Part shown: piece after piece, positions 1-64,000 of the stretch | Layout of the letters: every line of letters begins with the position of its first letter | Position numbering within the stretch: position 1 is the first letter of the stretch | Source of the DNA: an uncultured Smithella sp. | GTDB taxonomy: Bacteria; Desulfobacterota; Syntrophia; Syntrophales; Smithellaceae | Direction of reading: 5' to 3' | Length of the DNA: 64,000 bases | Assembly: GCA_964547345.1 (NCBI GenBank) | Contig: CAZJMX010000012.1 | Location: forward strand, 20,710-84,709 | Translations under genes and position numbers: made by a program | The notes under the pieces: model-generated | The model's input: the letters and a program-made list of their open reading frames with translations, nothing else | Told to the model about the DNA's origin: nothing | Database searches by the model: none

Positions 1-282
1 CGACGTGCGAATCAGAAATTCATTGGCGCCGAACTGTTGAATTGTACTGTTTTCCAGTTTGGTTGATTTGAAAGCCGTTCGAATCTGATCAGCTGTAATA
101 TTTTTTGTAAATTTAACCTGGATGATCGATCCGCCGGCGAAATCGATGCCGGGATTCAAACCGCCGTGATAAATAATCGATCCAATGCCGATGATGATCA
201 GGATCAGTGAAAAAATAATCGCGTACTTTATTTTTCCAACGAAATCTATGTTAATGCCTGGTTTTATCAACTCCATGCTCAT
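1..282 (-). CDS. secF: Protein translocase subunit SecF, N-terminal part (gene runs off the window start)
   Basis: Minus-strand ATG at 282 (MSMELIKPGINIDFVGK...GLNPGIDFAGGS), open to position 1. Lies 26 nt downstream of secD in the conserved yajC-secD-secF order. Confidence 0.85.
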   Translation of the reverse strand, partial: MSMELIKPGINIDFVGKIKYAIIFSLILIIIGIGSIIYHGGLNPGIDFAGGSIIQVKFTKNITADQIRTAFKSTKLENSTIQQFGANEFLIRTS

Positions 283-308
283 ACTATATCTCCTGCGTGC
301 GCTTGTAT

Positions 309-1910
309 TTAGATGCTCAATTTTTTAACATTAAAGTTCCAGGTAACGTAGTCGAAGATGACCCGTGTGACGAAAACGGCGGTAAAAAGACTGACCAGAA
401 GGCCAATGATTGTGGTCACAGCAAATCCCTTGATCGGGCCTGTTCCGAAAAAGATCAGGACAACGGCAGCGACGATACCCGTAATGTGCGTGTCGATGAT
501 GGTAATAAACGCTCTATTATAACCTGTGTCGAGCGCCAGACGAGCGGTTTTCCCTGTCCGTAATTCTTCGCGGATTCTTTCGAAGATCAGAATATTCGCG
601 TCTACCGCGACGCCAACGGTAAGGAGCATACCGGCAATACCCGGCAGGGTTAGGGTTGCCCGGAAGGCTGCAAGGGCAGCCATGATCAGAAATATATTGA
701 TGATGAGGGCAATATCGGCAACCGCGCCGGAAAGCCGATAATAAACAATCATGAACAGAATAACCAAAAGCGAACCGATGATGGTGGCCAAAATACCCTG
801 ACGGATCGAATCGCTGCCCAAGGAGGGACCTACGGTTCTTTCTTCCAGAATATTGACTGGAGCAGGCAGAGCGCCGGCGCGTAAGACGATAGCAAGATCT
901 CTTGCTTCATCCATGGTAAAATTGCCCGTAATCTGAGCCTGACCGCCGGAAATGCGTTCCTGGATGACGGGCGCGGAATGGACAACGCCATCGAGCACAA
1001 TCGCCAGACGCTTGCGAACATTTTCATTGGTGATACGGTCAAAATCCGCCGAGCCCTGGGCGTTAAACTTTATAGAGACGTTAGGCTCGCCGAAGCGGTC
1101 GGAAATCTGAACCTTGGCGGTTTCCAACGAAGCGCCGGTCAACAGAGTCTTGTTTTTTAACAGATAAGGCACCTGGCCCCGTTGGCCGCTCGCTTTATCC
1201 TCGCGTGTGCCGTAGGCAATGCTGGAGCCTTCCGGAATGTTGCCGCGCAACGCTTCGTCTAAAGAGCTTGCCTCGTCGACGATTTTGAATTCCAGAAGCG
1301 CTGTTTTGCCAATCAGATTTTTGGCTCTTTCCGGGTCTTTAATGCCGGGGAGTTGAATCATAATCCGATTATCGCCCTCCGGCACAATCTCCGGCTCCGT
1401 AACGCCAAACTGGTCGACACGATTCCGGATCGTTTCGAGTGAATGCTCAATGGTGAGCTTTTTCAGATCTATCGCTCTTTTGTCATTAAATTTCAGCACG
1501 ATGAGCTGTGCTCCGTCGCGCGGACTGGCGGAGGCGATCTCCAGATCGGGATACTGGTCTTTCAATACTTTATCCAGCGCGGTTTTGCCTGCCGCATCGG
1601 TCAATTCCAGCGAAATTGTGGCGCCCTTGGACTTTTCCACATTGCGGAAACGGACTTTGCCGTCCATTAATGATTCTTTTAAATCATTGGAGATTCTTTC
1701 CATCATGGATTCAAGCGCCTTATTCGTGTCGATTTCCAGAACAAGGTGCATGCCGCCTTGCAAATCCAACCCCAGATGGATTTTTTCCTTGGCCAGATAT
1801 TGATTCCAGGGGGATGGAATATTGGAAACGAAAGTCGGCACTAGGAAGTACAAAGCAGTAAGGCACACAATAACGGTTATAGCTATCCTGATCTTTAGAG
1901 ATGTGAACAT
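309..1910 (-). CDS. secD: Protein translocase subunit SecD
   Basis: 533-aa ORF with an N-terminal TM, a large periplasmic domain and a C-terminal multi-TM SecD/SecF domain (GALPAPVNILEERTVGPSLG). Flanked by yajC and secF. Confidence 0.95.
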   Translation of the reverse strand: MFTSLKIRIAITVIVCLTALYFLVPTFVSNIPSPWNQYLAKEKIHLGLDLQGGMHLVLEIDTNKALESMMERISNDLKESLMDGKVRFRNVEKSKGATISLELTDAAGKTALDKVLKDQYPDLEIASASPRDGAQLIVLKFNDKRAIDLKKLTIEHSLETIRNRVDQFGVTEPEIVPEGDNRIMIQLPGIKDPERAKNLIGKTALLEFKIVDEASSLDEALRGNIPEGSSIAYGTREDKASGQRGQVPYLLKNKTLLTGASLETAKVQISDRFGEPNVSIKFNAQGSADFDRITNENVRKRLAIVLDGVVHSAPVIQERISGGQAQITGNFTMDEARDLAIVLRAGALPAPVNILEERTVGPSLGSDSIRQGILATIIGSLLVILFMIVYYRLSGAVADIALIINIFLIMAALAAFRATLTLPGIAGMLLTVGVAVDANILIFERIREELRTGKTARLALDTGYNRAFITIIDTHITGIVAAVVLIFFGTGPIKGFAVTTIIGLLVSLFTAVFVTRVIFDYVTWNFNVKKLSI

Positions 1911-1931
1911 GAAATGCCCCTTTCCTTAAAC

Positions 1932-2294
1932 TTATGGCTTTGTCGCAGGTGACGGAGCCGGTGTGCCAGCTTTCTGTAATATGGCTGCAATCGCGCTCCT
2001 TGCGATTTTAATTCTCACTTTGTCGGCAATTTCCAGCGTGACGACTGCATCGGCAAGCCCCGTGACCTTACCGTGGATGCCCCCGCTGGTCATGACCGTG
2101 TCGCCATAGGCCAGATTATCCAGCATGGATTTGAGTTCTTTTTGTTTTTTTTGCTGCGGACGGATCATCAGGAAATAGAAGATGACAAAGATGATCACCA
2201 TCATGAGAATGAAACTCCAGTCACCGAAGCCGCCTGCACCTTGCGCCCCCGGCGCTCCCGAACCACCGCCCATTGCGAATGCTGTTGATATCAA
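1932..2294 (-). CDS. yajC: Preprotein translocase accessory subunit YajC
   Basis: 120-aa ORF with a single TM followed by IRPQQKKQKE, typical of YajC. TTG start lies 8 nt after an AGGAGG. Confidence 0.9.
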   Translation of the reverse strand: MISTAFAMGGGSGAPGAQGAGGFGDWSFILMMVIIFVIFYFLMIRPQQKKQKELKSMLDNLAYGDTVMTSGGIHGKVTGLADAVVTLEIADKVRIKIARSAIAAILQKAGTPAPSPATKP

Positions 2295-2364
2295 TTTAAT
2301 GCCCTCCTTGATTTGCTCTTTATCGGATGTTCTTTATCAGAATTTTCTATAATTTCATCTTTTT

Positions 2365-3471
<1,107 letters not shown>

Positions 3472-4512
3472 CTATAAGATCAGCATACAGTCACCGTAAC
3501 TGTAAAATAAATATCGATTCTCAACCGCCTGTGCATACGCTTTCTTCATGAAATCCGTCCCGGCAAAAGCGCAAACCAGTAAAAACAGGGAGGACTCCGG
3601 CAAGTGAAAGTTGGTTAAAAGTCCATTAACTCTTTTGAAGGAATAACCTGGATAAATAAAAAGACGTGTTTCGCCGGATGAAGGTGCGACATGGCCGTGT
3701 TGATCCGCGGCGGATTCGATGGTTCGTGTGGATGTTGTGCCCACGGCAATCACCCGACGGGCGGAATTGATTTTTTCTGCGGATTCCGGGTTGATATCAT
3801 AAAATTCCGTCTCCATGACATGATTTTCGACGGTGTCTGTTTCAATCGGCAAAAAAGTGCCGATGCCGACATGCAGCGTTACGGGTGCAATGTTGACGCC
3901 TTTGGTTTTTAACGCATCAAGGATGGCCGGTGAAAAATGCAAGCCGGCTGTGGGGGCGGCAATCGAGCCTGCAGCTTTGGCATAGATCGTCTGATAACGG
4001 TCACGGTCATTTGTGAGGTCCGGTGCAACACTCTTGTTTCGCTTGATGTAGGGGGGCAGAGGCGCGCGTCCATATTGCTCAAGGTAGCGATCAAAGCCAT
4101 CAGGCGCAGAAAATTCCATCAGCCATTTTTTGCCGGAAAGTCTGGTTGCGACTCTGGCCCGGCAGCCATGTCCCAGATCAATCGTATCATTTTCATGGAT
4201 TCTTTTCGCCGGCCGGGCCAGGACTTCCCAGGTTTCGGATGATGTCTGGACGTGTTTGCGGTTCAAAAGCAAGATTTCCAAAATGGCGCCGGTTTGTTTT
4301 TTACCGTAAACGCGCGCCGGAATTACGCGGGAGTCATTGATGACCAAAACATCGCCCGGTCCGAGAAAGTCCGGCAGGAAGGAAAAATGACTGTCCTGGA
4401 TTGTTTTTTCTTCCCGCATGAGCTGCATCATTCTGGAGGCATCTCTTTGCGGACGCGGATGCTGCGCAATGAGTTCATCGGGCAGAGTATATGAAAAATC
4501 CTTTAACTTCAT
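3472..4512 (-). CDS. queA: S-adenosylmethionine:tRNA ribosyltransferase-isomerase
   Basis: 346-aa ORF with QueA-like N-terminus (FSYTLPDELIAQHP) and C-terminus (FYSYGDCMLIL). Immediately upstream of tgt. Confidence 0.93.
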   Translation of the reverse strand: MKLKDFSYTLPDELIAQHPRPQRDASRMMQLMREEKTIQDSHFSFLPDFLGPGDVLVINDSRVIPARVYGKKQTGAILEILLLNRKHVQTSSETWEVLARPAKRIHENDTIDLGHGCRARVATRLSGKKWLMEFSAPDGFDRYLEQYGRAPLPPYIKRNKSVAPDLTNDRDRYQTIYAKAAGSIAAPTAGLHFSPAILDALKTKGVNIAPVTLHVGIGTFLPIETDTVENHVMETEFYDINPESAEKINSARRVIAVGTTSTRTIESAADQHGHVAPSSGETRLFIYPGYSFKRVNGLLTNFHLPESSLFLLVCAFAGTDFMKKAYAQAVENRYLFYSYGDCMLIL

Positions 4513-4584
4513 ATCTTTCCTGGTAAAAAGTGAAAAATCTGGGGCAAATAATCAGAATAAACAGCGGCTGTCAATCAAATAACG

Positions 4585-4770
4585 TCAGCGCCGTCCTAAA
4601 TAAAGAAGAATCAAACCGGCTACAATGGCGGAAATACCCATAAAACGCAGAGTGGAGTCCGGAAGTGTGGTGATTTTGGTAAGATATGTTTTTAGTTTTT
4701 CCGGGAAAACCAGATAGGGCAGGCCTTCAATGATAAAAACCATGCCTAGAACACACAAAAAGTAATCCAC
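4585..4770 (-). CDS. Small membrane protein, DUF2065-like
   Basis: Two hydrophobic helices (FLCVLGMVFIIEGLPYLVFPEKL ... ISAIVAGLILLYLG). I prefer GTG 4770 (GAGGA SD 6 nt upstream, 1 nt after the mazG stop) over the longer track ORF that overlaps mazG. Confidence 0.6.
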   Translation of the reverse strand: MDYFLCVLGMVFIIEGLPYLVFPEKLKTYLTKITTLPDSTLRFMGISAIVAGLILLYLGRR

Positions 4771-4771
4771 C

Positions 4772-5578
4772 TTATATCCTCTTTCCCTTAGCTTCATTCC
4801 AGAGCGTATCCATTTCCGTAAGTGTCGCCCTTTCCAGCGATTGCCCCCGGCTTTTGAGTTGCTCTGTGATATAGGCAAAACGCCGCAGGAATTTATCGAT
4901 GGTTCCTGTCAGCGCCTGTTCGGCATCAACCTGGATGAAACGGCTAAAATTGACCAGGGTAAACAGAATGTCGCCCATTTCTTCTTCAATTTTTTGCGCG
5001 TCGCCGGTTTCCCGCGCATGCGCCATTTCGTCGAGTTCTTCTTTTAGCTTGATCAGCACATGGTCCGCCTCCGGCCAGTCAAACCCGTAACGGGATGCGG
5101 TGGCGGTAATTTTCTGTGCGCGTTTCAGTGCGGGAAGCGATCGGGGAATACTGTTGAAAACGCGATGCTCCGCTTCCGTCCCGCTTCGTTCCAGCTTTTT
5201 AATTTCCTGCCAGTTGTCTTTGACGTCCTGAACGGAATCAACTTTGACATTGCCAAAAACATGGGGATGGCGGCGGATCATCTTCTCTTTGATGGATCTC
5301 ATGGCATCGGTCAGCGTAAACTTCTCGGATTCGGAAGCGATTTCGGTGGTAAATAAGATCAGAAAAAGCAAGTCGCCCAACTCTTCCTGAATGTGCTCAG
5401 GATCATTTGTCTTGAGCGCATCAAAAACTTCATATGCCTCCTCCAGTAAATATTTCCCCACATCCTGCATCGTTTGCTTTCGATCCCAGGGGCAGCCGTC
5501 GGGCGCGCGCAATTTTTTAATCAGCAAGATCAGTTCCTGTAGTTCCTGCTGCGAGGTTTCGACCCTATTTTCATCCAT
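4772..5578 (-). CDS. mazG: Nucleoside triphosphate pyrophosphohydrolase MazG
   Basis: Tandem MazG domains (PDGCPWDRKQT, EELGDLLF, second EEMGDILF). ATG 5578 (MDENR, GAGGAA SD) preferred over track start 5641. Confidence 0.9.
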   Translation of the reverse strand: MDENRVETSQQELQELILLIKKLRAPDGCPWDRKQTMQDVGKYLLEEAYEVFDALKTNDPEHIQEELGDLLFLILFTTEIASESEKFTLTDAMRSIKEKMIRRHPHVFGNVKVDSVQDVKDNWQEIKKLERSGTEAEHRVFNSIPRSLPALKRAQKITATASRYGFDWPEADHVLIKLKEELDEMAHARETGDAQKIEEEMGDILFTLVNFSRFIQVDAEQALTGTIDKFLRRFAYITEQLKSRGQSLERATLTEMDTLWNEAKGKRI

Positions 5579-5727
5579 TCTGCGTTTTCCTCTATTTATC
5601 GAGTCGGGCCGGTAAGTAGCACAATCCCCGGAAGCTGACAACGAAAGTCTTGCGTGACGACATGATCCCAGTATTCAGGTCAACTCCTCGGTTGACAGAC
5701 GCGGAATTTCCTTATAATCCGCTGGAT

Positions 5728-6600
5728 ATGTCGAATCAAAATTCCATCAACAAAGGCATTGTCTTCATTCTCCTTTCTGAGCTTTGTTTTACCGGCTCAA
5801 CGATTTTCTCCAAGTTGTTGACCAACTCGTCAAATGTTTCCGCTCTAGAGATTACATTTGCGCGTTTTTTTCTGGGATTTATTTTTATTTCGATCACCAT
5901 TTACAAAAATTCCATCTCGCTTGCGCCCAATAAACTTTCTTTACTGGTTTGGCGGGGTGTGCTGAATACCGTTGCCGTGATTTTATTTTTTCTGGCGTCT
6001 CAGTACACAACAATTACTAACACGCATATGCTGAACATGACCTATCCCTTCTTTATTTTTCTTTGTTCGCCGCTTTTTTTCCGGTCAGAGAAAATGTCGC
6101 CTTGGATGTATCTGATTCTGATCGTTGCGCTTGCGGGCATCTGGCTTATGATCAATCCCGATTGGAATTCCGTCAACAAGGGAGATGTTTTTGGATTGTT
6201 GTCCGGGATTATTTCAGCGTTTGCGATCATTACACTGAATATGGCGCGTCAAAACGATTCGACGCCTGTGGTTCTCTTTTATCTGATGTCTATTGGAACG
6301 GTCATAAACGGTCTGGTGATGTTGCCTGTTTTTGTCTGGCCGCAGGGCAGCCAGTGGCTGCTTTTACTGGCTTCTGCATTGGTCGGTGTTATCGGGCAGA
6401 TTTGCATTACCTACGGCTATAAATACATTACGGTACGGGCCGGCTCGCTTGTTTCCACATCACGTATTCTGTATGCCGTCCTGCTGGGGATGCTGATTTT
6501 CAGCGAAGACCTGACATTTAGGATCGCTGCGGGCGGGCTTGCGATTCTGCTTTCCATTGCGGCCGTGACCTGGTTGCAAAAGCCCGCAAGCAGCGTGTAG
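5728..6600 (+). CDS. EamA/DMT family transporter
   Basis: About ten hydrophobic segments across two EamA-like halves. Start is uncertain (TTG 5650 in the track vs ATG 5728). Confidence 0.8.
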   Translation: MSNQNSINKGIVFILLSELCFTGSTIFSKLLTNSSNVSALEITFARFFLGFIFISITIYKNSISLAPNKLSLLVWRGVLNTVAVILFFLASQYTTITNTHMLNMTYPFFIFLCSPLFFRSEKMSPWMYLILIVALAGIWLMINPDWNSVNKGDVFGLLSGIISAFAIITLNMARQNDSTPVVLFYLMSIGTVINGLVMLPVFVWPQGSQWLLLLASALVGVIGQICITYGYKYITVRAGSLVSTSRILYAVLLGMLIFSEDLTFRIAAGGLAILLSIAAVTWLQKPASSV

Positions 6601-6622
6601 GGTGTGCATCACCCCGCGTCCT

Positions 6623-7933
6623 TTATTTGACGATAAAGACGTCTTTTTCCCGGTCCTGAAAATAAACATGGTTATATTGAGAGGTGTTGACCCGGTCGAA
6701 AAACATTTCGCCGTTTTTTCGGCATTCCGGGCAGCAGGTATTCGGCAGGATCACCGCGAAGATTTTTTTGCCCGTATCGGCGACGGAGTCCAGCATGACC
6801 AGGCCCCCGCATTCATCGCAGACACGGACGCTCTCAATTTGCTTTTCCATGATTTCATCCGTGTCGTAATAGATGTTTTTCTCGCGGCGAATGTAGGACG
6901 CGGAGCCGGTAATCTGTTTTTTCAAATTCTTTTTCTTTTTCCACAGTGTCATGACGTTTTTGACTTCATTTTCAATGAGCCGCGTAATCTCCGGCGATTG
7001 ACGAATGCGTTGCGCATCGTAATCAGGTTCCCGCACCTGGCTATAGTCCAGGCCGGCCATGGCGAGGATAATGCCGACATTTACGTAGGGCAGGGCTTTT
7101 TCGATGGAGTAGCCTCCTTCCAGTACGGCGATGTGGGGGGCGAGTTTTTCATTTAAGAGCGCATAGCCCTGGGCGCTGAAGTTCATGTTGGTAATCGGGT
7201 CGCTGTAGTGATTGTCCTGTCCCGCCGAGTTGATGATGATTTCCGGCTGAAATTCATCCAGAATCGGGAGAATGGCGTTGTCGAGGGTGAATAGAAAGCC
7301 TTCGTCAGAGGTTCGGGGAGGCAGGGGAATGTTGATCGTTGATCCCAATGCGTTGGGGCCGCCAAAGTCCTCAATGAAGCCGGTGCCCGGATAAAGGGTG
7401 CGGCCATCCTGATGCAGAGAGATGCACAGGACGTCGGGATCGTTCCAGTAAATATCCTGGGTGCCGTCGCCGTGATGACAATCCGTGTCCACAACAGCGA
7501 TTCTTTTGACGCCGAATTTATGGCGGATATATTCGATCATGACGGCTTCGATGTTAATGTTGCAAAAGCCGCGTGCGCCGTGGGCGACCAGCATGGCGTG
7601 ATGTCCGGGCGGACGAACCAGGGCAAAGGCGTTGTCCACAACGCCGGTCAGAACTTTTTCGGCGGCGGTGATTGCGCCGCCTGCCGAAATCAAATGCGAA
7701 TGCGTGGTTAGGCGCTGGGCGCTGGGGACACAGATGTGGCAGCGGTTGATGTCGGCATAAGTGGCGATGCCCGGTTTGTATTCCAGAATGTTGGGGAAAT
7801 CCAGCAGGCCTTCTTCAAAAACCTGATCCTGCGTATAAAGCAGCCTCTCTTCGCGTTCCGGGTGGTTTTCGGATATGGCCCAGTCGAATGCGGGGAAGAA
7901 GATCAGGCCGGTCTTTTTTTGTGATTTGGACAT
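6623..7933 (-). CDS. Histone deacetylase/acetoin-utilisation (AcuC/APAH-like) family amidohydrolase with C-terminal Cys-rich extension
   Basis: 436 aa with deacetylase motifs RPPGHHA, DTDCHHGDGTQ, LEGGY. Extra C-terminal segment carries CDEC...CCPEC. Confidence 0.8.
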   Translation of the reverse strand: MSKSQKKTGLIFFPAFDWAISENHPEREERLLYTQDQVFEEGLLDFPNILEYKPGIATYADINRCHICVPSAQRLTTHSHLISAGGAITAAEKVLTGVVDNAFALVRPPGHHAMLVAHGARGFCNINIEAVMIEYIRHKFGVKRIAVVDTDCHHGDGTQDIYWNDPDVLCISLHQDGRTLYPGTGFIEDFGGPNALGSTINIPLPPRTSDEGFLFTLDNAILPILDEFQPEIIINSAGQDNHYSDPITNMNFSAQGYALLNEKLAPHIAVLEGGYSIEKALPYVNVGIILAMAGLDYSQVREPDYDAQRIRQSPEITRLIENEVKNVMTLWKKKKNLKKQITGSASYIRREKNIYYDTDEIMEKQIESVRVCDECGGLVMLDSVADTGKKIFAVILPNTCCPECRKNGEMFFDRVNTSQYNHVYFQDREKDVFIVK

Positions 7934-7939
7934 GTTTTT

Positions 7940-9598
7940 CTACCTCGCAGAGCCGGATGAGATTAATCCGGGTTTGATCTGAATTTTGACCCGGATGTTT
8001 TTGCCGGTTGTATAAAAGTCTCGAACCATGTTGAACTCCTGCGATTCCGTCACTTCCATGACGATATCCTCCGGTCGGGCGCCCATCCGGACGGCTTTCT
8101 CCCGCAACGCTTTTTTGCCGACGTCGATTACGTCTGAAAGCGAATAATTGCCCGGGATTTTTTGAACCTGTCCTTCTTCGCTGAGAATGAGCTCCTTTTT
8201 TTCCGTATCGGCAAGAATCGTGATTTCAGCGGTGGTCCGGGCCAGGGCAACTCCCAATGCGTTGGACACTTCCGAATGTTCGGGAATCGCGTAAGGATAG
8301 CCCAGGTTTTGGGCGATGTATGGCGCTATCGCTGCCGGACCTCCAACGACATTGAGTATTTTGGGGTTGATGGTTTTGCCTTCCAGCAGTTCATGGATGG
8401 TGTAAACCGGTTTATTGTTGATTTCAGCCAGCATCTGCCGGACGCTGTCGGCAATGAGAGCAGCCATCTTTTCAACAATGGCAAGCGCCGTCTCGGCAAC
8501 AGACTTTTGCAGTGTCGCGGCAAGCGCGGCAACAGCGTCTATCGCTTTTTGTTTGTCTCCGAAATTGACAAGACCTTGCACGATCATGGCATCTGTGGGG
8601 GTCGGAAATGGCCCGCCTAGAGCGACGGCCGGACCTTCGCGTTGGGGGCCGATGCAAATATCGCCGTTTTTGATTTTCACGATGCTGTCGCCGCCCACGC
8701 CGATGGATTTGGTATAAAGGCCGCGAATCAGGGTTTTGCGTTCGTCAATGGTCACGCCTGACGGCTCCAGAAGAGGAACCCCGTCGGCAAAGACGGAGAT
8801 GTCCGTGGTCGTGCCGCCGATATCCAAAGCCACCGCGTCATCTGCAATGCAGGCGGTTGCCAAAACACCCATAATGCCTGCAGCGGGTCCGGAATGAATG
8901 GTTTGCACGGGACAGTCCAGAGATTTGTCCATCAGAATGGTTCCGCCGTCGGCCTTGAGAATATAGACGGGGACATTGATGCCGAGTTTTTCAATAAATT
9001 TCTGAACGTCCGTCGCGAAGCTGCGATAGATGTCGTGAATGGCGGCATTCAGATAGGTGGTGGCGATGCGGCGAGGAAAATTTAACTGTCCGGACAGGCT
9101 GTGTCCGAGAGAAATGTTCCGGGAATCGTTTTGCAGAAGCGAGGCGGCATCGAGCTCCTGCTGAGGATTGCGGTTGGAAAATTTGCCGACGATTCCGATC
9201 TGGGAAATGCCTTTTTCGGAAATGTCTTCGTTAATCTGTTCAATTTCACGGCTGCTGAGATTCTTGACCACGATACCGCGGTGGTTCATATATCCCTTTG
9301 CAAAAAAAGTGTCTGGCCATAAATTCAGCGTGGCGGCTGACAGGCCGGGGCCGCAGAACAAAACCATCGCCACGCGATTGGTCTTGTTCTGCACGATGGC
9401 GTTGGTCGAAATGGTCGTGCTGAGAACAATTCTTTCGATTTGGCTGGCATTGTCCGGAATCAGCTGTTCGGCCGCTTCCAGAAGTGAGCCCATGATGTTG
9501 TTTTGATTCGTGAGAACTTTGGCCTTATTGATTAGTTTTAGGTTTTCAACCAGAACAGCATCCGTGTGGGTTCCGCCGACGTCAATGCCAAGTATCAT
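7940..9598 (-). CDS. Hydantoinase/oxoprolinase (HyuA-like, ASKHA fold) family protein
   Basis: MILGIDVGGTHTD and LDIGGTTTD phosphate-binding motifs. ATG 9598 is preceded by AGGAAG. Stop lies 6 nt before the deacetylase-like gene. Confidence 0.8.
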   Translation of the reverse strand: MILGIDVGGTHTDAVLVENLKLINKAKVLTNQNNIMGSLLEAAEQLIPDNASQIERIVLSTTISTNAIVQNKTNRVAMVLFCGPGLSAATLNLWPDTFFAKGYMNHRGIVVKNLSSREIEQINEDISEKGISQIGIVGKFSNRNPQQELDAASLLQNDSRNISLGHSLSGQLNFPRRIATTYLNAAIHDIYRSFATDVQKFIEKLGINVPVYILKADGGTILMDKSLDCPVQTIHSGPAAGIMGVLATACIADDAVALDIGGTTTDISVFADGVPLLEPSGVTIDERKTLIRGLYTKSIGVGGDSIVKIKNGDICIGPQREGPAVALGGPFPTPTDAMIVQGLVNFGDKQKAIDAVAALAATLQKSVAETALAIVEKMAALIADSVRQMLAEINNKPVYTIHELLEGKTINPKILNVVGGPAAIAPYIAQNLGYPYAIPEHSEVSNALGVALARTTAEITILADTEKKELILSEEGQVQKIPGNYSLSDVIDVGKKALREKAVRMGARPEDIVMEVTESQEFNMVRDFYTTGKNIRVKIQIKPGLISSGSAR

Positions 9599-9650
9599 TT
9601 CAGCTTCCTTTAATATCAATTTTCATTGCTTATATATGTTTAAATATCTC

Positions 9651-9678
9651 TTGACAAGGCAAAAAAAAAGCGTATTGT
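9651..9678 (+). promoter_or_regulatory. Possible sigma-70 promoter for the lipoprotein gene
   Basis: TTGACA (9651-9656), 16-nt spacer, TATTGT (9673-9678). Confidence 0.35.
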
Positions 9679-9736
9679 TCCTCCTCGAATACTAGTGTGC
9701 TCACACACTAAAATTATGAAAGGAGGAGATTATCTA

Positions 9737-9955
9737 ATGAAGAAAGTATTAGCCATTTTTGTTAGCGTGCTTATGTTGGCTTCTTTGTCCATCGCAGCTA
9801 TCGGTTGCAAGGAAGCTCCCAAGCAGGAAGCTCCGAAAGTCGAAGCTCCCGCAGCACCGGCAGCACCTGCTGCACCGGCCGCACCGGCAGCACCGGCAGC
9901 ACCTGATGCAGCACCGGCCGCACCGGCTGCACCGGCCCCTGCACCCGCAAAATAG
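9737..9955 (+). CDS. Small lipoprotein with (Ala-Ala-Pro)n tail
   Basis: AGGAGG SD. MKKVLAIFVSVLMLASLSIAAIGC lipobox-type signal, followed by APAAPAAPAAPAAP... to the C-terminus. Confidence 0.75.
   Translation: MKKVLAIFVSVLMLASLSIAAIGCKEAPKQEAPKVEAPAAPAAPAAPAAPAAPAAPDAAPAAPAAPAPAPAK
9851..9949 (+). repeat. 9-bp (GCACCGGCN) coding microsatellite-like tandem repeat
   Basis: About 10 imperfect GCACCGGCA/GCACCTGCT units encoding AAP repeats. Confidence 0.85.
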
Positions 9956-9983
9956 TTACATAATCAATTGCAGGATTATGAAG

Positions 9984-10025
9984 CCGGGCAACTTTTGTTC
10001 ATACAGAGGTTGCCCGGTTTTTTTT
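9984..10025 (+). terminator. Rho-independent terminator
   Basis: CCGGGCAAC / GTTGCCCGG stem followed by T8. Confidence 0.85.
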
Positions 10026-10030
10026 GTGTC

Positions 10031-10059
10031 TTGACATACTTATCTCTAATGCTTAAATA
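10031..10059 (+). promoter_or_regulatory. Probable sigma-70 promoter for ytxH-like operon
   Basis: TTGACA, 17-nt spacer, TAAATA, about 40 nt upstream of the ATG at 10101. Confidence 0.5.
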
Positions 10060-10100
10060 ATTAACTCGATATAGATAATAAAAAAATCAGGGGGTGTCTT

Positions 10101-10484
10101 ATGGCGGACAGAGATTGGGATCTGGTAAAAGGTTTGTTGGTCGGCGGACTGATCGGGGCGGCATTAGGCATATTGTTTGCACCGAAAAGCGGTAAAGAAA
10201 CTCGTCAGGACATTGCCGACAAAGCAGAAGAAGTATTAACCAAAGCGAAAGCAGAGTATGAAAAAGCGGTTGAAAAAAGCAAAGCGGCCTATGATGTGGC
10301 CGTCAAACATTTGAAAACCGCGGAAGAGTCCGCCAAAGAAAAAGTTGAAGAAATCGAAGAAAAAATAAGTGAGTTTGCTCATCTGAGCGCCGAAACGCTT
10401 GCGGATAATAAAAACCGCTTTAAGAAGGCCATCGACGCCGGTGTGGAGGCGTATCGGGAAGAAAAGAATAAGAAACCAGCTTAA
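10101..10484 (+). CDS. YtxH domain-containing protein
   Basis: GLLVGGLIGAALGILFAPKSGKETRQDI N-terminal YtxH signature followed by a Lys/Glu-rich helical region. Confidence 0.8.
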   Translation: MADRDWDLVKGLLVGGLIGAALGILFAPKSGKETRQDIADKAEEVLTKAKAEYEKAVEKSKAAYDVAVKHLKTAEESAKEKVEEIEEKISEFAHLSAETLADNKNRFKKAIDAGVEAYREEKNKKPA

Positions 10485-10550
10485 TTGTCGAAACCATCCC
10501 TGACCGTTGTCATTTGACGATTTAAGCTTAAGTCGTTAAGGAGAGGACTG

Positions 10551-10946
10551 ATGTATCTGGAAATCGGGTTGATCATTTTTGGTGTAACCCTGCTGTTGCT
10601 GGTTTTATTCTGTATTCCCATTCTGCTCAAACTTTGGCGTGCTGCGAGCGACGTCACGGTTACTTTGCAGGCTTTGAATGAGCGACTGCCGGCGATTTTA
10701 AAGAACATGGAAGAGATTTCTGCAAATATTAATGATTCGACGACATCTATCAATCGCGAAGTTCAGAAATATTCGGCCACGGCTAACCGGTTTCATGTGG
10801 TGATGACCGATGTTGTCGGCGGCATGGAATTGATTACACCTCTCATCATCAACTCTCCCATATTTCGAAAAATGGCAGACATCATGGCCGTGACCAAAGG
10901 GGTAAGAGTCTTTCTGAATGTTTTAACCGGCAAGCAAAAGGTTTAA
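10551..10946 (+). CDS. DUF948-like membrane-anchored coiled-coil protein
   Basis: N-terminal TM followed by a helical region (LQALNERLPAILKNMEEISANINDS). Pairs with YtxH as in many genomes. Confidence 0.65.
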   Translation: MYLEIGLIIFGVTLLLLVLFCIPILLKLWRAASDVTVTLQALNERLPAILKNMEEISANINDSTTSINREVQKYSATANRFHVVMTDVVGGMELITPLIINSPIFRKMADIMAVTKGVRVFLNVLTGKQKV

Positions 10947-10952
10947 AATCGA

Positions 10953-11414
10953 ATGGCGAAGATGACATTTTCAAATAAATGGGGGCGTGTTGCAGTTTCC
11001 AAAAAGCCTCAGGGAACCGAGGCGGCAAAATCCGTGGAAGATACTGTTCGGGAGATGAAAAACGCCGCCAAAGGCCCTGGCGGCGAGGACTATCGGGAAA
11101 AGTCTTTGAGTATTCACGGACTGGTGTGCGCCCGTTGTGCACGGGAATTTACAGGTGTCAAACGGCAACTTTTAACTGTTCATCACAAAGACGGCAATCA
11201 TCACAATAATCCCGCAGACGGAAGCAACTGGGAAAACCTTTGCGTGTATTGTCATGAAGATGCCCATAGCCGGGAAGTTCTGGCGGAATATCTGGGGAAT
11301 AAGGCATCGGGCCGGGAAGTTAGCCTGGTGTACGGGGACACAACCGCGCCGCCTTCGGAAGCATCAGGCTTGCTTGCGCAAAAATTGAAACAAGCCCTGC
11401 AACAGAAGACTTAA
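10953..11414 (+). CDS. yajD: HNH endonuclease family protein, YajD-like
   Basis: CARCAREF...VHHKDGNHHNNPADGSNWENLCVYCHEDAH matches the YajD HNH/zinc core. Has about 55 aa of extra N-terminus. Confidence 0.75.
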   Translation: MAKMTFSNKWGRVAVSKKPQGTEAAKSVEDTVREMKNAAKGPGGEDYREKSLSIHGLVCARCAREFTGVKRQLLTVHHKDGNHHNNPADGSNWENLCVYCHEDAHSREVLAEYLGNKASGREVSLVYGDTTAPPSEASGLLAQKLKQALQQKT

Positions 11415-11418
11415 GCTT

Positions 11419-11619
11419 TTATCGAAGAAGAATCTTTGTGCTCGCGTTTTCTTTTACCAGTTTGTCGCCCACGGACGTTCCGCAGTAAACACAACTGTAA
11501 TCATACTTCTCGCCTTCGGAAAGAATCAGCAGCAACTTTTTGCGTACCGGCACGGCTCGCCGGCATTGCGGGCAAAAGAGTTCCGTGGCGTCAAAATCTT
11601 TGAAGCTGGATTTCATCAC
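11419..11619 (-). CDS. Small Cys4 zinc-ribbon protein
   Basis: 66 aa with CPQC ... CVYC. Start overlaps the nadE stop (ATGA). Confidence 0.55.
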   Translation of the reverse strand: MMKSSFKDFDATELFCPQCRRAVPVRKKLLLILSEGEKYDYSCVYCGTSVGDKLVKENASTKILLR

Positions 11620-13688
11620 CCTCTATCTCTGTCCGGTATGTTTTTCCAATTGGCCAGCCACACTGCGGGCTCGCTGTCGCTGGGCGCGCGCCAGTCGCCG
11701 CGCGGGGAAAGCGATCCGCCGGAACCAACCTTCGGGCTGTTGGGAACACAGGATCGCTTATACTGTGATGTTTTAAAAAACCGGTTCAAATAGACATGCA
11801 GCCACTGCTTAATTTCCTGGAGACTATAACTGTTTCGCTTTTCCGGTGGGACATCCGGCCAAGACCCTTGCGTTTTGTCCCTCCATGCCAGGTAAGCCAT
11901 AAAAGCCACTTTGGAAGGCCTGTAGCCGAAGCGGGTGATGTAGAAAGTATTGAAATCCTGCAATTCGTAAGGGCCGATCATCGCTTCGGTTTTTTGCGAC
12001 GGTTGATCGTCTCCGTCGCTCGGAATCAGCTCCGGCGATATTTCCGTATCCAGAATATTGAAAAGAATAAAAGACACCTCTTTAGAAAACAGATGCGTCG
12101 CCGCGACCCAGCGGATGAGATATTGAATGAGCGTTTTCGGAACACTGGCGTTTACGTTGTAGTGCGACATGTGATCGCCGATGCCGTAAGTGCTCCAACC
12201 CAGCGCCAGTTCGCTTAAATCGCCCGTGCCGACGACCAGAGCGTTTCTCATATTTGCAAGACGGAAGAGATGCGCCGAGCGTTGTCCCGCCTGAACGTTT
12301 TCAAATGTAATATCATAGACCTTCTTGCCGGAAGCGAAAGGATGTCCGATATCTTTGAGCATTTGCAGGCAGGCAGGTTTGATGTCCACTTCGCCCCCTT
12401 CCACACCCAGCGCCTTCATCAGATTGATGGCGTTGCGATACGTTTTGTTAGTGGTTCCGAAAGCGGGCATCGTATAGGCTTTTACATGCGTTCGCGGCAG
12501 GCCCAGAAGGTCCATAGTGCGGGCGGCTACGATCAGGGCGTGTGTGGAATCTAAGCCTCCGGATACGCCGATCACCAGATTCGGAATACCGGACGCCTGT
12601 AGTCGTTTAGCCAAACCCTGAACCTGGATATTATAGGCTTCATAGCAGCGTTCATTGCGTTTGCTCGGATCATTGGGGACGTAAGGGAAACGCGGAAAAT
12701 CCCGCGCAGGCAGAATTCGCCCTTTCGGGAATTCGATGTCAAATTCAATCGACCGGAATGCCGCTATTTTATCTTTATGATCCGCTGCGTTTTGACCGAA
12801 AGTGGTCAGGCGCATCCGGTCCTGCGCCAGGCGGTCGAGGTCGATATCGGCATAAATGATTTGAGCTTTTGTTGAAAACCGTTCGGATTCGGAAAGCAAG
12901 TTGCCGTTTTCATAAATCATGGCGTGACCATCCCAGGCCATATCCGTCGTTGATTCGCCGAAACCTGCCGCCGCATAAATATACGCAGAGACTAAACGCG
13001 CCGACTGGTTGGCTGCCAATTGATGCCGGTAGTCTGATTTTCCGATGGTGATATTGGATGCAGAAAGATTTCCGATCACTGTCGCGCCCGCCATTGCAGC
13101 ATAGCTCGACGGCGGGATTGGCGCCCAGAGGTCTTCACAGATTTCAAAAAACAAATTGAAATGCTTTCCATTGGCGGATTTGAAAATCAGATTGGCCCCA
13201 AAGGGGATATTCTTCTGACTGGCCAAGTGGATGGTTGGACAGAGAGTCTCAGCGGCGGGTGAGAATTGCCTGCCTTCGTAATACTCGCGGTAGTTGGGCA
13301 GATAGGATTTTACAGCGACGCCCAGAATGTCTCCCCGGTAAAAAACCACGGCGCAGTTGAAAAGCCGGCAATCGACTTGCAGCGGTGCGCCACAGGCTAT
13401 AATCAGATTTAATTTGGCGGAAGCTTTTTTGATGTCGGCTAAAGCCTCTTCCACACTTTTGAGCAAGGCGTCCTGGTGAAATAAATCATCGTTTGTGTAG
13501 GCTGAAATGCCCAGCTCCGGGAAAATGGCCACGATGGCGTTTTGCTTAGCCGCTTTTGTCGCCAGTTCTATTGTTTTTTGCGTGTTGAAGGATACATCGG
13601 CAACTTTCACTTCCGGAATGCAAACAGCGGCGCGGATAAAGCCCTGATTGTATAAATTGAAAAAAGGATCATTTTTTTTTGCGGCCAT
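11616..13688 (-). CDS. nadE: Glutamine-dependent NAD+ synthetase (long form)
   Basis: N-terminal nitrilase/CN-hydrolase domain plus C-terminal NAD synthetase (GVSGGLDSTH). ATG 13688 (AAGGA SD) avoids overlap with folE2. Confidence 0.9.
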   Translation of the reverse strand: MAAKKNDPFFNLYNQGFIRAAVCIPEVKVADVSFNTQKTIELATKAAKQNAIVAIFPELGISAYTNDDLFHQDALLKSVEEALADIKKASAKLNLIIACGAPLQVDCRLFNCAVVFYRGDILGVAVKSYLPNYREYYEGRQFSPAAETLCPTIHLASQKNIPFGANLIFKSANGKHFNLFFEICEDLWAPIPPSSYAAMAGATVIGNLSASNITIGKSDYRHQLAANQSARLVSAYIYAAAGFGESTTDMAWDGHAMIYENGNLLSESERFSTKAQIIYADIDLDRLAQDRMRLTTFGQNAADHKDKIAAFRSIEFDIEFPKGRILPARDFPRFPYVPNDPSKRNERCYEAYNIQVQGLAKRLQASGIPNLVIGVSGGLDSTHALIVAARTMDLLGLPRTHVKAYTMPAFGTTNKTYRNAINLMKALGVEGGEVDIKPACLQMLKDIGHPFASGKKVYDITFENVQAGQRSAHLFRLANMRNALVVGTGDLSELALGWSTYGIGDHMSHYNVNASVPKTLIQYLIRWVAATHLFSKEVSFILFNILDTEISPELIPSDGDDQPSQKTEAMIGPYELQDFNTFYITRFGYRPSKVAFMAYLAWRDKTQGSWPDVPPEKRNSYSLQEIKQWLHVYLNRFFKTSQYKRSCVPNSPKVGSGGSLSPRGDWRAPSDSEPAVWLANWKNIPDRDRG

Positions 13689-13692
13689 TGAT

Positions 13693-14463
13693 TTATCCTT
13701 TTTCGACATAGGCATAGGCGCTGTGGTTATGGATGCTTTCAAAATTTTCCGCTTCGATGCTGTACCACGTGAAATTATCGTCGGCATTGAGTTTCACCGC
13801 CACGCCGCGCACGAGATCTTCCACAAATTTTGGATTTTGATAAGCCTTTTCTGTGACAAATTTTTCGTCCACTCGCTTTAATAAGGAATATACCTCACCG
13901 CTGGCCGAATCTTCAACGATTTTTATCAGATCCTCAATCCAGAAGAATTTTTTAAAACGAACCTTCACTGTGACGATGCTGCGCTGATTATGCGCGCCGA
14001 AGGCGCTGATTTCCTTGGAACAGGGGCAAAGTGTAGTGACCGGAACGATTACGCCGACCAAAAAGTCGGTCTGCTCGGCGTTGTTTTCCCCGGCAAAGAA
14101 GCAATGATATTCCATGAGGCTTTTGGCTTTGGAGACAGGCGCTGTTTTTTTTAGAAAATAGGGGAACTCGATTTCCATATGCGCGGAATGTGCGTGAAGT
14201 TTCTGGCGCATTTTTTCCAGAATGGTCTGAAAGGTCTTGATGTTGATCTGTCCCCGGAAGTCATTGAGCACTTCTACAAATCGGCTCATATGCGTGCCCT
14301 TGAAGTGGTGGGGCAGATTGACGTACATGTTGATGGTGGCGTTCACCGGCTGCGTCCCGCGAGCGCGGTCGAGCACAATGATCGGGTACTTGATGTTTTT
14401 CACCCCGACCTTTTTAATATCAATATTGCGGAAATCTTTCTGGTTTTGAATATCAATCATCAT
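13693..14463 (-). CDS. folE2: GTP cyclohydrolase FolE2/MptA family (type IB)
   Basis: 256 aa with ...LPHHFKGTHMSRFVE... and CPCSKEIS motifs typical of FolE2. Confidence 0.85.
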   Translation of the reverse strand: MMIDIQNQKDFRNIDIKKVGVKNIKYPIIVLDRARGTQPVNATINMYVNLPHHFKGTHMSRFVEVLNDFRGQINIKTFQTILEKMRQKLHAHSAHMEIEFPYFLKKTAPVSKAKSLMEYHCFFAGENNAEQTDFLVGVIVPVTTLCPCSKEISAFGAHNQRSIVTVKVRFKKFFWIEDLIKIVEDSASGEVYSLLKRVDEKFVTEKAYQNPKFVEDLVRGVAVKLNADDNFTWYSIEAENFESIHNHSAYAYVEKG

Positions 14464-14496
14464 AAAAAAACAGGTTCAAGGGACAAAGTTGAACCT

Positions 14497-14877
14497 TTAC
14501 CCTTCTCTATAAGTAACTGCCGAGTTTTCTGATTCCCAGACTTTTACGTGCAGGACTTTGACGTTTTGTGTTTTCGCCATGGGTTGTATGGCCGTATAAA
14601 TATAGTGTGCGATATTTTCCGACGAGGGATTTTCCCCCTGAAAACAAGGCAGTTCATTTAAATGCTGATGATCCATTTGATCCAGGATATCCTTAAGCCA
14701 TTTTTTAACCAGACGGAAATCGATCAGAATGCCTTCGGAATTTAAATCCGGGGCTCCGACAGTGATCTCCACCTTGAAATTATGGCCATGCAATTCTTCG
14801 CATTTTCCGCCGATTTCGGCAAGCAAGTGCGCGGCAGAAAATGATTTGATAATCGTTACTTCGTACATTTTATCCAA
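14497..14877 (-). CDS. queD: 6-carboxy-5,6,7,8-tetrahydropterin synthase / 6-pyruvoyl-tetrahydropterin synthase family
   Basis: 126 aa. FSAAHLL...CEELHGHNFKVE... matches the PTPS/QueD His-triad pattern. Confidence 0.85.
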   Translation of the reverse strand: MDKMYEVTIIKSFSAAHLLAEIGGKCEELHGHNFKVEITVGAPDLNSEGILIDFRLVKKWLKDILDQMDHQHLNELPCFQGENPSSENIAHYIYTAIQPMAKTQNVKVLHVKVWESENSAVTYREG

Positions 14878-15128
14878 TCCTTACTTTTGTCATTTGCTCT
14901 AAGAGGAGTACAATGATGAAGCATTCTCTCCTTATTGTAATCTAATTGAATTCCTATCACATTTTCCGCAGGGGGAAAACACTTTATCTCCAGGTAGTGC
15001 AAATTGACTAAAAACTGGTGAAAATGACCTGCTATTCTGATTGCTTCTGTGCAGGCAATTGTGACAATCGTCACATAATATATACTTAAGTAATTGATAT
15101 TATATGGCTATGATAAATGTGTTCTATT

Positions 15129-15144
15129 TGGCATGCTGGTTGCT
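15129..15144 (+). promoter_or_regulatory. Sigma-54 (-24/-12) promoter of the pilin gene
   Basis: TGGCATGCTGGTTGCT matches TGGCAC-N5-TTGCW spacing exactly. Lies 149 nt upstream of the pilin ATG. Confidence 0.8.
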
Positions 15145-15292
15145 ATATGATAATCCGCAAGACAATGAAGTTTTTAGAGAAAAAGCGGGAGGTGTAAAGG
15201 GGAACAATGGTTTTTGATAAAGAAACAAGGTGTTAGGTGAAAATATAGAAACAATCACAACCCACTAAACGCAATTTTAAAGGAGGAAGGTC

Positions 15293-15685
15293 ATGTTAAA
15301 AGCATTTCGTAAAAATGGAGAAAAAGGTTTCACCCTGATTGAATTGATGATCGTTATCGCGATTATCGGTATTTTGGCTGCTATCGCCGTCCCGCAGTTT
15401 ACCTTATATAAAAAGAGAGGCTATGTTGCCTCACTGAATTCTGATGCAAAAAATATGCATGCCGCCGCAACTGCAGCGTGTACGGCAACCCCCCTTCCTG
15501 CGGCTGTAACGGTGGCTCTTATTACGGCAGCGGGTTATCAACCTACTACAGGTGTAACACCTACGGCTGCTGGGACTTGCGATGCTTTTACCGTAACAGC
15601 AACCGGTTTGGCGGCTTGGGGACTTGGCGGCAATGTGGCCACTATAGACCAGGGTGGCACCTTTACGGCTAACCCGTCAATATAG
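15293..15685 (+). CDS. pilA: Type IV pilin (prepilin-type N-terminal cleavage/methylation domain)
   Basis: MLKAFRKNGEKG|FTLIELMIVIAIIGILAAIAVPQF class III signal. Ala/Thr-rich C-terminal domain with two Cys. AGGAGG SD. Confidence 0.9.
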   Translation: MLKAFRKNGEKGFTLIELMIVIAIIGILAAIAVPQFTLYKKRGYVASLNSDAKNMHAAATAACTATPLPAAVTVALITAAGYQPTTGVTPTAAGTCDAFTVTATGLAAWGLGGNVATIDQGGTFTANPSI

Positions 15686-15717
15686 GGCGTTTTCGCAGTC
15701 TTACAGGACAACTTGAG

Positions 15718-15755
15718 AAGAGGGGGTATTGTAAAATGCCCCCTCTTAATTTTTT
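15718..15755 (+). terminator. Rho-independent terminator of pilin gene
   Basis: AAGAGGGGG / CCCCCTCTT stem followed by AATTTTTT. Confidence 0.85.
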
Positions 15756-16396
15756 GTGCGTCCGGAAGGGAGCACCCCCTCGGCTATGCAAGTTCGCTAC
15801 TCGTCAGGTAAGGGGAAGAGTTGACCGAACGGTAAGGATGGGCAACTGCGAATCTGGAGGAAGCCGAAGGCAAAACGTTGGTCCGTACGAACAAACATAA
15901 ATCGTACTTTTGCGTAGGATTGGAGTTATTGGAAATACTTATCCGATCCTCGAAATTCCAGGGGAAGACAGTTGCAAGTATCTATGTAGTTTACCTCTTA
16001 AGCGTTCAAAAAATCCAAACAAACCTCATTTACTCTTCGATTTTAATTTGCCTTGACTTTAGCGCCTGATTGGTTTAATAAAGTTTTGACTTTTAGTCAG
16101 TAATTGACCCGAACCCAGCGGTCGCTGAATTTTTTCCTCTCTAAATGAAAGGGAGCCACGGAATGTCTGAAGTCTTCACATCATTTATCTCCTCTGCACG
16201 GCTTCATATTCATAAAAATCTATTCTCCAAAATTAATTCTTTCATCTCAGTTTCAAAAAACAACGATGAGCCGGCCATAAGCCGGTTGTTACAATATAAG
16301 TGGAGTGTTGAAATTAATCGAGGCGCAGCTTGGCCTCAAATTATTTATGGGTCGTAAATCAGATTCGCGGCTCATAAGAAACGAAGGAGGAGAATA

Positions 16397-18817
16397 ATGT
16401 CATTAGAGATCAAAAAAGCGGCTGTATTAGGTGCTGGAGTCATGGGTGCAGGAATCGCGGCTCATCTGACTAACGCCGGTATCGAGTGTTACCTTCTCGA
16501 TATCATTCCATTTGAACTGACGGAGGAAGACAAGAAAAAAGGCCTGACGGAAAAAAGTCCCGCATGGCGCAACCGGTTCGCGGCAAACGGTCTGGCCGGT
16601 ATCACGAAATCAAAACCCGCCAGTTTCTTTACCAAGAAAAATGCATCCATGATTAAAATCGGCAACTTTGAAGACAATTTGAAGTGGCTGGCCGACGTGG
16701 ACTGGGTTTGTGAGGTGGTTGTGGAAAACCTCAAAATCAAGCAGGAGCTTTTTGCCAAAGTCGAAAAGGTTATCAAACCGACCTGTATCGTCTCAACGAA
16801 TACGTCGGGTATCCCCATTAAGGACATCAGCGAGAAATTCGGCGCCAATCTGAAAAAACATTTTCTGGGGACACACTTCTTCAATCCTCCCCGCTACATG
16901 AAATTGATGGAAATCATTCCCGGCGTGGATACGGATAAAGACATTGTTGATTACATGGTGAAATTCAGCGAGCAGACACTGGGCAAGGGCGTTGTCATTT
17001 GCAAGGACAGCCCCAATTTTGTCGGCAACCGCATCGGTGTTTTCGATATGTCTGATTCCGTTAAAATAATGCTGGAACAGAAGCTGAAAATTGATGAAGT
17101 GGACGCTATTGTCGGCAAAGCCCTCGGTCATCCCGGCACGGCCATCTTCGGGACGATGGATCTCGTCGGTCTCGATGTCGGGTTCCATGTAGGGAAGAAT
17201 CTCTATGATGCCGTTCCTGATGACGAAGCAAGGGATGCCTTCAAGGCTGAACCTTTCCTTGAAAAAATGATCGCCAACAAGTGGCTGGGCAATAAAACCA
17301 AGCAGGGCTATTATAAAAAAACCAAGGACGCCAAGGGCAAAACCGTTAAATTGATGCTGGATCTGGATACGATGGAGTATGTACCCGCCGGCAAGCCGAA
17401 GTTTGATTCTATCAGCAAAGCGAAAAAGATGGAAAACGTGGCGGATTCCATTAAGCATGTTTTCAATGCCGAGGACAAGGCCGGCGATTTCACGCGCGCG
17501 TATTTATGCAAAACCTTCATCTATTCGGCCAACCGGATCGGTGAAATCTGCGATAACATCATGGCTATCGATAACGCCATGAAGTGGGGCTATAATAATA
17601 AGTTGGGTCCTTTTGAGGCCTGGGATGCCGTGGGTGTTAAAGAAGCCATCGACGTCATGAAGAAGCTGAAATTGAAGGTTCCCAAGAAGATCGATGAAAT
17701 GTTGAAGAAAGGTTGTGAATCTTTCTACACAACCAAGCCGGACGGCAAATATTACTACGACTTTGAGAAAAAAGCGTATGCGAAGATCGATGAAAATCCA
17801 CGCATTATCATTCTGCCCGATCTCAAATCACGAAATAAGATTGTTAAAGAAAACGGTAGTGCCAGTCTGGTTGATATCGGCGACGGTATTGTCTGCCTGG
17901 AATTCCATACCAAGATGAATTCTATTGATGACGGTCTGACCGTGATGCTTACCGAAGCCTGCGATATCGTCGAAAAAGACTTTGTGGGTATGGTGGTCGC
18001 CAATCATGACGAGCGAGCTTTCTCTGCAGGTGCCAATGTGTTCCAGGTGCTCACGGCTGCACAGTTGGGTCAGTGGGATATGATTGAAAAAGGCATTGAC
18101 GCGCTTCAGGGCGGCAACATGAAAATGAAGTATCTCTCCAAACCTGTTGTGACAGCTCCGGCAGGTCTTGCCCTGGGTGGCGGCTGCGAAATGGCGATGC
18201 ACGGTGCAAAATGTCTGCCGAATGGCGAATTATACATGGGGTTGGTAGAAGTCGGTGTCGGCGTGATTCCCGCCGGCGGCGGCTGCAAGGAACTTCTGGT
18301 TCGTCTGACCGAAGGTATTCCCGATGGCTGCATCGAAGCCGGTTTCAATCTGCAGTACCACATGGGCAAAGCTTTTGAAAACATCGCCATGGCGAAAGTT
18401 TCCACGAGCGCGGCGGAAGCTATGGAGCTGGGTTACGTGCGTAAATCCGAAAAGATCAACATGAGCCGTGATCAGCAGATTTATGAAGCCAAGCAGTTGG
18501 TTCTGTCTCTGGCGATGGCGGGTTACAAACCACCTAAGCCCGCTTTGATTCCCGTTATGGGTGAGAATTTCCGCGGGATGGTTAATGCCATCATTCAGAA
18601 TATGAGATACGGTAATTTCGTATCCGATTACGATGTCCATGTATCGAAGAAAGTGGCCTATGTTCTTTCCGGCGGTGACTGTGCGGAAGGCACCTTTGTC
18701 TCTGAACAGGAAATTCTGGAACTTGAAAAAGAAGCGTTTGTCAGCCTTTGCGGCGAGAAAAAGACTCAGGAACGCATTATGTACATGCTGAGCAACGGCA
18801 AACCGCTGCGTAACTAA
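16397..18817 (+). CDS. Bifunctional 3-hydroxyacyl-CoA dehydrogenase / enoyl-CoA hydratase (beta-oxidation alpha subunit type)
   Basis: 806 aa with an N-terminal NAD-binding fold (AAVLGAGVMGAGIA) and a C-terminal crotonase-fold region. Followed by a thiolase gene. Confidence 0.88.
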   Translation: MSLEIKKAAVLGAGVMGAGIAAHLTNAGIECYLLDIIPFELTEEDKKKGLTEKSPAWRNRFAANGLAGITKSKPASFFTKKNASMIKIGNFEDNLKWLADVDWVCEVVVENLKIKQELFAKVEKVIKPTCIVSTNTSGIPIKDISEKFGANLKKHFLGTHFFNPPRYMKLMEIIPGVDTDKDIVDYMVKFSEQTLGKGVVICKDSPNFVGNRIGVFDMSDSVKIMLEQKLKIDEVDAIVGKALGHPGTAIFGTMDLVGLDVGFHVGKNLYDAVPDDEARDAFKAEPFLEKMIANKWLGNKTKQGYYKKTKDAKGKTVKLMLDLDTMEYVPAGKPKFDSISKAKKMENVADSIKHVFNAEDKAGDFTRAYLCKTFIYSANRIGEICDNIMAIDNAMKWGYNNKLGPFEAWDAVGVKEAIDVMKKLKLKVPKKIDEMLKKGCESFYTTKPDGKYYYDFEKKAYAKIDENPRIIILPDLKSRNKIVKENGSASLVDIGDGIVCLEFHTKMNSIDDGLTVMLTEACDIVEKDFVGMVVANHDERAFSAGANVFQVLTAAQLGQWDMIEKGIDALQGGNMKMKYLSKPVVTAPAGLALGGGCEMAMHGAKCLPNGELYMGLVEVGVGVIPAGGGCKELLVRLTEGIPDGCIEAGFNLQYHMGKAFENIAMAKVSTSAAEAMELGYVRKSEKINMSRDQQIYEAKQLVLSLAMAGYKPPKPALIPVMGENFRGMVNAIIQNMRYGNFVSDYDVHVSKKVAYVLSGGDCAEGTFVSEQEILELEKEAFVSLCGEKKTQERIMYMLSNGKPLRN

Positions 18818-18890
18818 TATTGATAAAATCACAGACGCGGTGGTCTGTATGCATATTCCCCGCGTTTTCATGACATGAAGGAGGAAAATC

Positions 18891-20084
18891 ATGAGCGATG
18901 CTGTAATTGTAGAATCCGTGAGAAGTCCGGGCAGTCGTTATAAAAGAGGAGGTCTTGCCGCGACGAGATCAGATGTGTATGGCATACAGGTTCTAAAGGG
19001 CTTGATGGCCAGAGTGCCGCAGGTTAATCCTGCAGAAATAGATGATTTAATCGTGGGTTGTTCTTTTCCGGAATGCGAGCAGGGCATGAACCTGGGTAGA
19101 ATTCTGGCCATGGGCGCCGGGCTTCCCATTTCCTGCTCCGGCATGGTCGTCAACCGTTTTTGCTCTTCAGGCGTTCAGGCGATCGCCGACGCGACGGCTA
19201 AAATCCGCGCCGGCTGGTCGGAAATCATCATTGCCGGCGGCTGCGAAACCATGTCTCATATTCCGATGGGCGGTTCGGCCATGCGTCCGAATCCGGACTG
19301 GAAGTTTGACGGCAGTATGCCGGATGTCTATATCAACATGGGCAACACGGCGGAAAATGTAGCGATGAATTACAATGTTTCCCGCGAGGATATGGATAAA
19401 TTCGGATTGGAGAGCAACCGCCGCGCCTATGAGGCAATCAAGGCCGGCAAATTCAAGGAAGAAATTATTCCGATTGATGCATTCAAATACAAAGTTAAAA
19501 ACGGCAAACGTGTCCGTGAAACATTCACTTTTGACACGGATGACGGTGTGCGTTGGCCGGCTAAGATGGAAGATATGTCAAAATTGAAATCCCCCTTCAA
19601 GGCGGGTGGTAATTGCACGGCGGCCAACTCTTCTCAGATGACGGATGGAGCGGCATTCTCACTGTTGATGACGGCAGAGAAAGCCAAAGCTCTCGGCCTG
19701 AAACCTCTGGCACGTTTGGCCTACTACGCCGTTGCCGGCTGCAAATCCGAAGAAATGGGCGTGGGTCCGGCTTACGCAATTCCGAAAGTTCTGAAAATGG
19801 CCGGTTTGACTCCAAAAGACATTGATGTCTATGAAATCAACGAAGCCTTTGCGTCACAGGCGATTTATTCCTGCCGCGTGATTGGTATTGAAGACCGCTA
19901 CTGGGCAGGTGATATCAATCCCAACGGTGGCGCCATTGCTCTCGGTCATCCACTGGGATGCACAGGTGCAAAACTGACGTCTCAGTTGCTGTATGAATTG
20001 AAACGTCGCGGTGGCAAACGTGGTATCGTGTCTATGTGTATCGGCGGCGGTATGGGTGCCGCCGCAATTTATGAAATGCTGTAG
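18891..20084 (+). CDS. Acetyl-CoA C-acyltransferase (thiolase)
   Basis: 397 aa with thiolase motifs (VNRFCSSG active-site Cys, NPNGGAIALGHPLGCTG, CIGGGMG). Confidence 0.93.
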   Translation: MSDAVIVESVRSPGSRYKRGGLAATRSDVYGIQVLKGLMARVPQVNPAEIDDLIVGCSFPECEQGMNLGRILAMGAGLPISCSGMVVNRFCSSGVQAIADATAKIRAGWSEIIIAGGCETMSHIPMGGSAMRPNPDWKFDGSMPDVYINMGNTAENVAMNYNVSREDMDKFGLESNRRAYEAIKAGKFKEEIIPIDAFKYKVKNGKRVRETFTFDTDDGVRWPAKMEDMSKLKSPFKAGGNCTAANSSQMTDGAAFSLLMTAEKAKALGLKPLARLAYYAVAGCKSEEMGVGPAYAIPKVLKMAGLTPKDIDVYEINEAFASQAIYSCRVIGIEDRYWAGDINPNGGAIALGHPLGCTGAKLTSQLLYELKRRGGKRGIVSMCIGGGMGAAAIYEML

Positions 20085-20117
20085 GTTCTGACTCCTCCAG
20101 CGCCAAGCTGAAAACGT

Positions 20118-20163
20118 CGCTCACCCTTCCGTCACTCATTTAAAAATGGCGGAAGGGTGAGCG
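20118..20163 (+). terminator. Strong 14-bp hairpin downstream of thiolase (no U-tract)
   Basis: CGCTCACCCTTCCG / CGGAAGGGTGAGCG perfect stem. Lacks a T-run, so terminator function is uncertain. Confidence 0.45.
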
Positions 20164-20253
20164 GCAATTCAGATTCTACAATTCACCATTTACCAGTTTG
20201 ATAAAGTTTGTGCTTGAAATGCTGGCAACTTTGAGCTATAGCACACGCCACTT

Positions 20254-20328
20254 GGGCGGTTAACTCAGCGGGAGAGTGCTACCTTCACACGGTAGAAGTC
20301 GCTGGTTCAATCCCAGCACCGCCTACCA
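20254..20328 (+). tRNA. tRNA-Val (anticodon CAC)
   Basis: Manual cloverleaf: acceptor GGGCGGT/ACCGCCT, anticodon arm CTACC-TTCACAC-GGTAG, T arm GCTGG-TTCAATC-CCAGC, encoded CCA. Confidence 0.9.
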
Positions 20329-20343
20329 TTTTGAATATTCAGA

Positions 20344-20375
20344 GGGGATATGGTTACATCCATACCCCCTTTTTT
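20344..20375. terminator. Hairpin plus T-run between tRNA-Val and the convergent gamma-CA gene
   Basis: GGGG(A)TATGG / CCATACCCC stem followed by T6. Confidence 0.55.
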
Positions 20376-20376
20376 A

Positions 20377-20901
20377 TTAGAGGATTGCTTTCATGGTTTC
20401 CAGATATTTTCGGCAAAGATACCGGTAGGCTTCGATGCCCTCTTTAGCGGATGCCTTATCTTTTTCGGTCAAGTCTCTCGTGATTTGGGCGGGATTTCCT
20501 GCAACAATCTTTCCCGCAGGAATATGCATGCCCCTGGGCACCAGTGATCCCACGGAAACAAACACATCTTCTTCGCAAATGACATTGAAAAGAACGATCG
20601 CTCCGATGCCGATCATGCATCTGGCTTTGATGTGGACGTCATGCAAGATGACGCCGTGCGCCACGGTGACGTCATTTTCGATGATGGATTGAGAGCCGGG
20701 ATAGACGTGAATCACAGCATTGTCCTGAACGCTCGTGCGGTCGCCGATGATCACCGGGCCGAAGTCCGCGCGGATGGAAACACCCGGCGCAATAAGACAT
20801 TCATGACCGATTCTGACGTCGCCGATCAAAACGGCGTCAGGATGCACAAATGAATCATCCGGCACTTGCGGCCGCTTCCCGTCAAACTCATACCTTGCCA
20901 T
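20377..20901 (-). CDS. Gamma carbonic anhydrase / PaaY-YrdA hexapeptide-repeat family protein
   Basis: 174 aa with left-handed beta-helix hexapeptide repeats (IGDVRIGHECLIAPGVSIRAD...). Confidence 0.85.
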   Translation of the reverse strand: MARYEFDGKRPQVPDDSFVHPDAVLIGDVRIGHECLIAPGVSIRADFGPVIIGDRTSVQDNAVIHVYPGSQSIIENDVTVAHGVILHDVHIKARCMIGIGAIVLFNVICEEDVFVSVGSLVPRGMHIPAGKIVAGNPAQITRDLTEKDKASAKEGIEAYRYLCRKYLETMKAIL

Positions 20902-20910
20902 GATTTAGCC

Positions 20911-21903
20911 TCAATATGTCAGTGAAATGTTAACGGAGCCGCCACGACCCAGGATATCATGCAGGTGGACGTAGCCTTGGAGTTTATTCTTTTCATTAAC
21001 GACGGCCAGAGACGTAATCTCTTTTTTCTGCATCATCTCGACAGTTTCCGCAAGTGACGTATTTTTATCGATGGTTTTCGGATTTCGTGTCATGACGTCA
21101 TCGATGGTTAGTGCGTCGAAGGAAACACCTTTGCTCACCATTCGCCGCACGTCGCCGTCTGTTAAGATGCCCAGCAAATTGTCTTTTTTGTCTGTGACCA
21201 ATGCGAAGCCGACATTCCGGCGGTCGATTTCGTCAATGGCTTGCCGCGCCTGCGTTTTGCTGAACACGCGCGGAATCTTGTCGCCTGTAACCATGGCGTC
21301 GCCGACGGTTGCCTTGAGTCTGGCACCCAGGCTGCCGCCGGGATGAAATTTGTAAAAATCCTTTTCGCGAAATTTTCGTTTATCAATCAGTGTGATGGCC
21401 AGGGCATCCCCCATTGCAAGCGCAGCAGTGGTGCTGGATGTCGGCGCCAGACCAAACGGACAGGCTTCTTTCTCCACGGACACATCAATGACGATGTTAC
21501 TGTTTTTAGCCAGCGTGGAGTCGAGTGCGCCGGTAAAGGCGATGATGGGTGCGCCGATATGTTTGACGGAGCTGATGATCGGCAACAATTCATGCGTTTC
21601 TCCACTATTGGAGATGGCAAGCAGAATGTCATCTTTCGTGACAATGCCCAGATCTCCGTGAATGCCTTCCACCGGATGCAAAAAGAGGGCCTGTGTTCCT
21701 GTGCTGGTCAGGGTGGCGACAATTTTCCTTCCGATCAGACCGGACTTGCCGATGCCTGTAATGATGACGCGGCCTTTGCACTTAAAAATCAGATTCACTG
21801 CTTGGGTAAAATTGCCATTCATCCTGTCCACCAGACGCAGGATGCTTTGCGCTTCAATCTTTAAAACTTCTTTTGCCCGGTTTATTGCAGTTTTATGATT
21901 CAT
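20911..21903 (-). CDS. kpsF: Arabinose-5-phosphate isomerase (KpsF/KdsD/GutQ family)
   Basis: SIS domain (ITGIGKSGLIGRK) plus tandem CBS domains. ATG 21903 preferred over GTG 21924. Confidence 0.88.
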   Translation of the reverse strand: MNHKTAINRAKEVLKIEAQSILRLVDRMNGNFTQAVNLIFKCKGRVIITGIGKSGLIGRKIVATLTSTGTQALFLHPVEGIHGDLGIVTKDDILLAISNSGETHELLPIISSVKHIGAPIIAFTGALDSTLAKNSNIVIDVSVEKEACPFGLAPTSSTTAALAMGDALAITLIDKRKFREKDFYKFHPGGSLGARLKATVGDAMVTGDKIPRVFSKTQARQAIDEIDRRNVGFALVTDKKDNLLGILTDGDVRRMVSKGVSFDALTIDDVMTRNPKTIDKNTSLAETVEMMQKKEITSLAVVNEKNKLQGYVHLHDILGRGGSVNISLTY

Positions 21904-22078
21904 TATTTTCCATCGCCTTTTCACAATTCAATACGGTGAGGCAAAACTAGCAAAAAAACCGCGACAAAACAAGAATCAAATGGCGATTTCCATTTGACAG
22001 AACTCTCAAAATAAATCATGGTTCCCGGCACGGTTATCTGCTAGAGGATACCGCATTGAATTTTAAGAGAATACACGC

Positions 22079-22855
22079 ATGAAAGTTGTTTTCATATCGG
22101 ATGCCCATTTGAAACGAGCCACTGACGAGCGCTACGGCCAGCTTGTTTGTTTCTTAAACGATATTAAGGATGGAAACATAAGATCGCTTACCGATGCAAC
22201 GGAACTGGAACGGGAAAAAACATCCATTGATGATCTCTATATCCTGGGGGATTTTTTTGATTTCTGGTTTTGCAACGCCGACAATATACATCCTGAATTT
22301 CAATTGGTGATCAGCAAGCTGTTGGATCTGCAAAAGACTGGTGTTCGCGTTCATTTGTGCGAAGGTAATCACGATTTTTTTTTAAAGGAATACTTCGAGG
22401 ATGTGCTGGGCATGGAAGTATTCGACGAGTGGGCGGATGTTCATCTGGATGGTTTGCGGATGCTGGTGTCGCACGGTGACACGGCGGATCGCTCCGACAG
22501 AAGTTATCTGCTGTTTCGAAAAATTTTGCGCAGCCGTGCTTTCCATTATGTTCAGCGCCTTATTCCCGCCTCTCTTCGCTGGGCAATCGCCTCCATGACG
22601 TCAAATGTGAGTAAGGAAATGAACAATGACAATCGTGATGTCCTTGTGGAAAAGAGGATCGCTTTTGCATCTGAAAAGTTCCGGGACGGTTACGACGCGA
22701 TGATTATAGGACATTGTCACAAGCCGGTCCTGAAGAGTCTCGATGTGCTGGGAAAGAAAAAAACTTTCATAACCTTGGGGGACTGGGCTAATCATTATTC
22801 ATTTCTCTATTATGAAAATACAAAATTCTTTATGAGTTATTACCGGCCTCAATAG
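22079..22855 (+). CDS. lpxH: UDP-2,3-diacylglucosamine diphosphatase (LpxH-type metallophosphoesterase)
   Basis: ISDAHL, GDFFDFWF, EGNHDFF and GHCH metallophosphoesterase motifs in LpxH-like order. Confidence 0.7.
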   Translation: MKVVFISDAHLKRATDERYGQLVCFLNDIKDGNIRSLTDATELEREKTSIDDLYILGDFFDFWFCNADNIHPEFQLVISKLLDLQKTGVRVHLCEGNHDFFLKEYFEDVLGMEVFDEWADVHLDGLRMLVSHGDTADRSDRSYLLFRKILRSRAFHYVQRLIPASLRWAIASMTSNVSKEMNNDNRDVLVEKRIAFASEKFRDGYDAMIIGHCHKPVLKSLDVLGKKKTFITLGDWANHYSFLYYENTKFFMSYYRPQ

Positions 22856-22961
22856 TATTCCCCTTTATTTTATCATGTGTTTCTTTGATGAATAACTGGA
22901 CATATCTTCTTCTTTGTGCTAGGAAACCCGATCTTTTTGCAGAGAAGGAAGGACAGCAATT

Positions 22962-23819
22962 ATGAATTATGGCGGAATATATCCCGAGTGTAAAATGCGC
23001 GATGCCCGTTTTGTTGTCGTTCCTGTGCCCTACGATCTTACCTCCACGTATCAGTCCGGCAGCCGCCGGGGGCCGCAGGCCATCATTGAAGCCTCCACCA
23101 ACATGGAACTCTACGACGAAGAGTTGAAGAAGGAAACCTATCTCGCCGGCATCCACACCTCAACGCCTGTGGTTGTGGATGCACGCGGGCCCAAGCACAT
23201 GATTTCCGCTGTGCGCAAAAAAATCAGCCGCATTGTCTTTGCTGACAAAATTCCCGTGATGCTGGGCGGCGAGCACAGTATCAGCTTAGGCGCCGTGCAG
23301 GCGGTTTACGAAAAATATCCGAAGCTGACGGTGCTTCAGCTCGACGCTCACGCGGATTTGCGCGATAGTTACCAGGGGACGCCCTACAATCACGCCTGTG
23401 TCGGTCGGCAGGTCGCTGATTTTTGCCAACTGGTGCAGGTCGGAATTCGCAGCATGAGCAAGGAAGAGGGGGATTATCTTCCCAAAAGCAAGGTCAAGTC
23501 CTATTCGGCGGAGGATGTTTTCAATAACGACAAGTGGGCCGAGACGGTATGCAAGCATTTGCGCGGGGATGTTTATGTGACCATTGATCTGGATGTCTTT
23601 GACCCATCCATTATGTCGGCTACGGGAACCCCGGAGCCAGGGGGACTCTATTGGCGGGATGTTCTGAAACTTCTAAAAATGGCTTCGGCCTGTTGCACGA
23701 TTCGCGGGTTTGATGTCGTTGAACTCGCGCCGCTGCCCGGAATGGTCGCGCCCGATTTCATGGCGGCAAAGCTGATCTACCGGCTGATGGGATATATTAC
23801 AGGTAAAGATAAAAAATAA
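22962..23819 (+). CDS. speB: Agmatinase (arginase family)
   Basis: Ureohydrolase motifs ([24 protein letters not shown]). Adjacent to the arginine decarboxylase gene. Confidence 0.88.
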
Positions 23820-23844
23820 TGGGATCGTCAATATCATATCAAGG

Positions 23845-24408
23845 ATGGAGAATAAAAAATTGAATTCAAGCGTACCGAAGAAAATCTTTTTTACCAAGGG
23901 AGTCGGCACCCACAAGGAAGAACTGCATTCATTTGAGTTGGCCCTGCGTGACGCCGGTATAGAAAAATGCAATCTGGTGCAGGTATCCAGCATTCTACCA
24001 CCGGGCTGCAAAGTCATTTCCAAAGCCCAAGGCTTAAGAGAGTTGCAACCGGGTGCGATTACATTTTGCGTCATGAGCCGTTGCTGCACGAACGAGCCCC
24101 GCCGCCTTCTGGCTGCATCCGTCGGTCTGGCCGTCCCTGCGGATCGGAAGACTTACGGTTACATCAGTGAGCATCATGCTTACGGCAAAACGGAAAAAGA
24201 GGCGGGAGACTACGCCGAAGATCTGGCTGCGGCCATGCTGGCTTCCACTCTGGGTATTGATTTCGATGTGGATGAAAGCTGGGACGAGAAAAAAGAAATA
24301 TTTAAAATCAGCGGCAAAATTGTCAGCACGCGCAATACCACACAATCGACGATTGTCAAAAATAACTGGTATACCACTGTAGTAGCTGCCGCTGTGTTTA
24401 TTTTCTAG
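23845..24408 (+). CDS. pdaD: Pyruvoyl-dependent arginine decarboxylase
   Basis: 187 aa, PdaD family ([25 protein letters not shown], self-cleavage region VSSILPPG). Confidence 0.85.
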
Positions 24409-24495
24409 GGGTGAGGTGGTCTCAGCCGCTAAATAACTCCTTGACAAATAAAGGAGATAGTGGTCTAAGGTCGACGTCTTGATACACAGTCCTGA

Positions 24496-24572
<77 letters not shown>

Positions 24573-24578
24573 AATAAT

Positions 24579-24614
24579 AAAAAAGGGTTGGAATAATTAT
24601 TCCAACCCTTTTTT
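24579..24614. terminator. Bidirectional rho-independent terminator
   Basis: Perfect 28-nt palindrome AAGGGTTGGAATAATTATTCCAACCCTT flanked by an A-run and a T-run, between the tRNA and the convergent regulator gene. Confidence 0.85.
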
Positions 24615-24620
24615 GTGGCA

Positions 24621-26012
24621 TTAATCGACCCAGCCACCGCCGATGTTCAGGCGTTTGAGTTTTTCCACCAATGTCGTGCGGTTGAGATTGAGAAGCTTAG
24701 CCGCGCGGTTCTTGACGCCGCCGCTCATTTTCAGCGCTTTGAGCAGCAGTTCCTTTTCCAGCCGGCTGACATGATCGTTAAAGTCGATACCATCTTCGGA
24801 GAAAACAACCGGGATCTTTGCTGCATCCACACCCGGAATGTTTCTTATTTTCGCAGGTAAGTCCTCAATGGAGATGTCGCCTTCCTCTTTCATGACGACC
24901 AGCATTTCGATGAGATTTTGCAATTCACGCACATTTCCCGGCCAACCGTAACGCATGAGGTAGTTGACGGTGTCGGGCGAAATGTGTTCGACGTTCTTTT
25001 TTTTAAGCTTATTGAATGTGATCAAAAAGTGATTGGCGAGAATCAAAATGTCCGATCCTCGTTCTCTGAGCGCCGGCAGATTGATGGGAATGACGTTGAT
25101 CCGGTAAAAAAGATCTTCACGGAATTTTTTTTCGGCGACAGCTGTTTCCAGATTTTGATTTGTGGCTGCGATGATCCGGACGTCGGCGTTGATGGTTTTG
25201 ACTCCTCCGATCCGTTCAAATTGTTTTTCCTGAATGACGCGCAAAACCTTGACTTGAAGCGACGGGCTCATGTCGCCGATTTCGTCCAGAAAGATCGTGC
25301 CGCCCTGGGCCAGTTCGAAACGGCCCATCCGGTTGCGGATGGCTCCGGTAAAAGCGCCTTTTTCATGGCCGAATAATTCGCTCTCCAGTAGCTCTTCGGG
25401 AATTGCGCCGCAATTGACCGGAATCATCGGCTGGTTCCTCCGGTCGCTTTTAAAGTGAATTGCCCGGGCGACCAGTTCCTTGCCGGTTCCGCTCTCGCCA
25501 GTGATCAGCACGGTGCTGTCGGAATTGGATACTTTTTCAATGATATCAAATACTTTTTTCATGCAATCGCTGTAGCCGATGATTTTGTCAAAGTCCTGTC
25601 TCTCTTTCAAATGTTCCTTCAGCGAGACATTTTCATCGCGGAGTTTGGCAAAATTCATCGCACGGCTGACCGATAATTTGACGAGATCGTCTTTGATAGG
25701 TTTGGTGATGAAATCGAAAGCGCCCATTTTCATGGCGGAAACGGCTGCATTGACTGTGCCGTGCCCGGTGATCATGATGACGATATTATCGCGATTCGCG
25801 TCTTTAATATATTTCAGAAACTCCAGGCCGTCGACATTGGGCATGCGAAGATCCGTGATGACCAGATCGTATTTGTCATCAAGGAAGGCTTCGATACCTT
25901 CCCGACCGTCATTAACCGCCTTGACTTCGTATCCTTCTTCTTTCAGAATTTCAGTGAGTGTTTCCTTGTTGAGGTCATTATCGTCGGCAACCAGTATTTT
26001 TCCATTTTTCAT
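24621..26012 (-). CDS. Sigma-54-dependent response regulator (NtrC family: REC + AAA+ + Fis-type HTH)
   Basis: REC (ILVADDND...VITDLRMP), GESGTGKE Walker A, GAFTGA sigma-54 contact motif, C-terminal HTH. ATG 26012 (MKNGK). No adjacent kinase. Confidence 0.92.
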
Positions 26013-26310
26013 GATGAATTCCTGTTGGTTTATGGACAGCAATTATTTTGACGTATATTAAGGTATTTGCGACATAAAAACAATAGTAAAAGGCTTAGAG
26101 CGTCAAAAAATAAACAGACAGGGTGGAAACCATATTACCCCGTCAGAAATCCAACGACATTTTTCAGGAAATACATTCTTTACCTTAAGTATTTCATTTT
26201 TTTGCCGAATAAAAAAAGAAAGAATGCATCGTCACGTCTTTGCTCGATGTATAAAGAAATTACAATTTGAAATCAATGTTATAAGTTGTGGGGACCAGAA
26301 AGTTGGCAAT

Positions 26311-26326
26311 TGGCATAAGTATTGCT
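26311..26326 (+). promoter_or_regulatory. Sigma-54 promoter of the che operon
   Basis: TGGCATAAGTATTGCT, about 105 nt upstream of the cheR ATG. Confidence 0.75.
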
Positions 26327-26430
26327 TTTTGATTACAAATCTTCTCGGTTTTTGATTTCTCCGATTGCCGGGACGCAGATGAATGTTGTTTTTTACATTG
26401 AAGTAATAAATGAAAGAGTGGCTTTGATTG

Positions 26431-27264
26431 ATGTCGATTAGTACATTTGAACTGAAAAACAGCGATTTTGAAAAAATAAGCCGCCTTGTTTATGAGCAAT
26501 GCGGTATTTACCTTCATGAAGGTAAAAAAGAACTCGTTAAAGCCCGCCTCAGCAAACGGCTTCGAGCCGGCGGTTATCAATCCTTTATCGATTACTATCA
26601 CTATGTCACAACAGGAGAGGGGACGGATGAATTAATCTCGATGATTGATTCCATCTCTACCAATCTAACTTCTTTTTTTCGCGAGGAAAGTCATTTTGTT
26701 CGCCTGCGCCATGTTATCCAAACCGCCTTGGAGAAATCAGGCCATCACGGATCCAAAATGAAGTTTAAAATCTGGTCCGCCGGTTGTTCCACTGGAGAAG
26801 AGCCTTATACGCTGGCGATCACCATATCGGAGGCCGCCGGCCATCATTCTATGGACGCCTCCATTCTGGCAACGGATATTTCCACCAAGGTGTTGCGCAT
26901 TGCGGAAGCGGGCGTGTACGCGCAAGACCGCGTCAAAGGAATCGCCGCGCCCCTGTTGAAAAAATATTTTCAGGTAGGAACAGGAAAATCCGAAGGGCAG
27001 GTCCGCGTTAAGAACGATTTGAAGAAAACAATCACATTCCAGCGTTTTAATCTGATGGACACCTTTTCCGGACATAACGATTATGACATTATTTTCTGCC
27101 GGAATGTTATGATTTATTTCGATAAAAAGACGCAAAATGATCTGGTAAATAAATTCTATGGTGCACTAAAAAGCGGCGGTTACTTTTTTGTCGGTCATTC
27201 GGAAAGCTTAACCGGTTTGAAACATCACTTTAAGTACGTAGAACCGAGTGTTTATCTGAAATAA
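26431..27264 (+). CDS. cheR: Chemotaxis protein methyltransferase CheR
   Basis: CheR N-terminal helical domain plus SAM methyltransferase (IWSAGCSTGEEPYTLA, FCRNVMIYF). ATG 26431 (the track starts at TTG 26428). Confidence 0.93.
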   Translation: MSISTFELKNSDFEKISRLVYEQCGIYLHEGKKELVKARLSKRLRAGGYQSFIDYYHYVTTGEGTDELISMIDSISTNLTSFFREESHFVRLRHVIQTALEKSGHHGSKMKFKIWSAGCSTGEEPYTLAITISEAAGHHSMDASILATDISTKVLRIAEAGVYAQDRVKGIAAPLLKKYFQVGTGKSEGQVRVKNDLKKTITFQRFNLMDTFSGHNDYDIIFCRNVMIYFDKKTQNDLVNKFYGALKSGGYFFVGHSESLTGLKHHFKYVEPSVYLK

Positions 27265-27266
27265 TT

Positions 27267-27749
27267 ATGAGCGATTTAATAGTCGGAATATCTGATATTA
27301 AGATCAGTAACAATTTAAGCGACACGATTGTTACGTACGCGTTGGGATCCTGCATCGGCATTGCCGTGTATGATCCGATAGCCCGTGTGGGAGGCATGCT
27401 GCACTATATGCTGCCTGATTCTACACTGGATGAAAGAAAAGCCAGAGACAATCCGGCAATGTTTGCCGACACGGGAATTCCTTCGCTGTTTAAGGCTTGC
27501 TACAGCTTGGGGGCGGAAAAGAAGCGGATGATCGTCAGAGTGGCAGGCGGCGCCAGCATTTTGGATGACACCAACTTTTTCCGTATTGGCCAGAAAAATA
27601 TCATGGCGATGAGAAAAATATTCTGGAAAAACAATGTCATGATTACAACCGAAGATACTGGTGCGAATCACAACCGTACGGTTCGTCTGGAAATGGCCAC
27701 CGGCAAGACCTATGTTAAAACCTCCGGAGGTGAGATGAAGGAATTATGA
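27267..27749 (+). CDS. cheD: Chemoreceptor glutamine deamidase CheD
   Basis: 160 aa, CheD family (TYALGSCIGIAVYD, GMLHYMLP). Confidence 0.9.
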   Translation: MSDLIVGISDIKISNNLSDTIVTYALGSCIGIAVYDPIARVGGMLHYMLPDSTLDERKARDNPAMFADTGIPSLFKACYSLGAEKKRMIVRVAGGASILDDTNFFRIGQKNIMAMRKIFWKNNVMITTEDTGANHNRTVRLEMATGKTYVKTSGGEMKEL

Positions 27750-28597
27750 AAGTTATTAACCGTATTCTCAAATCAATTGAAACGATTCCGGCTTTTCCGG
27801 CGACTGGAAATAAAGTGGCGCAGTTGCTTAACAAAGCTGACTATTCCGTATTGCAGGTTGCCAATGTCATCAAATACGACCCATCCATTACTGCCAACAT
27901 TTTGAAAATGGCTAATTCAGCATACTTCAACTCGCAACACAAAATCAGCACGATCAATGATGCCGTCATGTACCTGGGGCAGAAGAATCTGCTGCGAGCG
28001 ATTCAGACGGCAGGCATTTCCAAATATTACAAAAAAGGCGCTTCCGGCTATTTCGACAGTGCCACGGATTTGTGGGAGCATTCCGTAGCCGTGGCGTTGA
28101 TGTCGCAGATTTTGTCTAAAAAAATAACGGGCGAAGAAGACACGACGCTCTATACGGCGGCGCTTTTACACGATGTCGGGAAAATTATTATGGGTGAGTT
28201 TGTCCGCGATGAGATGAAAAAAATATCGATGCTTGTTTCGCAGCATTCCATGTCGTTTCTGGAAGCGGAAGAAACAGTCCTGGGCATTAATCATGCCGAT
28301 CTGGGCGGAAAGATTGCCGAGCACTGGAATTTCCCTGCGGAAATTCGGGAGGCCGTCGCTTATCATCACCGGCCGGATTTACTGGAAAAGTCCGATAAGG
28401 TTATGCCCTGGATCGTCTACATGGCGGATGAAGCCTGTTTAATGATGGGGATCGGCAGTTCCGTGGAAGGTTTGGCGCAGCGCGCAGTCGGCGAGTTGCT
28501 CAAAAAGTTCAATTTAAGGATGAGAGATCTGGAAAGAAGCATGGTCATGCTTTCGGATGATTTAAATAGCGCCAGGGAACTCATTAACATCATCTAG
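27746..28597 (+). CDS. HDOD domain-containing signalling protein
   Basis: 283 aa. IETIPAFPATGNKV..., LHDVGKIIMG and HADLGGKIAEHWNFP are typical of the HD-related output domain. Start overlaps the cheD stop (ATGA). Confidence 0.85.
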   Translation: MKVINRILKSIETIPAFPATGNKVAQLLNKADYSVLQVANVIKYDPSITANILKMANSAYFNSQHKISTINDAVMYLGQKNLLRAIQTAGISKYYKKGASGYFDSATDLWEHSVAVALMSQILSKKITGEEDTTLYTAALLHDVGKIIMGEFVRDEMKKISMLVSQHSMSFLEAEETVLGINHADLGGKIAEHWNFPAEIREAVAYHHRPDLLEKSDKVMPWIVYMADEACLMMGIGSSVEGLAQRAVGELLKKFNLRMRDLERSMVMLSDDLNSARELINII

Positions 28598-28623
28598 GCG
28601 CAGGTATAAAGGAAGGTGACATT

Positions 28624-29055
28624 ATGTCATTTAATGTTTTAATCGTGGATGATTCCAACTCCATGAGAGCGGTGATTAAAAAGGTCATTACCATTTCGGG
28701 TTTTCAGATGGATCTGTGTCTGGAGGCCGGAAACGGAAAGCAGGCGCTGGAAATGCTGGGTAACAGCTGGGTGGATGTCATTGTTTCGGATATTAACATG
28801 CCGGAAATGAACGGTCTGGAGTTGCTCGATCAGCTGCGTCGGAATGATACACTCAAGGAAATTCCGGTCATCATGATCACAACAGAAGGATCCGATGAGC
28901 GCATGAAGGAAGCTTTTGCACGCGGGGCGAAGGGGTTTATTAAAAAGCCTTTTCTGCCGGAAGAAATAAAGAAGGTTCTTTATGAAGTCATAGGAGTCGG
29001 GCAAGATGGACAATATGAAGAAGACACAAGAAGTTCTGATGAACTCGATTTTTGA
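28624..29055 (+). CDS. CheY-like single-domain response regulator
   Basis: VLIVDDSNSMR ... VIVSDINMPEMNG ... FIKKPF receiver motifs, plus a 20-aa acidic tail. Confidence 0.88.
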   Translation: MSFNVLIVDDSNSMRAVIKKVITISGFQMDLCLEAGNGKQALEMLGNSWVDVIVSDINMPEMNGLELLDQLRRNDTLKEIPVIMITTEGSDERMKEAFARGAKGFIKKPFLPEEIKKVLYEVIGVGQDGQYEEDTRSSDELDF

Positions 29056-29455
29056 AGTATTCGAGAAAATGTTTTTTGTTTTTCTTGAGCCGCTTGATGA
29101 AGATGTCCGGTATGACCTGATCACGTCCATTCATTTCAGCGGGCCCATGAAAGGCGAAATCAAAGCCTATTTTTCCAGTGGCATTGCAGGAATCATGGTT
29201 CAAAATATGCTGGGACTGGAACCCAAAGAGGTGACGGAAAAAACCATGGAAGATTGCGCCAAGGAAGCGCTCAACATGATAGCCGGAAGTTTTCTCAACA
29301 AGCTGGAGCCCAAAAAAGTATTCGATTTGTCGATTCCAGCCTATGAAAAGGCAGAGGGAAGTTTTTCCAAAAATCCGGATCTGACGTTGAGTCTGGTCTT
29401 TGATTCCGACGATCAGCGCATGGGTCTTACGATGAACATTGAGCCCAAGAATTAG
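29006..29455 (+). CDS. CheX/CheC-family phosphatase-like protein
   Basis: 149 aa containing the E-x-x-N type segment KEALNMIAGSF. Start is uncertain (29006, 29015 or 29039) and overlaps the end of the preceding cheY-like gene. Confidence 0.6.
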   Translation: MDNMKKTQEVLMNSIFEVFEKMFFVFLEPLDEDVRYDLITSIHFSGPMKGEIKAYFSSGIAGIMVQNMLGLEPKEVTEKTMEDCAKEALNMIAGSFLNKLEPKKVFDLSIPAYEKAEGSFSKNPDLTLSLVFDSDDQRMGLTMNIEPKN

Positions 29456-29486
29456 CCCTGGGCGTTAGAAACCGGGCGGACAGTAA

Positions 29487-30551
<1,065 letters not shown>

Positions 30552-30553
30552 AA

Positions 30554-32758
30554 ATGGAATATGACAACTTGATAAAGCATCTCAACACATTGGCGCAGGA
30601 GTACCTCTTCCTGGACAGCAAGGACATTGATATTCCCACGGCAGGAAAGCTTCTTAATCACCTGGAAGGCATCATGGACGAGGCAAAAAAACAAAAGATC
30701 AACTCTGTCAGAAGTTGCGCCGCCAGTTTAAGCCAGATCCTGGAAAAAGCCATTCTCGATCAGATTGAAGACAAAGTCCAGGCAGCAGGTGTATTTGAAA
30801 GCGGCATTCATCTGATGCAGGAAATTGCGGACAGTTACAAAAACACAGGCAAATACGACGGAAGCATTCAGCCGTTTCTGGAAAAGACCAGTGCGGTTGC
30901 AGGTGTGGCAAGCCTGATGGGAGCATTGGATACTCAAACCGAAAAGCCCAATGAAGCAATGCCCGAAGCCAAGCCGCAGGACAACGAGACCATTCAGATA
31001 CAGGATGAATCTCTAACCCGTGACTTCATTGCAGAGGGGCTTGAATACATCGAAGAAATCGAAATCAACATCCTCAATCTGGAAAACGAACCGGAAAACA
31101 AAGATTTCATCAATGCCATTTTTCGTCCTTTCCATTCCATCAAGGGCGTAGCCAGTTTTCTGAATCTGGAGAGGATCCGGATGCTCGCGCACAACCTGGA
31201 AAGCCTGCTGGATAAGGCCAGAAACGGGGAGATCTCCGTGACGCCGGCCTTGATTGACGTTGTATTGGATGGCGCCGACGCGCTTAAAAGTCTGATCGGT
31301 CAATTGCGCGACGTACTGGAAGGGAAGCCCGCCGTCAAGCTGGATCTGGATATTCCAGCGCTTACGACCCGCATCCACAAAATCGAGCAGGGATTCGATA
31401 CGGAAGCCGGCGGGAAAAAACTAGGCGAAATTTTGGTTGACGAGGGTGTCATTTCTCAAGAAAAACTGGACAGCACGCTGGCCAATTCGGCATCGCCGGA
31501 TAAAAAAGTCGGCGAAGCTCTGATTGAAGAAGGGGTTGTCAAACCCAAGCAGGTTTCGCAGGCGTTGCGCAAGCAAGTTGAACAAGTGACGGATTTAACC
31601 ACCATCCGCGTGGATACGGTGAAGCTCGATGATTTGATTGATATGGTAGGTGAGCTGGTGATTACCCAGTCGATGATTTCTCAGGATTTGAAAAACCAGA
31701 TCAATGTTGATAAAGGTCTTGTCCGGGACATTTCCCAGTTTTTCCGCATTACCTCCGCCTTGCAGCGTGTTTCCACCAGTCTGAGAATGATCCCAATCAA
31801 GCAGACATTCCAGCGCATGTCACGACTGGTTCGGGATCTGGCCAAAAATGCCGGAAAAGTTGTGGCCGTCGAGCTGGTCGGCGAAGATACGGAAATCGAC
31901 CGCAATATGGTCGATGAAATTTACAATCCACTGGTGCACATGATCCGTAATTCAGTGGATCACGGATTGGAGTCACCGGAGGAAAGGGTCAAATCGGGAA
32001 AACCCGAAAAAGGGCTCATTACGCTGAAGGCCTATCACCGGGGCGGCAATATTGTGATCGAAATTGCCGATGACGGCAAGGGCCTGAACAAACAAAAAAT
32101 TGTCAATAAAGCCGTTAAATCCGGTCTACTCCAGGGTGATGAAAATCTCAGTGATCAGGAAATATATAAAATGATTTTCTTGCCGGGTCTGTCCACGGCG
32201 GAAAAAGTCACGGATGTTTCCGGACGCGGTGTGGGGATGGATGTCGTCAAACGCGCCGTGGAAAAACTGCGCGGAAAAATTGAAATTGAAAGCAACGTTG
32301 GCGAGGGAACAACGTTCATCACACGTTTCCCGCTGACGCTCGCAATTATTGACGGCATGATTGTGAAAGTCGGATCCGAGAGTTATATCCTGCCTACGAC
32401 CTCCATCCGCATGGCGCTTCGTCCACCGCGTGAAAGTTATACCAATGTTGTCGGCAAAGGCGAGATGATCAATGCGATGGGACAACTGATGCCGCTCATC
32501 AGGCTCTATGAGTTGTTTGAAATCGAACCGGAATGTAAGAACCCCTGGGAGGCCATTGTGGTCGTTGTCGATGGTGAAAGCGGCTCCAGATGCCTGATGG
32601 TCGATAAGATTGTGGGAAAGGCGGAAGTTGTGGTAAAAAGCCTGGGTGAAGGGTTGAAAAATATCAAAGGTCTGGCCGGCGGCGCCATCCTGGGCAACGG
32701 ACGAATCGGTTTGATCATCGATACGGAGGGATTGTATGAACTGGCCGAGGAACGCTAG
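30554..32758 (+). CDS. cheA: Chemotaxis histidine kinase CheA (atypical N-terminal extension and MshEN-like insert)
   Basis: 734 aa with Hpt His in FRPFHSIKG, H-kinase dimerisation region, HATPase (DHGLE, DDGKGL, GRGVGMD) and a C-terminal CheW-like P5 domain. Confidence 0.93.
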   Translation: MEYDNLIKHLNTLAQEYLFLDSKDIDIPTAGKLLNHLEGIMDEAKKQKINSVRSCAASLSQILEKAILDQIEDKVQAAGVFESGIHLMQEIADSYKNTGKYDGSIQPFLEKTSAVAGVASLMGALDTQTEKPNEAMPEAKPQDNETIQIQDESLTRDFIAEGLEYIEEIEINILNLENEPENKDFINAIFRPFHSIKGVASFLNLERIRMLAHNLESLLDKARNGEISVTPALIDVVLDGADALKSLIGQLRDVLEGKPAVKLDLDIPALTTRIHKIEQGFDTEAGGKKLGEILVDEGVISQEKLDSTLANSASPDKKVGEALIEEGVVKPKQVSQALRKQVEQVTDLTTIRVDTVKLDDLIDMVGELVITQSMISQDLKNQINVDKGLVRDISQFFRITSALQRVSTSLRMIPIKQTFQRMSRLVRDLAKNAGKVVAVELVGEDTEIDRNMVDEIYNPLVHMIRNSVDHGLESPEERVKSGKPEKGLITLKAYHRGGNIVIEIADDGKGLNKQKIVNKAVKSGLLQGDENLSDQEIYKMIFLPGLSTAEKVTDVSGRGVGMDVVKRAVEKLRGKIEIESNVGEGTTFITRFPLTLAIIDGMIVKVGSESYILPTTSIRMALRPPRESYTNVVGKGEMINAMGQLMPLIRLYELFEIEPECKNPWEAIVVVVDGESGSRCLMVDKIVGKAEVVVKSLGEGLKNIKGLAGGAILGNGRIGLIIDTEGLYELAEER

Positions 32759-32806
32759 CTGTCAATAAATTTCAGAGATGAGATTAAAATAAGGTGAGGT
32801 TGAATT

Positions 32807-33196
32807 ATGAATGAAAAAAATATCAAGGTTTTGGTTGTTGATGATTTCGCCACCATGAGAAAAGTGGTTCGCAATCTGCTCAAACAGGTCGGCTATGAAG
32901 ACATTGTTGAGGCGGAAGACGGCGTCATGGCCCTCAAGGCATTGAAGTCCCAGAAAATCGACGTTATTGTGTCGGACTGGAATATGCCGAACATGACCGG
33001 TCTGGAATTACTCAAAGCCGTGCGCGCGGACGCGGATCTGTCCAAAACGCCGTTTCTCATGGTCACAGCCGAAGCATTGCAGGATAACGTTGTCGCTGCA
33101 GTGAAGGCGGGTGTCAATAATTATATTGTTAAACCTTTTACGGCGGAAGTGCTCAATGAAAAAATTAAAAAAATCATGGAAGGCATTGATAAGTAA
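32807..33196 (+). CDS. cheY: Chemotaxis response regulator CheY
   Basis: 129 aa with canonical VLVVDDFATMR ... SDWNMPNMTG ... YIVKPF. Confidence 0.93.
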   Translation: MNEKNIKVLVVDDFATMRKVVRNLLKQVGYEDIVEAEDGVMALKALKSQKIDVIVSDWNMPNMTGLELLKAVRADADLSKTPFLMVTAEALQDNVVAAVKAGVNNYIVKPFTAEVLNEKIKKIMEGIDK

Positions 33197-33229
33197 ATTA
33201 CATCAGATCAGGATCAGGAAGGGGTACCT

Positions 33230-33691
33230 ATGAACGTCAAATTTATTAATCCGTTTTTGGATGGAACGGTCAGTGTTTTAAAAACAATGTCTTTTGTCGA
33301 ACCTCGCGCAGGCAAACCGTATTTGAAGATCGATAATCTGGCGAAGGGCGATATTTCCGGCATTATTGGATTGACCGGATCGGCTACCGGTTCTCTGGCC
33401 TTGAGCTTTAGTGAAGCGGCCATTCTCAAGATTGTTTCCAATATGCTTGGTGAACCCATCAAAAGCCTGAACAGCGATATTAAAGACGCGGTGGGCGAAA
33501 TCACCAATATGATTTCCGGTGTGGCCAGGAAGAATCTGGAAGCCGAAGGTTTTTACATTCAGGCGGCGATTCCCACCGTTGTGTCGGGGAGGGATCATTC
33601 GATTACCCACGTCATGGGCGGTCCGAGCTTGATCATCCCCTTTGAAATTGATGAAGGGACGTTTGTTGTGGACGTCTGTCTGTCGGAATAA
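33230..33691 (+). CDS. cheX: CheY-P phosphatase CheX
   Basis: 153 aa. MNVKFINPFLDG... N-terminus and the GEITNMISG (E-x-x-N) active-site motif. Confidence 0.85.
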   Translation: MNVKFINPFLDGTVSVLKTMSFVEPRAGKPYLKIDNLAKGDISGIIGLTGSATGSLALSFSEAAILKIVSNMLGEPIKSLNSDIKDAVGEITNMISGVARKNLEAEGFYIQAAIPTVVSGRDHSITHVMGGPSLIIPFEIDEGTFVVDVCLSE

Positions 33692-33703
33692 TTCGCGGCT
33701 TGG

Positions 33704-34519
33704 TTACTGGAGAATAATAATGCTGATCCGGCGGTTGCGTTGGTCGCGCGGATCCAGCGGAACCAGCAGCTCCTGATCCGCGTAACCCACGACGCGGGCA
33801 AACCGCGACGGATCCGTCCCGAACGCCTCCAATTCGCGTCGAGCGGCAGACGCTCGGGACGTGGAGAGTTCCCAGTTGGTAATCTGACCGCCCTTGAAAG
33901 GCGCGGAATCCGTGTGGCCTTCCACCACAATTTTTCCCGGCATCTCCCCTAGGTTATCGGCGACGAGTTTCAATATCTCCTTGGCTTTCGGGCTGGGTTG
34001 ATCAGAGCCTGTGGCAAACATCATCCCACCGTCCGAATCGATGATCTGAATGCGCACGCCTCCCTCAATCACATCCACCAGAATTTGATCGCGCACGCCC
34101 GCCATTTTTTCGTCAACGGATGTCCGGATTTTTTTGACCGTCTCTTCATCGCCTGCCGTGAGATTCTTCTTTGTTTTATTCAATCCGAAGTCAATCTTAC
34201 CTTTACCGCGGATGCTGGAATCGGGGGATTTTAAGGATTGTTTGGCGGATTCGCTGGAGAATCGGGGATCCGTCAATCTTGCATCCTTCATGGTAACAGC
34301 CGACGTGCCGCTTTCCTGAAATACGCTGTATTCCCGGAAATATTCGGACAGGGCTGCCCGTTTTTCATCGGAAACCATGCTCAAAAGCCACAAAAGCAGG
34401 AAGAAGGCCATCAGCGCCGTCACAAAGTCGGCGTAAGCCACTTTCCATGAGCCGCCATGACCGCCCGCCTGTTTCTTTTTAATTTTTTTAATAATAATCG
34501 GCTGGCGGTGCTCTTCCAT
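33704..34519 (-). CDS. motB: Flagellar motor stator protein MotB (OmpA-like C-terminus)
   Basis: WKVAYADFVTALMAFFLLLW plug/TM with conserved Asp. C-terminal OmpA/MotB peptidoglycan-binding domain (GHTDS..., NRRISIIIL). Confidence 0.9.
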   Translation of the reverse strand: MEEHRQPIIIKKIKKKQAGGHGGSWKVAYADFVTALMAFFLLLWLLSMVSDEKRAALSEYFREYSVFQESGTSAVTMKDARLTDPRFSSESAKQSLKSPDSSIRGKGKIDFGLNKTKKNLTAGDEETVKKIRTSVDEKMAGVRDQILVDVIEGGVRIQIIDSDGGMMFATGSDQPSPKAKEILKLVADNLGEMPGKIVVEGHTDSAPFKGGQITNWELSTSRASAARRELEAFGTDPSRFARVVGYADQELLVPLDPRDQRNRRISIIILQ

Positions 34520-34547
34520 AATATCTCAAATATTTCCCAGTTCAGAT

Positions 34548-35408
34548 TTATTTTTTAGCTGCGCGTAATGCGTCTTCCATTTCCACAAAAGACGGTTTGG
34601 CTTCCGACGGTATAACACGTCGGCCGAATTCCACGGCTACTTTGGGTGCCGCACCACCGCCGATGAAGGACAAGAGCGCCACTTTAATTACATTAAGAAA
34701 TTGCATATCTTCATTGGCAATAAACTCCATGTTTTTGGCAAGCGGACCTACATAACCGTAACACAGTAGGACGCCAAGAAACGTTCCCGCCAGGGCGGCG
34801 CCGATGCTTGCGCCCAGCACTTCTGGGGGTTCCTTGATTTTGGCCATGGTCAGAATAACACCTAAAACCGCGGCAACAATGCCCAGACCCGGCAGGCCGT
34901 CGGCCATCGTTGCTATGCTGTGGGCGGGTCCCATGGATTCTTCATGATGGGATTCCAGCTCCTGATCAATCAGGGATTCCAGCTCATGCGGCGCAATGGT
35001 GGTGGTCATCACCGTGCGTAAGGTGTCTGCGATCAGGTTGATGGCGGCATGGTTTTTCATTATTTTGGGATAGGCGGAAAAAAGCGGGCTTTTGGCAGGT
35101 TCGTCCACATCCGATTCAATGGAAACAAGCCCCTGCTGCCGGATTTTATAAAAGATGCCATTCATCATCAGGAGAATGTCGATGTAATCCTGCTTGGAAT
35201 TAGCTTTGTATGAAAATATCCGGGCAACAGAGCCGCCTGTCGCCTTGATCACTTTCAGCGGCGAGGCAACGACAAACGCGCCTATTGCAGCGCCCCCGAT
35301 AATCATAAGTTCTACGGGCTGAAATATAACGGCAAGATTGCCATTATGAATGAGATAACCGCCAATCACGCAAGATGAAACAATGATCATACCAATAATA
35401 GCAATCAT
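34548..35408 (-). CDS. motA: Flagellar motor stator protein MotA
   Basis: 286 aa, MotA/TolQ/ExbB channel family with 4 TMs (…GLPGLGIVAAVLGVI…). Confidence 0.9.
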   Translation of the reverse strand: MIAIIGMIIVSSCVIGGYLIHNGNLAVIFQPVELMIIGGAAIGAFVVASPLKVIKATGGSVARIFSYKANSKQDYIDILLMMNGIFYKIRQQGLVSIESDVDEPAKSPLFSAYPKIMKNHAAINLIADTLRTVMTTTIAPHELESLIDQELESHHEESMGPAHSIATMADGLPGLGIVAAVLGVILTMAKIKEPPEVLGASIGAALAGTFLGVLLCYGYVGPLAKNMEFIANEDMQFLNVIKVALLSFIGGGAAPKVAVEFGRRVIPSEAKPSFVEMEDALRAAKK

Positions 35409-35420
35409 GAAATAAGTGAC

Positions 35421-35960
35421 TTACCTCCTTTTTCCCCGCAGGATTTCTCGCTCGGTTTCAAAAACAAAACGAATGATTTCACCCTGCATAAAATCATCCA
35501 TATTAATAAAACGAATAGAGGTGTCATATTCCGGATGAGGTTTTTCGAATTCCAGCACTTCTCCATAGAGAAAAATGGCAATGGGTTTTTGTAGATTCAG
35601 CATGACCTTAACTTCCAGAACGTCACCCGGAGAAAAACATTTTCCCGTATTAAAACTCATCCCGCCGCCGCTGATATTCACTTTCGTCATGGATAAACAG
35701 TTGAAACCATCATGCTGGATGGTCAGCATGCGGATAATTTCGTCCAGTTTGGCATTAATGGTCTGGAGCCACTGTGCCATTAGTTGATCGTCAGGATTGG
35801 GTAAATCCTTGAATTCCGCAAGCAGCGATTCTCCGGCCAAGCGGGCGCGAAGTGAGCCCTTATCCGGGATATTTATAAGCGCGTATTGCAGTGGAATATA
35901 TACATCAACTCTTGAATACTCTCTTTTATTTTCAGATAATGAAAGATTATCGTCAATCAT
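35421..35960 (-). CDS. PilZ domain protein (c-di-GMP receptor type) co-transcribed with motAB
   Basis: RxxxR (REYSR, residues 13-17) and [DN]xSxxG (NISGGG, 95-100) motifs. ATG 35960 with a GGGAG SD. Confidence 0.8.
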   Translation of the reverse strand: MIDDNLSLSENKREYSRVDVYIPLQYALINIPDKGSLRARLAGESLLAEFKDLPNPDDQLMAQWLQTINAKLDEIIRMLTIQHDGFNCLSMTKVNISGGGMSFNTGKCFSPGDVLEVKVMLNLQKPIAIFLYGEVLEFEKPHPEYDTSIRFINMDDFMQGEIIRFVFETEREILRGKRR

Positions 35961-36000
35961 GGGCCACTCCCGGTGCAAAATTTGAATTCGCTAATCATTA

Positions 36001-36016
36001 TGCAATCCAAGTGCCA
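36001..36016 (-). promoter_or_regulatory. Sigma-54 promoter of pilZ-motA-motB
   Basis: Minus strand reads TGGCACTTGGATTGCA, about 40 nt upstream of the pilZ ATG. Confidence 0.8.
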
Positions 36017-36061
36017 TAATGAATAGATGCGGGATCCTTCTCAACCGCTGTCATTGCTGAG

Positions 36062-36126
36062 CGATCAGGCAGGCTTTCTGCTGTCTATTTCATCGAGTAG
36101 TCAATATCTTGACGATCAGGCAGGCT
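36062..36126. promoter_or_regulatory. Candidate enhancer (UAS) elements between divergent sigma-54 promoters
   Basis: Perfect 14-bp direct repeat CGATCAGGCAGGCT at 36062-36075 and 36113-36126. Palindrome GTCAA-TATC-TTGAC at 36100-36113. Confidence 0.45.
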
Positions 36127-36209
36127 ATTTGACAGAAAGAGAAGATAACTCCTTTCTGGCTTCGGAGAGATTGAGGCTGTGAGTATTCGAAAATGTTGAA
36201 TAAATCTTC

Positions 36210-36225
36210 TGGTATGTAAATTGCT
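36210..36225 (+). promoter_or_regulatory. Sigma-54 promoter of the SPOR/TPR-kinase-regulator operon
   Basis: TGGTATGTAAATTGCT, 44 nt upstream of the ATG at 36269. Confidence 0.75.
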
Positions 36226-36268
36226 TTCAACAATAAGAAAATATGTTCGTTATCGATGAGACGCAGGC

Positions 36269-39043
36269 ATGAGAAGTGGGAAAAATATTTTTTTAAGAAG
36301 AGCCTTTTTCTTTTTTATCGTTTTGGGTCTGACGCTGGGGGCTTCCGTCCGGGCTTCCGCAGCAGTGTATGCTATTCATTTTGCGTCATACAAAACGATC
36401 AAACAGGCCCAAGGGGATGCAAGCAGGCTTGGCGCTCAGGGACTTGATGCATTTGTGCAGGAAGCGGATGTTCATGGAAGCGGTAAGTGGTATCGCGTTT
36501 ATGTCGGAAAATTTGATACCCGGCAAAAAGCATCTGTGGCGGCAGCGGATATGAAAAGCAAAAAACAAATTGAAACCGTATTTATTCACTTGTTACCCAA
36601 CGTCAAATTTGAACCGGCTTTAAAGATTGCTGTCGGAGGTACTGCATCGCAGGCTACGTCGGAAAAAAACGCAGTTGTGGGCAATACGCAAACCAAACGC
36701 TACCATTTACCCGGGATGCCTTATTACGACAAAGTCAAGACGCATCATCGCATTTTCTTTCAATCCGAAAAGGAAGCTCTTGAGCGCGGATATTACAAAG
36801 CCGGAACAGGTAAGGATACGCCAAAGGAAACAGAAACAGAAACTCAAACACAAGCACCGCAACCGAAGAAAATCATGCCTGCGATTGCAGCTAAACTTTC
36901 CGGTGCCAAGCTTGATGCAAGGCAGATTGCCGCTAAAGATCAGGCAATCCAAAAAGAGGAATTAAAGTCTCTGATGCTGGGAGACAAGAAAGTCATGCCG
37001 CCGCCCCCTGCACTTGCGGATCTTGGAGAAGACAAAGACATTGGATTTGCGGATCCGGATGAAATGGATATCGTCGAGCCGACATCTTCATCCGAACTGT
37101 ACAACAAGGCACTGGGGCAACTTAAAGAAAAGCAGTATGAACAAGCCCTGATTACCTTCAAGGAGTTTATCAGCCGCGATGATACCAGCAAAGAATGGGG
37201 ACAGCGGGCTTTGCGTCACATGGCGGACTGTCACTATTGGCTGGGGAAAAAAGACGCAAACAAACAGGAGCTTTTAATCGCGGCGGAATTTTACAAAAAC
37301 ACGCTTACGAGTTTTCCCGATCCCCGCAAAGAAAACGCATTAACGTATTACCGCCTGGCGAAAACATACGAACAGCTCAAATATTACCCGGAAGCCATTA
37401 AACAGTACAGAAATCTGATTGCCAAATATCCGGATTCTACCTATGCGCCCGAAGCCTATTTTAAAATCGGCGAGGTTTATTACATAGACGGCAAATACGG
37501 TCAGGCTGCGGAAAGTTTCATTCAATATTTGATGAAATATCGCGGAAAGCGTAATGCGAAAAAGACCTATTATTTTGTTGCCCATTCTTTTTATAAAGCA
37601 AAGCAGTCAACCAACGCCGAAATATGGTTTCGGGATATCGCGAAAAAATGGCCGGATTTGACGGATATGCCCAAGGAGATGGTGCTTGATTACGGCCTGC
37701 ATAAGAATTCCATGCTGCGCTATGATGATGCGGCAGGCGCTTATTCCTTCTATGTTAACCTGTATCCGGCGGATCCGAAAATTAAAGAGGTGATGATGCT
37801 TCTGGCCGGTGCGTACCGGCAGGCCGGTCAGATTCCCGCGGCGTTGGCTATCTATCAACAAATCATTGGAAAGTTTCCCGAAGCAAATGAAGCCGGCGAA
37901 AGCATGCTGGCGATGGCCCAACTGGGCGTGGACAACCCGGGTGCTAAAGTGTTTCGGGGTTTAAACAATATCGAGAACTATAGATTTCCAATGGATACTT
38001 ATGATGAATTGATTATGAAAAAAGCCGTGGGAGACATCGCCGAGAAAGCGATGCTGCAAAAGTCGGCGGCACTGGTCAAAAAGGGACAGAGGCGAAAAGC
38101 AGCCGATGTCTACCTGGAATTCTTAAGCTTGTATCCGGAAAGCAAGCGAATCGCCGAAGCGTCGCGAGGGCTGAAATCCGCATCTACCGATCTGATTGAC
38201 GAATACTATGCGAAAAATGATTATCTGGCTGTGGCGTATGTATATTTCCGATCGTTTGGTGCAGTTGCCTTGCAGGCCGATGAATATCCTCAGGTCAACA
38301 AAATCGCGCTGAGTCTGAAAGAGTTACATCTGATGGATGATCATTCGACTCTCCTCAACAAGTACCTGAAAGTAGCAAAAGATGAACAGATCATGAATCG
38401 GGTGTCGCTTGAGCTGGCTGAAGGTTTGATCCTTCGCGGCCAATATGACGAAGCGGAAAAGATGCTCACGGTTTTGATGAACAAACCCTCCGTCAGGAAA
38501 ACCAACTTGTTGACAGAGATCAAAAAGAATCTGGCCGATATAGCCTACAGGAAGCAGCAATTCGCGCAGGCGGTTTCCAATTACGGCGCGGTGGTTCAAT
38601 CGGGTCAGACGATTCAAGACCCAGGTGCAGTTTATTCTCACTATGCACGGTCGCTCAAAGAGCAAAAGGAGAATGTCCTAGCCTTGCAGAACTATCTGAC
38701 AGCTGTGAAGTATTTAAGTGCGCAAAAGCGTGAAAAAGGTAATTTGGGGATCGCTTACAAGGATATCGGAGATCTTTATGTCAAAAATAACAATTTAGGC
38801 ATTGGGCTCAGCATGTACACGAAAGCACTCGACAACGCGACGGACGTGGAAATGAAACTCTGGTCGCAGTTTCTGGTAGGAGAGACTTACCTGAAATTGG
38901 AAAAGCAGGATCAGGCGCAGAATGTTTTCGCGCAGATGAAAGCGGCAGCCGGTCCGGAGGGTTTTTGGGCCAAGGTGGTGGATTTTTACATGGCCGATAC
39001 TCAATGGTGGGAAAAATACGGCACTCTCATAAAAAAAAGATAA
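36269..39043 (+). CDS. Secreted SPOR-domain / tetratricopeptide-repeat protein (924 aa)
   Basis: Signal peptide (…GASVRASA|AV). SPOR-like segment (YAIHFASYKTIKQAQ...WYRVYVGKFDTRQKA). Many TPR-like repeats (YPDSTYAPEAYFKIGEVYY etc.). Confidence 0.75.
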   Translation: MRSGKNIFLRRAFFFFIVLGLTLGASVRASAAVYAIHFASYKTIKQAQGDASRLGAQGLDAFVQEADVHGSGKWYRVYVGKFDTRQKASVAAADMKSKKQIETVFIHLLPNVKFEPALKIAVGGTASQATSEKNAVVGNTQTKRYHLPGMPYYDKVKTHHRIFFQSEKEALERGYYKAGTGKDTPKETETETQTQAPQPKKIMPAIAAKLSGAKLDARQIAAKDQAIQKEELKSLMLGDKKVMPPPPALADLGEDKDIGFADPDEMDIVEPTSSSELYNKALGQLKEKQYEQALITFKEFISRDDTSKEWGQRALRHMADCHYWLGKKDANKQELLIAAEFYKNTLTSFPDPRKENALTYYRLAKTYEQLKYYPEAIKQYRNLIAKYPDSTYAPEAYFKIGEVYYIDGKYGQAAESFIQYLMKYRGKRNAKKTYYFVAHSFYKAKQSTNAEIWFRDIAKKWPDLTDMPKEMVLDYGLHKNSMLRYDDAAGAYSFYVNLYPADPKIKEVMMLLAGAYRQAGQIPAALAIYQQIIGKFPEANEAGESMLAMAQLGVDNPGAKVFRGLNNIENYRFPMDTYDELIMKKAVGDIAEKAMLQKSAALVKKGQRRKAADVYLEFLSLYPESKRIAEASRGLKSASTDLIDEYYAKNDYLAVAYVYFRSFGAVALQADEYPQVNKIALSLKELHLMDDHSTLLNKYLKVAKDEQIMNRVSLELAEGLILRGQYDEAEKMLTVLMNKPSVRKTNLLTEIKKNLADIAYRKQQFAQAVSNYGAVVQSGQTIQDPGAVYSHYARSLKEQKENVLALQNYLTAVKYLSAQKREKGNLGIAYKDIGDLYVKNNNLGIGLSMYTKALDNATDVEMKLWSQFLVGETYLKLEKQDQAQNVFAQMKAAAGPEGFWAKVVDFYMADTQWWEKYGTLIKKR

Positions 39044-39053
39044 GGATAACAGC

Positions 39054-40289
39054 ATGCAGGATTTAACGTTACTGCAAGAATCATTTGAAAACTTCAACAA
39101 GGCGACGGCCGAACTGGAGCGCGCATACAGCCGTTTGGAAGAGCGCTTTGCGTCCCTCAATCAGGAGCTCGAAGATAAAAATGCAGAGCTCTTAAAAACC
39201 GTGGCGGAAAAAGAGCAAACCAAAAACTACCTGCATAATATTCTGGAGAGCCTGATCAACGGTGTGATTGTGACAGATCTGGAAGGCAGGATTCAAACCC
39301 TCAATGCTTGTGCCGAAACGTTTACAAACGTGCGCCAGGCTGATGTGTCCGGACGTCACATCAGTGTGTTATTTGACTCCATGCCCGCAGGTGACTGGCG
39401 GAACATTAATCTTGCCGAATATTTTAAAGGCGAGTCCGGGCATAAAGTCAAAATCCCCGGGCGGACGCTGGAAATATTCTGCACTCCCTTCAAATCGCCC
39501 GACGGCGAAGCAATCGGCAATGTTTTTGCGCTGCGCGATATTACGCGAACGGAAAAGCTCGAAGAAATGGCCAAACGAACGGAGAAATTCGCGGCAATGG
39601 GTGAAATGGCCGCCAATATCGCCCATGAGGTGCGCAATCCTTTGGGCAGTATTGAACTGTTCGCCTCGCTCCTCTTGAAGAATCTGGCGGAAAAAAGAGA
39701 CAGGGATCGTGTGGTGCAGATTATCTCCTCCGTGAAAAATGTTGATAATAAAATATCCAATCTGCTTTTGTTCACCCGCAGGCAAATGCCGCAGATGAAG
39801 GTGGTTCGCTTGCACCGCATTTTGGCGGATGTGATGAACTTTTCGGAACAGATTATCGAGCAGGCGGGAACGGAAGTTTCGGTGCGGCAAGACGCCAGCG
39901 ATATTCTCATCTCAGCGGACGCCGAAATGATCAAACAGGTCTTTCTGAACATCATTCTCAACGCTCAACAGGCCATGCCGGACGGCGGAAAACTTTTCAT
40001 CACGACGCGGCTTGCTCCTAAGAGCCTTCTCGAACCGGGACAGAAGATTGCCGAGGTGATTTTTGAGGATGCCGGACCCGGGATAGCGCCTTCCGATTTA
40101 TCCAGAATATTCGATCCGTTTTTCAGCACGAAGGAAAGCGGTTCCGGACTGGGGTTGGCCATTGCGCACAACATTGTGAGCGAGCACAATGGCGCCATAT
40201 CCGTGGAGAACGCGCCTTCGGGCGGCATGATCGTCAATATCAGTTTCCCCGCCGTGGCCTGTGGGGGAAAAGCAAGGGAGAGGGACTAA
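39054..40289 (+). CDS. Soluble PAS sensor histidine kinase (FlrB/FleS/FlgS-like)
   Basis: No TM. Coiled-coil plus PAS, H-box AHEVRNPLGSI, HATPase GSGLGLAIAHNIV. Directly upstream of a sigma-54 response regulator and flgB. Confidence 0.85.
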   Translation: MQDLTLLQESFENFNKATAELERAYSRLEERFASLNQELEDKNAELLKTVAEKEQTKNYLHNILESLINGVIVTDLEGRIQTLNACAETFTNVRQADVSGRHISVLFDSMPAGDWRNINLAEYFKGESGHKVKIPGRTLEIFCTPFKSPDGEAIGNVFALRDITRTEKLEEMAKRTEKFAAMGEMAANIAHEVRNPLGSIELFASLLLKNLAEKRDRDRVVQIISSVKNVDNKISNLLLFTRRQMPQMKVVRLHRILADVMNFSEQIIEQAGTEVSVRQDASDILISADAEMIKQVFLNIILNAQQAMPDGGKLFITTRLAPKSLLEPGQKIAEVIFEDAGPGIAPSDLSRIFDPFFSTKESGSGLGLAIAHNIVSEHNGAISVENAPSGGMIVNISFPAVACGGKARERD

Positions 40290-41699
40290 ATGTCTAACAC
40301 GGAGAGATTGCTGGTGGTCGATGATGATTCATCGATGCGCATGGCGCTGTATGAGTCTTTGAGCAGTTGCGGCTATGACGTGGAAACTGCTGAAAACGGC
40401 GCGGACGCGCTGGTTAAATTCAAAAGCGGCCATTTCGCCGGTGTAGTGACTGATATGCGGATGCCCAAAATGAGCGGTATGGATGTTTTAAGAGGCGTGA
40501 AACGCATATCACCGCAGACTCCGGTGATACTGATTACAGCTTACGGAACCGTCAATACGGCGGTGGAAGCGATGAAAGAAGGCGCCTCCGAATTTATCAT
40601 GAAGCCTTTTTCACTCGATGATCTGGAATTTGCCGTGAAAAACGTGCTGGCCGCCAATATTTCGTCCAAATCAGAAAAAGACGAGGATGAAACCGCCACG
40701 GGTGTTTATCCCCATAAAGAAATTATTACACAGGATCCCAAAATTCTGTCGCTTCTGGAGATGCTCAAAAGCGTGGCTAAAAGCAAGTCCAGTATTTTGG
40801 TTCAGGGGGAAAGCGGTACGGGCAAGGAACTCTTTGCGCGCTATGTCTATCGCCACTCGAACCGCCGTCAGATGCCGTTTGTCGCCGTGAATTGCGCGGC
40901 CATTCCGGCACAACTGCTGGAAAGCGAAATGTTCGGTTATGAAAAAGGCGCGTTTACCGGCGCTTCCGTTAAGAAAATAGGGAAATTTGAGCTGGCCGAC
41001 GGCGGAACCCTGCTGCTTGACGAAATATCCGAGATGGATATTCAATTGCAGGCCAAACTTCTACGCGTGATTCAGGAATCGGAAGTGGATCGCTTGGGTG
41101 GCAAAATGCCCGTGCCCATTGACGTGCGCATTATCGCAACGACGAATGCGGATTTGCAAAACCGGATTCTTCAAAAGACATTCCGCAGCGACCTTTATTA
41201 CCGGCTGAATGTCATTCCTGTGATCGTTCCACCGCTTCGGGAAAGAAACGGCGATGTGATCATCCTCGCGGAGTATTTCATTAAAAAATACAGCGAAGTT
41301 AATGAAAAGAAAGAACCGGTTCTCACGGCTCAGGCCAAAGCCCTCCTTCTGGGGCATGCCTGGCCCGGCAATGTGCGCGAACTGGAAAATGTCATGGAAA
41401 GAGCCGTCTTGATCTGTCCTGCTGATCAGATTACCCCCGCCCAGCTTTTCCTGGAGAAAAATGAAGGCAGTCCCGGCAAGTCGCAAGGTTTATCCGCATC
41501 TGAAACGAAGCCGCGTCAGGAAATTGACGAAGATTCGACCAACATGTTGTATGAGATGGAAAAAACCATGATTTATGATACGCTCAACCGCGTGAACTGG
41601 AATAAGACAAAGGCCTCAAAAATACTGGGAATCAGCGTCAGAACCATGCGCAACAAATTAAACGAGTACGGTATAAAAGATATGAATCCTGAAGAATGA
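40290..41699 (+). CDS. Sigma-54-dependent response regulator (FlrC/FleR/FlgR-like)
   Basis: REC (LVVDDDSS...VVTDMRMP), [14 protein letters not shown], Fis-type HTH (ASKILGISVRTMRNKL). Confidence 0.9.
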   Translation: MSNTERLLVVDDDSSMRMALYESLSSCGYDVETAENGADALVKFKSGHFAGVVTDMRMPKMSGMDVLRGVKRISPQTPVILITAYGTVNTAVEAMKEGASEFIMKPFSLDDLEFAVKNVLAANISSKSEKDEDETATGVYPHKEIITQDPKILSLLEMLKSVAKSKSSILVQGESGTGKELFARYVYRHSNRRQMPFVAVNCAAIPAQLLESEMFGYEKGAFTGASVKKIGKFELADGGTLLLDEISEMDIQLQAKLLRVIQESEVDRLGGKMPVPIDVRIIATTNADLQNRILQKTFRSDLYYRLNVIPVIVPPLRERNGDVIILAEYFIKKYSEVNEKKEPVLTAQAKALLLGHAWPGNVRELENVMERAVLICPADQITPAQLFLEKNEGSPGKSQGLSASETKPRQEIDEDSTNMLYEMEKTMIYDTLNRVNWNKTKASKILGISVRTMRNKLNEYGIKDMNPEE

Positions 41700-41705
41700 T
41701 CAGGC

Positions 41706-41721
41706 TGGTATGCGATTTGCA
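41706..41721 (+). promoter_or_regulatory. Sigma-54 promoter of the flgB operon
   Basis: TGGTATGCGATTTGCA, starting 7 nt after the regulator stop and 26 nt before the flgB ATG. Confidence 0.75.
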
Positions 41722-41746
41722 ATTTAATTATCCGAAGGGATGAGGT

Positions 41747-42127
41747 ATGCAACCATTATTCGGAAAAACGTTTAACATGCTGGGCACTCTGATGGATTAC
41801 CGTTCGGAGCGCAACAAGATCATTACCTCTAATATCGCCAACTTGGACACACCGGATTACAAACCGTCCGACTATGTTTTTAAAGACGATTTGTCCAAGG
41901 CCATGGATGCCCGGATTATTTTGAAAAGGACTCACCAGAAACATTTTCCTAATGCCGGGGACGAAATTTCCAAAAACGACTTTAAAATGGTCACCTCCGA
42001 GGAAAAAGTTGATCTCGATACGGAGATGACCAATCTGGCGGAAAATCATTTAATGTATAATTTAACCGTAGAGCTATTGGCGCGTAAGTTCAAAGGGATT
42101 CGCAGTATATTGATGGAGGCTAAATAA
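41747..42127 (+). CDS. flgB: Flagellar basal-body rod protein FlgB
   Basis: 126 aa with ITSNIANLDTPDYKP rod N-terminal motif. Confidence 0.92.
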   Translation: MQPLFGKTFNMLGTLMDYRSERNKIITSNIANLDTPDYKPSDYVFKDDLSKAMDARIILKRTHQKHFPNAGDEISKNDFKMVTSEEKVDLDTEMTNLAENHLMYNLTVELLARKFKGIRSILMEAK

Positions 42128-42552
42128 TGGAATTCTTTACAACGTTTAAAATATCAGGCAGCGGTCTTTCCGCACAGCGCAAGAAAATGGATGTGATATC
42201 CAGTAATATTGCCAACGTGTCCACGACGAGCACGCCGGAAGGCGGCCCCTATAAAAGAAAAATAATGTCTTTTGCCGCAGAACCTCTGGAAAAAGGTTTC
42301 GACTTGGATCTGAAGGACGCAGTCAATGCAGTGAAGGTTGGCCAGATAGCCGATGAAAAAGAAGGATTTAAAAAAGTTTTTGATCCGGCGCATCCCGATG
42401 CGGATAAAGACGGTTTTGTGACGCTGCCCAATGTCAACCTGATGTTGGAGATGACGGATCTGATTACCGCCTCGCGCGCTTATGAAGCCAATGCAACGGC
42501 GTTTGACGCCATGAAAAACATGGCGCTCAAGGCGATGGATATCGGCAAGTAA
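42127..42552 (+). CDS. flgC: Flagellar basal-body rod protein FlgC
   Basis: 141 aa with ISGSGLSAQRKKMDVISSNIANV and C-terminal RAYEAN motif. Confidence 0.93.
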   Translation: MEFFTTFKISGSGLSAQRKKMDVISSNIANVSTTSTPEGGPYKRKIMSFAAEPLEKGFDLDLKDAVNAVKVGQIADEKEGFKKVFDPAHPDADKDGFVTLPNVNLMLEMTDLITASRAYEANATAFDAMKNMALKAMDIGK

Positions 42553-42580
42553 ACATGAATGGTTTTATGGAGTCGACGTT

Positions 42581-42898
42581 ATGACAGATGATATTTTCAT
42601 TCGCAGTAGTTTTGAACCCCTGAAGCCGATTTCGGGCATTGAACCCAAAAAGGCCGAAGGCGACCCATCCCCTCAGGGCGCATCGTTCGGAACGGTTCTG
42701 AAGGATGCGATTCTGGACATCAATAAGCTGCAAAACAACGCGGATCAAGCCATTGCCAAGGTGCAGCTCGAAGACGCAGGCTCGATTCACGACGCGATGA
42801 TCGCACTGGAAAAAGCCGGCATTTCCTTCCAGGTTATGATGCAGGTGCGCAACAAGATTCTGGACACGTATCAGGAAATCATGCGGATGCAGGTTTAA
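42581..42898 (+). CDS. fliE: Flagellar hook-basal body complex protein FliE
   Basis: 105 aa with C-terminal ...HDAMIALEKAGISFQVMMQVRNKILDTYQEIMRMQV. Confidence 0.9.
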   Translation: MTDDIFIRSSFEPLKPISGIEPKKAEGDPSPQGASFGTVLKDAILDINKLQNNADQAIAKVQLEDAGSIHDAMIALEKAGISFQVMMQVRNKILDTYQEIMRMQV

Positions 42899-42910
42899 TC
42901 ATTTTTTAAA

Positions 42911-44458
42911 TTGGATGAAATCATGGATTCCCTTTTACAATCATTATCCAAGCTGTGGGCGGGATTTGAAGCATTAAGTTCCGGCAAAAAAATCTCCATC
43001 CTCATGGTGATTTTAATCACCGCCGCGAGCATCGTGTTGATGGTTTATCTAACGACACAGGTCGAATACCGGGTGCTTTTTTCCAACCTCTCCAATGAAG
43101 ATGCGGGAAACATCGTTGGCAAACTCAGTGAAAAGAAAGTGCCCTATAAGCTGTCGGCATCGGGAAACGCCGTATCCGTTCCGGCGGAACAGGTCTCGCA
43201 GTTGCGCCTCGAACTGGCGGCATCCGGGCTTCCTCAGGGCGGCGGTGTCGGATTTGAAATATTTGACAATAAAACACTGGGCGCAACTGAATTCGAGCAG
43301 CAGCTCAATTACCGCCGCGCCCTGCAGGGCGAGTTGTCCCGCACCATCAACGGGCTGGATGAAATTCAATCCAGCCGCGTGCATATTGCCCTGCCCAAGG
43401 ATTCTTTGTTTACCGAACAGCAGAAGAAACCCACCGCCTCCGTGACGCTTCGTCTGAAATCAGGCAAAAGCCTGAAGACCGCCCAAATCGACGGCATCGT
43501 GCATCTGGTGGCCAGTTCCATTGAAGGTATGAATCCGGCGGATGTCATGGTCGTGGATTCCCGCGGCACAATTCTTTCTGCAAAGCAAAGTGACACGAAG
43601 CTTTCCAAGCTGACCGCCCAGCAGGGCGATTATCAGCGGAACCTTGAAAAAGATCTCGCGGCGCGGATTCAGACCATGCTGGAAAACGTTGTAGGGCCGG
43701 GGAAGGCCGCCGTCCGGGTGAGCGCGGAACTGGACTTCCGCATTACGGAAAAAACGGAAGAAACGTATGATCCCGAAGCCCAGGTGGTTCGTAGTACGCA
43801 GCGCAATTCCGATAAGGAAAATGCAGTGAGCGCAGCGGGTGCGGTTTCCGACAATCCCAAGAAAGAAAAAATCGATGAAATCACCAATTTTGAAATCAAT
43901 AAGGTGGTCAGCAAAACTGTGATGCCGGTGGGTGAAACCAAGAAGCTCTCCATCGCTGTTTTGGTGGACGGCAAGTACAAGAAAAATGAGAAAAACGAAG
44001 AAATCTATGAAGCCTTGAGTAAAAAAGATATTGAATCGATTGAAGATCTGGTGCGCAAATCAGCGGGATTCAACGCCCAGAGAGGCGATCAGGTAGTAGT
44101 CACCAATATGCCTTTCCGGAAAGCGGACGCTGAAGAAGCAGAAGCGGTCAGTTTCAAGGAGACGGTGGAGACGGTTTCGCCGATACTGAAATACGTCGGC
44201 ATTTTCGCGCTGATTGCGTTTATTGTGATGTTTGTTCTGCGTCCGATGCTGCAAAGTGTGATGCGCGGCGCGCCGGTTCGTCCGCTGGCCGAGGTGCGAG
44301 TTGGGGCGGGTGCGGGTGCGGAAGAATATGCCCGGCAGGCGGCGGAAACTATGCGAACGGGGGTTGACCGGCCGCTGACGGAAACGGATCTCGCAAGCGA
44401 AATGGCGAAAGCCGACGCCAAACAATTTGCCGATATTCTGCGCAACTGGATTAAGTAA
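42911..44458 (+). CDS. fliF: Flagellar MS-ring protein FliF
   Basis: 515 aa with N-terminal TM, LRLELAASGLPQGGGVGFEIFD and C-terminal TM. Start is uncertain (TTG 42911 vs ATG 42923). Confidence 0.92.
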   Translation: MDEIMDSLLQSLSKLWAGFEALSSGKKISILMVILITAASIVLMVYLTTQVEYRVLFSNLSNEDAGNIVGKLSEKKVPYKLSASGNAVSVPAEQVSQLRLELAASGLPQGGGVGFEIFDNKTLGATEFEQQLNYRRALQGELSRTINGLDEIQSSRVHIALPKDSLFTEQQKKPTASVTLRLKSGKSLKTAQIDGIVHLVASSIEGMNPADVMVVDSRGTILSAKQSDTKLSKLTAQQGDYQRNLEKDLAARIQTMLENVVGPGKAAVRVSAELDFRITEKTEETYDPEAQVVRSTQRNSDKENAVSAAGAVSDNPKKEKIDEITNFEINKVVSKTVMPVGETKKLSIAVLVDGKYKKNEKNEEIYEALSKKDIESIEDLVRKSAGFNAQRGDQVVVTNMPFRKADAEEAEAVSFKETVETVSPILKYVGIFALIAFIVMFVLRPMLQSVMRGAPVRPLAEVRVGAGAGAEEYARQAAETMRTGVDRPLTETDLASEMAKADAKQFADILRNWIK

Positions 44459-44489
44459 AGAATGAAGGAAATGAGATATTGGGGCAGAT

Positions 44490-45482
44490 ATGACAGGTGA
44501 AGAAAAAGCGGCTATCTTGCTTTTATCGCTCGATGAAGAACTGGCGGCCAATGTAATGAAGAATCTCAGGCCATCGGAAATTCGCCGGTTGGGCAAGCAG
44601 ATGAGCCGGGTCAACAACATTTCCTCGGAAACGATATCTGCGGTCGCCAAAGAGTTTTGTACGATGGCCAAGGATCTGGGCGGCATGATTACCGTGCGAG
44701 ACGGAGCGTCAAAAAATCTGGTAGTCAAAGCTCTGGGTGAGGAAGAGGCGGAAACGATTCTGAGTTCGGTGGAAAGCGGCGTTTTTGACAGTCCGATTAT
44801 TGAGAAGCTCAATGAAATCGATCCGAAGGTCATGGCCGAATTCACCCGCACGGAGCATCCGCAGACGATTGCGCTCATCATGGTTCATCTCAAACCGGAT
44901 AAAGCAGCGCAGGTTTTGGAACACTTTTCTCCGGCCATTCAATATGAAATCACCAAGCGCATGGCGACGCTCAAAAGCGTGCCCCGTGAATTTATCGAGG
45001 AAGTAGCCAAAACGCTGGAAAAGGAACTGATCACCGGCAATTCATCCGACATGCAAATGGGCGGCGCCCAGGTGATTGCTGACATCCTCAATCGGATGAA
45101 CCGCGCCACGGAAAGCGCGATCATGACATCGCTTGAGGATTCCGATCCGGAGCTGGCCGCGCAGATCCGCAACTTCATGTTCAGCTTCGAGGATGTCATG
45201 AAGCTTGACGATAAATCGTTGCAGGAACTGATGAAGGATGTCAGCGCCGAAGATCTGGCGCGCTCACTGAAACTGGTGGAGGAAGGACAGCGCGAACGGA
45301 TATTCAAGAACATGTCCAAACGCGGCGCGGAAATGCTCCGTGAAGAAATATCGCTTATGCCCCCGATCCGTCTTTCGGAAGTAGAGGCCAGTCAGCGGAA
45401 AATTGTCGAAACGACGAAAAAACTCGAATCGGAAGGCAGGATTGTGATTCTTCGCGGGGATGAAAAGGATGGATTCATATAA
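44490..45482 (+). CDS. fliG: Flagellar motor switch protein FliG
   Basis: 330 aa with MTGEEKAAILLLSLDEE... and a C-terminal torque-helix region. Confidence 0.94.
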   Translation: MTGEEKAAILLLSLDEELAANVMKNLRPSEIRRLGKQMSRVNNISSETISAVAKEFCTMAKDLGGMITVRDGASKNLVVKALGEEEAETILSSVESGVFDSPIIEKLNEIDPKVMAEFTRTEHPQTIALIMVHLKPDKAAQVLEHFSPAIQYEITKRMATLKSVPREFIEEVAKTLEKELITGNSSDMQMGGAQVIADILNRMNRATESAIMTSLEDSDPELAAQIRNFMFSFEDVMKLDDKSLQELMKDVSAEDLARSLKLVEEGQRERIFKNMSKRGAEMLREEISLMPPIRLSEVEASQRKIVETTKKLESEGRIVILRGDEKDGFI

Positions 45483-46149
45483 ACGCAATGTAATCAAGGC
45501 CGGTGAAATCGTTAATACGGGCAAGTCTGTTCCTTTATCCGGCGCTGTGAAAAAAAATTCGGCGGTTGATGCAGGCAAGGGAAAAATGTCCGGTGCGGCA
45601 GGACAGGCAAAGGCTCAGGCGCCGGCAGAAAAAAAGAGCGAGGTGACGGAAACCCAGCTCAGCAAGATACGTGAGGACGCTTACGCCAAAGGGCACGCGG
45701 AAGGTCTGAAGTCTCAGAATAAAAATATAGCGACGGCGCTCGACGCGCTGGCCGCAGCAACCAAGTCGCTGCCTCTCATCAAGAAGAGTATCCTGGAAAA
45801 AGGCGAAGAGCAGATGGTCCATCTGGCTTTTGCAATTGCGGAAAAAATTATTCAGCAGGAAGTGGCCACGCGCAAGGATGTGATTCTCGGCGTGCTCAAG
45901 GGTGCGCTTAAAAATGTCGCCGACACGGAAGGCATGAAAATCCGTCTCAATACACAGGATTTCCGTTATATGATGGAAGTGAAAAAAGACTTTCTTCAAT
46001 CTTTCGACGGGATCCGCAATGTCGTCTTTGAAGAAGATTCGTCCATTAAAAGAGGCGGCGCCATGTTGGAAACGATGTTCGGCGAAGTGGACGCCCGTCT
46101 GGAAAACCAGTTGAAGGAAATCAAGGCAGCCATGCTGCATACGAAATAG
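45460..46149 (+). CDS. fliH: Flagellar assembly protein FliH
   Basis: 229 aa in the fliG-fliH-fliI position, with a FliH-like C-terminal domain (…GGAMLETMFGEVDARLENQL). Overlaps the fliG end by 23 nt. Confidence 0.8.
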   Translation: MKRMDSYKRNVIKAGEIVNTGKSVPLSGAVKKNSAVDAGKGKMSGAAGQAKAQAPAEKKSEVTETQLSKIREDAYAKGHAEGLKSQNKNIATALDALAAATKSLPLIKKSILEKGEEQMVHLAFAIAEKIIQQEVATRKDVILGVLKGALKNVADTEGMKIRLNTQDFRYMMEVKKDFLQSFDGIRNVVFEEDSSIKRGGAMLETMFGEVDARLENQLKEIKAAMLHTK

Positions 46150-46165
46150 AATCAGGTGATAAAGG

Positions 46166-47494
46166 ATGTCAATCGAGCCGGCCATTGATCTTACACGATA
46201 TGAAACCATGCTCAAGCGCATCAACCCGATTCGCGTCAACGGGAAGGTGAGTGAAATCATCGGTCTGATGGTTCAAGGGCATGGTCCTGCCGCCTCCATC
46301 GGTGAAGTGTGCGGCATCGTGCCGGTCAACTCGGAGACACCGGTGGAAGCCGAAGTTGTCGGATTTAAAAATGGTCGCGTGCTTTTGATGCCTCTGGAAA
46401 GCATTCAGGGGCTGGGACCCGGCTGTAAAATTCTTTCCATGGGGCGCAAAGCCGCTATTGGCGTGGGGAAGGGATTATTAGGTCGCGTGATCAACGGCCT
46501 GGGAAATCCCATCGACAACAAGGGACCGATTTCTTTTGAAGATGAATATCCCATTTACGCAGATCCGATCAATCCTCTGGAGCGCGGCCGCATTAAGCAA
46601 CCGATGGATTTGGGGATTCGCGCGCTCAACGCCTTGTTTACCTGTGGCCAGGGGCAGAGAATGGGCATCTTTGCCGGATCCGGCGTCGGCAAAAGCGTTT
46701 TGATGGGTATGATCGCGCGCAATACCAAGGCCGATGTCAATGTCATCGGCCTGATCGGAGAACGGGGCCGTGAGGTTAGGGAGTTTCTGGAAAAAAATCT
46801 GGGCGAAGAAGGACTGGCGCGCTCCGTGGTTGTGGTTGCGGCATCGGACATGCATCCTTTGATTCGCATGCGCGCAGCTTATGTGGCCACAACCGTATCG
46901 GAGTATTTCCGCGATCAGGGACGCAATGTTCTTTTGATGGTTGATTCATTGACGCGCTTTGCCATGGCGCAGCGCGAAGTCGGACTGTCCGTGGGTGAAC
47001 CGCCGACCACGAAAGGTTACACGCCGTCGGTTTTCAGTTTGTTGCCGAAACTCCTCGAGCGCTCCGGTATTGTCGAAGGCGTCGGCAGTATTACCGGACT
47101 CTATACAATTTTAGTCGAAGGCGATGATTTCAATGAGCCGATCTCCGATGCGGCCAGGTCCATCCTGGACGGCCATATTTCGCTTTCGCGCTCGTTGGCA
47201 AATAAAAATCACTATCCGGCTATTGACATTTTGCAAAGCATCAGTCGCGTCATGATTGACATTGTCGATGCCGAGCAGAAAAATAGAGCTAACGATGTGA
47301 TGAATATCATCGCAACGCATAAGAAAGCGGAAGATCTTATCAACATTGGCGCATATGTCGCCGGATCCAATCCGGGAATCGATTACGCGATTAAAATGGT
47401 GGATAAGGTCAATGCATTTCTCTGCCAGAATATCGACGAACAAATCGATTTCGAACTGGCAAAAAAGCAGTTGCTGGGATTGTTTAAAGAGTAG
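46166..47494 (+). CDS. fliI: Flagellum-specific ATP synthase FliI
   Basis: 442 aa with Walker A GSGVGKS and a T3SS ATPase fold. Confidence 0.95.
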   Translation: MSIEPAIDLTRYETMLKRINPIRVNGKVSEIIGLMVQGHGPAASIGEVCGIVPVNSETPVEAEVVGFKNGRVLLMPLESIQGLGPGCKILSMGRKAAIGVGKGLLGRVINGLGNPIDNKGPISFEDEYPIYADPINPLERGRIKQPMDLGIRALNALFTCGQGQRMGIFAGSGVGKSVLMGMIARNTKADVNVIGLIGERGREVREFLEKNLGEEGLARSVVVVAASDMHPLIRMRAAYVATTVSEYFRDQGRNVLLMVDSLTRFAMAQREVGLSVGEPPTTKGYTPSVFSLLPKLLERSGIVEGVGSITGLYTILVEGDDFNEPISDAARSILDGHISLSRSLANKNHYPAIDILQSISRVMIDIVDAEQKNRANDVMNIIATHKKAEDLINIGAYVAGSNPGIDYAIKMVDKVNAFLCQNIDEQIDFELAKKQLLGLFKE

Positions 47495-47499
47495 AGATC

Positions 47500-47940
47500 A
47501 TGTTTAAGTTTAAGCTTCAATCTGTTTTGGAATACCGCGTGAACCTGGAGGAAAAAATCCAGGGGGAGTTTTCCGGCGTCCAGCGTTATCTGGCCGAGCA
47601 GAAAGCTATCCTCAAGGCGTTGGTTTCAGAGCGGGAAAAATTGATAAGCGATTTGCGTAATATGCAACAGGTTGCCATGCGGGCGGATGATATTGCAACG
47701 CTCGTGGCCTATGTGGAGGCCATCCGCCATAAAGAAATTGATCAGCAAAACGTTATTCATCAGGCCGAAGAGCAGGTGGAAGCCAAGCGCAAAGAATTGA
47801 TGGAAGCTGTGAAAAACCGCAAGGTCATGGAGAATTTAAGAGATAAAAGCGCAGAAGAATACAAAAAAAACTTCAACGATCTGGAACAGAAAAGTTCCGA
47901 CGAAATGTCTGTTTTAAAATTCGGCAGGAGAGAGACATGA
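47500..47940 (+). CDS. fliJ: Flagellar export chaperone/stalk protein FliJ
   Basis: 146-aa coiled coil. MFKFKLQSVLEYR start is typical of FliJ. Located after fliI. Confidence 0.85.
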   Translation: MFKFKLQSVLEYRVNLEEKIQGEFSGVQRYLAEQKAILKALVSEREKLISDLRNMQQVAMRADDIATLVAYVEAIRHKEIDQQNVIHQAEEQVEAKRKELMEAVKNRKVMENLRDKSAEEYKKNFNDLEQKSSDEMSVLKFGRRET

Positions 47941-48608
47941 AAAAGATCATCATTGTGGCTCAGATTTTAATATTGATTTTGGTGGCTGTGAAAGTCGCGT
48001 CTGTGTTCGGTGTGCTCCAGAAGTTCAATGTAACGGCGGATCAGGGGGTGATTGCATCGACGGCGTTGGCGCAGCCTAAGGCCATTGAGGCGCCGCAGGC
48101 CTCGAAGCCTCAGGCCGATGCGTCCCAGGCAAAGAAGCCTGAGGTGCCGGCCGGTTTCTTTAAGACACCGCCTGTGTCCAAGGACGCAATAGAAGATATT
48201 CTTGTCCAGCAGCGGGATCTGGCCACCGCCCTGGCGTCAAAAAAAGTTGAGCTGGACAATCGTGAGAACGCCATGCGCGCCGATGAACAGCGTTTGGTTG
48301 CCATGCGCAAAGACATTACGGATAAAATTACGATTCTTAAAGCTCAGGAAGAAAAACTTGCCGCTCAGATGGATGCGGCCAAGGAAGAAGATATCAAGCG
48401 CTATAAGGATATGGCGAAAGTCTATGAAAACACGCCGCCCGCCAAAGCCGGCCCCATGATGGAAAAGCTTGATATCAAGACGGCGGCAGGCATCACCATG
48501 AATATGAAGAAGGACAAAGCCGGCGCTTTATGGGCCTATATTACCCCGCAAAAAGCGGTTGATATCACCCGCGAAATCACACGCGCCGGCGGGTACAAGA
48601 GTGAGTAA
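47937..48608 (+). CDS. MotE/FlbB-like flagellar protein (TM + coiled coil + MgtE_N-like C-terminus)
   Basis: 223 aa with N-terminal TM, Gln/Ala/Pro linker, coiled coil and a C-terminal PPAKAGPMMEKLDIKTAAGI segment. Overlaps the fliJ stop (ATGA). Confidence 0.5.
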   Translation: MKKIIIVAQILILILVAVKVASVFGVLQKFNVTADQGVIASTALAQPKAIEAPQASKPQADASQAKKPEVPAGFFKTPPVSKDAIEDILVQQRDLATALASKKVELDNRENAMRADEQRLVAMRKDITDKITILKAQEEKLAAQMDAAKEEDIKRYKDMAKVYENTPPAKAGPMMEKLDIKTAAGITMNMKKDKAGALWAYITPQKAVDITREITRAGGYKSE

Positions 48609-48675
48609 ACAGTCCGTTAGGCTGTAGACTGTTAGGATACACCGTGGCGTTTTGCGCTACATCATAAAATAATAA

Positions 48676-48708
48676 AGCCAAGACACTGCGTGCAGTGTCT
48701 TGGCTTTT
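48676..48708 (+). terminator. Rho-independent terminator ending the flgB-fliJ operon
   Basis: AGCCAAGACACTGC / GCAGTGTCTTGGCT 14-bp stem followed by TTTT. Confidence 0.85.
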
Positions 48709-48857
48709 CCAACTGAAGTTTCCAGTCTAACAGACTAAAGCCTATCTAGCTTTTTTTTCCTTCCCAGACCGGAACATTTTTCCCGATCATCAGGTGTCGT
48801 CAACCTTATATGTTTTTAATATATTGATATCATTAGTAATAAATCAATTAAGCTTGC

Positions 48858-48873
48858 TGGCATGTCTCTTGCT
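48858..48873 (+). promoter_or_regulatory. Sigma-54 promoter of fliK-flgD-flgE
   Basis: TGGCATGTCTCTTGCT, 33 nt upstream of the fliK ATG. Confidence 0.78.
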
Positions 48874-48905
48874 TTTTGGTCTATTAAAATAGATGAGAGG
48901 TTTTT

Positions 48906-51008
48906 ATGAGCATGAACATTCCGGCAAATACTGCCATCAATCCGGACATGAATCTTGGAAGTCTGTTGCAAATGTTAAAGACGGCTGGTTCGGATCAGGC
49001 TTTTGGAGCGGGACAAAATGACGGGATGTCTGAAGACTCTACAAAAAGCGGAAATCTATTCTCGCAAATTCTGAACCAGCAGTTTGCTTTGCTTCTACAA
49101 TCCGGTGATTCCGAAAGCATTGAGGCTCAAGGGGCTTTGTCGAATACATTAGAAAAACTTTTATCGGAAAATCCAAATGCAACGTCAGAACTCATCGCTC
49201 AAATTGAAATGTTGCTGATGAGCGGACAGATTGTTCCGATTGTTCAGGACGATGAAGGAATATTACCTTCCGTAGGAATAGGGGAACAGAATCCATCAAG
49301 TTCCAAAACAGAATCAAATTTTACGGATTCGAAAAAACAGATCATCGATCAAGTCATTCATAATTTAATGCCGCAAAAAAGCGTGGCCGCAACTTTCCTT
49401 CCCGGGTTCCAGAAAGACGATCTGAATGCGTTTAATGCAGTTGCCTCGAGGATTACCCCCGAAGGCCTTCAAGACATAGCTGCATTCAGTAAAACCGATG
49501 TCTTGCTACAGCAGGATCAAATCGTCGGCAAGCCCGTATTGACGGAAGTGCCATTGAAGGCAACCGCCGATCCGGACATCAAAGTGAAAATGGTTTCGAG
49601 CGATGCCCCCATACCGTGGATGGCTGGCACAGAAACACAGAACAAAACATCAGCACACACCAAAGCGGATGGATTGTTGGCGCAGGATACAGTTGTCGGC
49701 AAGCCCGTATTGACGGAAGTGCCATTGAAGGCAACCGCCGATCCGGACATCAAAGTGAAAATGGTTTCGAGCGATGCCCCCATACCGTGGATGGCTGGCA
49801 CAGAAACACAGAACAAAACATCAGCACACACCAAAGCGGATGGATTGCCGGCGCAGGATCAAGTTGTTGGCAAGCCCGTATTGATGGAAGGACAGCCAAA
49901 GGCAACTACCGATCCGGATGCCAAAGTAAGCCTGTCTTCGGGGTATACCGATGCAGAGTTGAACGTATCCGTCAAAGGACGCGATGAAATTCCGGCAGAA
50001 AAGAATATCCAGCATTTGTTGAAGGACGGGCAGGTGAAAGAACCGGTCTTCTCTGGTGATCAGGTAAAAAAAGCGGATGTTTCTGAAAGCAGGGAAAAGG
50101 GGACGGCCTATGAGAACCGCGACAGGGCGTTTCAGGCAACCATTGCGCAGGATAAACCTTTTACAGATCAGGGAGCCGTTGAAAGTCATCTGAACAAAAC
50201 AGGCGCCCCATTCAAAAATGTCGTTTTGGATAAAGACAACCGCCAAAACATATCCAGTGCAGTGCAAGCCGACGATCATTTGTCAGGTTCCGATGAAAAG
50301 AAAGAGATGCCTCTTATACCGAAACAAAATGTTTCCGGCGCTCAGCCGTCCTTTAATGGCTATAATCCCGACAGCAATACCGCAGGCAAAGCTTTTGCCC
50401 TGCAAATAGACAGTGCCGAGGCAAATGAAAAAATAAGAACGGCCTATAAAATCCCGGCCATGCCGGTGGGGAAAAATGCTGAAAGCAATCCCTTCAATCC
50501 CACGGCTTTATCCGGTGTTCTTCCGATCAAGACGGAAAGCGGCGACGTTACGCCCTCATCCATCATTAACCGGGTGGCTGCGGAATTTCGTGAAAATCTG
50601 ATGAACGAAGGGGGGCGTGTAAGAATCACCTTAACGCCGCCTTCCCTGGGGACGCTGGAAATGGACATTTCCGTCCAAAACAGCAAAGTCCGGGTGATGC
50701 TGATTGCTGAAAATAAAGACGTTCAGCGAATGCTTTCCGGAAGTCTCGATGCCTTGAAAGGATCTTTGCAAACCCAGGGGCTGACCATTGAGCGGTGCGA
50801 CGTCATGATGCAGGATCGCCGGGAAGAGTATTCGCAGGGCTTCAACGGGCAGCAGGCTTTTCATCATGACCAGGAAGCGCGGGAAAGAAATTTCCGTCGG
50901 GAAGCTCTCGACAATCAACCCCTCGCAGTTGGAGTCGCCCCGAATGTTCAAAAGCCTGTGGGCCGTTCAATATTGACCGGTTCGGAATCTATCAGTTTAT
51001 TTGTTTAG
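48906..51008 (+). CDS. fliK: Flagellar hook-length control protein FliK
   Basis: 700 aa. C-terminal Flg_hook domain (RITLTPPSLGTLEMDISVQNSKVRVMLIAENKDV). Located before flgD-flgE. Long low-complexity ruler region with internal repeats. Confidence 0.85.
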   Translation: MSMNIPANTAINPDMNLGSLLQMLKTAGSDQAFGAGQNDGMSEDSTKSGNLFSQILNQQFALLLQSGDSESIEAQGALSNTLEKLLSENPNATSELIAQIEMLLMSGQIVPIVQDDEGILPSVGIGEQNPSSSKTESNFTDSKKQIIDQVIHNLMPQKSVAATFLPGFQKDDLNAFNAVASRITPEGLQDIAAFSKTDVLLQQDQIVGKPVLTEVPLKATADPDIKVKMVSSDAPIPWMAGTETQNKTSAHTKADGLLAQDTVVGKPVLTEVPLKATADPDIKVKMVSSDAPIPWMAGTETQNKTSAHTKADGLPAQDQVVGKPVLMEGQPKATTDPDAKVSLSSGYTDAELNVSVKGRDEIPAEKNIQHLLKDGQVKEPVFSGDQVKKADVSESREKGTAYENRDRAFQATIAQDKPFTDQGAVESHLNKTGAPFKNVVLDKDNRQNISSAVQADDHLSGSDEKKEMPLIPKQNVSGAQPSFNGYNPDSNTAGKAFALQIDSAEANEKIRTAYKIPAMPVGKNAESNPFNPTALSGVLPIKTESGDVTPSSIINRVAAEFRENLMNEGGRVRITLTPPSLGTLEMDISVQNSKVRVMLIAENKDVQRMLSGSLDALKGSLQTQGLTIERCDVMMQDRREEYSQGFNGQQAFHHDQEARERNFRREALDNQPLAVGVAPNVQKPVGRSILTGSESISLFV
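49511..49925 (+). repeat. In-frame 171-bp tandem repeat inside fliK (2 full copies plus 1 diverged partial copy)
   Basis: Units start at 49511, 49682 and 49853. Positions 49524-49676 and 49695-49847 are identical over 153 nt. Confidence 0.95.
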
Positions 51009-51020
51009 AAGGAGAAGAAA

Positions 51021-51671
51021 ATGAGCACAACGATTCAAAATGTAACCAGCGGCGCAGCAAACAGCGCATCCACGGCAACCAGAAACAATCTGGATAAAGA
51101 TGCTTTTATGAAGATGTTGATCGCCCAGTTGCAAAATCAGGATCCGCTCAATCCCATGGACGGCACCCAGTTTGCCGTTCAACTGGCTCAGTTCACGTCG
51201 CTTGAGAAACTGACCAATTTAAACGAGACGATGAGTGTATTGCCGACGTACCTGAGTTCATTTGCTAACGCGCAGATGGTCAATCTGATCGGCAACGAGG
51301 CGCTGGCCAAAGGTAATATGATTGACGTCAGTTCAACATCGGCCAAAATATCCTACAAGCTGCCTTCGTCGATTGCCAACGCAACGATCAGTGTCTTTAA
51401 CGCCAATGGGGAAAAAGTGGATACCGTGAAGGTTGGCAATCAGGAATCGGGCATCAACAAGGTTACCTGGAATTGCGGCAACATCGCTCAGGGGAAATAT
51501 ACGTTCGAAATCAATGCAACGGATTCAAGCGGCAGAGCTGTGACGGCGGATACTCTGATTTCCGGGATGGTTACGGGAACATCTTTTAAAGATAATGTCG
51601 CTTATTTAACAATTAACGGTCAGGAAGTGGCATTTTCCAATGTCGTTGCGATTAATAAAGCAAGTAATTAA
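51021..51671 (+). CDS. flgD: Flagellar hook capping/assembly protein FlgD
   Basis: 216 aa with LDKDAFMKMLIAQLQNQDPLNPMD motif. Confidence 0.93.
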   Translation: MSTTIQNVTSGAANSASTATRNNLDKDAFMKMLIAQLQNQDPLNPMDGTQFAVQLAQFTSLEKLTNLNETMSVLPTYLSSFANAQMVNLIGNEALAKGNMIDVSSTSAKISYKLPSSIANATISVFNANGEKVDTVKVGNQESGINKVTWNCGNIAQGKYTFEINATDSSGRAVTADTLISGMVTGTSFKDNVAYLTINGQEVAFSNVVAINKASN

Positions 51672-51698
51672 TATTTTCAGATAGAGGAGGAAATAATT

Positions 51699-53243
51699 AT
51701 GGGTAGCGCGCTATTTACGGGAATTTCGGGTTTGAATGCCAGCTCCAAGGAACTGGACGTCATCGCCAACAATCTGGCGAACGTGAACACCATCGGTTTT
51801 AAGTCCAATAAAACGTATTTTGCGGACGTTTTGAGCTCGAGTTTGTCGGGTGGTTCGTCAGGAAGCGTGCAAGTGGGGCGAGGTGTTGCCGTGACGGGAG
51901 TGCAGACGCAGTTCGGCGCAGGGTCCTTTGAAAGCACAGGTAACGCAACCGATGTGGCCATCGACGGGGACGGCTTTTTTATGGTCAATGACACTGAAGG
52001 CGCCACATATTATACAAGGGCCGGATCGTTCCATCTGGATAACGGCGGTACGCTTGTGGATACTAATGGCTATCGCGTTCAGGGACAGGTTGTGGTCAAC
52101 GGGGAACCGAGCGGTCCGCTCACAGACATTAATCTGCGCGAAGCGCAATCCGAGCCGGTTGTTACAACACGGTTTGCACTGGGAAGCAATTTGAATTCGG
52201 CAACCGCAGCAGGCGGCCAGTATAATACCACGCAAACGGTTTACGATTCACTGGGCGCGAAGCATACACTCAATAACACGTTTACCAAAACGGAAAACAG
52301 CAATGCAGGATACTGGAGCATTCAGGCTGCTTTGGATAATGATCCCGCGACAACCATTTCCGCCGACGGATTTATTTTTGACGGAGAGGGAAGGCTCGAT
52401 CAGATGTATACCGGAGCCGTCGGTGCTGTAACGGAAGTCACAGCCGGAACCGGCACCGCAACCATCGCCTTGGAAAGACCGGGGATGGTTTACCAGACGG
52501 GCGCTTTAACATTGACGCGCGGCGCAAGCGCCGCAGTCTGGAATGTCACAGCACCCGGTCTTTACGCCAATGCCACCGTGTCGAATGTGGATACCATCAA
52601 TAATACGGTTTCCATCAGTCTTGACGGCACGGGGGCCGCTGATTTGGTCATGTCACTTGCCGGTATTTGGGCGGCGGGCGATACGGCGACATTTGACGTA
52701 ACACATTCGACAACGGCTGTTGCCGACGTCGTGGTTGATTTTTCGGGTATTCCGCTGGCCGGCGGCGCCACAATCGGCAATGGCGGCAATGTGACCTGGA
52801 ATTTGACTGGCGCCAACGCGCTGGATATCACCCAATATGCGTCCGCATCCGTCATCCGTGCCGTGAATTCCGACGGTTACGGACCTGGTCAGTTGAAATC
52901 GATTTCCATCGAAACTAGCGGCCTGATCAGCGGTTTCTTCACCAACGGCCAGACCACCGAGCTTGCGCAAATCATCCTGGCGTCTTTCCCCAGTCCCACG
53001 GGGCTCATGAAAATGGGGTCGAACCTGTTTGCCGAAACGGTTGTCTCCGGGTCATCCATCCGCAATATGCCCGGCGAGTCGGGTACGGGAACGCTCACAC
53101 CCAATACGCTGGAAATGTCCAACACGGATATTGCCACCGAGTTCATTAAGATGATCACGGCGCAAAAGGCGTATCAGTCCAACGCGCGTGTCATTACGAC
53201 GCAAGATGCCATCATGCAGGAATTGATGAACCTCAAGAGATAA
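51699..53243 (+). CDS. flgE: Flagellar hook protein FlgE
   Basis: 514 aa with N-terminal LFTGISGLNASSKELDVIANNLANVNTIGFK and C-terminal ...AYQSNARVITTQDAIMQELMNLKR. Confidence 0.94.
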   Translation: MGSALFTGISGLNASSKELDVIANNLANVNTIGFKSNKTYFADVLSSSLSGGSSGSVQVGRGVAVTGVQTQFGAGSFESTGNATDVAIDGDGFFMVNDTEGATYYTRAGSFHLDNGGTLVDTNGYRVQGQVVVNGEPSGPLTDINLREAQSEPVVTTRFALGSNLNSATAAGGQYNTTQTVYDSLGAKHTLNNTFTKTENSNAGYWSIQAALDNDPATTISADGFIFDGEGRLDQMYTGAVGAVTEVTAGTGTATIALERPGMVYQTGALTLTRGASAAVWNVTAPGLYANATVSNVDTINNTVSISLDGTGAADLVMSLAGIWAAGDTATFDVTHSTTAVADVVVDFSGIPLAGGATIGNGGNVTWNLTGANALDITQYASASVIRAVNSDGYGPGQLKSISIETSGLISGFFTNGQTTELAQIILASFPSPTGLMKMGSNLFAETVVSGSSIRNMPGESGTGTLTPNTLEMSNTDIATEFIKMITAQKAYQSNARVITTQDAIMQELMNLKR

Positions 53244-53300
53244 TCATTTACTGGGGCGGGATCTCGTTTAACAGGTCCCGCTCCAATCTATTCAGCCCAC

Positions 53301-53314
53301 GTCAAATATTTGAC
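53301..53314. promoter_or_regulatory. Perfect palindrome GTCAAATATTTGAC upstream of the fliL sigma-54 promoter (candidate activator site)
   Basis: 14-bp perfect palindrome centred about 113 bp upstream of the -24 GG. Shares GTCAA-N4-TTGAC with 36100-36113. Confidence 0.45.
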
Positions 53315-53419
53315 TTTTCGTCAATAAACGTTATTTCCTTACTTTCTATTCGATCATCTACGCATTGTAACTAATAGGAATTCATGGAATATTCAATATT
53401 ATCCTGAGCGGTTTGCCGC

Positions 53420-53435
53420 TGGTATGCTCTTTGCT
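53420..53435 (+). promoter_or_regulatory. Sigma-54 promoter of the fliL-fliA operon
   Basis: TGGTATGCTCTTTGCT, 40 nt upstream of the fliL ATG. Confidence 0.78.
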
Positions 53436-53474
53436 ATTAGCAGTAATAACAATCTAAATAGATGGAGATAACCC

Positions 53475-54011
53475 ATGGCAGCAGCCGACAAGAAGAAAAA
53501 AGACGTCAAAGAGGATACGGAAGAAAACGAAAATGCCGATCAGGCCCAGCCCGAGAAAAAAGGTTCCAGTCTCAAGCTGATTATTATTATTGTCGCTGTT
53601 GTGGCGCTTCTGGGCGGCGGCGGGGCGGCGGCTTATTTTCTTTTCCTGAAGCCCAAACCGCAATCCGCCGACGTAAAAAAGGATGCCGCAGCCAAGCCGC
53701 AGGTTGTTGTTTTCTGGCCGATGGATCCCTTTATCGTGAACCTCATCGACAACGAAGGCGAAAGATATTTGAAAGTGGTTATGCAACTGGAATTGTCGGA
53801 TCAACTCATGGTTGAAGAGATGAAAAAAATCAATCCCAAGCTGCGCGACACGATTTTGGAATTACTATCCGCCAAAACCTATAAGGAAATGATTGATCCG
53901 CTGGGTAAACAGCGCCTGCGCGATGAAATTGTCATGCGCATGAACATGGGTGTGAATTCGCCGAAAGGCAAAGTGGTCAAGGTGTATTTTACGGAATTTG
54001 TCATTCAATAA
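53475..54011 (+). CDS. fliL: Flagellar basal body-associated protein FliL
   Basis: 178 aa with a Lys/Glu-rich N-terminus, a single TM and a FliL core (FIVNLIDNEGERYLKVVMQLEL). Confidence 0.88.
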   Translation: MAAADKKKKDVKEDTEENENADQAQPEKKGSSLKLIIIIVAVVALLGGGGAAAYFLFLKPKPQSADVKKDAAAKPQVVVFWPMDPFIVNLIDNEGERYLKVVMQLELSDQLMVEEMKKINPKLRDTILELLSAKTYKEMIDPLGKQRLRDEIVMRMNMGVNSPKGKVVKVYFTEFVIQ

Positions 54012-54027
54012 ATTGAGTTGAGGTTCC

Positions 54028-55029
54028 ATGACTAATATCCTTTCACAAGAAGAAGTTGATGCCCTGCTTCGGGGAATATCCGGCGGTGAAATTGAAACGG
54101 ACTCGGAGGAGTATCACGAGCCTGGCGCCATTATCCCTTATGATCTGACCAGTCAGGATCGCATCATCCGGGGCCGCATGCCGACGTTGGAGATGACCAA
54201 CGAAAAGTTCGCCCGTACGTTTCGGGCAACGTTGTCGTCTCTTTTGCGAAAAGTCATTTCCATCACGGCCGTATCCGCCGACATGATTAAATTCGGCGAA
54301 TTTCTCAAGACACTGCCTGTGCCCACCAGTCTTCATCTTTTCCGCATGGATCCCATGCGCGGTAACGCCATCTTTGTCGTGGAGTCCAAGGTTATTTTTA
54401 CCCTCGTCGATATTATCTTCGGAGGGACCGGGACGGAAGCTTTTAAAATTGAAGGACGGGAATTTACGGCCATCGAAAACAATCTGATTAAAAGAATTGT
54501 ACTGGCTGCTCTTACGGATCTTGAAAAATGCTGGAAGCCTTTGATTGATCTGACGATCAGCTATCAACGTGCGGAAATCAATCCTCAGTTTGCCCAGATT
54601 GTTCCGCCGACTGACGTGGTGATTGTGATGAATTTTGAAGTGGAAGTGGAGTACACCTCCGGTGTTGTTTCCATTTGCATCCCCTATTCAATGCTCGAAC
54701 CGATCAAAGAAAAACTCTCCGCCGGTTTCCAGAGCGAACAGTTGGAAGTCGATAAAGCCTGGTCCAACCGATTTAAAACGGGTTTATTGAAATCCTATGT
54801 GGACATCATGGTTGAATTGGGCAGCGTGTCGATTCATGGCAAGGACATTGTCAATCTCAAAAGAGGTGACGTGATTCAACTGGATCATTATGCGTCCGAT
54901 CCACTCGATATATTTGTCGAAGGGATTCCCAAGTACAAGGGGTTTCCCGGAATATATAAAGGCAATCAAGCCATTCAGGTAGCGCAGATTATTACGGGAA
55001 AAGAGGATTTGGAATATGGAACAGAATGA
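54028..55029 (+). CDS. fliM: Flagellar motor switch protein FliM
   Basis: 333 aa. N-terminal LSQEEVDALL is the CheY-P binding motif. Confidence 0.94.
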   Translation: MTNILSQEEVDALLRGISGGEIETDSEEYHEPGAIIPYDLTSQDRIIRGRMPTLEMTNEKFARTFRATLSSLLRKVISITAVSADMIKFGEFLKTLPVPTSLHLFRMDPMRGNAIFVVESKVIFTLVDIIFGGTGTEAFKIEGREFTAIENNLIKRIVLAALTDLEKCWKPLIDLTISYQRAEINPQFAQIVPPTDVVIVMNFEVEVEYTSGVVSICIPYSMLEPIKEKLSAGFQSEQLEVDKAWSNRFKTGLLKSYVDIMVELGSVSIHGKDIVNLKRGDVIQLDHYASDPLDIFVEGIPKYKGFPGIYKGNQAIQVAQIITGKEDLEYGTE

Positions 55030-55471
55030 AATTGACGAATTGATGAAAGGCGTCGGGCAGCCCAAGGAAGCCTCGGTTGCTGATGACAACATCAGTTGGG
55101 ACGATGTTCAGGAAGAGTTGGAACAAACTGCGCATCCGAACGCCCCGAAAACGGAAGTATCCAATATCCATTTCGACGAGTTGCAAAAGACCCAGCCGCC
55201 GGGAAGAACCAATTTCAATCTTGATTTTATTCTCGATATTCCGCTGACCTTAACTGCGGAGCTGGGTCGCAGCAAGATGCTCATCAGCGAGCTTTTGCAA
55301 CTCGGCCAGGGGTCTGTGCTGGAACTTTCCAAACTCGCCGGCGAGCCGATGGATATTTACGTCAATCAGCGGTTGATCGCCCGCGGTGAAGTCGTTGTCG
55401 TCAACGAAAAATTCGGCGTGCGTCTGACGGATATCGTGTCGCCGGCGGAACGCGTTAATAAACTGGTATAG
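55016..55471 (+). CDS. fliN: Flagellar motor switch protein FliN
   Basis: 151 aa with C-terminal SpoA domain (LDIPLTLTAELGRSKM...VVVNEKFGVRLTDIV). Confidence 0.93.
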   Translation: MEQNEIDELMKGVGQPKEASVADDNISWDDVQEELEQTAHPNAPKTEVSNIHFDELQKTQPPGRTNFNLDFILDIPLTLTAELGRSKMLISELLQLGQGSVLELSKLAGEPMDIYVNQRLIARGEVVVVNEKFGVRLTDIVSPAERVNKLV

Positions 55472-55484
55472 GCGGGACGTTTCG

Positions 55485-55886
55485 ATGGAAAATGTTTCAA
55501 TGGTGTCCGCATTTCTGAAAATGATTTTTGCGCTGGCCATTGTGCTGGGGCTTTTGATCGGCGTGATGTATTTTATTAAAATATTCATGCAACGCACGGG
55601 GCCTGTAGGCGACAGCTCATCATTAATTAATATTCTGTCTTCGAAGTATCTGGGGCCGAAATCCAGCATCATTCTGGTGGAGGTGATGGAGCAAGTCATC
55701 GTGGTCGGCGTTTCCGGCCAGCAGATGACGCCCCTGGCCCGTATTGATGATCCGCTGACGATTGCCAAGATGAAATCGCATCGGAGTCATGCTGCGGCAG
55801 GTTCATCTCCGAGTGATAAAATCGCCAGACTATTGTCGCTTGCCAATTTCCACGGCGTCAAGAAAACGGATAAGACGGCAAAATGA
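55485..55886 (+). CDS. fliO: Flagellar biosynthesis protein FliO
   Basis: 133 aa with a single TM, located between fliN and fliP. Overlaps the fliP start (ATGA). Confidence 0.75.
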
Positions 55887-56656
55887 AGAAATCATTATTC
55901 GCCATTGCGGGTATTTCAGTCGGACTGGTCATCTGTTCCATGATTTTACCTGTACTCGTTTCCGCAGCGCAGCCTTTTTCTCTGCCGAATGTCAATCTGA
56001 CCCTGTCCGGAGGGACGACCGAGCCGGAAAAGATTCAGTCGCTGATACAACTGGTCATTTTGTTGACCATCTTGACACTGGCGCCTGCGATTCTTCTGAT
56101 GGTTACCTCTTTTACGCGTATTGTGATTGTTTTATCCCTGCTTCGCCATGCACTGGGCACGCAGCAAATGCCGCCGAATCAGGTCATCATCGGCCTGTCG
56201 CTTTTTTTAACCTTCTTCATCATGTCGCCTGTGATTACCAAGGTCAACACCGAAGCGTTGAAACCCTATTACGAAGAGCAGATATCCGGCGAGGCGGCTA
56301 TGACCAAGGCTGTGGCTCCGGTCAAGGCATTCATGCTCAGGCAAGTGCGGGAAAAAGATTTGGCTCTGTTCATCAAAATTGCCAAAGAAGAGAGGCCCAG
56401 CAAACCGGAAGACGTATCGCTTATCACGCTGATTCCGGCCTTTGCAATCAGTGAACTGAAAACCGCGTTTCAGATCGGCTTTATGATTTATCTGCCTTTT
56501 TTAATTCTGGATATGGTGGTTGCGAGTGTGTTGTTGTCCATGGGGATGATGATGCTGCCGCCGATTATGGTGAGTCTGCCGTTCAAACTACTCTTGTTCG
56601 TTCTGGTGGACGGCTGGAATTTGATTGTCGGCTCTCTGGTACAAAGTTTTCGTTAG
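55883..56656 (+). CDS. fliP: Flagellar export apparatus protein FliP
   Basis: 257 aa with signal peptide and conserved ...[27 protein letters not shown]... Confidence 0.95.
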
Positions 56657-56671
56657 GCAAGGGGGAGTAAA

Positions 56672-56941
56672 ATGACACCCGATGCAATAGCCGGAATAAT
56701 GTCGGAAACCATCAAGGTCACACTGCTGGTTGCGGCGCCGATGCTGATTGTGGGACTGGTGGTGGGTGTGTTGATCAGCCTGTTTCAGGCGGTCACGCAA
56801 ATTCAGGAAATGACGCTGGTCTTTGTGCCAAAAATTGTTGCCGTATTGATTACGCTCATTGCGGCTCTGCCCTGGATGATCGGTATGATGATGAATTACA
56901 CGCAGACGCTGTTTACGAATATTCCTTTGTATGTGAAGTAG
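56672..56941 (+). CDS. fliQ: Flagellar export apparatus protein FliQ
   Basis: 89 aa with two TMs (…LISLFQAVTQIQEMTL…). Confidence 0.93.
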   Translation: MTPDAIAGIMSETIKVTLLVAAPMLIVGLVVGVLISLFQAVTQIQEMTLVFVPKIVAVLITLIAALPWMIGMMMNYTQTLFTNIPLYVK

Positions 56942-56991
56942 GGAATGCCGGATAGACGCCATGATCAGCAACGAAAACGGAGATCCTGTCC

Positions 56992-57771
56992 ATGACTCTA
57001 CCTTTCTTATCCTCCGAACACCTCGTTGCTTTTGTTCTCGTACTGCTCCGGGTGAGCGCCATGATTGTCACCATCCCGGTATTTTCCGAACGCACCGTGC
57101 CGGCCCAGATTAAGGCCGGCCTGTCCATTCTTGTTACGCTGATCATTTTTCCCCTGGTGATGTCCCAAGTGCCGCCGACTCAAAATTATCACTTGATCCA
57201 GTTAGTATTTCTGATGATCGGCGAAACCCTGATTGGTGTGACGATTGGTTTTTCCGCCAGACTGTTATTTGCCGCCATTCAGTTTGCGGGTAATGTCATC
57301 GGTTTTGAAATGGGGTTTTCCGTTGCCAATGTGATCGATCCGATGAGTTCCCAGCAGGTTTCCATTATTACTGAATTGCAGTACCTGATGGCGATGCTGG
57401 TTTTTCTGAGCATCAACGCCCACCATCTGTTTTTTCAGGCGATCATCCAGAGTTACTCGGTTTTGCCGCCACTCACCTTTCATTTCTCCGGTCAGCTCAT
57501 GCAGCTTATTCTCGATATTTCGAAGGAGATGTTTGTGATTGCGCTGAAACTGGCGGCGCCGCTTACGGCGGTGATGGTCTTTACCAATGTGGCGCTCGGG
57601 ATTGTGGCGCGCACTGTGCCGCAAATGAATATCTTTATCGTCGGTTTTCCATTGCAGATCTCTATCGGATTGATTTTTCTGGGCCTGACGGCGCCTTTAT
57701 TTGTTCACATGATCCAGGGAATTTTTGGCGGACTGGAAGGTAAGATCATTTCGCTTTTGCGATTGATGTGA
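56992..57771 (+). CDS. fliR: Flagellar export apparatus protein FliR
   Basis: 259-aa polytopic protein in the fliQ-fliR-flhB position. Confidence 0.9.
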   Translation: MTLPFLSSEHLVAFVLVLLRVSAMIVTIPVFSERTVPAQIKAGLSILVTLIIFPLVMSQVPPTQNYHLIQLVFLMIGETLIGVTIGFSARLLFAAIQFAGNVIGFEMGFSVANVIDPMSSQQVSIITELQYLMAMLVFLSINAHHLFFQAIIQSYSVLPPLTFHFSGQLMQLILDISKEMFVIALKLAAPLTAVMVFTNVALGIVARTVPQMNIFIVGFPLQISIGLIFLGLTAPLFVHMIQGIFGGLEGKIISLLRLM

Positions 57772-57853
57772 GAGTTTTGCGGAGCAATGACGGAGCAGCC
57801 GGAACCAAGTAACGAAATATTGACGCATCTGTCAGGAAATTGGTGGAGTTGAG

Positions 57854-58927
57854 ATGGCAGAGAACGATGATCAGGAGCGAACCGAGCAAGCCACATCGAA
57901 ACGACGCGAAGAAGCGCGCGAAAAGGGGCAGGTGCCCCGATCTCAGGAAGTCGTTTCAGTCGGGATTTTGATTGCCGGGCTTCTGTTCTTTTATTTCGGC
58001 GGGTCCACGCTGCTTTCAAAGACGATGAACGTCATGACGGTCGGTTTGCGTGAGGCGGGAGGGGCGGATCTGACGCCTAACAGTACCAGCATAATCATTA
58101 CCAATTACATATTTAATGGCTTCGGCATCCTTTTTCCTCTGCTGGTCGCCGTGCTGGTCGCCGCGCTTTTGGGGAATGTTCTGCAATTCGGTTTTATGTT
58201 CAGCACGGAGTCCATTCAACCGAAAATAGACAAAATCAGCCCGGCCAAGGGATTTAAAAGACTGTTTTCAGTTCGCTCTATTGTCGAATTGATCAAGGGG
58301 ATTTTAAAGATTTGTGTCATCGGCTTTGTGGCGTATATTATTATTCGTAAAGAATTCGATCATTTAATCACGCTGTCGGATCAATCGATCTGGGGCATGT
58401 TCAGTTATATGAGTGCTGTTTGTTTTAAAATACTGCTTGCGACGACAGTTGTTTTGGTTTTTCTGGCTATTCTGGATTATGTCTATCAGCGCTGGGAATA
58501 TGAAAAAAGTCTGCGCATGACCAAGCAGGAAATCAGAGATGAATTCAAGAATTCGGAAGGCGATCCGATGATCAAAGCCAGAATTCGCCGAATCCAGCGG
58601 GAGATGGCCCGCAAGCGGATGATGGCCGAAGTGCCCAAAGCCGATGTGGTCATCACCAACCCCACCCATCTGGCCATTGCCATCCAATACGACCCGTTAA
58701 GCATGCAGGCGCCGATTGTCGTGGCCAAAGGCGCAGATTTCATCGCGGAAAAAATTCGAAGGATTGCCGAAGAAAATGATGTCCCCCTGGTCGAAAATAA
58801 ACCTCTGGCACAGGTATTGTATAAGATTGTAAAGGTGAACCATGTGGTGCCGGAAGATCTTTATAAAGCGGTGGCGGAAGTGCTGGCATTCGTTTACGAA
58901 CAAAAAAAGATTAAAATATTCGGATAA
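57854..58927 (+). CDS. flhB: Flagellar export switch protein FlhB
   Basis: 357 aa with MAENDDQERTEQATSKRREEAREKGQV N-terminus and NPTH autocleavage site (VITNPTHLA). Confidence 0.95.
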   Translation: MAENDDQERTEQATSKRREEAREKGQVPRSQEVVSVGILIAGLLFFYFGGSTLLSKTMNVMTVGLREAGGADLTPNSTSIIITNYIFNGFGILFPLLVAVLVAALLGNVLQFGFMFSTESIQPKIDKISPAKGFKRLFSVRSIVELIKGILKICVIGFVAYIIIRKEFDHLITLSDQSIWGMFSYMSAVCFKILLATTVVLVFLAILDYVYQRWEYEKSLRMTKQEIRDEFKNSEGDPMIKARIRRIQREMARKRMMAEVPKADVVITNPTHLAIAIQYDPLSMQAPIVVAKGADFIAEKIRRIAEENDVPLVENKPLAQVLYKIVKVNHVVPEDLYKAVAEVLAFVYEQKKIKIFG

Positions 58928-58933
58928 AAGAAA

Positions 58934-61015
58934 ATGGCAGACGCTCAGGCTCAAACAGGAAGCAACGCATTTATCGATTCAGCAAGATCCAGTTCAGCCA
59001 TGATCGCAATGGGCGTCGTCGGCATTTTGCTGGTCATGATCATTCCCATTCCGCCGATTATGCTGGATATTTTGTTGTCTTTCAGCCTGGCCTTTTCCAT
59101 CATCATCCTGCTGATGTCCATGTATGTTTTAAAACCGCTGCAATTTTCGGTTTTTCCATCCGTGCTTTTGATTGTTACCCTGCTTAGGTTGTCTCTGAAT
59201 GTCGCCTCAACGCGGTTGATCCTGCTTCACGGCAATGAAGGAACGGAAGCGGCAGGCAAGGTCATTCAGGCCTTTGGAACGTTTGTTGTCGGCGGAAACT
59301 ACGTAGTCGGGTTGATTGTCTTTATGGTGCTCGTTTTGATCAACTTTGTCGTCATCACCAAGGGCGCGACCCGCGTGGCCGAAGTGTCGGCGCGCTTCAC
59401 CCTTGACGCCATGCCCGGAAAACAAATGAGCATTGATGCGGATTTGAACGCCGGACTGATTTCAGATACGGATGCCAGACGGCGCCGTGCCGAGATTGAA
59501 CAGGAAGCGAATTTCTACGGAGCCATGGACGGCGCGAGCAAATTCGTAAGGGGCGACGCTATTGCGGGCATTCTCATCGTTTTGGTCAACATCATCGGCG
59601 GCCTGATTATCGGCGTGCTGCAAATGGATATGCAGGTGGTTGACGCCGCGCGCAATTATACATTGCTCACCGTGGGTGATGGTTTGGTGACGCAGGTTCC
59701 CGCGCTGATTGTATCGACGGCGGCGGGTATTCTCGTGACGCGCACCGCGACATCGACGGAACTGGGCGACGAAGTCAAATCTCAGATGTTCATGCAGCCC
59801 CGTGCGATTGCCACGGCCGCTATCTTGTTGTTTATCTTCGCTCTGATTCCGGGCATGCCGAAAATATCTTTCATCATTGTCGCCAGTGTGATTGCTTTTG
59901 TGGCCTGGCGGGTTGTGCAAAGCATTGCCTCGAAAAAAGAAAAGGAAGAGGCCCATGAAATGGAAGTTCTTCCCGCTTCCGAACAGGTGGATACCATTGT
60001 GCCTCTCGACGCAATGGGGCTGGAAGTCGGTTACGCGCTGATTTCGATGGTCGATGCATCTCAGGGCGGCGAGCTCTTGCAGCGTATTAAGGTGTTAAGA
60101 AAACAACTGGCGACTGAGATGGGTTTTATCCTGCCTGCGATTCACATCCGCGACAATCTGAAACTCAAGCCGGACGAATACAGTGTGTTGCTCAAAGGCG
60201 TGGAAGTTGCGCGTGGTTCCGTGATGATGGGACATCATCTGGTGATATCCGTCGATGAAAAGGATATGAAGATCAAAGGCATTCCCACCAGGGAGCCCGC
60301 ATTCGGGCTGCCCGCGCTGTGGGTGACGGATCGCGACAAAGACGCCATTATGGCCAAGGGGTATGTCGTGGTGGATCCGGCCACGGTGATGACCACGCAT
60401 TTGACGGAACTGGTGAAAACCTATGCCGATGAGCTTTTGGGACGCCAGGAAGTTCAGACGCTCGTGGATAATCTCGAACAGCTTTATCCCCGGGTAGTCA
60501 AGGAAATCGTTCCCAAAACGGTTCCTGTCAATTTGCTCCACCGTGTTTTGCAGCGGCTCTTACGGGAAAGGATATCCGTCCGCGACTTGTTGACCGTTAT
60601 CGAAACCATGGGAGAATACGCGGCCATTACAAAGAATGCTGATATTCTCACCGGATATGTGAGGCAGGCCCTGGGGCGAGCGATCACCAGGCAATATCAG
60701 GACAAGGACGGCAATCTTACCGTCATGATTATGTCGCCGGATATTGAAGACAAGATCAGCCGCTCCATTTCGCACACGGAACATGAATCGTTCGTTTCCC
60801 CCGATCCCAATCTGGTCAAGAAAATGGTATCCGGTCTGCAAAAAATGGTTACGACGTTTGCAGCCGGCGGTTTGCAGCCGGTTATCCTGTGTTCGCCCAA
60901 TACCCGGATTCATTTTCGAAAGATTCTGGAAAAGTTTTATCCCAATATGGTGATTCTGGCGCATAATGAAATATCCCGCGAAGTGAACATTAAATCTCTG
61001 GGAATGGTTGAGTGA
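58934..61015 (+). CDS. flhA: Flagellar export gate protein FlhA
   Basis: 693 aa with FHIPEP-type TM domain (…AEVSARFTLDAMPGKQMSIDADL…) plus a cytoplasmic domain. Confidence 0.96.
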   Translation: MADAQAQTGSNAFIDSARSSSAMIAMGVVGILLVMIIPIPPIMLDILLSFSLAFSIIILLMSMYVLKPLQFSVFPSVLLIVTLLRLSLNVASTRLILLHGNEGTEAAGKVIQAFGTFVVGGNYVVGLIVFMVLVLINFVVITKGATRVAEVSARFTLDAMPGKQMSIDADLNAGLISDTDARRRRAEIEQEANFYGAMDGASKFVRGDAIAGILIVLVNIIGGLIIGVLQMDMQVVDAARNYTLLTVGDGLVTQVPALIVSTAAGILVTRTATSTELGDEVKSQMFMQPRAIATAAILLFIFALIPGMPKISFIIVASVIAFVAWRVVQSIASKKEKEEAHEMEVLPASEQVDTIVPLDAMGLEVGYALISMVDASQGGELLQRIKVLRKQLATEMGFILPAIHIRDNLKLKPDEYSVLLKGVEVARGSVMMGHHLVISVDEKDMKIKGIPTREPAFGLPALWVTDRDKDAIMAKGYVVVDPATVMTTHLTELVKTYADELLGRQEVQTLVDNLEQLYPRVVKEIVPKTVPVNLLHRVLQRLLRERISVRDLLTVIETMGEYAAITKNADILTGYVRQALGRAITRQYQDKDGNLTVMIMSPDIEDKISRSISHTEHESFVSPDPNLVKKMVSGLQKMVTTFAAGGLQPVILCSPNTRIHFRKILEKFYPNMVILAHNEISREVNIKSLGMVE

Positions 61016-61019
61016 TCCT

Positions 61020-62219
61020 ATGCAAGTGAAACGTTATGAAGTAGCTGCGATGAATGAAGCGCTCATCAAAATTAAAAATGATCTGGGTCCGGATGCCGTG
61101 ATTTTATCTGCCCGGAAAATTAAAAATGGCAGGCTAGACGTGTTTGAAGTCATGGCCGCGCGTGATGAGGATCCGAGTGCGGCGCAAAAACTATCCGATC
61201 GGACGGCTCAACCCTCCCCGGTTTCTGGGATTCAACGCCAGGAAGATCTATTTGCTTTGTTTCGCCGCGAGCTTGCGGAAATCCGTAAATCCATCGAGGC
61301 CCTGCAAAGACAAAGTCTGCTGGGCCGAGAACTTGCGGAAATGAAGGAGACGATGAATTCATTTTTTGATGTGGTCGGTATGCGCAAAGGCCGGACGCCG
61401 CAGGATCTGAATTCGAAAATTTATCTGCATTTGCTGGGCAGTGGGTTTTCACGCGCCAGCGCCTGCCGTATTGTCGATGCTGTGAATCAAAAGGCGGCGC
61501 ATCCCGCTTGCATGGGCGAAAAGGAGGCGTTTGACCTGGTGGAAAAATACGTCGGTTATTCTCTGCCGGTTTTGAACAAAAACGGCGCAGGCGAACGCAT
61601 TAAAATGTTTATCGGACCGACAGGCGTTGGAAAAACAACAACGCTTGCAAAGCTGGCTGCGCGCTATTCCATCATGAACAAGAAAAAAGTCGGATTGATT
61701 ACAACGGATAATTTCAGAATCGCCGCCGCCGAACAGTTGGAAACCTACGCCAAAATCATGGGACTGCGAATGGAAAAGGCCTCCACCCGGGAAACGTTTG
61801 AGAAGGCGATAAAGAGTTTTGCCGATAAGGACGTCATTTTGGTGGATACGCCCGGGCGCGCCCGTCCGGACGACGGGTATTTGAATCAAATCGAGTTCTC
61901 ATTACCCGATCAGGCCCTTGAGACGAATCTACTGATCAACGCCACAGGCAGCCAGGAACATCTGGAAAACATTGTTTCGGCCTATTCCCGATTTCAAGTT
62001 CGAAATCTGATTATTACGAAAATCGATGAATCCGGAAAATTCGGCATGCTCTATGATGTGATCGCCAAAACCAATAAACCGGTGACCTATGTGACTTGCG
62101 GGCAGAATGTGCCGCAGGATATTGAAGAAGTAACGCCGGCCAGAATGGCTCATTTAATGATCGGGTCTCCCGCTTATGAGAGCGATAAGCCGATCGAACA
62201 AACAGGCAAGCGGATGTAA
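61020..62219 (+). CDS. flhF: Flagellar biosynthesis SRP-type GTPase FlhF
   Basis: GPTGVGKTTTLAKLAA, DTPGR and TKIDE GTPase motifs. ATG 61020 preferred over TTG 61008. Confidence 0.9.
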   Translation: MQVKRYEVAAMNEALIKIKNDLGPDAVILSARKIKNGRLDVFEVMAARDEDPSAAQKLSDRTAQPSPVSGIQRQEDLFALFRRELAEIRKSIEALQRQSLLGRELAEMKETMNSFFDVVGMRKGRTPQDLNSKIYLHLLGSGFSRASACRIVDAVNQKAAHPACMGEKEAFDLVEKYVGYSLPVLNKNGAGERIKMFIGPTGVGKTTTLAKLAARYSIMNKKKVGLITTDNFRIAAAEQLETYAKIMGLRMEKASTRETFEKAIKSFADKDVILVDTPGRARPDDGYLNQIEFSLPDQALETNLLINATGSQEHLENIVSAYSRFQVRNLIITKIDESGKFGMLYDVIAKTNKPVTYVTCGQNVPQDIEEVTPARMAHLMIGSPAYESDKPIEQTGKRM

Positions 62220-62227
62220 GGAGTGAT

Positions 62228-63145
62228 ATGACAGTGGATCAGGCTGCAGAGCTTCGTGAAATTAGAAAGAAAGAAAAGCATTTGGAAAGTAGGGACCAGA
62301 CCCTCGCCAATCCGGACCCCTATGCGCTCAGACCTCATGATGTCCGCGTGATTTCGGTGACGAGCGGCAAGGGCGGGGTGGGAAAAACCAATATCGCGGC
62401 TAATCTGGCCTATCTTTTAGCGCGCAAAAAAAAGAAAACACTGGTGCTGGACGCTGACGCCGGATTGGCGAATATTGATGTGATCCTGGGCATCAATTCT
62501 CCCTATAACTTATATCATGTTCTCAATGGTGAGAAAACGCTTGCAGAGGCGCTGATCAATGGTCCCGGCGGATTCAAAATTCTGCCGTCATCTTCCGGCA
62601 TCCCGGAAATGACGGATCTGTCCCGCGGGCAGAAGCTGACGCTGGTCGATGAGTTGAACACGCTCAACGATTCGCTGGATTTCATGCTGATCGATACGGG
62701 CGCTGGTATTTCCGCAAACGTTATGTATTTCAACATGGCGGCCAAGGAAATCATTGTCGTAACCTCGCCGGAACCGACGGCAATGACCGATGCTTATGCG
62801 CTCATCAAGGTGCTTTATCAGCGGCATGCCAAAAGGAGATTCCGCTTGATTGTCAACATGGCGAAGAGCGCGGCGGAGGCGAAGGAAGTCTACAGTAGAT
62901 TAAGCCGTGCGACGGATCATTTTTTAAATTTAACTATTGAATATTTAGGTTATATTGTATTAGATGAAAAAGTAAGAGATGCCGTCAGGCAACAAAAGGC
63001 GCTGGCCGAAATCTACCCTCAGTCTCCGGCTGCGCGCTGTATGGAAAGAATCGCGGAGAAATTATCCGCGGAGAATATGGCGGAGTATGAAAACGGCAGT
63101 AGTATATTCTTCTGGGAAAACATCTTCGATAAAAGCCGCGCATAA
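62228..63145 (+). CDS. flhG: MinD/ParA-type ATPase FlhG (FleN/YlxH)
   Basis: Deviant Walker A SGKGGVGKT. Located between flhF and fliA. Confidence 0.9.
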   Translation: MTVDQAAELREIRKKEKHLESRDQTLANPDPYALRPHDVRVISVTSGKGGVGKTNIAANLAYLLARKKKKTLVLDADAGLANIDVILGINSPYNLYHVLNGEKTLAEALINGPGGFKILPSSSGIPEMTDLSRGQKLTLVDELNTLNDSLDFMLIDTGAGISANVMYFNMAAKEIIVVTSPEPTAMTDAYALIKVLYQRHAKRRFRLIVNMAKSAAEAKEVYSRLSRATDHFLNLTIEYLGYIVLDEKVRDAVRQQKALAEIYPQSPAARCMERIAEKLSAENMAEYENGSSIFFWENIFDKSRA

Positions 63146-63848
63146 GCATAAACGTGATGATCTGATCATGAAGTATGCGCCGCTGGTGAAGAATATTGTC
63201 GGGCGTCTGGCAGCCAAGCTGCCCATTGACTCTGCGGACAAGGAAGATCTTGTCAACGTAGGGGTCATGGGGTTGATGTCCGCGCTCGATAAATACGACA
63301 AATCCAGAAATGTTCAATTTGAAACGTATGCCAGTTTTCGAATCCGTGGTGCGGTGCTCGATGAACTGCGCGCGAAAGATTGGGTTCCCCGCGCGACGCG
63401 CAGCAAGGACAACAAAATTGAAGGCGCCATGAACGCGCTGAAAAGAAACCTGGGACGCGCGCCTTCTGAAGGAGAAATCGCCGGACACCTGGGAATATCC
63501 CTCAATGATTATTTCAAACTTCTGGACGAAGCCCGCTGTGTTTCGATGATTTCCACGGAAGACCTGCCGCCGGACTATCTGGAAAAATATAGCCGTGAAG
63601 ACGTACTGGAGCAAATTTCTGAAGGCAATCCACTTAACATGCTGGTGGATATGGAATTTAAGGACAAGTTGAAGCAGGCCATTGATCAATTGCCTCCGAA
63701 GGAAAAACTTGTTTTATCCCTGTACTATTATGAAGAGCTGACGATGAAGGAAACCGGAAGGGTGATGGACCTGACCGAGTCGAGGGTCTGTCAGCTGCAT
63801 GCCCAGGCGGTCTTAAGGCTGCGCGGCATGGTCAAGTTTGCCCGATAG
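63087..63848 (+). CDS. fliA: Flagellar sigma factor FliA (sigma-28)
   Basis: Sigma-70 regions 2-4 (DDLIMKYAPLV, FETYASFRIRGAVLDELR, LYYYEELTMKETGRVMDLTESRVCQLH). ATG 63087 keeps the conserved DDL..Y.PLV segment and overlaps flhG by 59 nt. Confidence 0.88.
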   Translation: MKTAVVYSSGKTSSIKAAHKHKRDDLIMKYAPLVKNIVGRLAAKLPIDSADKEDLVNVGVMGLMSALDKYDKSRNVQFETYASFRIRGAVLDELRAKDWVPRATRSKDNKIEGAMNALKRNLGRAPSEGEIAGHLGISLNDYFKLLDEARCVSMISTEDLPPDYLEKYSREDVLEQISEGNPLNMLVDMEFKDKLKQAIDQLPPKEKLVLSLYYYEELTMKETGRVMDLTESRVCQLHAQAVLRLRGMVKFAR

Positions 63849-63866
63849 AAGACAGGTTGGCAGGAC

Positions 63867-64000
63867 GTGAAAAAAGCAAAACTGGATATTCTGGAGCAAT
63901 TGCCTGAGATTGATCTTGCAGGGCCCGCGACGCAAGATATTCCCGACACTGAGGGCGACGCGGAAAGTCCGGATTCCGGCGCAAAGACGTGGGCATTCAA
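63867..64000 (+). CDS. Possible start of an unidentified gene (truncated by window end)
   Basis: GTG at 63867, open for 44 codons to the window end (VKKAKLDILEQLPEIDLAGPATQDIPDTEGDAESPDSGAKTWAF). No family is recognisable. Confidence 0.3.
   Translation, partial: MKKAKLDILEQLPEIDLAGPATQDIPDTEGDAESPDSGAKTWAF

Follow-up and report, generated by a model that had tools for sequence, protein, structure and literature searches.

An MshEN_N-type tandem module in the P2 position of a flagellar CheA from an uncultured Smithella is a likely c-di-GMP receptor

Known motility targets of c-di-GMP include the motor, through YcgR-type brakes, PilZ receptors, and CheR or CheX, which are reached via PilZ adaptors. 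The window analysed here, a 64-kb stretch of DNA from an uncultured Smithella sp., is a flagellar supercluster, and a first-pass annotation of its cheA gene had claimed a tandem c-di-GMP-binding signature of the MshEN type in place of the P2 domain. This raises the question of whether c-di-GMP could act on the chemotaxis kinase itself.

We examined the protein encoded by this gene, which was matched by the NCBIfam CheA models (E 1e-128). Matches to Hpt, H-kinase_dim, HATPase_c and CheW all exceeded the Pfam cut-offs, so that the P1 histidine, P3, P4 and P5 that define a CheA are all present. The domain order is an N-terminal helical domain, P1 (Hpt), MshEN_N, P3, P4 and P5, with P2 absent. The features of the gene are as follows.

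30554..32758, plus strand: cheA, the longest open reading frame of this interval, 734 aa, with CheA domains
30554..30901, plus strand: N-terminal helical domain of CheA, residues 1-116, five helices (AlphaFold pLDDT 78-93)
31007..31387, plus strand: P1/Hpt, residues 152-278 (Pfam Hpt at 155-251, E 4.9e-14)
31418..31489, plus strand: MshEN motif 1, residues 289-312, KLGEILVDEGVISQEKLDSTLANS (from translation and NCBIfam NF053729)
31490..31504, plus strand: spacer ASPDK, residues 313-317, the 5 residues between the motifs
31505..31576, plus strand: MshEN motif 2, residues 318-341, KVGEALIEEGVVKPKQVSQALRKQ, with every key position filled
31598..31771, plus strand: P3 dimerisation domain, residues 349-406 (Pfam H-kinase_dim, E 8.7e-14; model helix 355-381)
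31925..32338, plus strand: P4 ATP-binding kinase domain, residues 458-595 (Pfam HATPase_c, E 1.9e-17)
32354..32740, plus strand: P5 CheW-like domain, residues 601-729 (Pfam CheW, E 6e-20)

The full-length AlphaFold model had an overall pLDDT of 63 with a poorly built P5, and it served for secondary-structure boundaries only. In this model the helices of P1 span residues 152-178, 183-202, 206-223 and 231-255, with a fifth at 267-278. The phospho-acceptor His194 (nt 31133-31135) lies within FRPFHSIKG and is invariant among orthologs. Residues 1-116 had no match in Pfam or NCBIfam; a second, degenerate Hpt was considered for this domain and rejected, as BLASTP of residues 1-119 against 149-259 found no similarity.

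P2 is a docking domain for CheY and CheB that is found in classical CheA and is not essential. The claim that the insert occupies its position was borne out, since P1 ends near residue 278, P3 begins near residue 349 and P2 is absent. The gap from the end of the fifth P1 helix to the start of the motif at residue 289 is only about 10 residues, too short to hold a P2, and the connector from the insert to P3 is about 8-14 residues long. No Pfam match to the P2/CheY-binding models PF07194 and PF09078 was found in this CheA at E<=1, and P2 was also missing from 58 of the 59 full-length relatives that bear the insert.

In-frame translation of nt 31418-31576 gave KLGEILVDEGVISQEKLDSTLANSASPDKKVGEALIEEGVVKPKQVSQALRKQ, CheA residues 289-341, and showed two 24-residue motifs with a 5-residue spacer exactly as had been claimed. 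The deviations listed earlier were likewise correct: both copies begin with Lys where the consensus has Arg, residues 319 and 334 are Val where it has Leu, and residue 312 is Ser where it has Gln. Both 24-mers match the pattern of the first-pass annotation as well as the relaxed PHI-BLAST pattern of Wang et al. 2016, and the latter had no other occurrence in the six frames of the 64-kb window. Glycine is present at all four key sites (291, 298, 320 and 327, corresponding to MshE G11, G18, G40 and G47), and the Gly-to-Gly distance across the motifs is 29, equal to that of MshE. The guanine-stacking hydrophobic set consists of L290, L305, L309, V319, V334 and L338 (MshE L10, L25, L29, L39, L54 and L58), in which V319 and V334 are conservative changes from Leu within the hydrophobic clusters. 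Motif 2 closes with Q341, and motif 1 closes with Ser312 in place of Gln.

Profile comparisons placed the segment in the same family. NCBIfam NF053729 aligned residues 289-341 to positions 1-53 of its 53. The score was 49.8 bits, above the cut-off of 38, and the E-values were 2.1e-13 for the whole CheA and 8.8e-15 for an 89-aa fragment; because of these profile statistics, a chance origin of the motif match is excluded. A phmmer search with CheA residues 271-359 found PilF 6f8l (2e-11) and Vibrio cholerae MshE 5htl (3.9e-5), and a profile built from 26 CheA inserts found in the PDB PilF (3.1e-29), Geobacter PilB (1.9e-13), the PilF c-di-GMP domain 8pdk (6e-9) and 5htl (1.7e-8). PF05157 models the larger T2SSE N-domain. 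The match to it that the first-pass annotation had proposed as a check did not appear at E<=1, either with the whole protein or with the 89-aa fragment, and the only Pfam match in the insert search was a weak one to DUF4388. We did not take the absence of PF05157 as a refutation, because three other approaches agree: the NCBIfam model dedicated to the 53-residue motif, the profile search of the PDB and the comparison of folds.

The AlphaFold model of the segment alone reached a pLDDT of 87.6, with helices at residues 290-296, 302-311, 319-325 and 331-346 in a predicted four-helix bundle; in the full-length model the same region was of moderate confidence (pLDDT 59-78). Among 350,542 PDB chains searched, the top 16 were exclusively MshEN-type domains. 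The best match was 5htl_A, MshE with c-di-GMP (TMq 0.80, rmsd 1.3 A, 57 columns), on which the predicted segment superposed, a result to be read with the caveat that 5HTL was probably in the AlphaFold training data. The curated profile, the similarity to solved c-di-GMP-binding domains and the predicted fold thus concur with the earlier assignment, and by these lines of evidence the CheA segment is an MshEN_N-type module.

We also surveyed other CheA proteins for the insert. It lay directly before P3 in 114 of the best 150 protein clusters (50% identity), in a sample biased by the fact that the relatives were fetched by similarity to the segment and P3 themselves. All 59 full-length representatives matched the NCBIfam motif model, and the carriers include Syntrophales, Nitrospira, Planctomycetes, Zixibacteria, Omnitrophota and others. 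Across these 59 CheAs, which share 29-56% identity, just 8 columns are invariant, G291 and G320 among them, and L294, L323 and Q341 are conserved in at least 90%. In 115 diverse inserts the motif positions are constant and the x positions variable: the G320 position is Gly in 115/115, the Q341 position is Gln in 114/115, and the fourth glycine (G327 position) is Gly in 55/115. Position 312 is Gln in 100 of the 115, and in the Smithella clade it is E, A, K, S or G. Motif 2 has an entropy of 0.43, similar to that of the catalytic domains, and no part of the insert varies more than the spacer (entropy 1.56), whose length among the relatives ranges from 1 to 10 residues. The Gly-to-Gly distance in the relatives is mostly 30-31 and in some 25-28, and in most of them motif 1 follows the phospho-His at a narrowly constrained distance of 94-112 residues. 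The insert is therefore present across many phyla with its motif positions conserved, and it does not behave as a generic linker. Among cultured hosts, Paraperlucidibaca baekdonensis DSM 26022 (L070) and Acidovorax or Mitsuaria were considered as carriers and rejected, as their CheAs match in P3 only and lack the insert.

The suggestion that this is an unusual design with no characterised example did not hold, because Wang et al. 2016 (PMC5013675, Suppl. Tables 4 and 6) list CheA as a fusion partner of MshEN_N and the insert is widespread; the MshEN_N-CheA design is neither new nor rare. In that study, an Aeromonas CheA fragment (residues 261-390) bound c-di-GMP with a KD of 2.6 uM by ITC, the closest experimental stand-in for binding by the window CheA. 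The CheA of Aeromonas veronii (EKB11881) resembles the window CheA in having MshEN_N immediately before P3, but it keeps the CheY-binding P2 and has a longer spacer and a more degenerate motif 1 (MLG...). In the window CheA, by comparison, the spacer is of the canonical 5-residue length and motif 1 fits better, although its Gln is missing. A literature search for an effect of c-di-GMP on CheA activity via MshEN yielded only Wang et al. 2016 and no demonstration of such an effect, and beyond the one ITC value in its supplement the role of the module appears not to have been asked about by anyone.

Published measurements on related domains bear on whether the insert binds. Isolated N-subdomains suffice for binding (VcMshEN_N 1-62 at 0.35 uM and PilF159-221 at 54 nM), so a module of 60-65 residues alone is enough to bind c-di-GMP. 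In MshE, PilB, PilF, NfrB and related proteins the 53-residue tandem-motif module takes up one c-di-GMP molecule. V. cholerae MshE (5HTL) shares with the insert the two 24-residue motifs, the 5-residue spacer, the four glycines and the Leu clusters. It differs in having Arg at position 1, Gln at the end of both motifs and an extra alpha/beta MshEN_C subdomain, and it regulates a T4P/T2SS ATPase, whereas the CheA insert is an N-subdomain only, inside a histidine kinase. Thermus thermophilus PilF (8PDK, 6F8L) provides the best sequence match to the insert in GSPII-C (299-361). Its domains are triplicated on a pilus ATPase, and its C-subdomain adds the contact D266, which is absent from the CheA insert. 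PilF GSPII-B has a native Lys at motif position 1, as the insert does, and binds with a KD of 6 nM, and its K167R change weakens binding 25-fold. The motif-1 Gln hydrogen-bonds the ribose-phosphate; its change costs 9-fold in MshE (Q32A) and 158-fold in PilF (Q190E), so the loss of a single Gln weakens but does not abolish binding in these proteins, and MshE L29V alone costs 4-fold. Counting against binding are the contact missing at Ser312, V319 and V334 in place of Leu, and the lack of a PF05157 match. Overall, binding of c-di-GMP by this CheA insert is likely.

The genes around cheA place it in a flagellar setting.

26428..30551, plus strand: cheR, cheD, an HDOD-domain gene (27746-28597), cheY, cheX and cheB, upstream of cheA in the same operon (Pfam)
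32807-33196, plus strand: downstream cheY (Pfam Response_reg, E 1.8e-29)
33230-33691, plus strand: downstream cheX (Pfam CheX, E 1.4e-26)
33704-34519, minus strand: motB (Pfam MotB_plug and OmpA)
34548-35408, minus strand: motA (Pfam MotA_N)
35421-35978, minus strand: PilZ-domain gene (Pfam PilZ, E 3.8e-8)

The operon reads cheR-cheD-cheY-cheX-cheB-cheA-cheY-cheX, with the HDOD gene also within it, and the upstream gene order is conserved in the Smithella and Syntrophales loci L001-L007. The PilZ-motA-motB operon (33704..35978, minus strand) lies convergent and tail-to-tail with the che operon, an arrangement kept in L002 and L005. The PilZ protein has intact RxxxR (REYSR) and NxSxxG (NISGGG) motifs and is a candidate second c-di-GMP receptor at the same motility locus. 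No diguanylate cyclase gene was found in the 64-kb window, and none of the 53 larger ORFs scanned contained GGDEF, EAL or HD-GYP; an Rfam search of the window found no c-di-GMP riboswitch and only two tRNAs. The HDOD gene was considered as a marker of the insert and rejected, since HDOD genes also adjoin CheAs that lack it (e.g. L034, L046 and L048).

We consider it fairly probable that a c-di-GMP-binding module in the P1-P3 tether makes the output of this kinase follow the c-di-GMP level. In a CheA lineage that lacks P2, residues 289-341 of this flagellar CheA would fold as an MshEN_N-type bundle of four helices within the stretch that tethers P1 to P3, with short connectors on either side. 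The module would bind c-di-GMP with a KD between sub-micromolar and the low tens of micromolar, with Ser312, V319 and V334 probably lowering the affinity. Once c-di-GMP is bound, either the occupied bundle or the side of the nucleotide left exposed may alter the access of P1 to the ATP site of P4 or to CheY, and the output of the chemotaxis kinase would come to depend on the cellular c-di-GMP level. The PilZ protein whose gene adjoins motAB would work in parallel with the CheA module. The analysis itself establishes homology, motif integrity, the predicted fold, the absence of P2, conservation in multiple phyla and the flagellar context. Binding by this particular CheA, its effect on kinase activity and the direction of that effect are what we infer.

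An unlikely alternative is that the segment, although genuinely homologous to MshEN_N, no longer binds c-di-GMP with useful affinity and now acts as a stiff spacer or offers a docking site to another protein, possibly a CheY, CheX, the HDOD protein or the PilZ protein encoded nearby. Such losses have precedents in the MshEN-like non-binders XpsE, PilF GSPII-A and X. citri PilB, and the N-domain of the last docks PilZ; the PilB-PilZ complexes 7lkm/7lkn were among our fold matches, and the insert fills the slot of the CheY-docking P2. Ser312 without its polar contact, at a position free to vary in the Smithella clade, together with the variable fourth Gly and spacer length in distant inserts, fits the same reading. 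However, the invariant residues are the very ones that make the guanine pocket, namely the two RLG glycines with their backbone amides to O6/N7, the Leu clusters and the Gln. Moreover, MshE and PilF that have lost one Gln still bind at sub-micromolar to micromolar levels, and so does the Aeromonas CheA fragment, despite its more degenerate motif 1 with Met at position 1.

Some Deltaproteobacteria use 3'3'-cGAMP. That the ligand is another cyclic dinucleotide of this kind, in place of c-di-GMP, is very improbable: the host is a Syntrophales-type deltaproteobacterium and VcMshEN_N does bind cGAMP weakly (KD 330 uM), but MshE binds it about 600-fold more weakly than c-di-GMP, both half-sites of the insert retain the Gly-X backbone geometry that selects guanine O6/N7, and the window showed no evidence for cGAMP signalling. 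The idea that a generic linker, helical and of low complexity, resembles the module by chance, in favour of which one could cite the missing PF05157 report and the lower pLDDT of the insert in the full-length model, is effectively refuted by the E of 2e-13 over the full 53-residue curated model, the profile E of 3e-29 to PilF, the fold matches that are all of MshEN type, the absence of the motif elsewhere in the six frames of the window and the conservation of motif positions in more than 100 clusters at less than 50% identity.

A c-di-GMP input through the P1-P3 tether would differ from the systems described so far. MapZ-CheR1 of P. aeruginosa, the PilZ chemoreceptors Tlp1/Cbp1 and PlzC-CheX of V. 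cholerae also feed c-di-GMP into chemotaxis, but they use PilZ on adaptors or receptors, whereas the window CheA has a candidate receptor module in the kinase polypeptide. In CckA and ShkA the kinase polypeptide itself binds c-di-GMP and its catalytic cycle changes; CckA binds it at the CA domain and ShkA at the Rec1-Rec2 linker, and neither protein is of the CheA class or uses MshEN. We know of no functional demonstration of such allosteric c-di-GMP control for any CheA.

A receptor module within CheA would put c-di-GMP at the central kinase. The insert is no curiosity; it is a common, conserved architecture that replaces P2 in many uncultured lineages, and the window CheA is a clean example of it, in which the motif spacing is canonical, the connectors to P1 and P3 are both short and the natural Gln-to-Ser change could tune affinity. 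Whether c-di-GMP is a direct allosteric kinase input, via an MshEN_N P1-P3 tether, throughout the multi-phylum clade of P2-less CheAs is a broader proposal that we put forward tentatively. If true, c-di-GMP would override or retune chemotaxis at the kinase, instead of through PilZ adaptors or motor brakes.

The cheA gene encodes a protein matched by NCBIfam CheA models at E 1e-128, with the following layout (domains from Pfam):

30554-32758, forward strand: cheA ORF, 734 codons
CheA residues 155-251: Hpt domain (P1)
CheA residues 349-406: H-kinase_dim, dimerisation domain (P3)
CheA residues 458-595: HATPase_c, ATP-binding kinase domain (P4)
CheA residues 601-729: CheW-like domain (P5)

The first-pass annotation had read CheA residues 289-341 as an MshEN-type tandem c-di-GMP-binding signature replacing the CheY-docking P2 domain. 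In-frame translation of nt 31418-31576 gave exactly the claimed arrangement, KLGEILVDEGVISQEKLDSTLANS-ASPDK-KVGEALIEEGVVKPKQVSQALRKQ. We scanned all six frames of the whole 64-kb window with the relaxed MshEN pattern of Wang et al. 2016, [RKPN]hGxxhhxx[GAS]hhxxxxhxxxhxx[QNKRYWST], and found that it matched only at the two CheA motifs. The NCBIfam profile NF053729 (53 positions; 'cyclic di-GMP-binding domain-containing protein, MshE-related') aligned end-to-end with residues 289-341 (49.8 bits, cut-off 38, E 2e-13), and local NCBIfam matches to the c-di-GMP-activated glycosyltransferase NfrB and to PilB gave the same indication. Compared with solved structures, the single insert sequence matched Thermus thermophilus PilF (6f8l, E 2e-11) and Vibrio cholerae MshE-N (5htl, E 3.9e-5), while a profile of 26 CheA inserts matched PilF (3e-29), Geobacter PilB (1.9e-13), the PilF c-di-GMP domain 8pdk (6e-9) and 5htl (1.7e-8). 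AlphaFold modelled residues 283-347 as four helices (pLDDT 87.6). In a Foldseek search of this model against 350,542 PDB chains, the top 16 matches were all MshEN-type domains, the best being 5htl_A, MshE with c-di-GMP (TMq 0.80, rmsd 1.3 A, 57 columns), a fold match to be read with the caveat that the network may have met 5HTL during training. The shortness of the domain kept the Foldseek E-values modest (0.011). Pfam PF05157 (T2SSE_N/MshEN) did not report the window CheA even at E<=1. Despite this miss, the curated profile, the solved-structure sequence match and the predicted fold concur independently, and the identity of the module is well supported.

We then considered its position within the kinase. 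Neither Pfam P2 model matched the window CheA. In the full-length AlphaFold model, the last of the five P1 helices ends at residue 278, the insert helices span 290-296, 302-311, 319-325 and 331-343, and P3 starts at about 355. The insert is therefore the sole folded element between P1 and P3, joined to them by connectors of ~10 and ~8-14 residues, respectively, and its placement in the P2 slot is well supported. An intact MshEN_N module thus forms a short P1-P3 tether in a P2-less flagellar CheA. The phospho-acceptor His194, within FRPFHSIKG, lies 97 residues before the motif-1 Gly (94-112 in most relatives). Ahead of P1, residues 1-116 (30554-30901, forward strand) form a confidently predicted five-helix domain with no Pfam or NCBIfam family match and no detectable similarity to Hpt; many distant CheA relatives carry two Hpt His motifs instead.

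To assess conservation, close orthologs were grouped into 120 clusters (74-100% identity; Smithella, Smithellaceae and Syntrophaceae MAGs). Mean entropy was 0.49 at key motif positions versus 0.90 at x positions, and motif 2 was as conserved as the CheA catalytic domains. We also searched 1.84 billion representative proteins (50% identity clusters) exhaustively with residues 281-416 (insert plus P3), and 2463 matches passed E<=1e-3, of which 301 also reached E<=1e-10. End-to-end alignment was found in 114 of the best 150 clusters. All 59 full-length representatives analysed (29-56% identity) matched NF053729, and one matched P2; just eight columns of the whole CheA were invariant, G291 and G320 among them, and L294, L323 and Q341 were at least 90% conserved. 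Among 115 inserts (window numbering), the MshEN consensus was conspicuous over the variable x positions: G291 in 114, L294 in 110, G298 in 98, G320 in 115, L323 in 107 and Q341 in 114, with Lys > Arg > Pro at position 1. The motif-1 terminal Gln (position 312) was retained in 100 of the 115, unlike in the Smithella/Smithellaceae clade, where codon 312 (31487-31489) varies freely (E, A, K, S, G; orthologs P0002-P0120); this may reflect lineage-specific affinity tuning or the decay of one half-site. The survey, which favours insert carriers by construction and does not measure their frequency among all CheAs, shows a common architecture and a motif under selection.

Among the 80 GTDB species loci nearest the query, 40 CheAs carried the insert and the remaining 40 matched in P3 only. 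Named carriers came from Smithella, Syntrophales, Syntrophobacteraceae, Desulfobacterales, Syntrophorhabdus, Nitrospira/Nitrospirota, Nitrospinales, Zixibacteria, Planctomycetes, Omnitrophota, Chitinispirillia, Gemmatimonadales, Methylomirabilis and Lambdaproteobacteria. The window CheA has the canonical Gly-to-Gly distance of 29, most relatives 30-31. In Nitrospira/Nitrospirota CheAs (loci L014, L018, L019, L022, L025, L029, L033), the motifs lie 1-2 residues apart (...ALSQQKRVGEILVEQ...), giving 25-26 instead of 29. In the Nitrospinales MAG locus L049, a 679-aa non-CheA ORF directly downstream of CheA (4492-6528, forward strand) matched the CheA-insert HMM at 38 bits, a second MshEN-like protein in that chemotaxis neighbourhood.

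Mapping onto MshE paired R9 with K289, L10 with L290, G11 with G291, G18 with G298, L25 with L305, L29 with L309, Q32 with S312, R38 with K318, L39 with V319, G40 with G320, G47 with G327, L54 with V334, L58 with L338 and Q61 with Q341. Lys at position 1 is no defect, since PilF GSPII-B has Lys167 there and binds with a KD of 6 nM, K167R being 25-fold worse (PMC11731258). The Leu-to-Val changes should be mild, as L29V costs MshE 4-fold in affinity. The single lost contact is the motif-1 Gln. MshE Q32A loses 9-fold in affinity; PilF Q190E loses 158-fold, with ~1 uM remaining, and only the double Gln mutant abolished binding (PMC11731258). The N-subdomain alone binds c-di-GMP (VcMshEN_N 1-62, 0.35 uM; PilF159-221, 54 nM). 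By analogy, the window insert likely binds c-di-GMP with an affinity that is probably micromolar.

The window as a whole is a supercluster of flagellar and chemotaxis genes. The che operon (cheR-cheD-HDOD-cheY-cheX-cheB-cheA-cheY-cheX) lies tail-to-tail with a PilZ-motA-motB operon on the opposite strand:

35421-35978, reverse strand: PilZ-domain gene, 185 aa, first in the motAB operon, upstream of motA
34548-35408, reverse strand: motA
33704-34519, reverse strand: motB

Beyond it are an FlrBC-like PAS kinase and sigma-54 activator, then flgC through flhG; Smithella and Syntrophales genomes keep this gene order. Both c-di-GMP motifs, RxxxR (REYSR) and NxSxxG (NISGGG), are intact in the PilZ protein, independently indicating c-di-GMP control of motility at this locus. 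Together with its place at the head of the motAB operon, they point to a stator or brake factor that responds to c-di-GMP, encoded beside the MshEN-carrying CheA. The PilZ-motAB arrangement recurs in Smithella loci L002 and L005. No GGDEF, EAL or HD-GYP gene was found among the 53 larger ORFs scanned and no c-di-GMP riboswitch in the window, and no CheW or chemoreceptor (MCP) gene among scanned ORFs in or near the che operon (26428-35978).

Other features of the neighbourhood were also recorded. The HDOD-domain protein (27746-28597, forward strand, E 7e-57) lies between cheD and cheY; HDOD genes adjoin CheA in many distant phyla, with or without the insert. The first cheY (28624-29055) and a cheX-like ORF (29006-29455) share 50 nt as listed (29006-29055), the true cheX start probably being a codon further downstream; the match to CheX is far weaker for this copy (E 1e-11) than for the second (E 1e-26). 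Regulatory genes flank che/mot, namely two for REC-sigma54-HTH activators and one for a PAS histidine kinase (24621-26042, reverse; 39054-40289 and 40290-41699, forward); the two at 39-41.7 kb immediately precede flgC/fliF and resemble a flagellar regulator of the FlrB/FlrC type. An ORF between the PilZ-motAB operon and these regulators (36269-39043, forward strand) encodes a protein of 924 aa that combines an N-terminal SPOR domain with numerous TPR repeats.

We infer that the CheA insert would bind one c-di-GMP; its liganded surface would then engage P4, P1 or a CheY, or the tether would stiffen, and either route would alter P1 access to the P4 ATP site or to CheY. As PilF already has most of its bundle in place without ligand (PMC11731258), these routes are more likely than folding on binding. 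The main alternative is an insert that does not bind c-di-GMP and serves in docking or as a spacer, as in Xanthomonas citri PilB-PilZ or PilF GSPII-A; this is rather unlikely, because the conserved residues are precisely those of the nucleotide pocket. Whether c-di-GMP would activate or inhibit CheA cannot be predicted from sequence.

The design had also been called unusual, with no characterised example known. DVU_1594 is a Desulfovibrio vulgaris CheA. Wang et al. 2016 (PMC5013675) listed fusions of MshEN_N to CheA, and their supplement aligned DVU_1594 residues 245-319 and gave a KD of 2.6 uM by ITC for c-di-GMP binding to Aeromonas CheA 261-390; both the fusion and its binding ability were thus already published, and the claim of an unprecedented design is not supported. 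We found no paper testing an effect of c-di-GMP on CheA activity or behaviour, a provisional result with most subscription journals outside the search coverage. The CheA of this Smithella is a P2-less form of a catalogued, functionally unexplored MshEN-CheA fusion.
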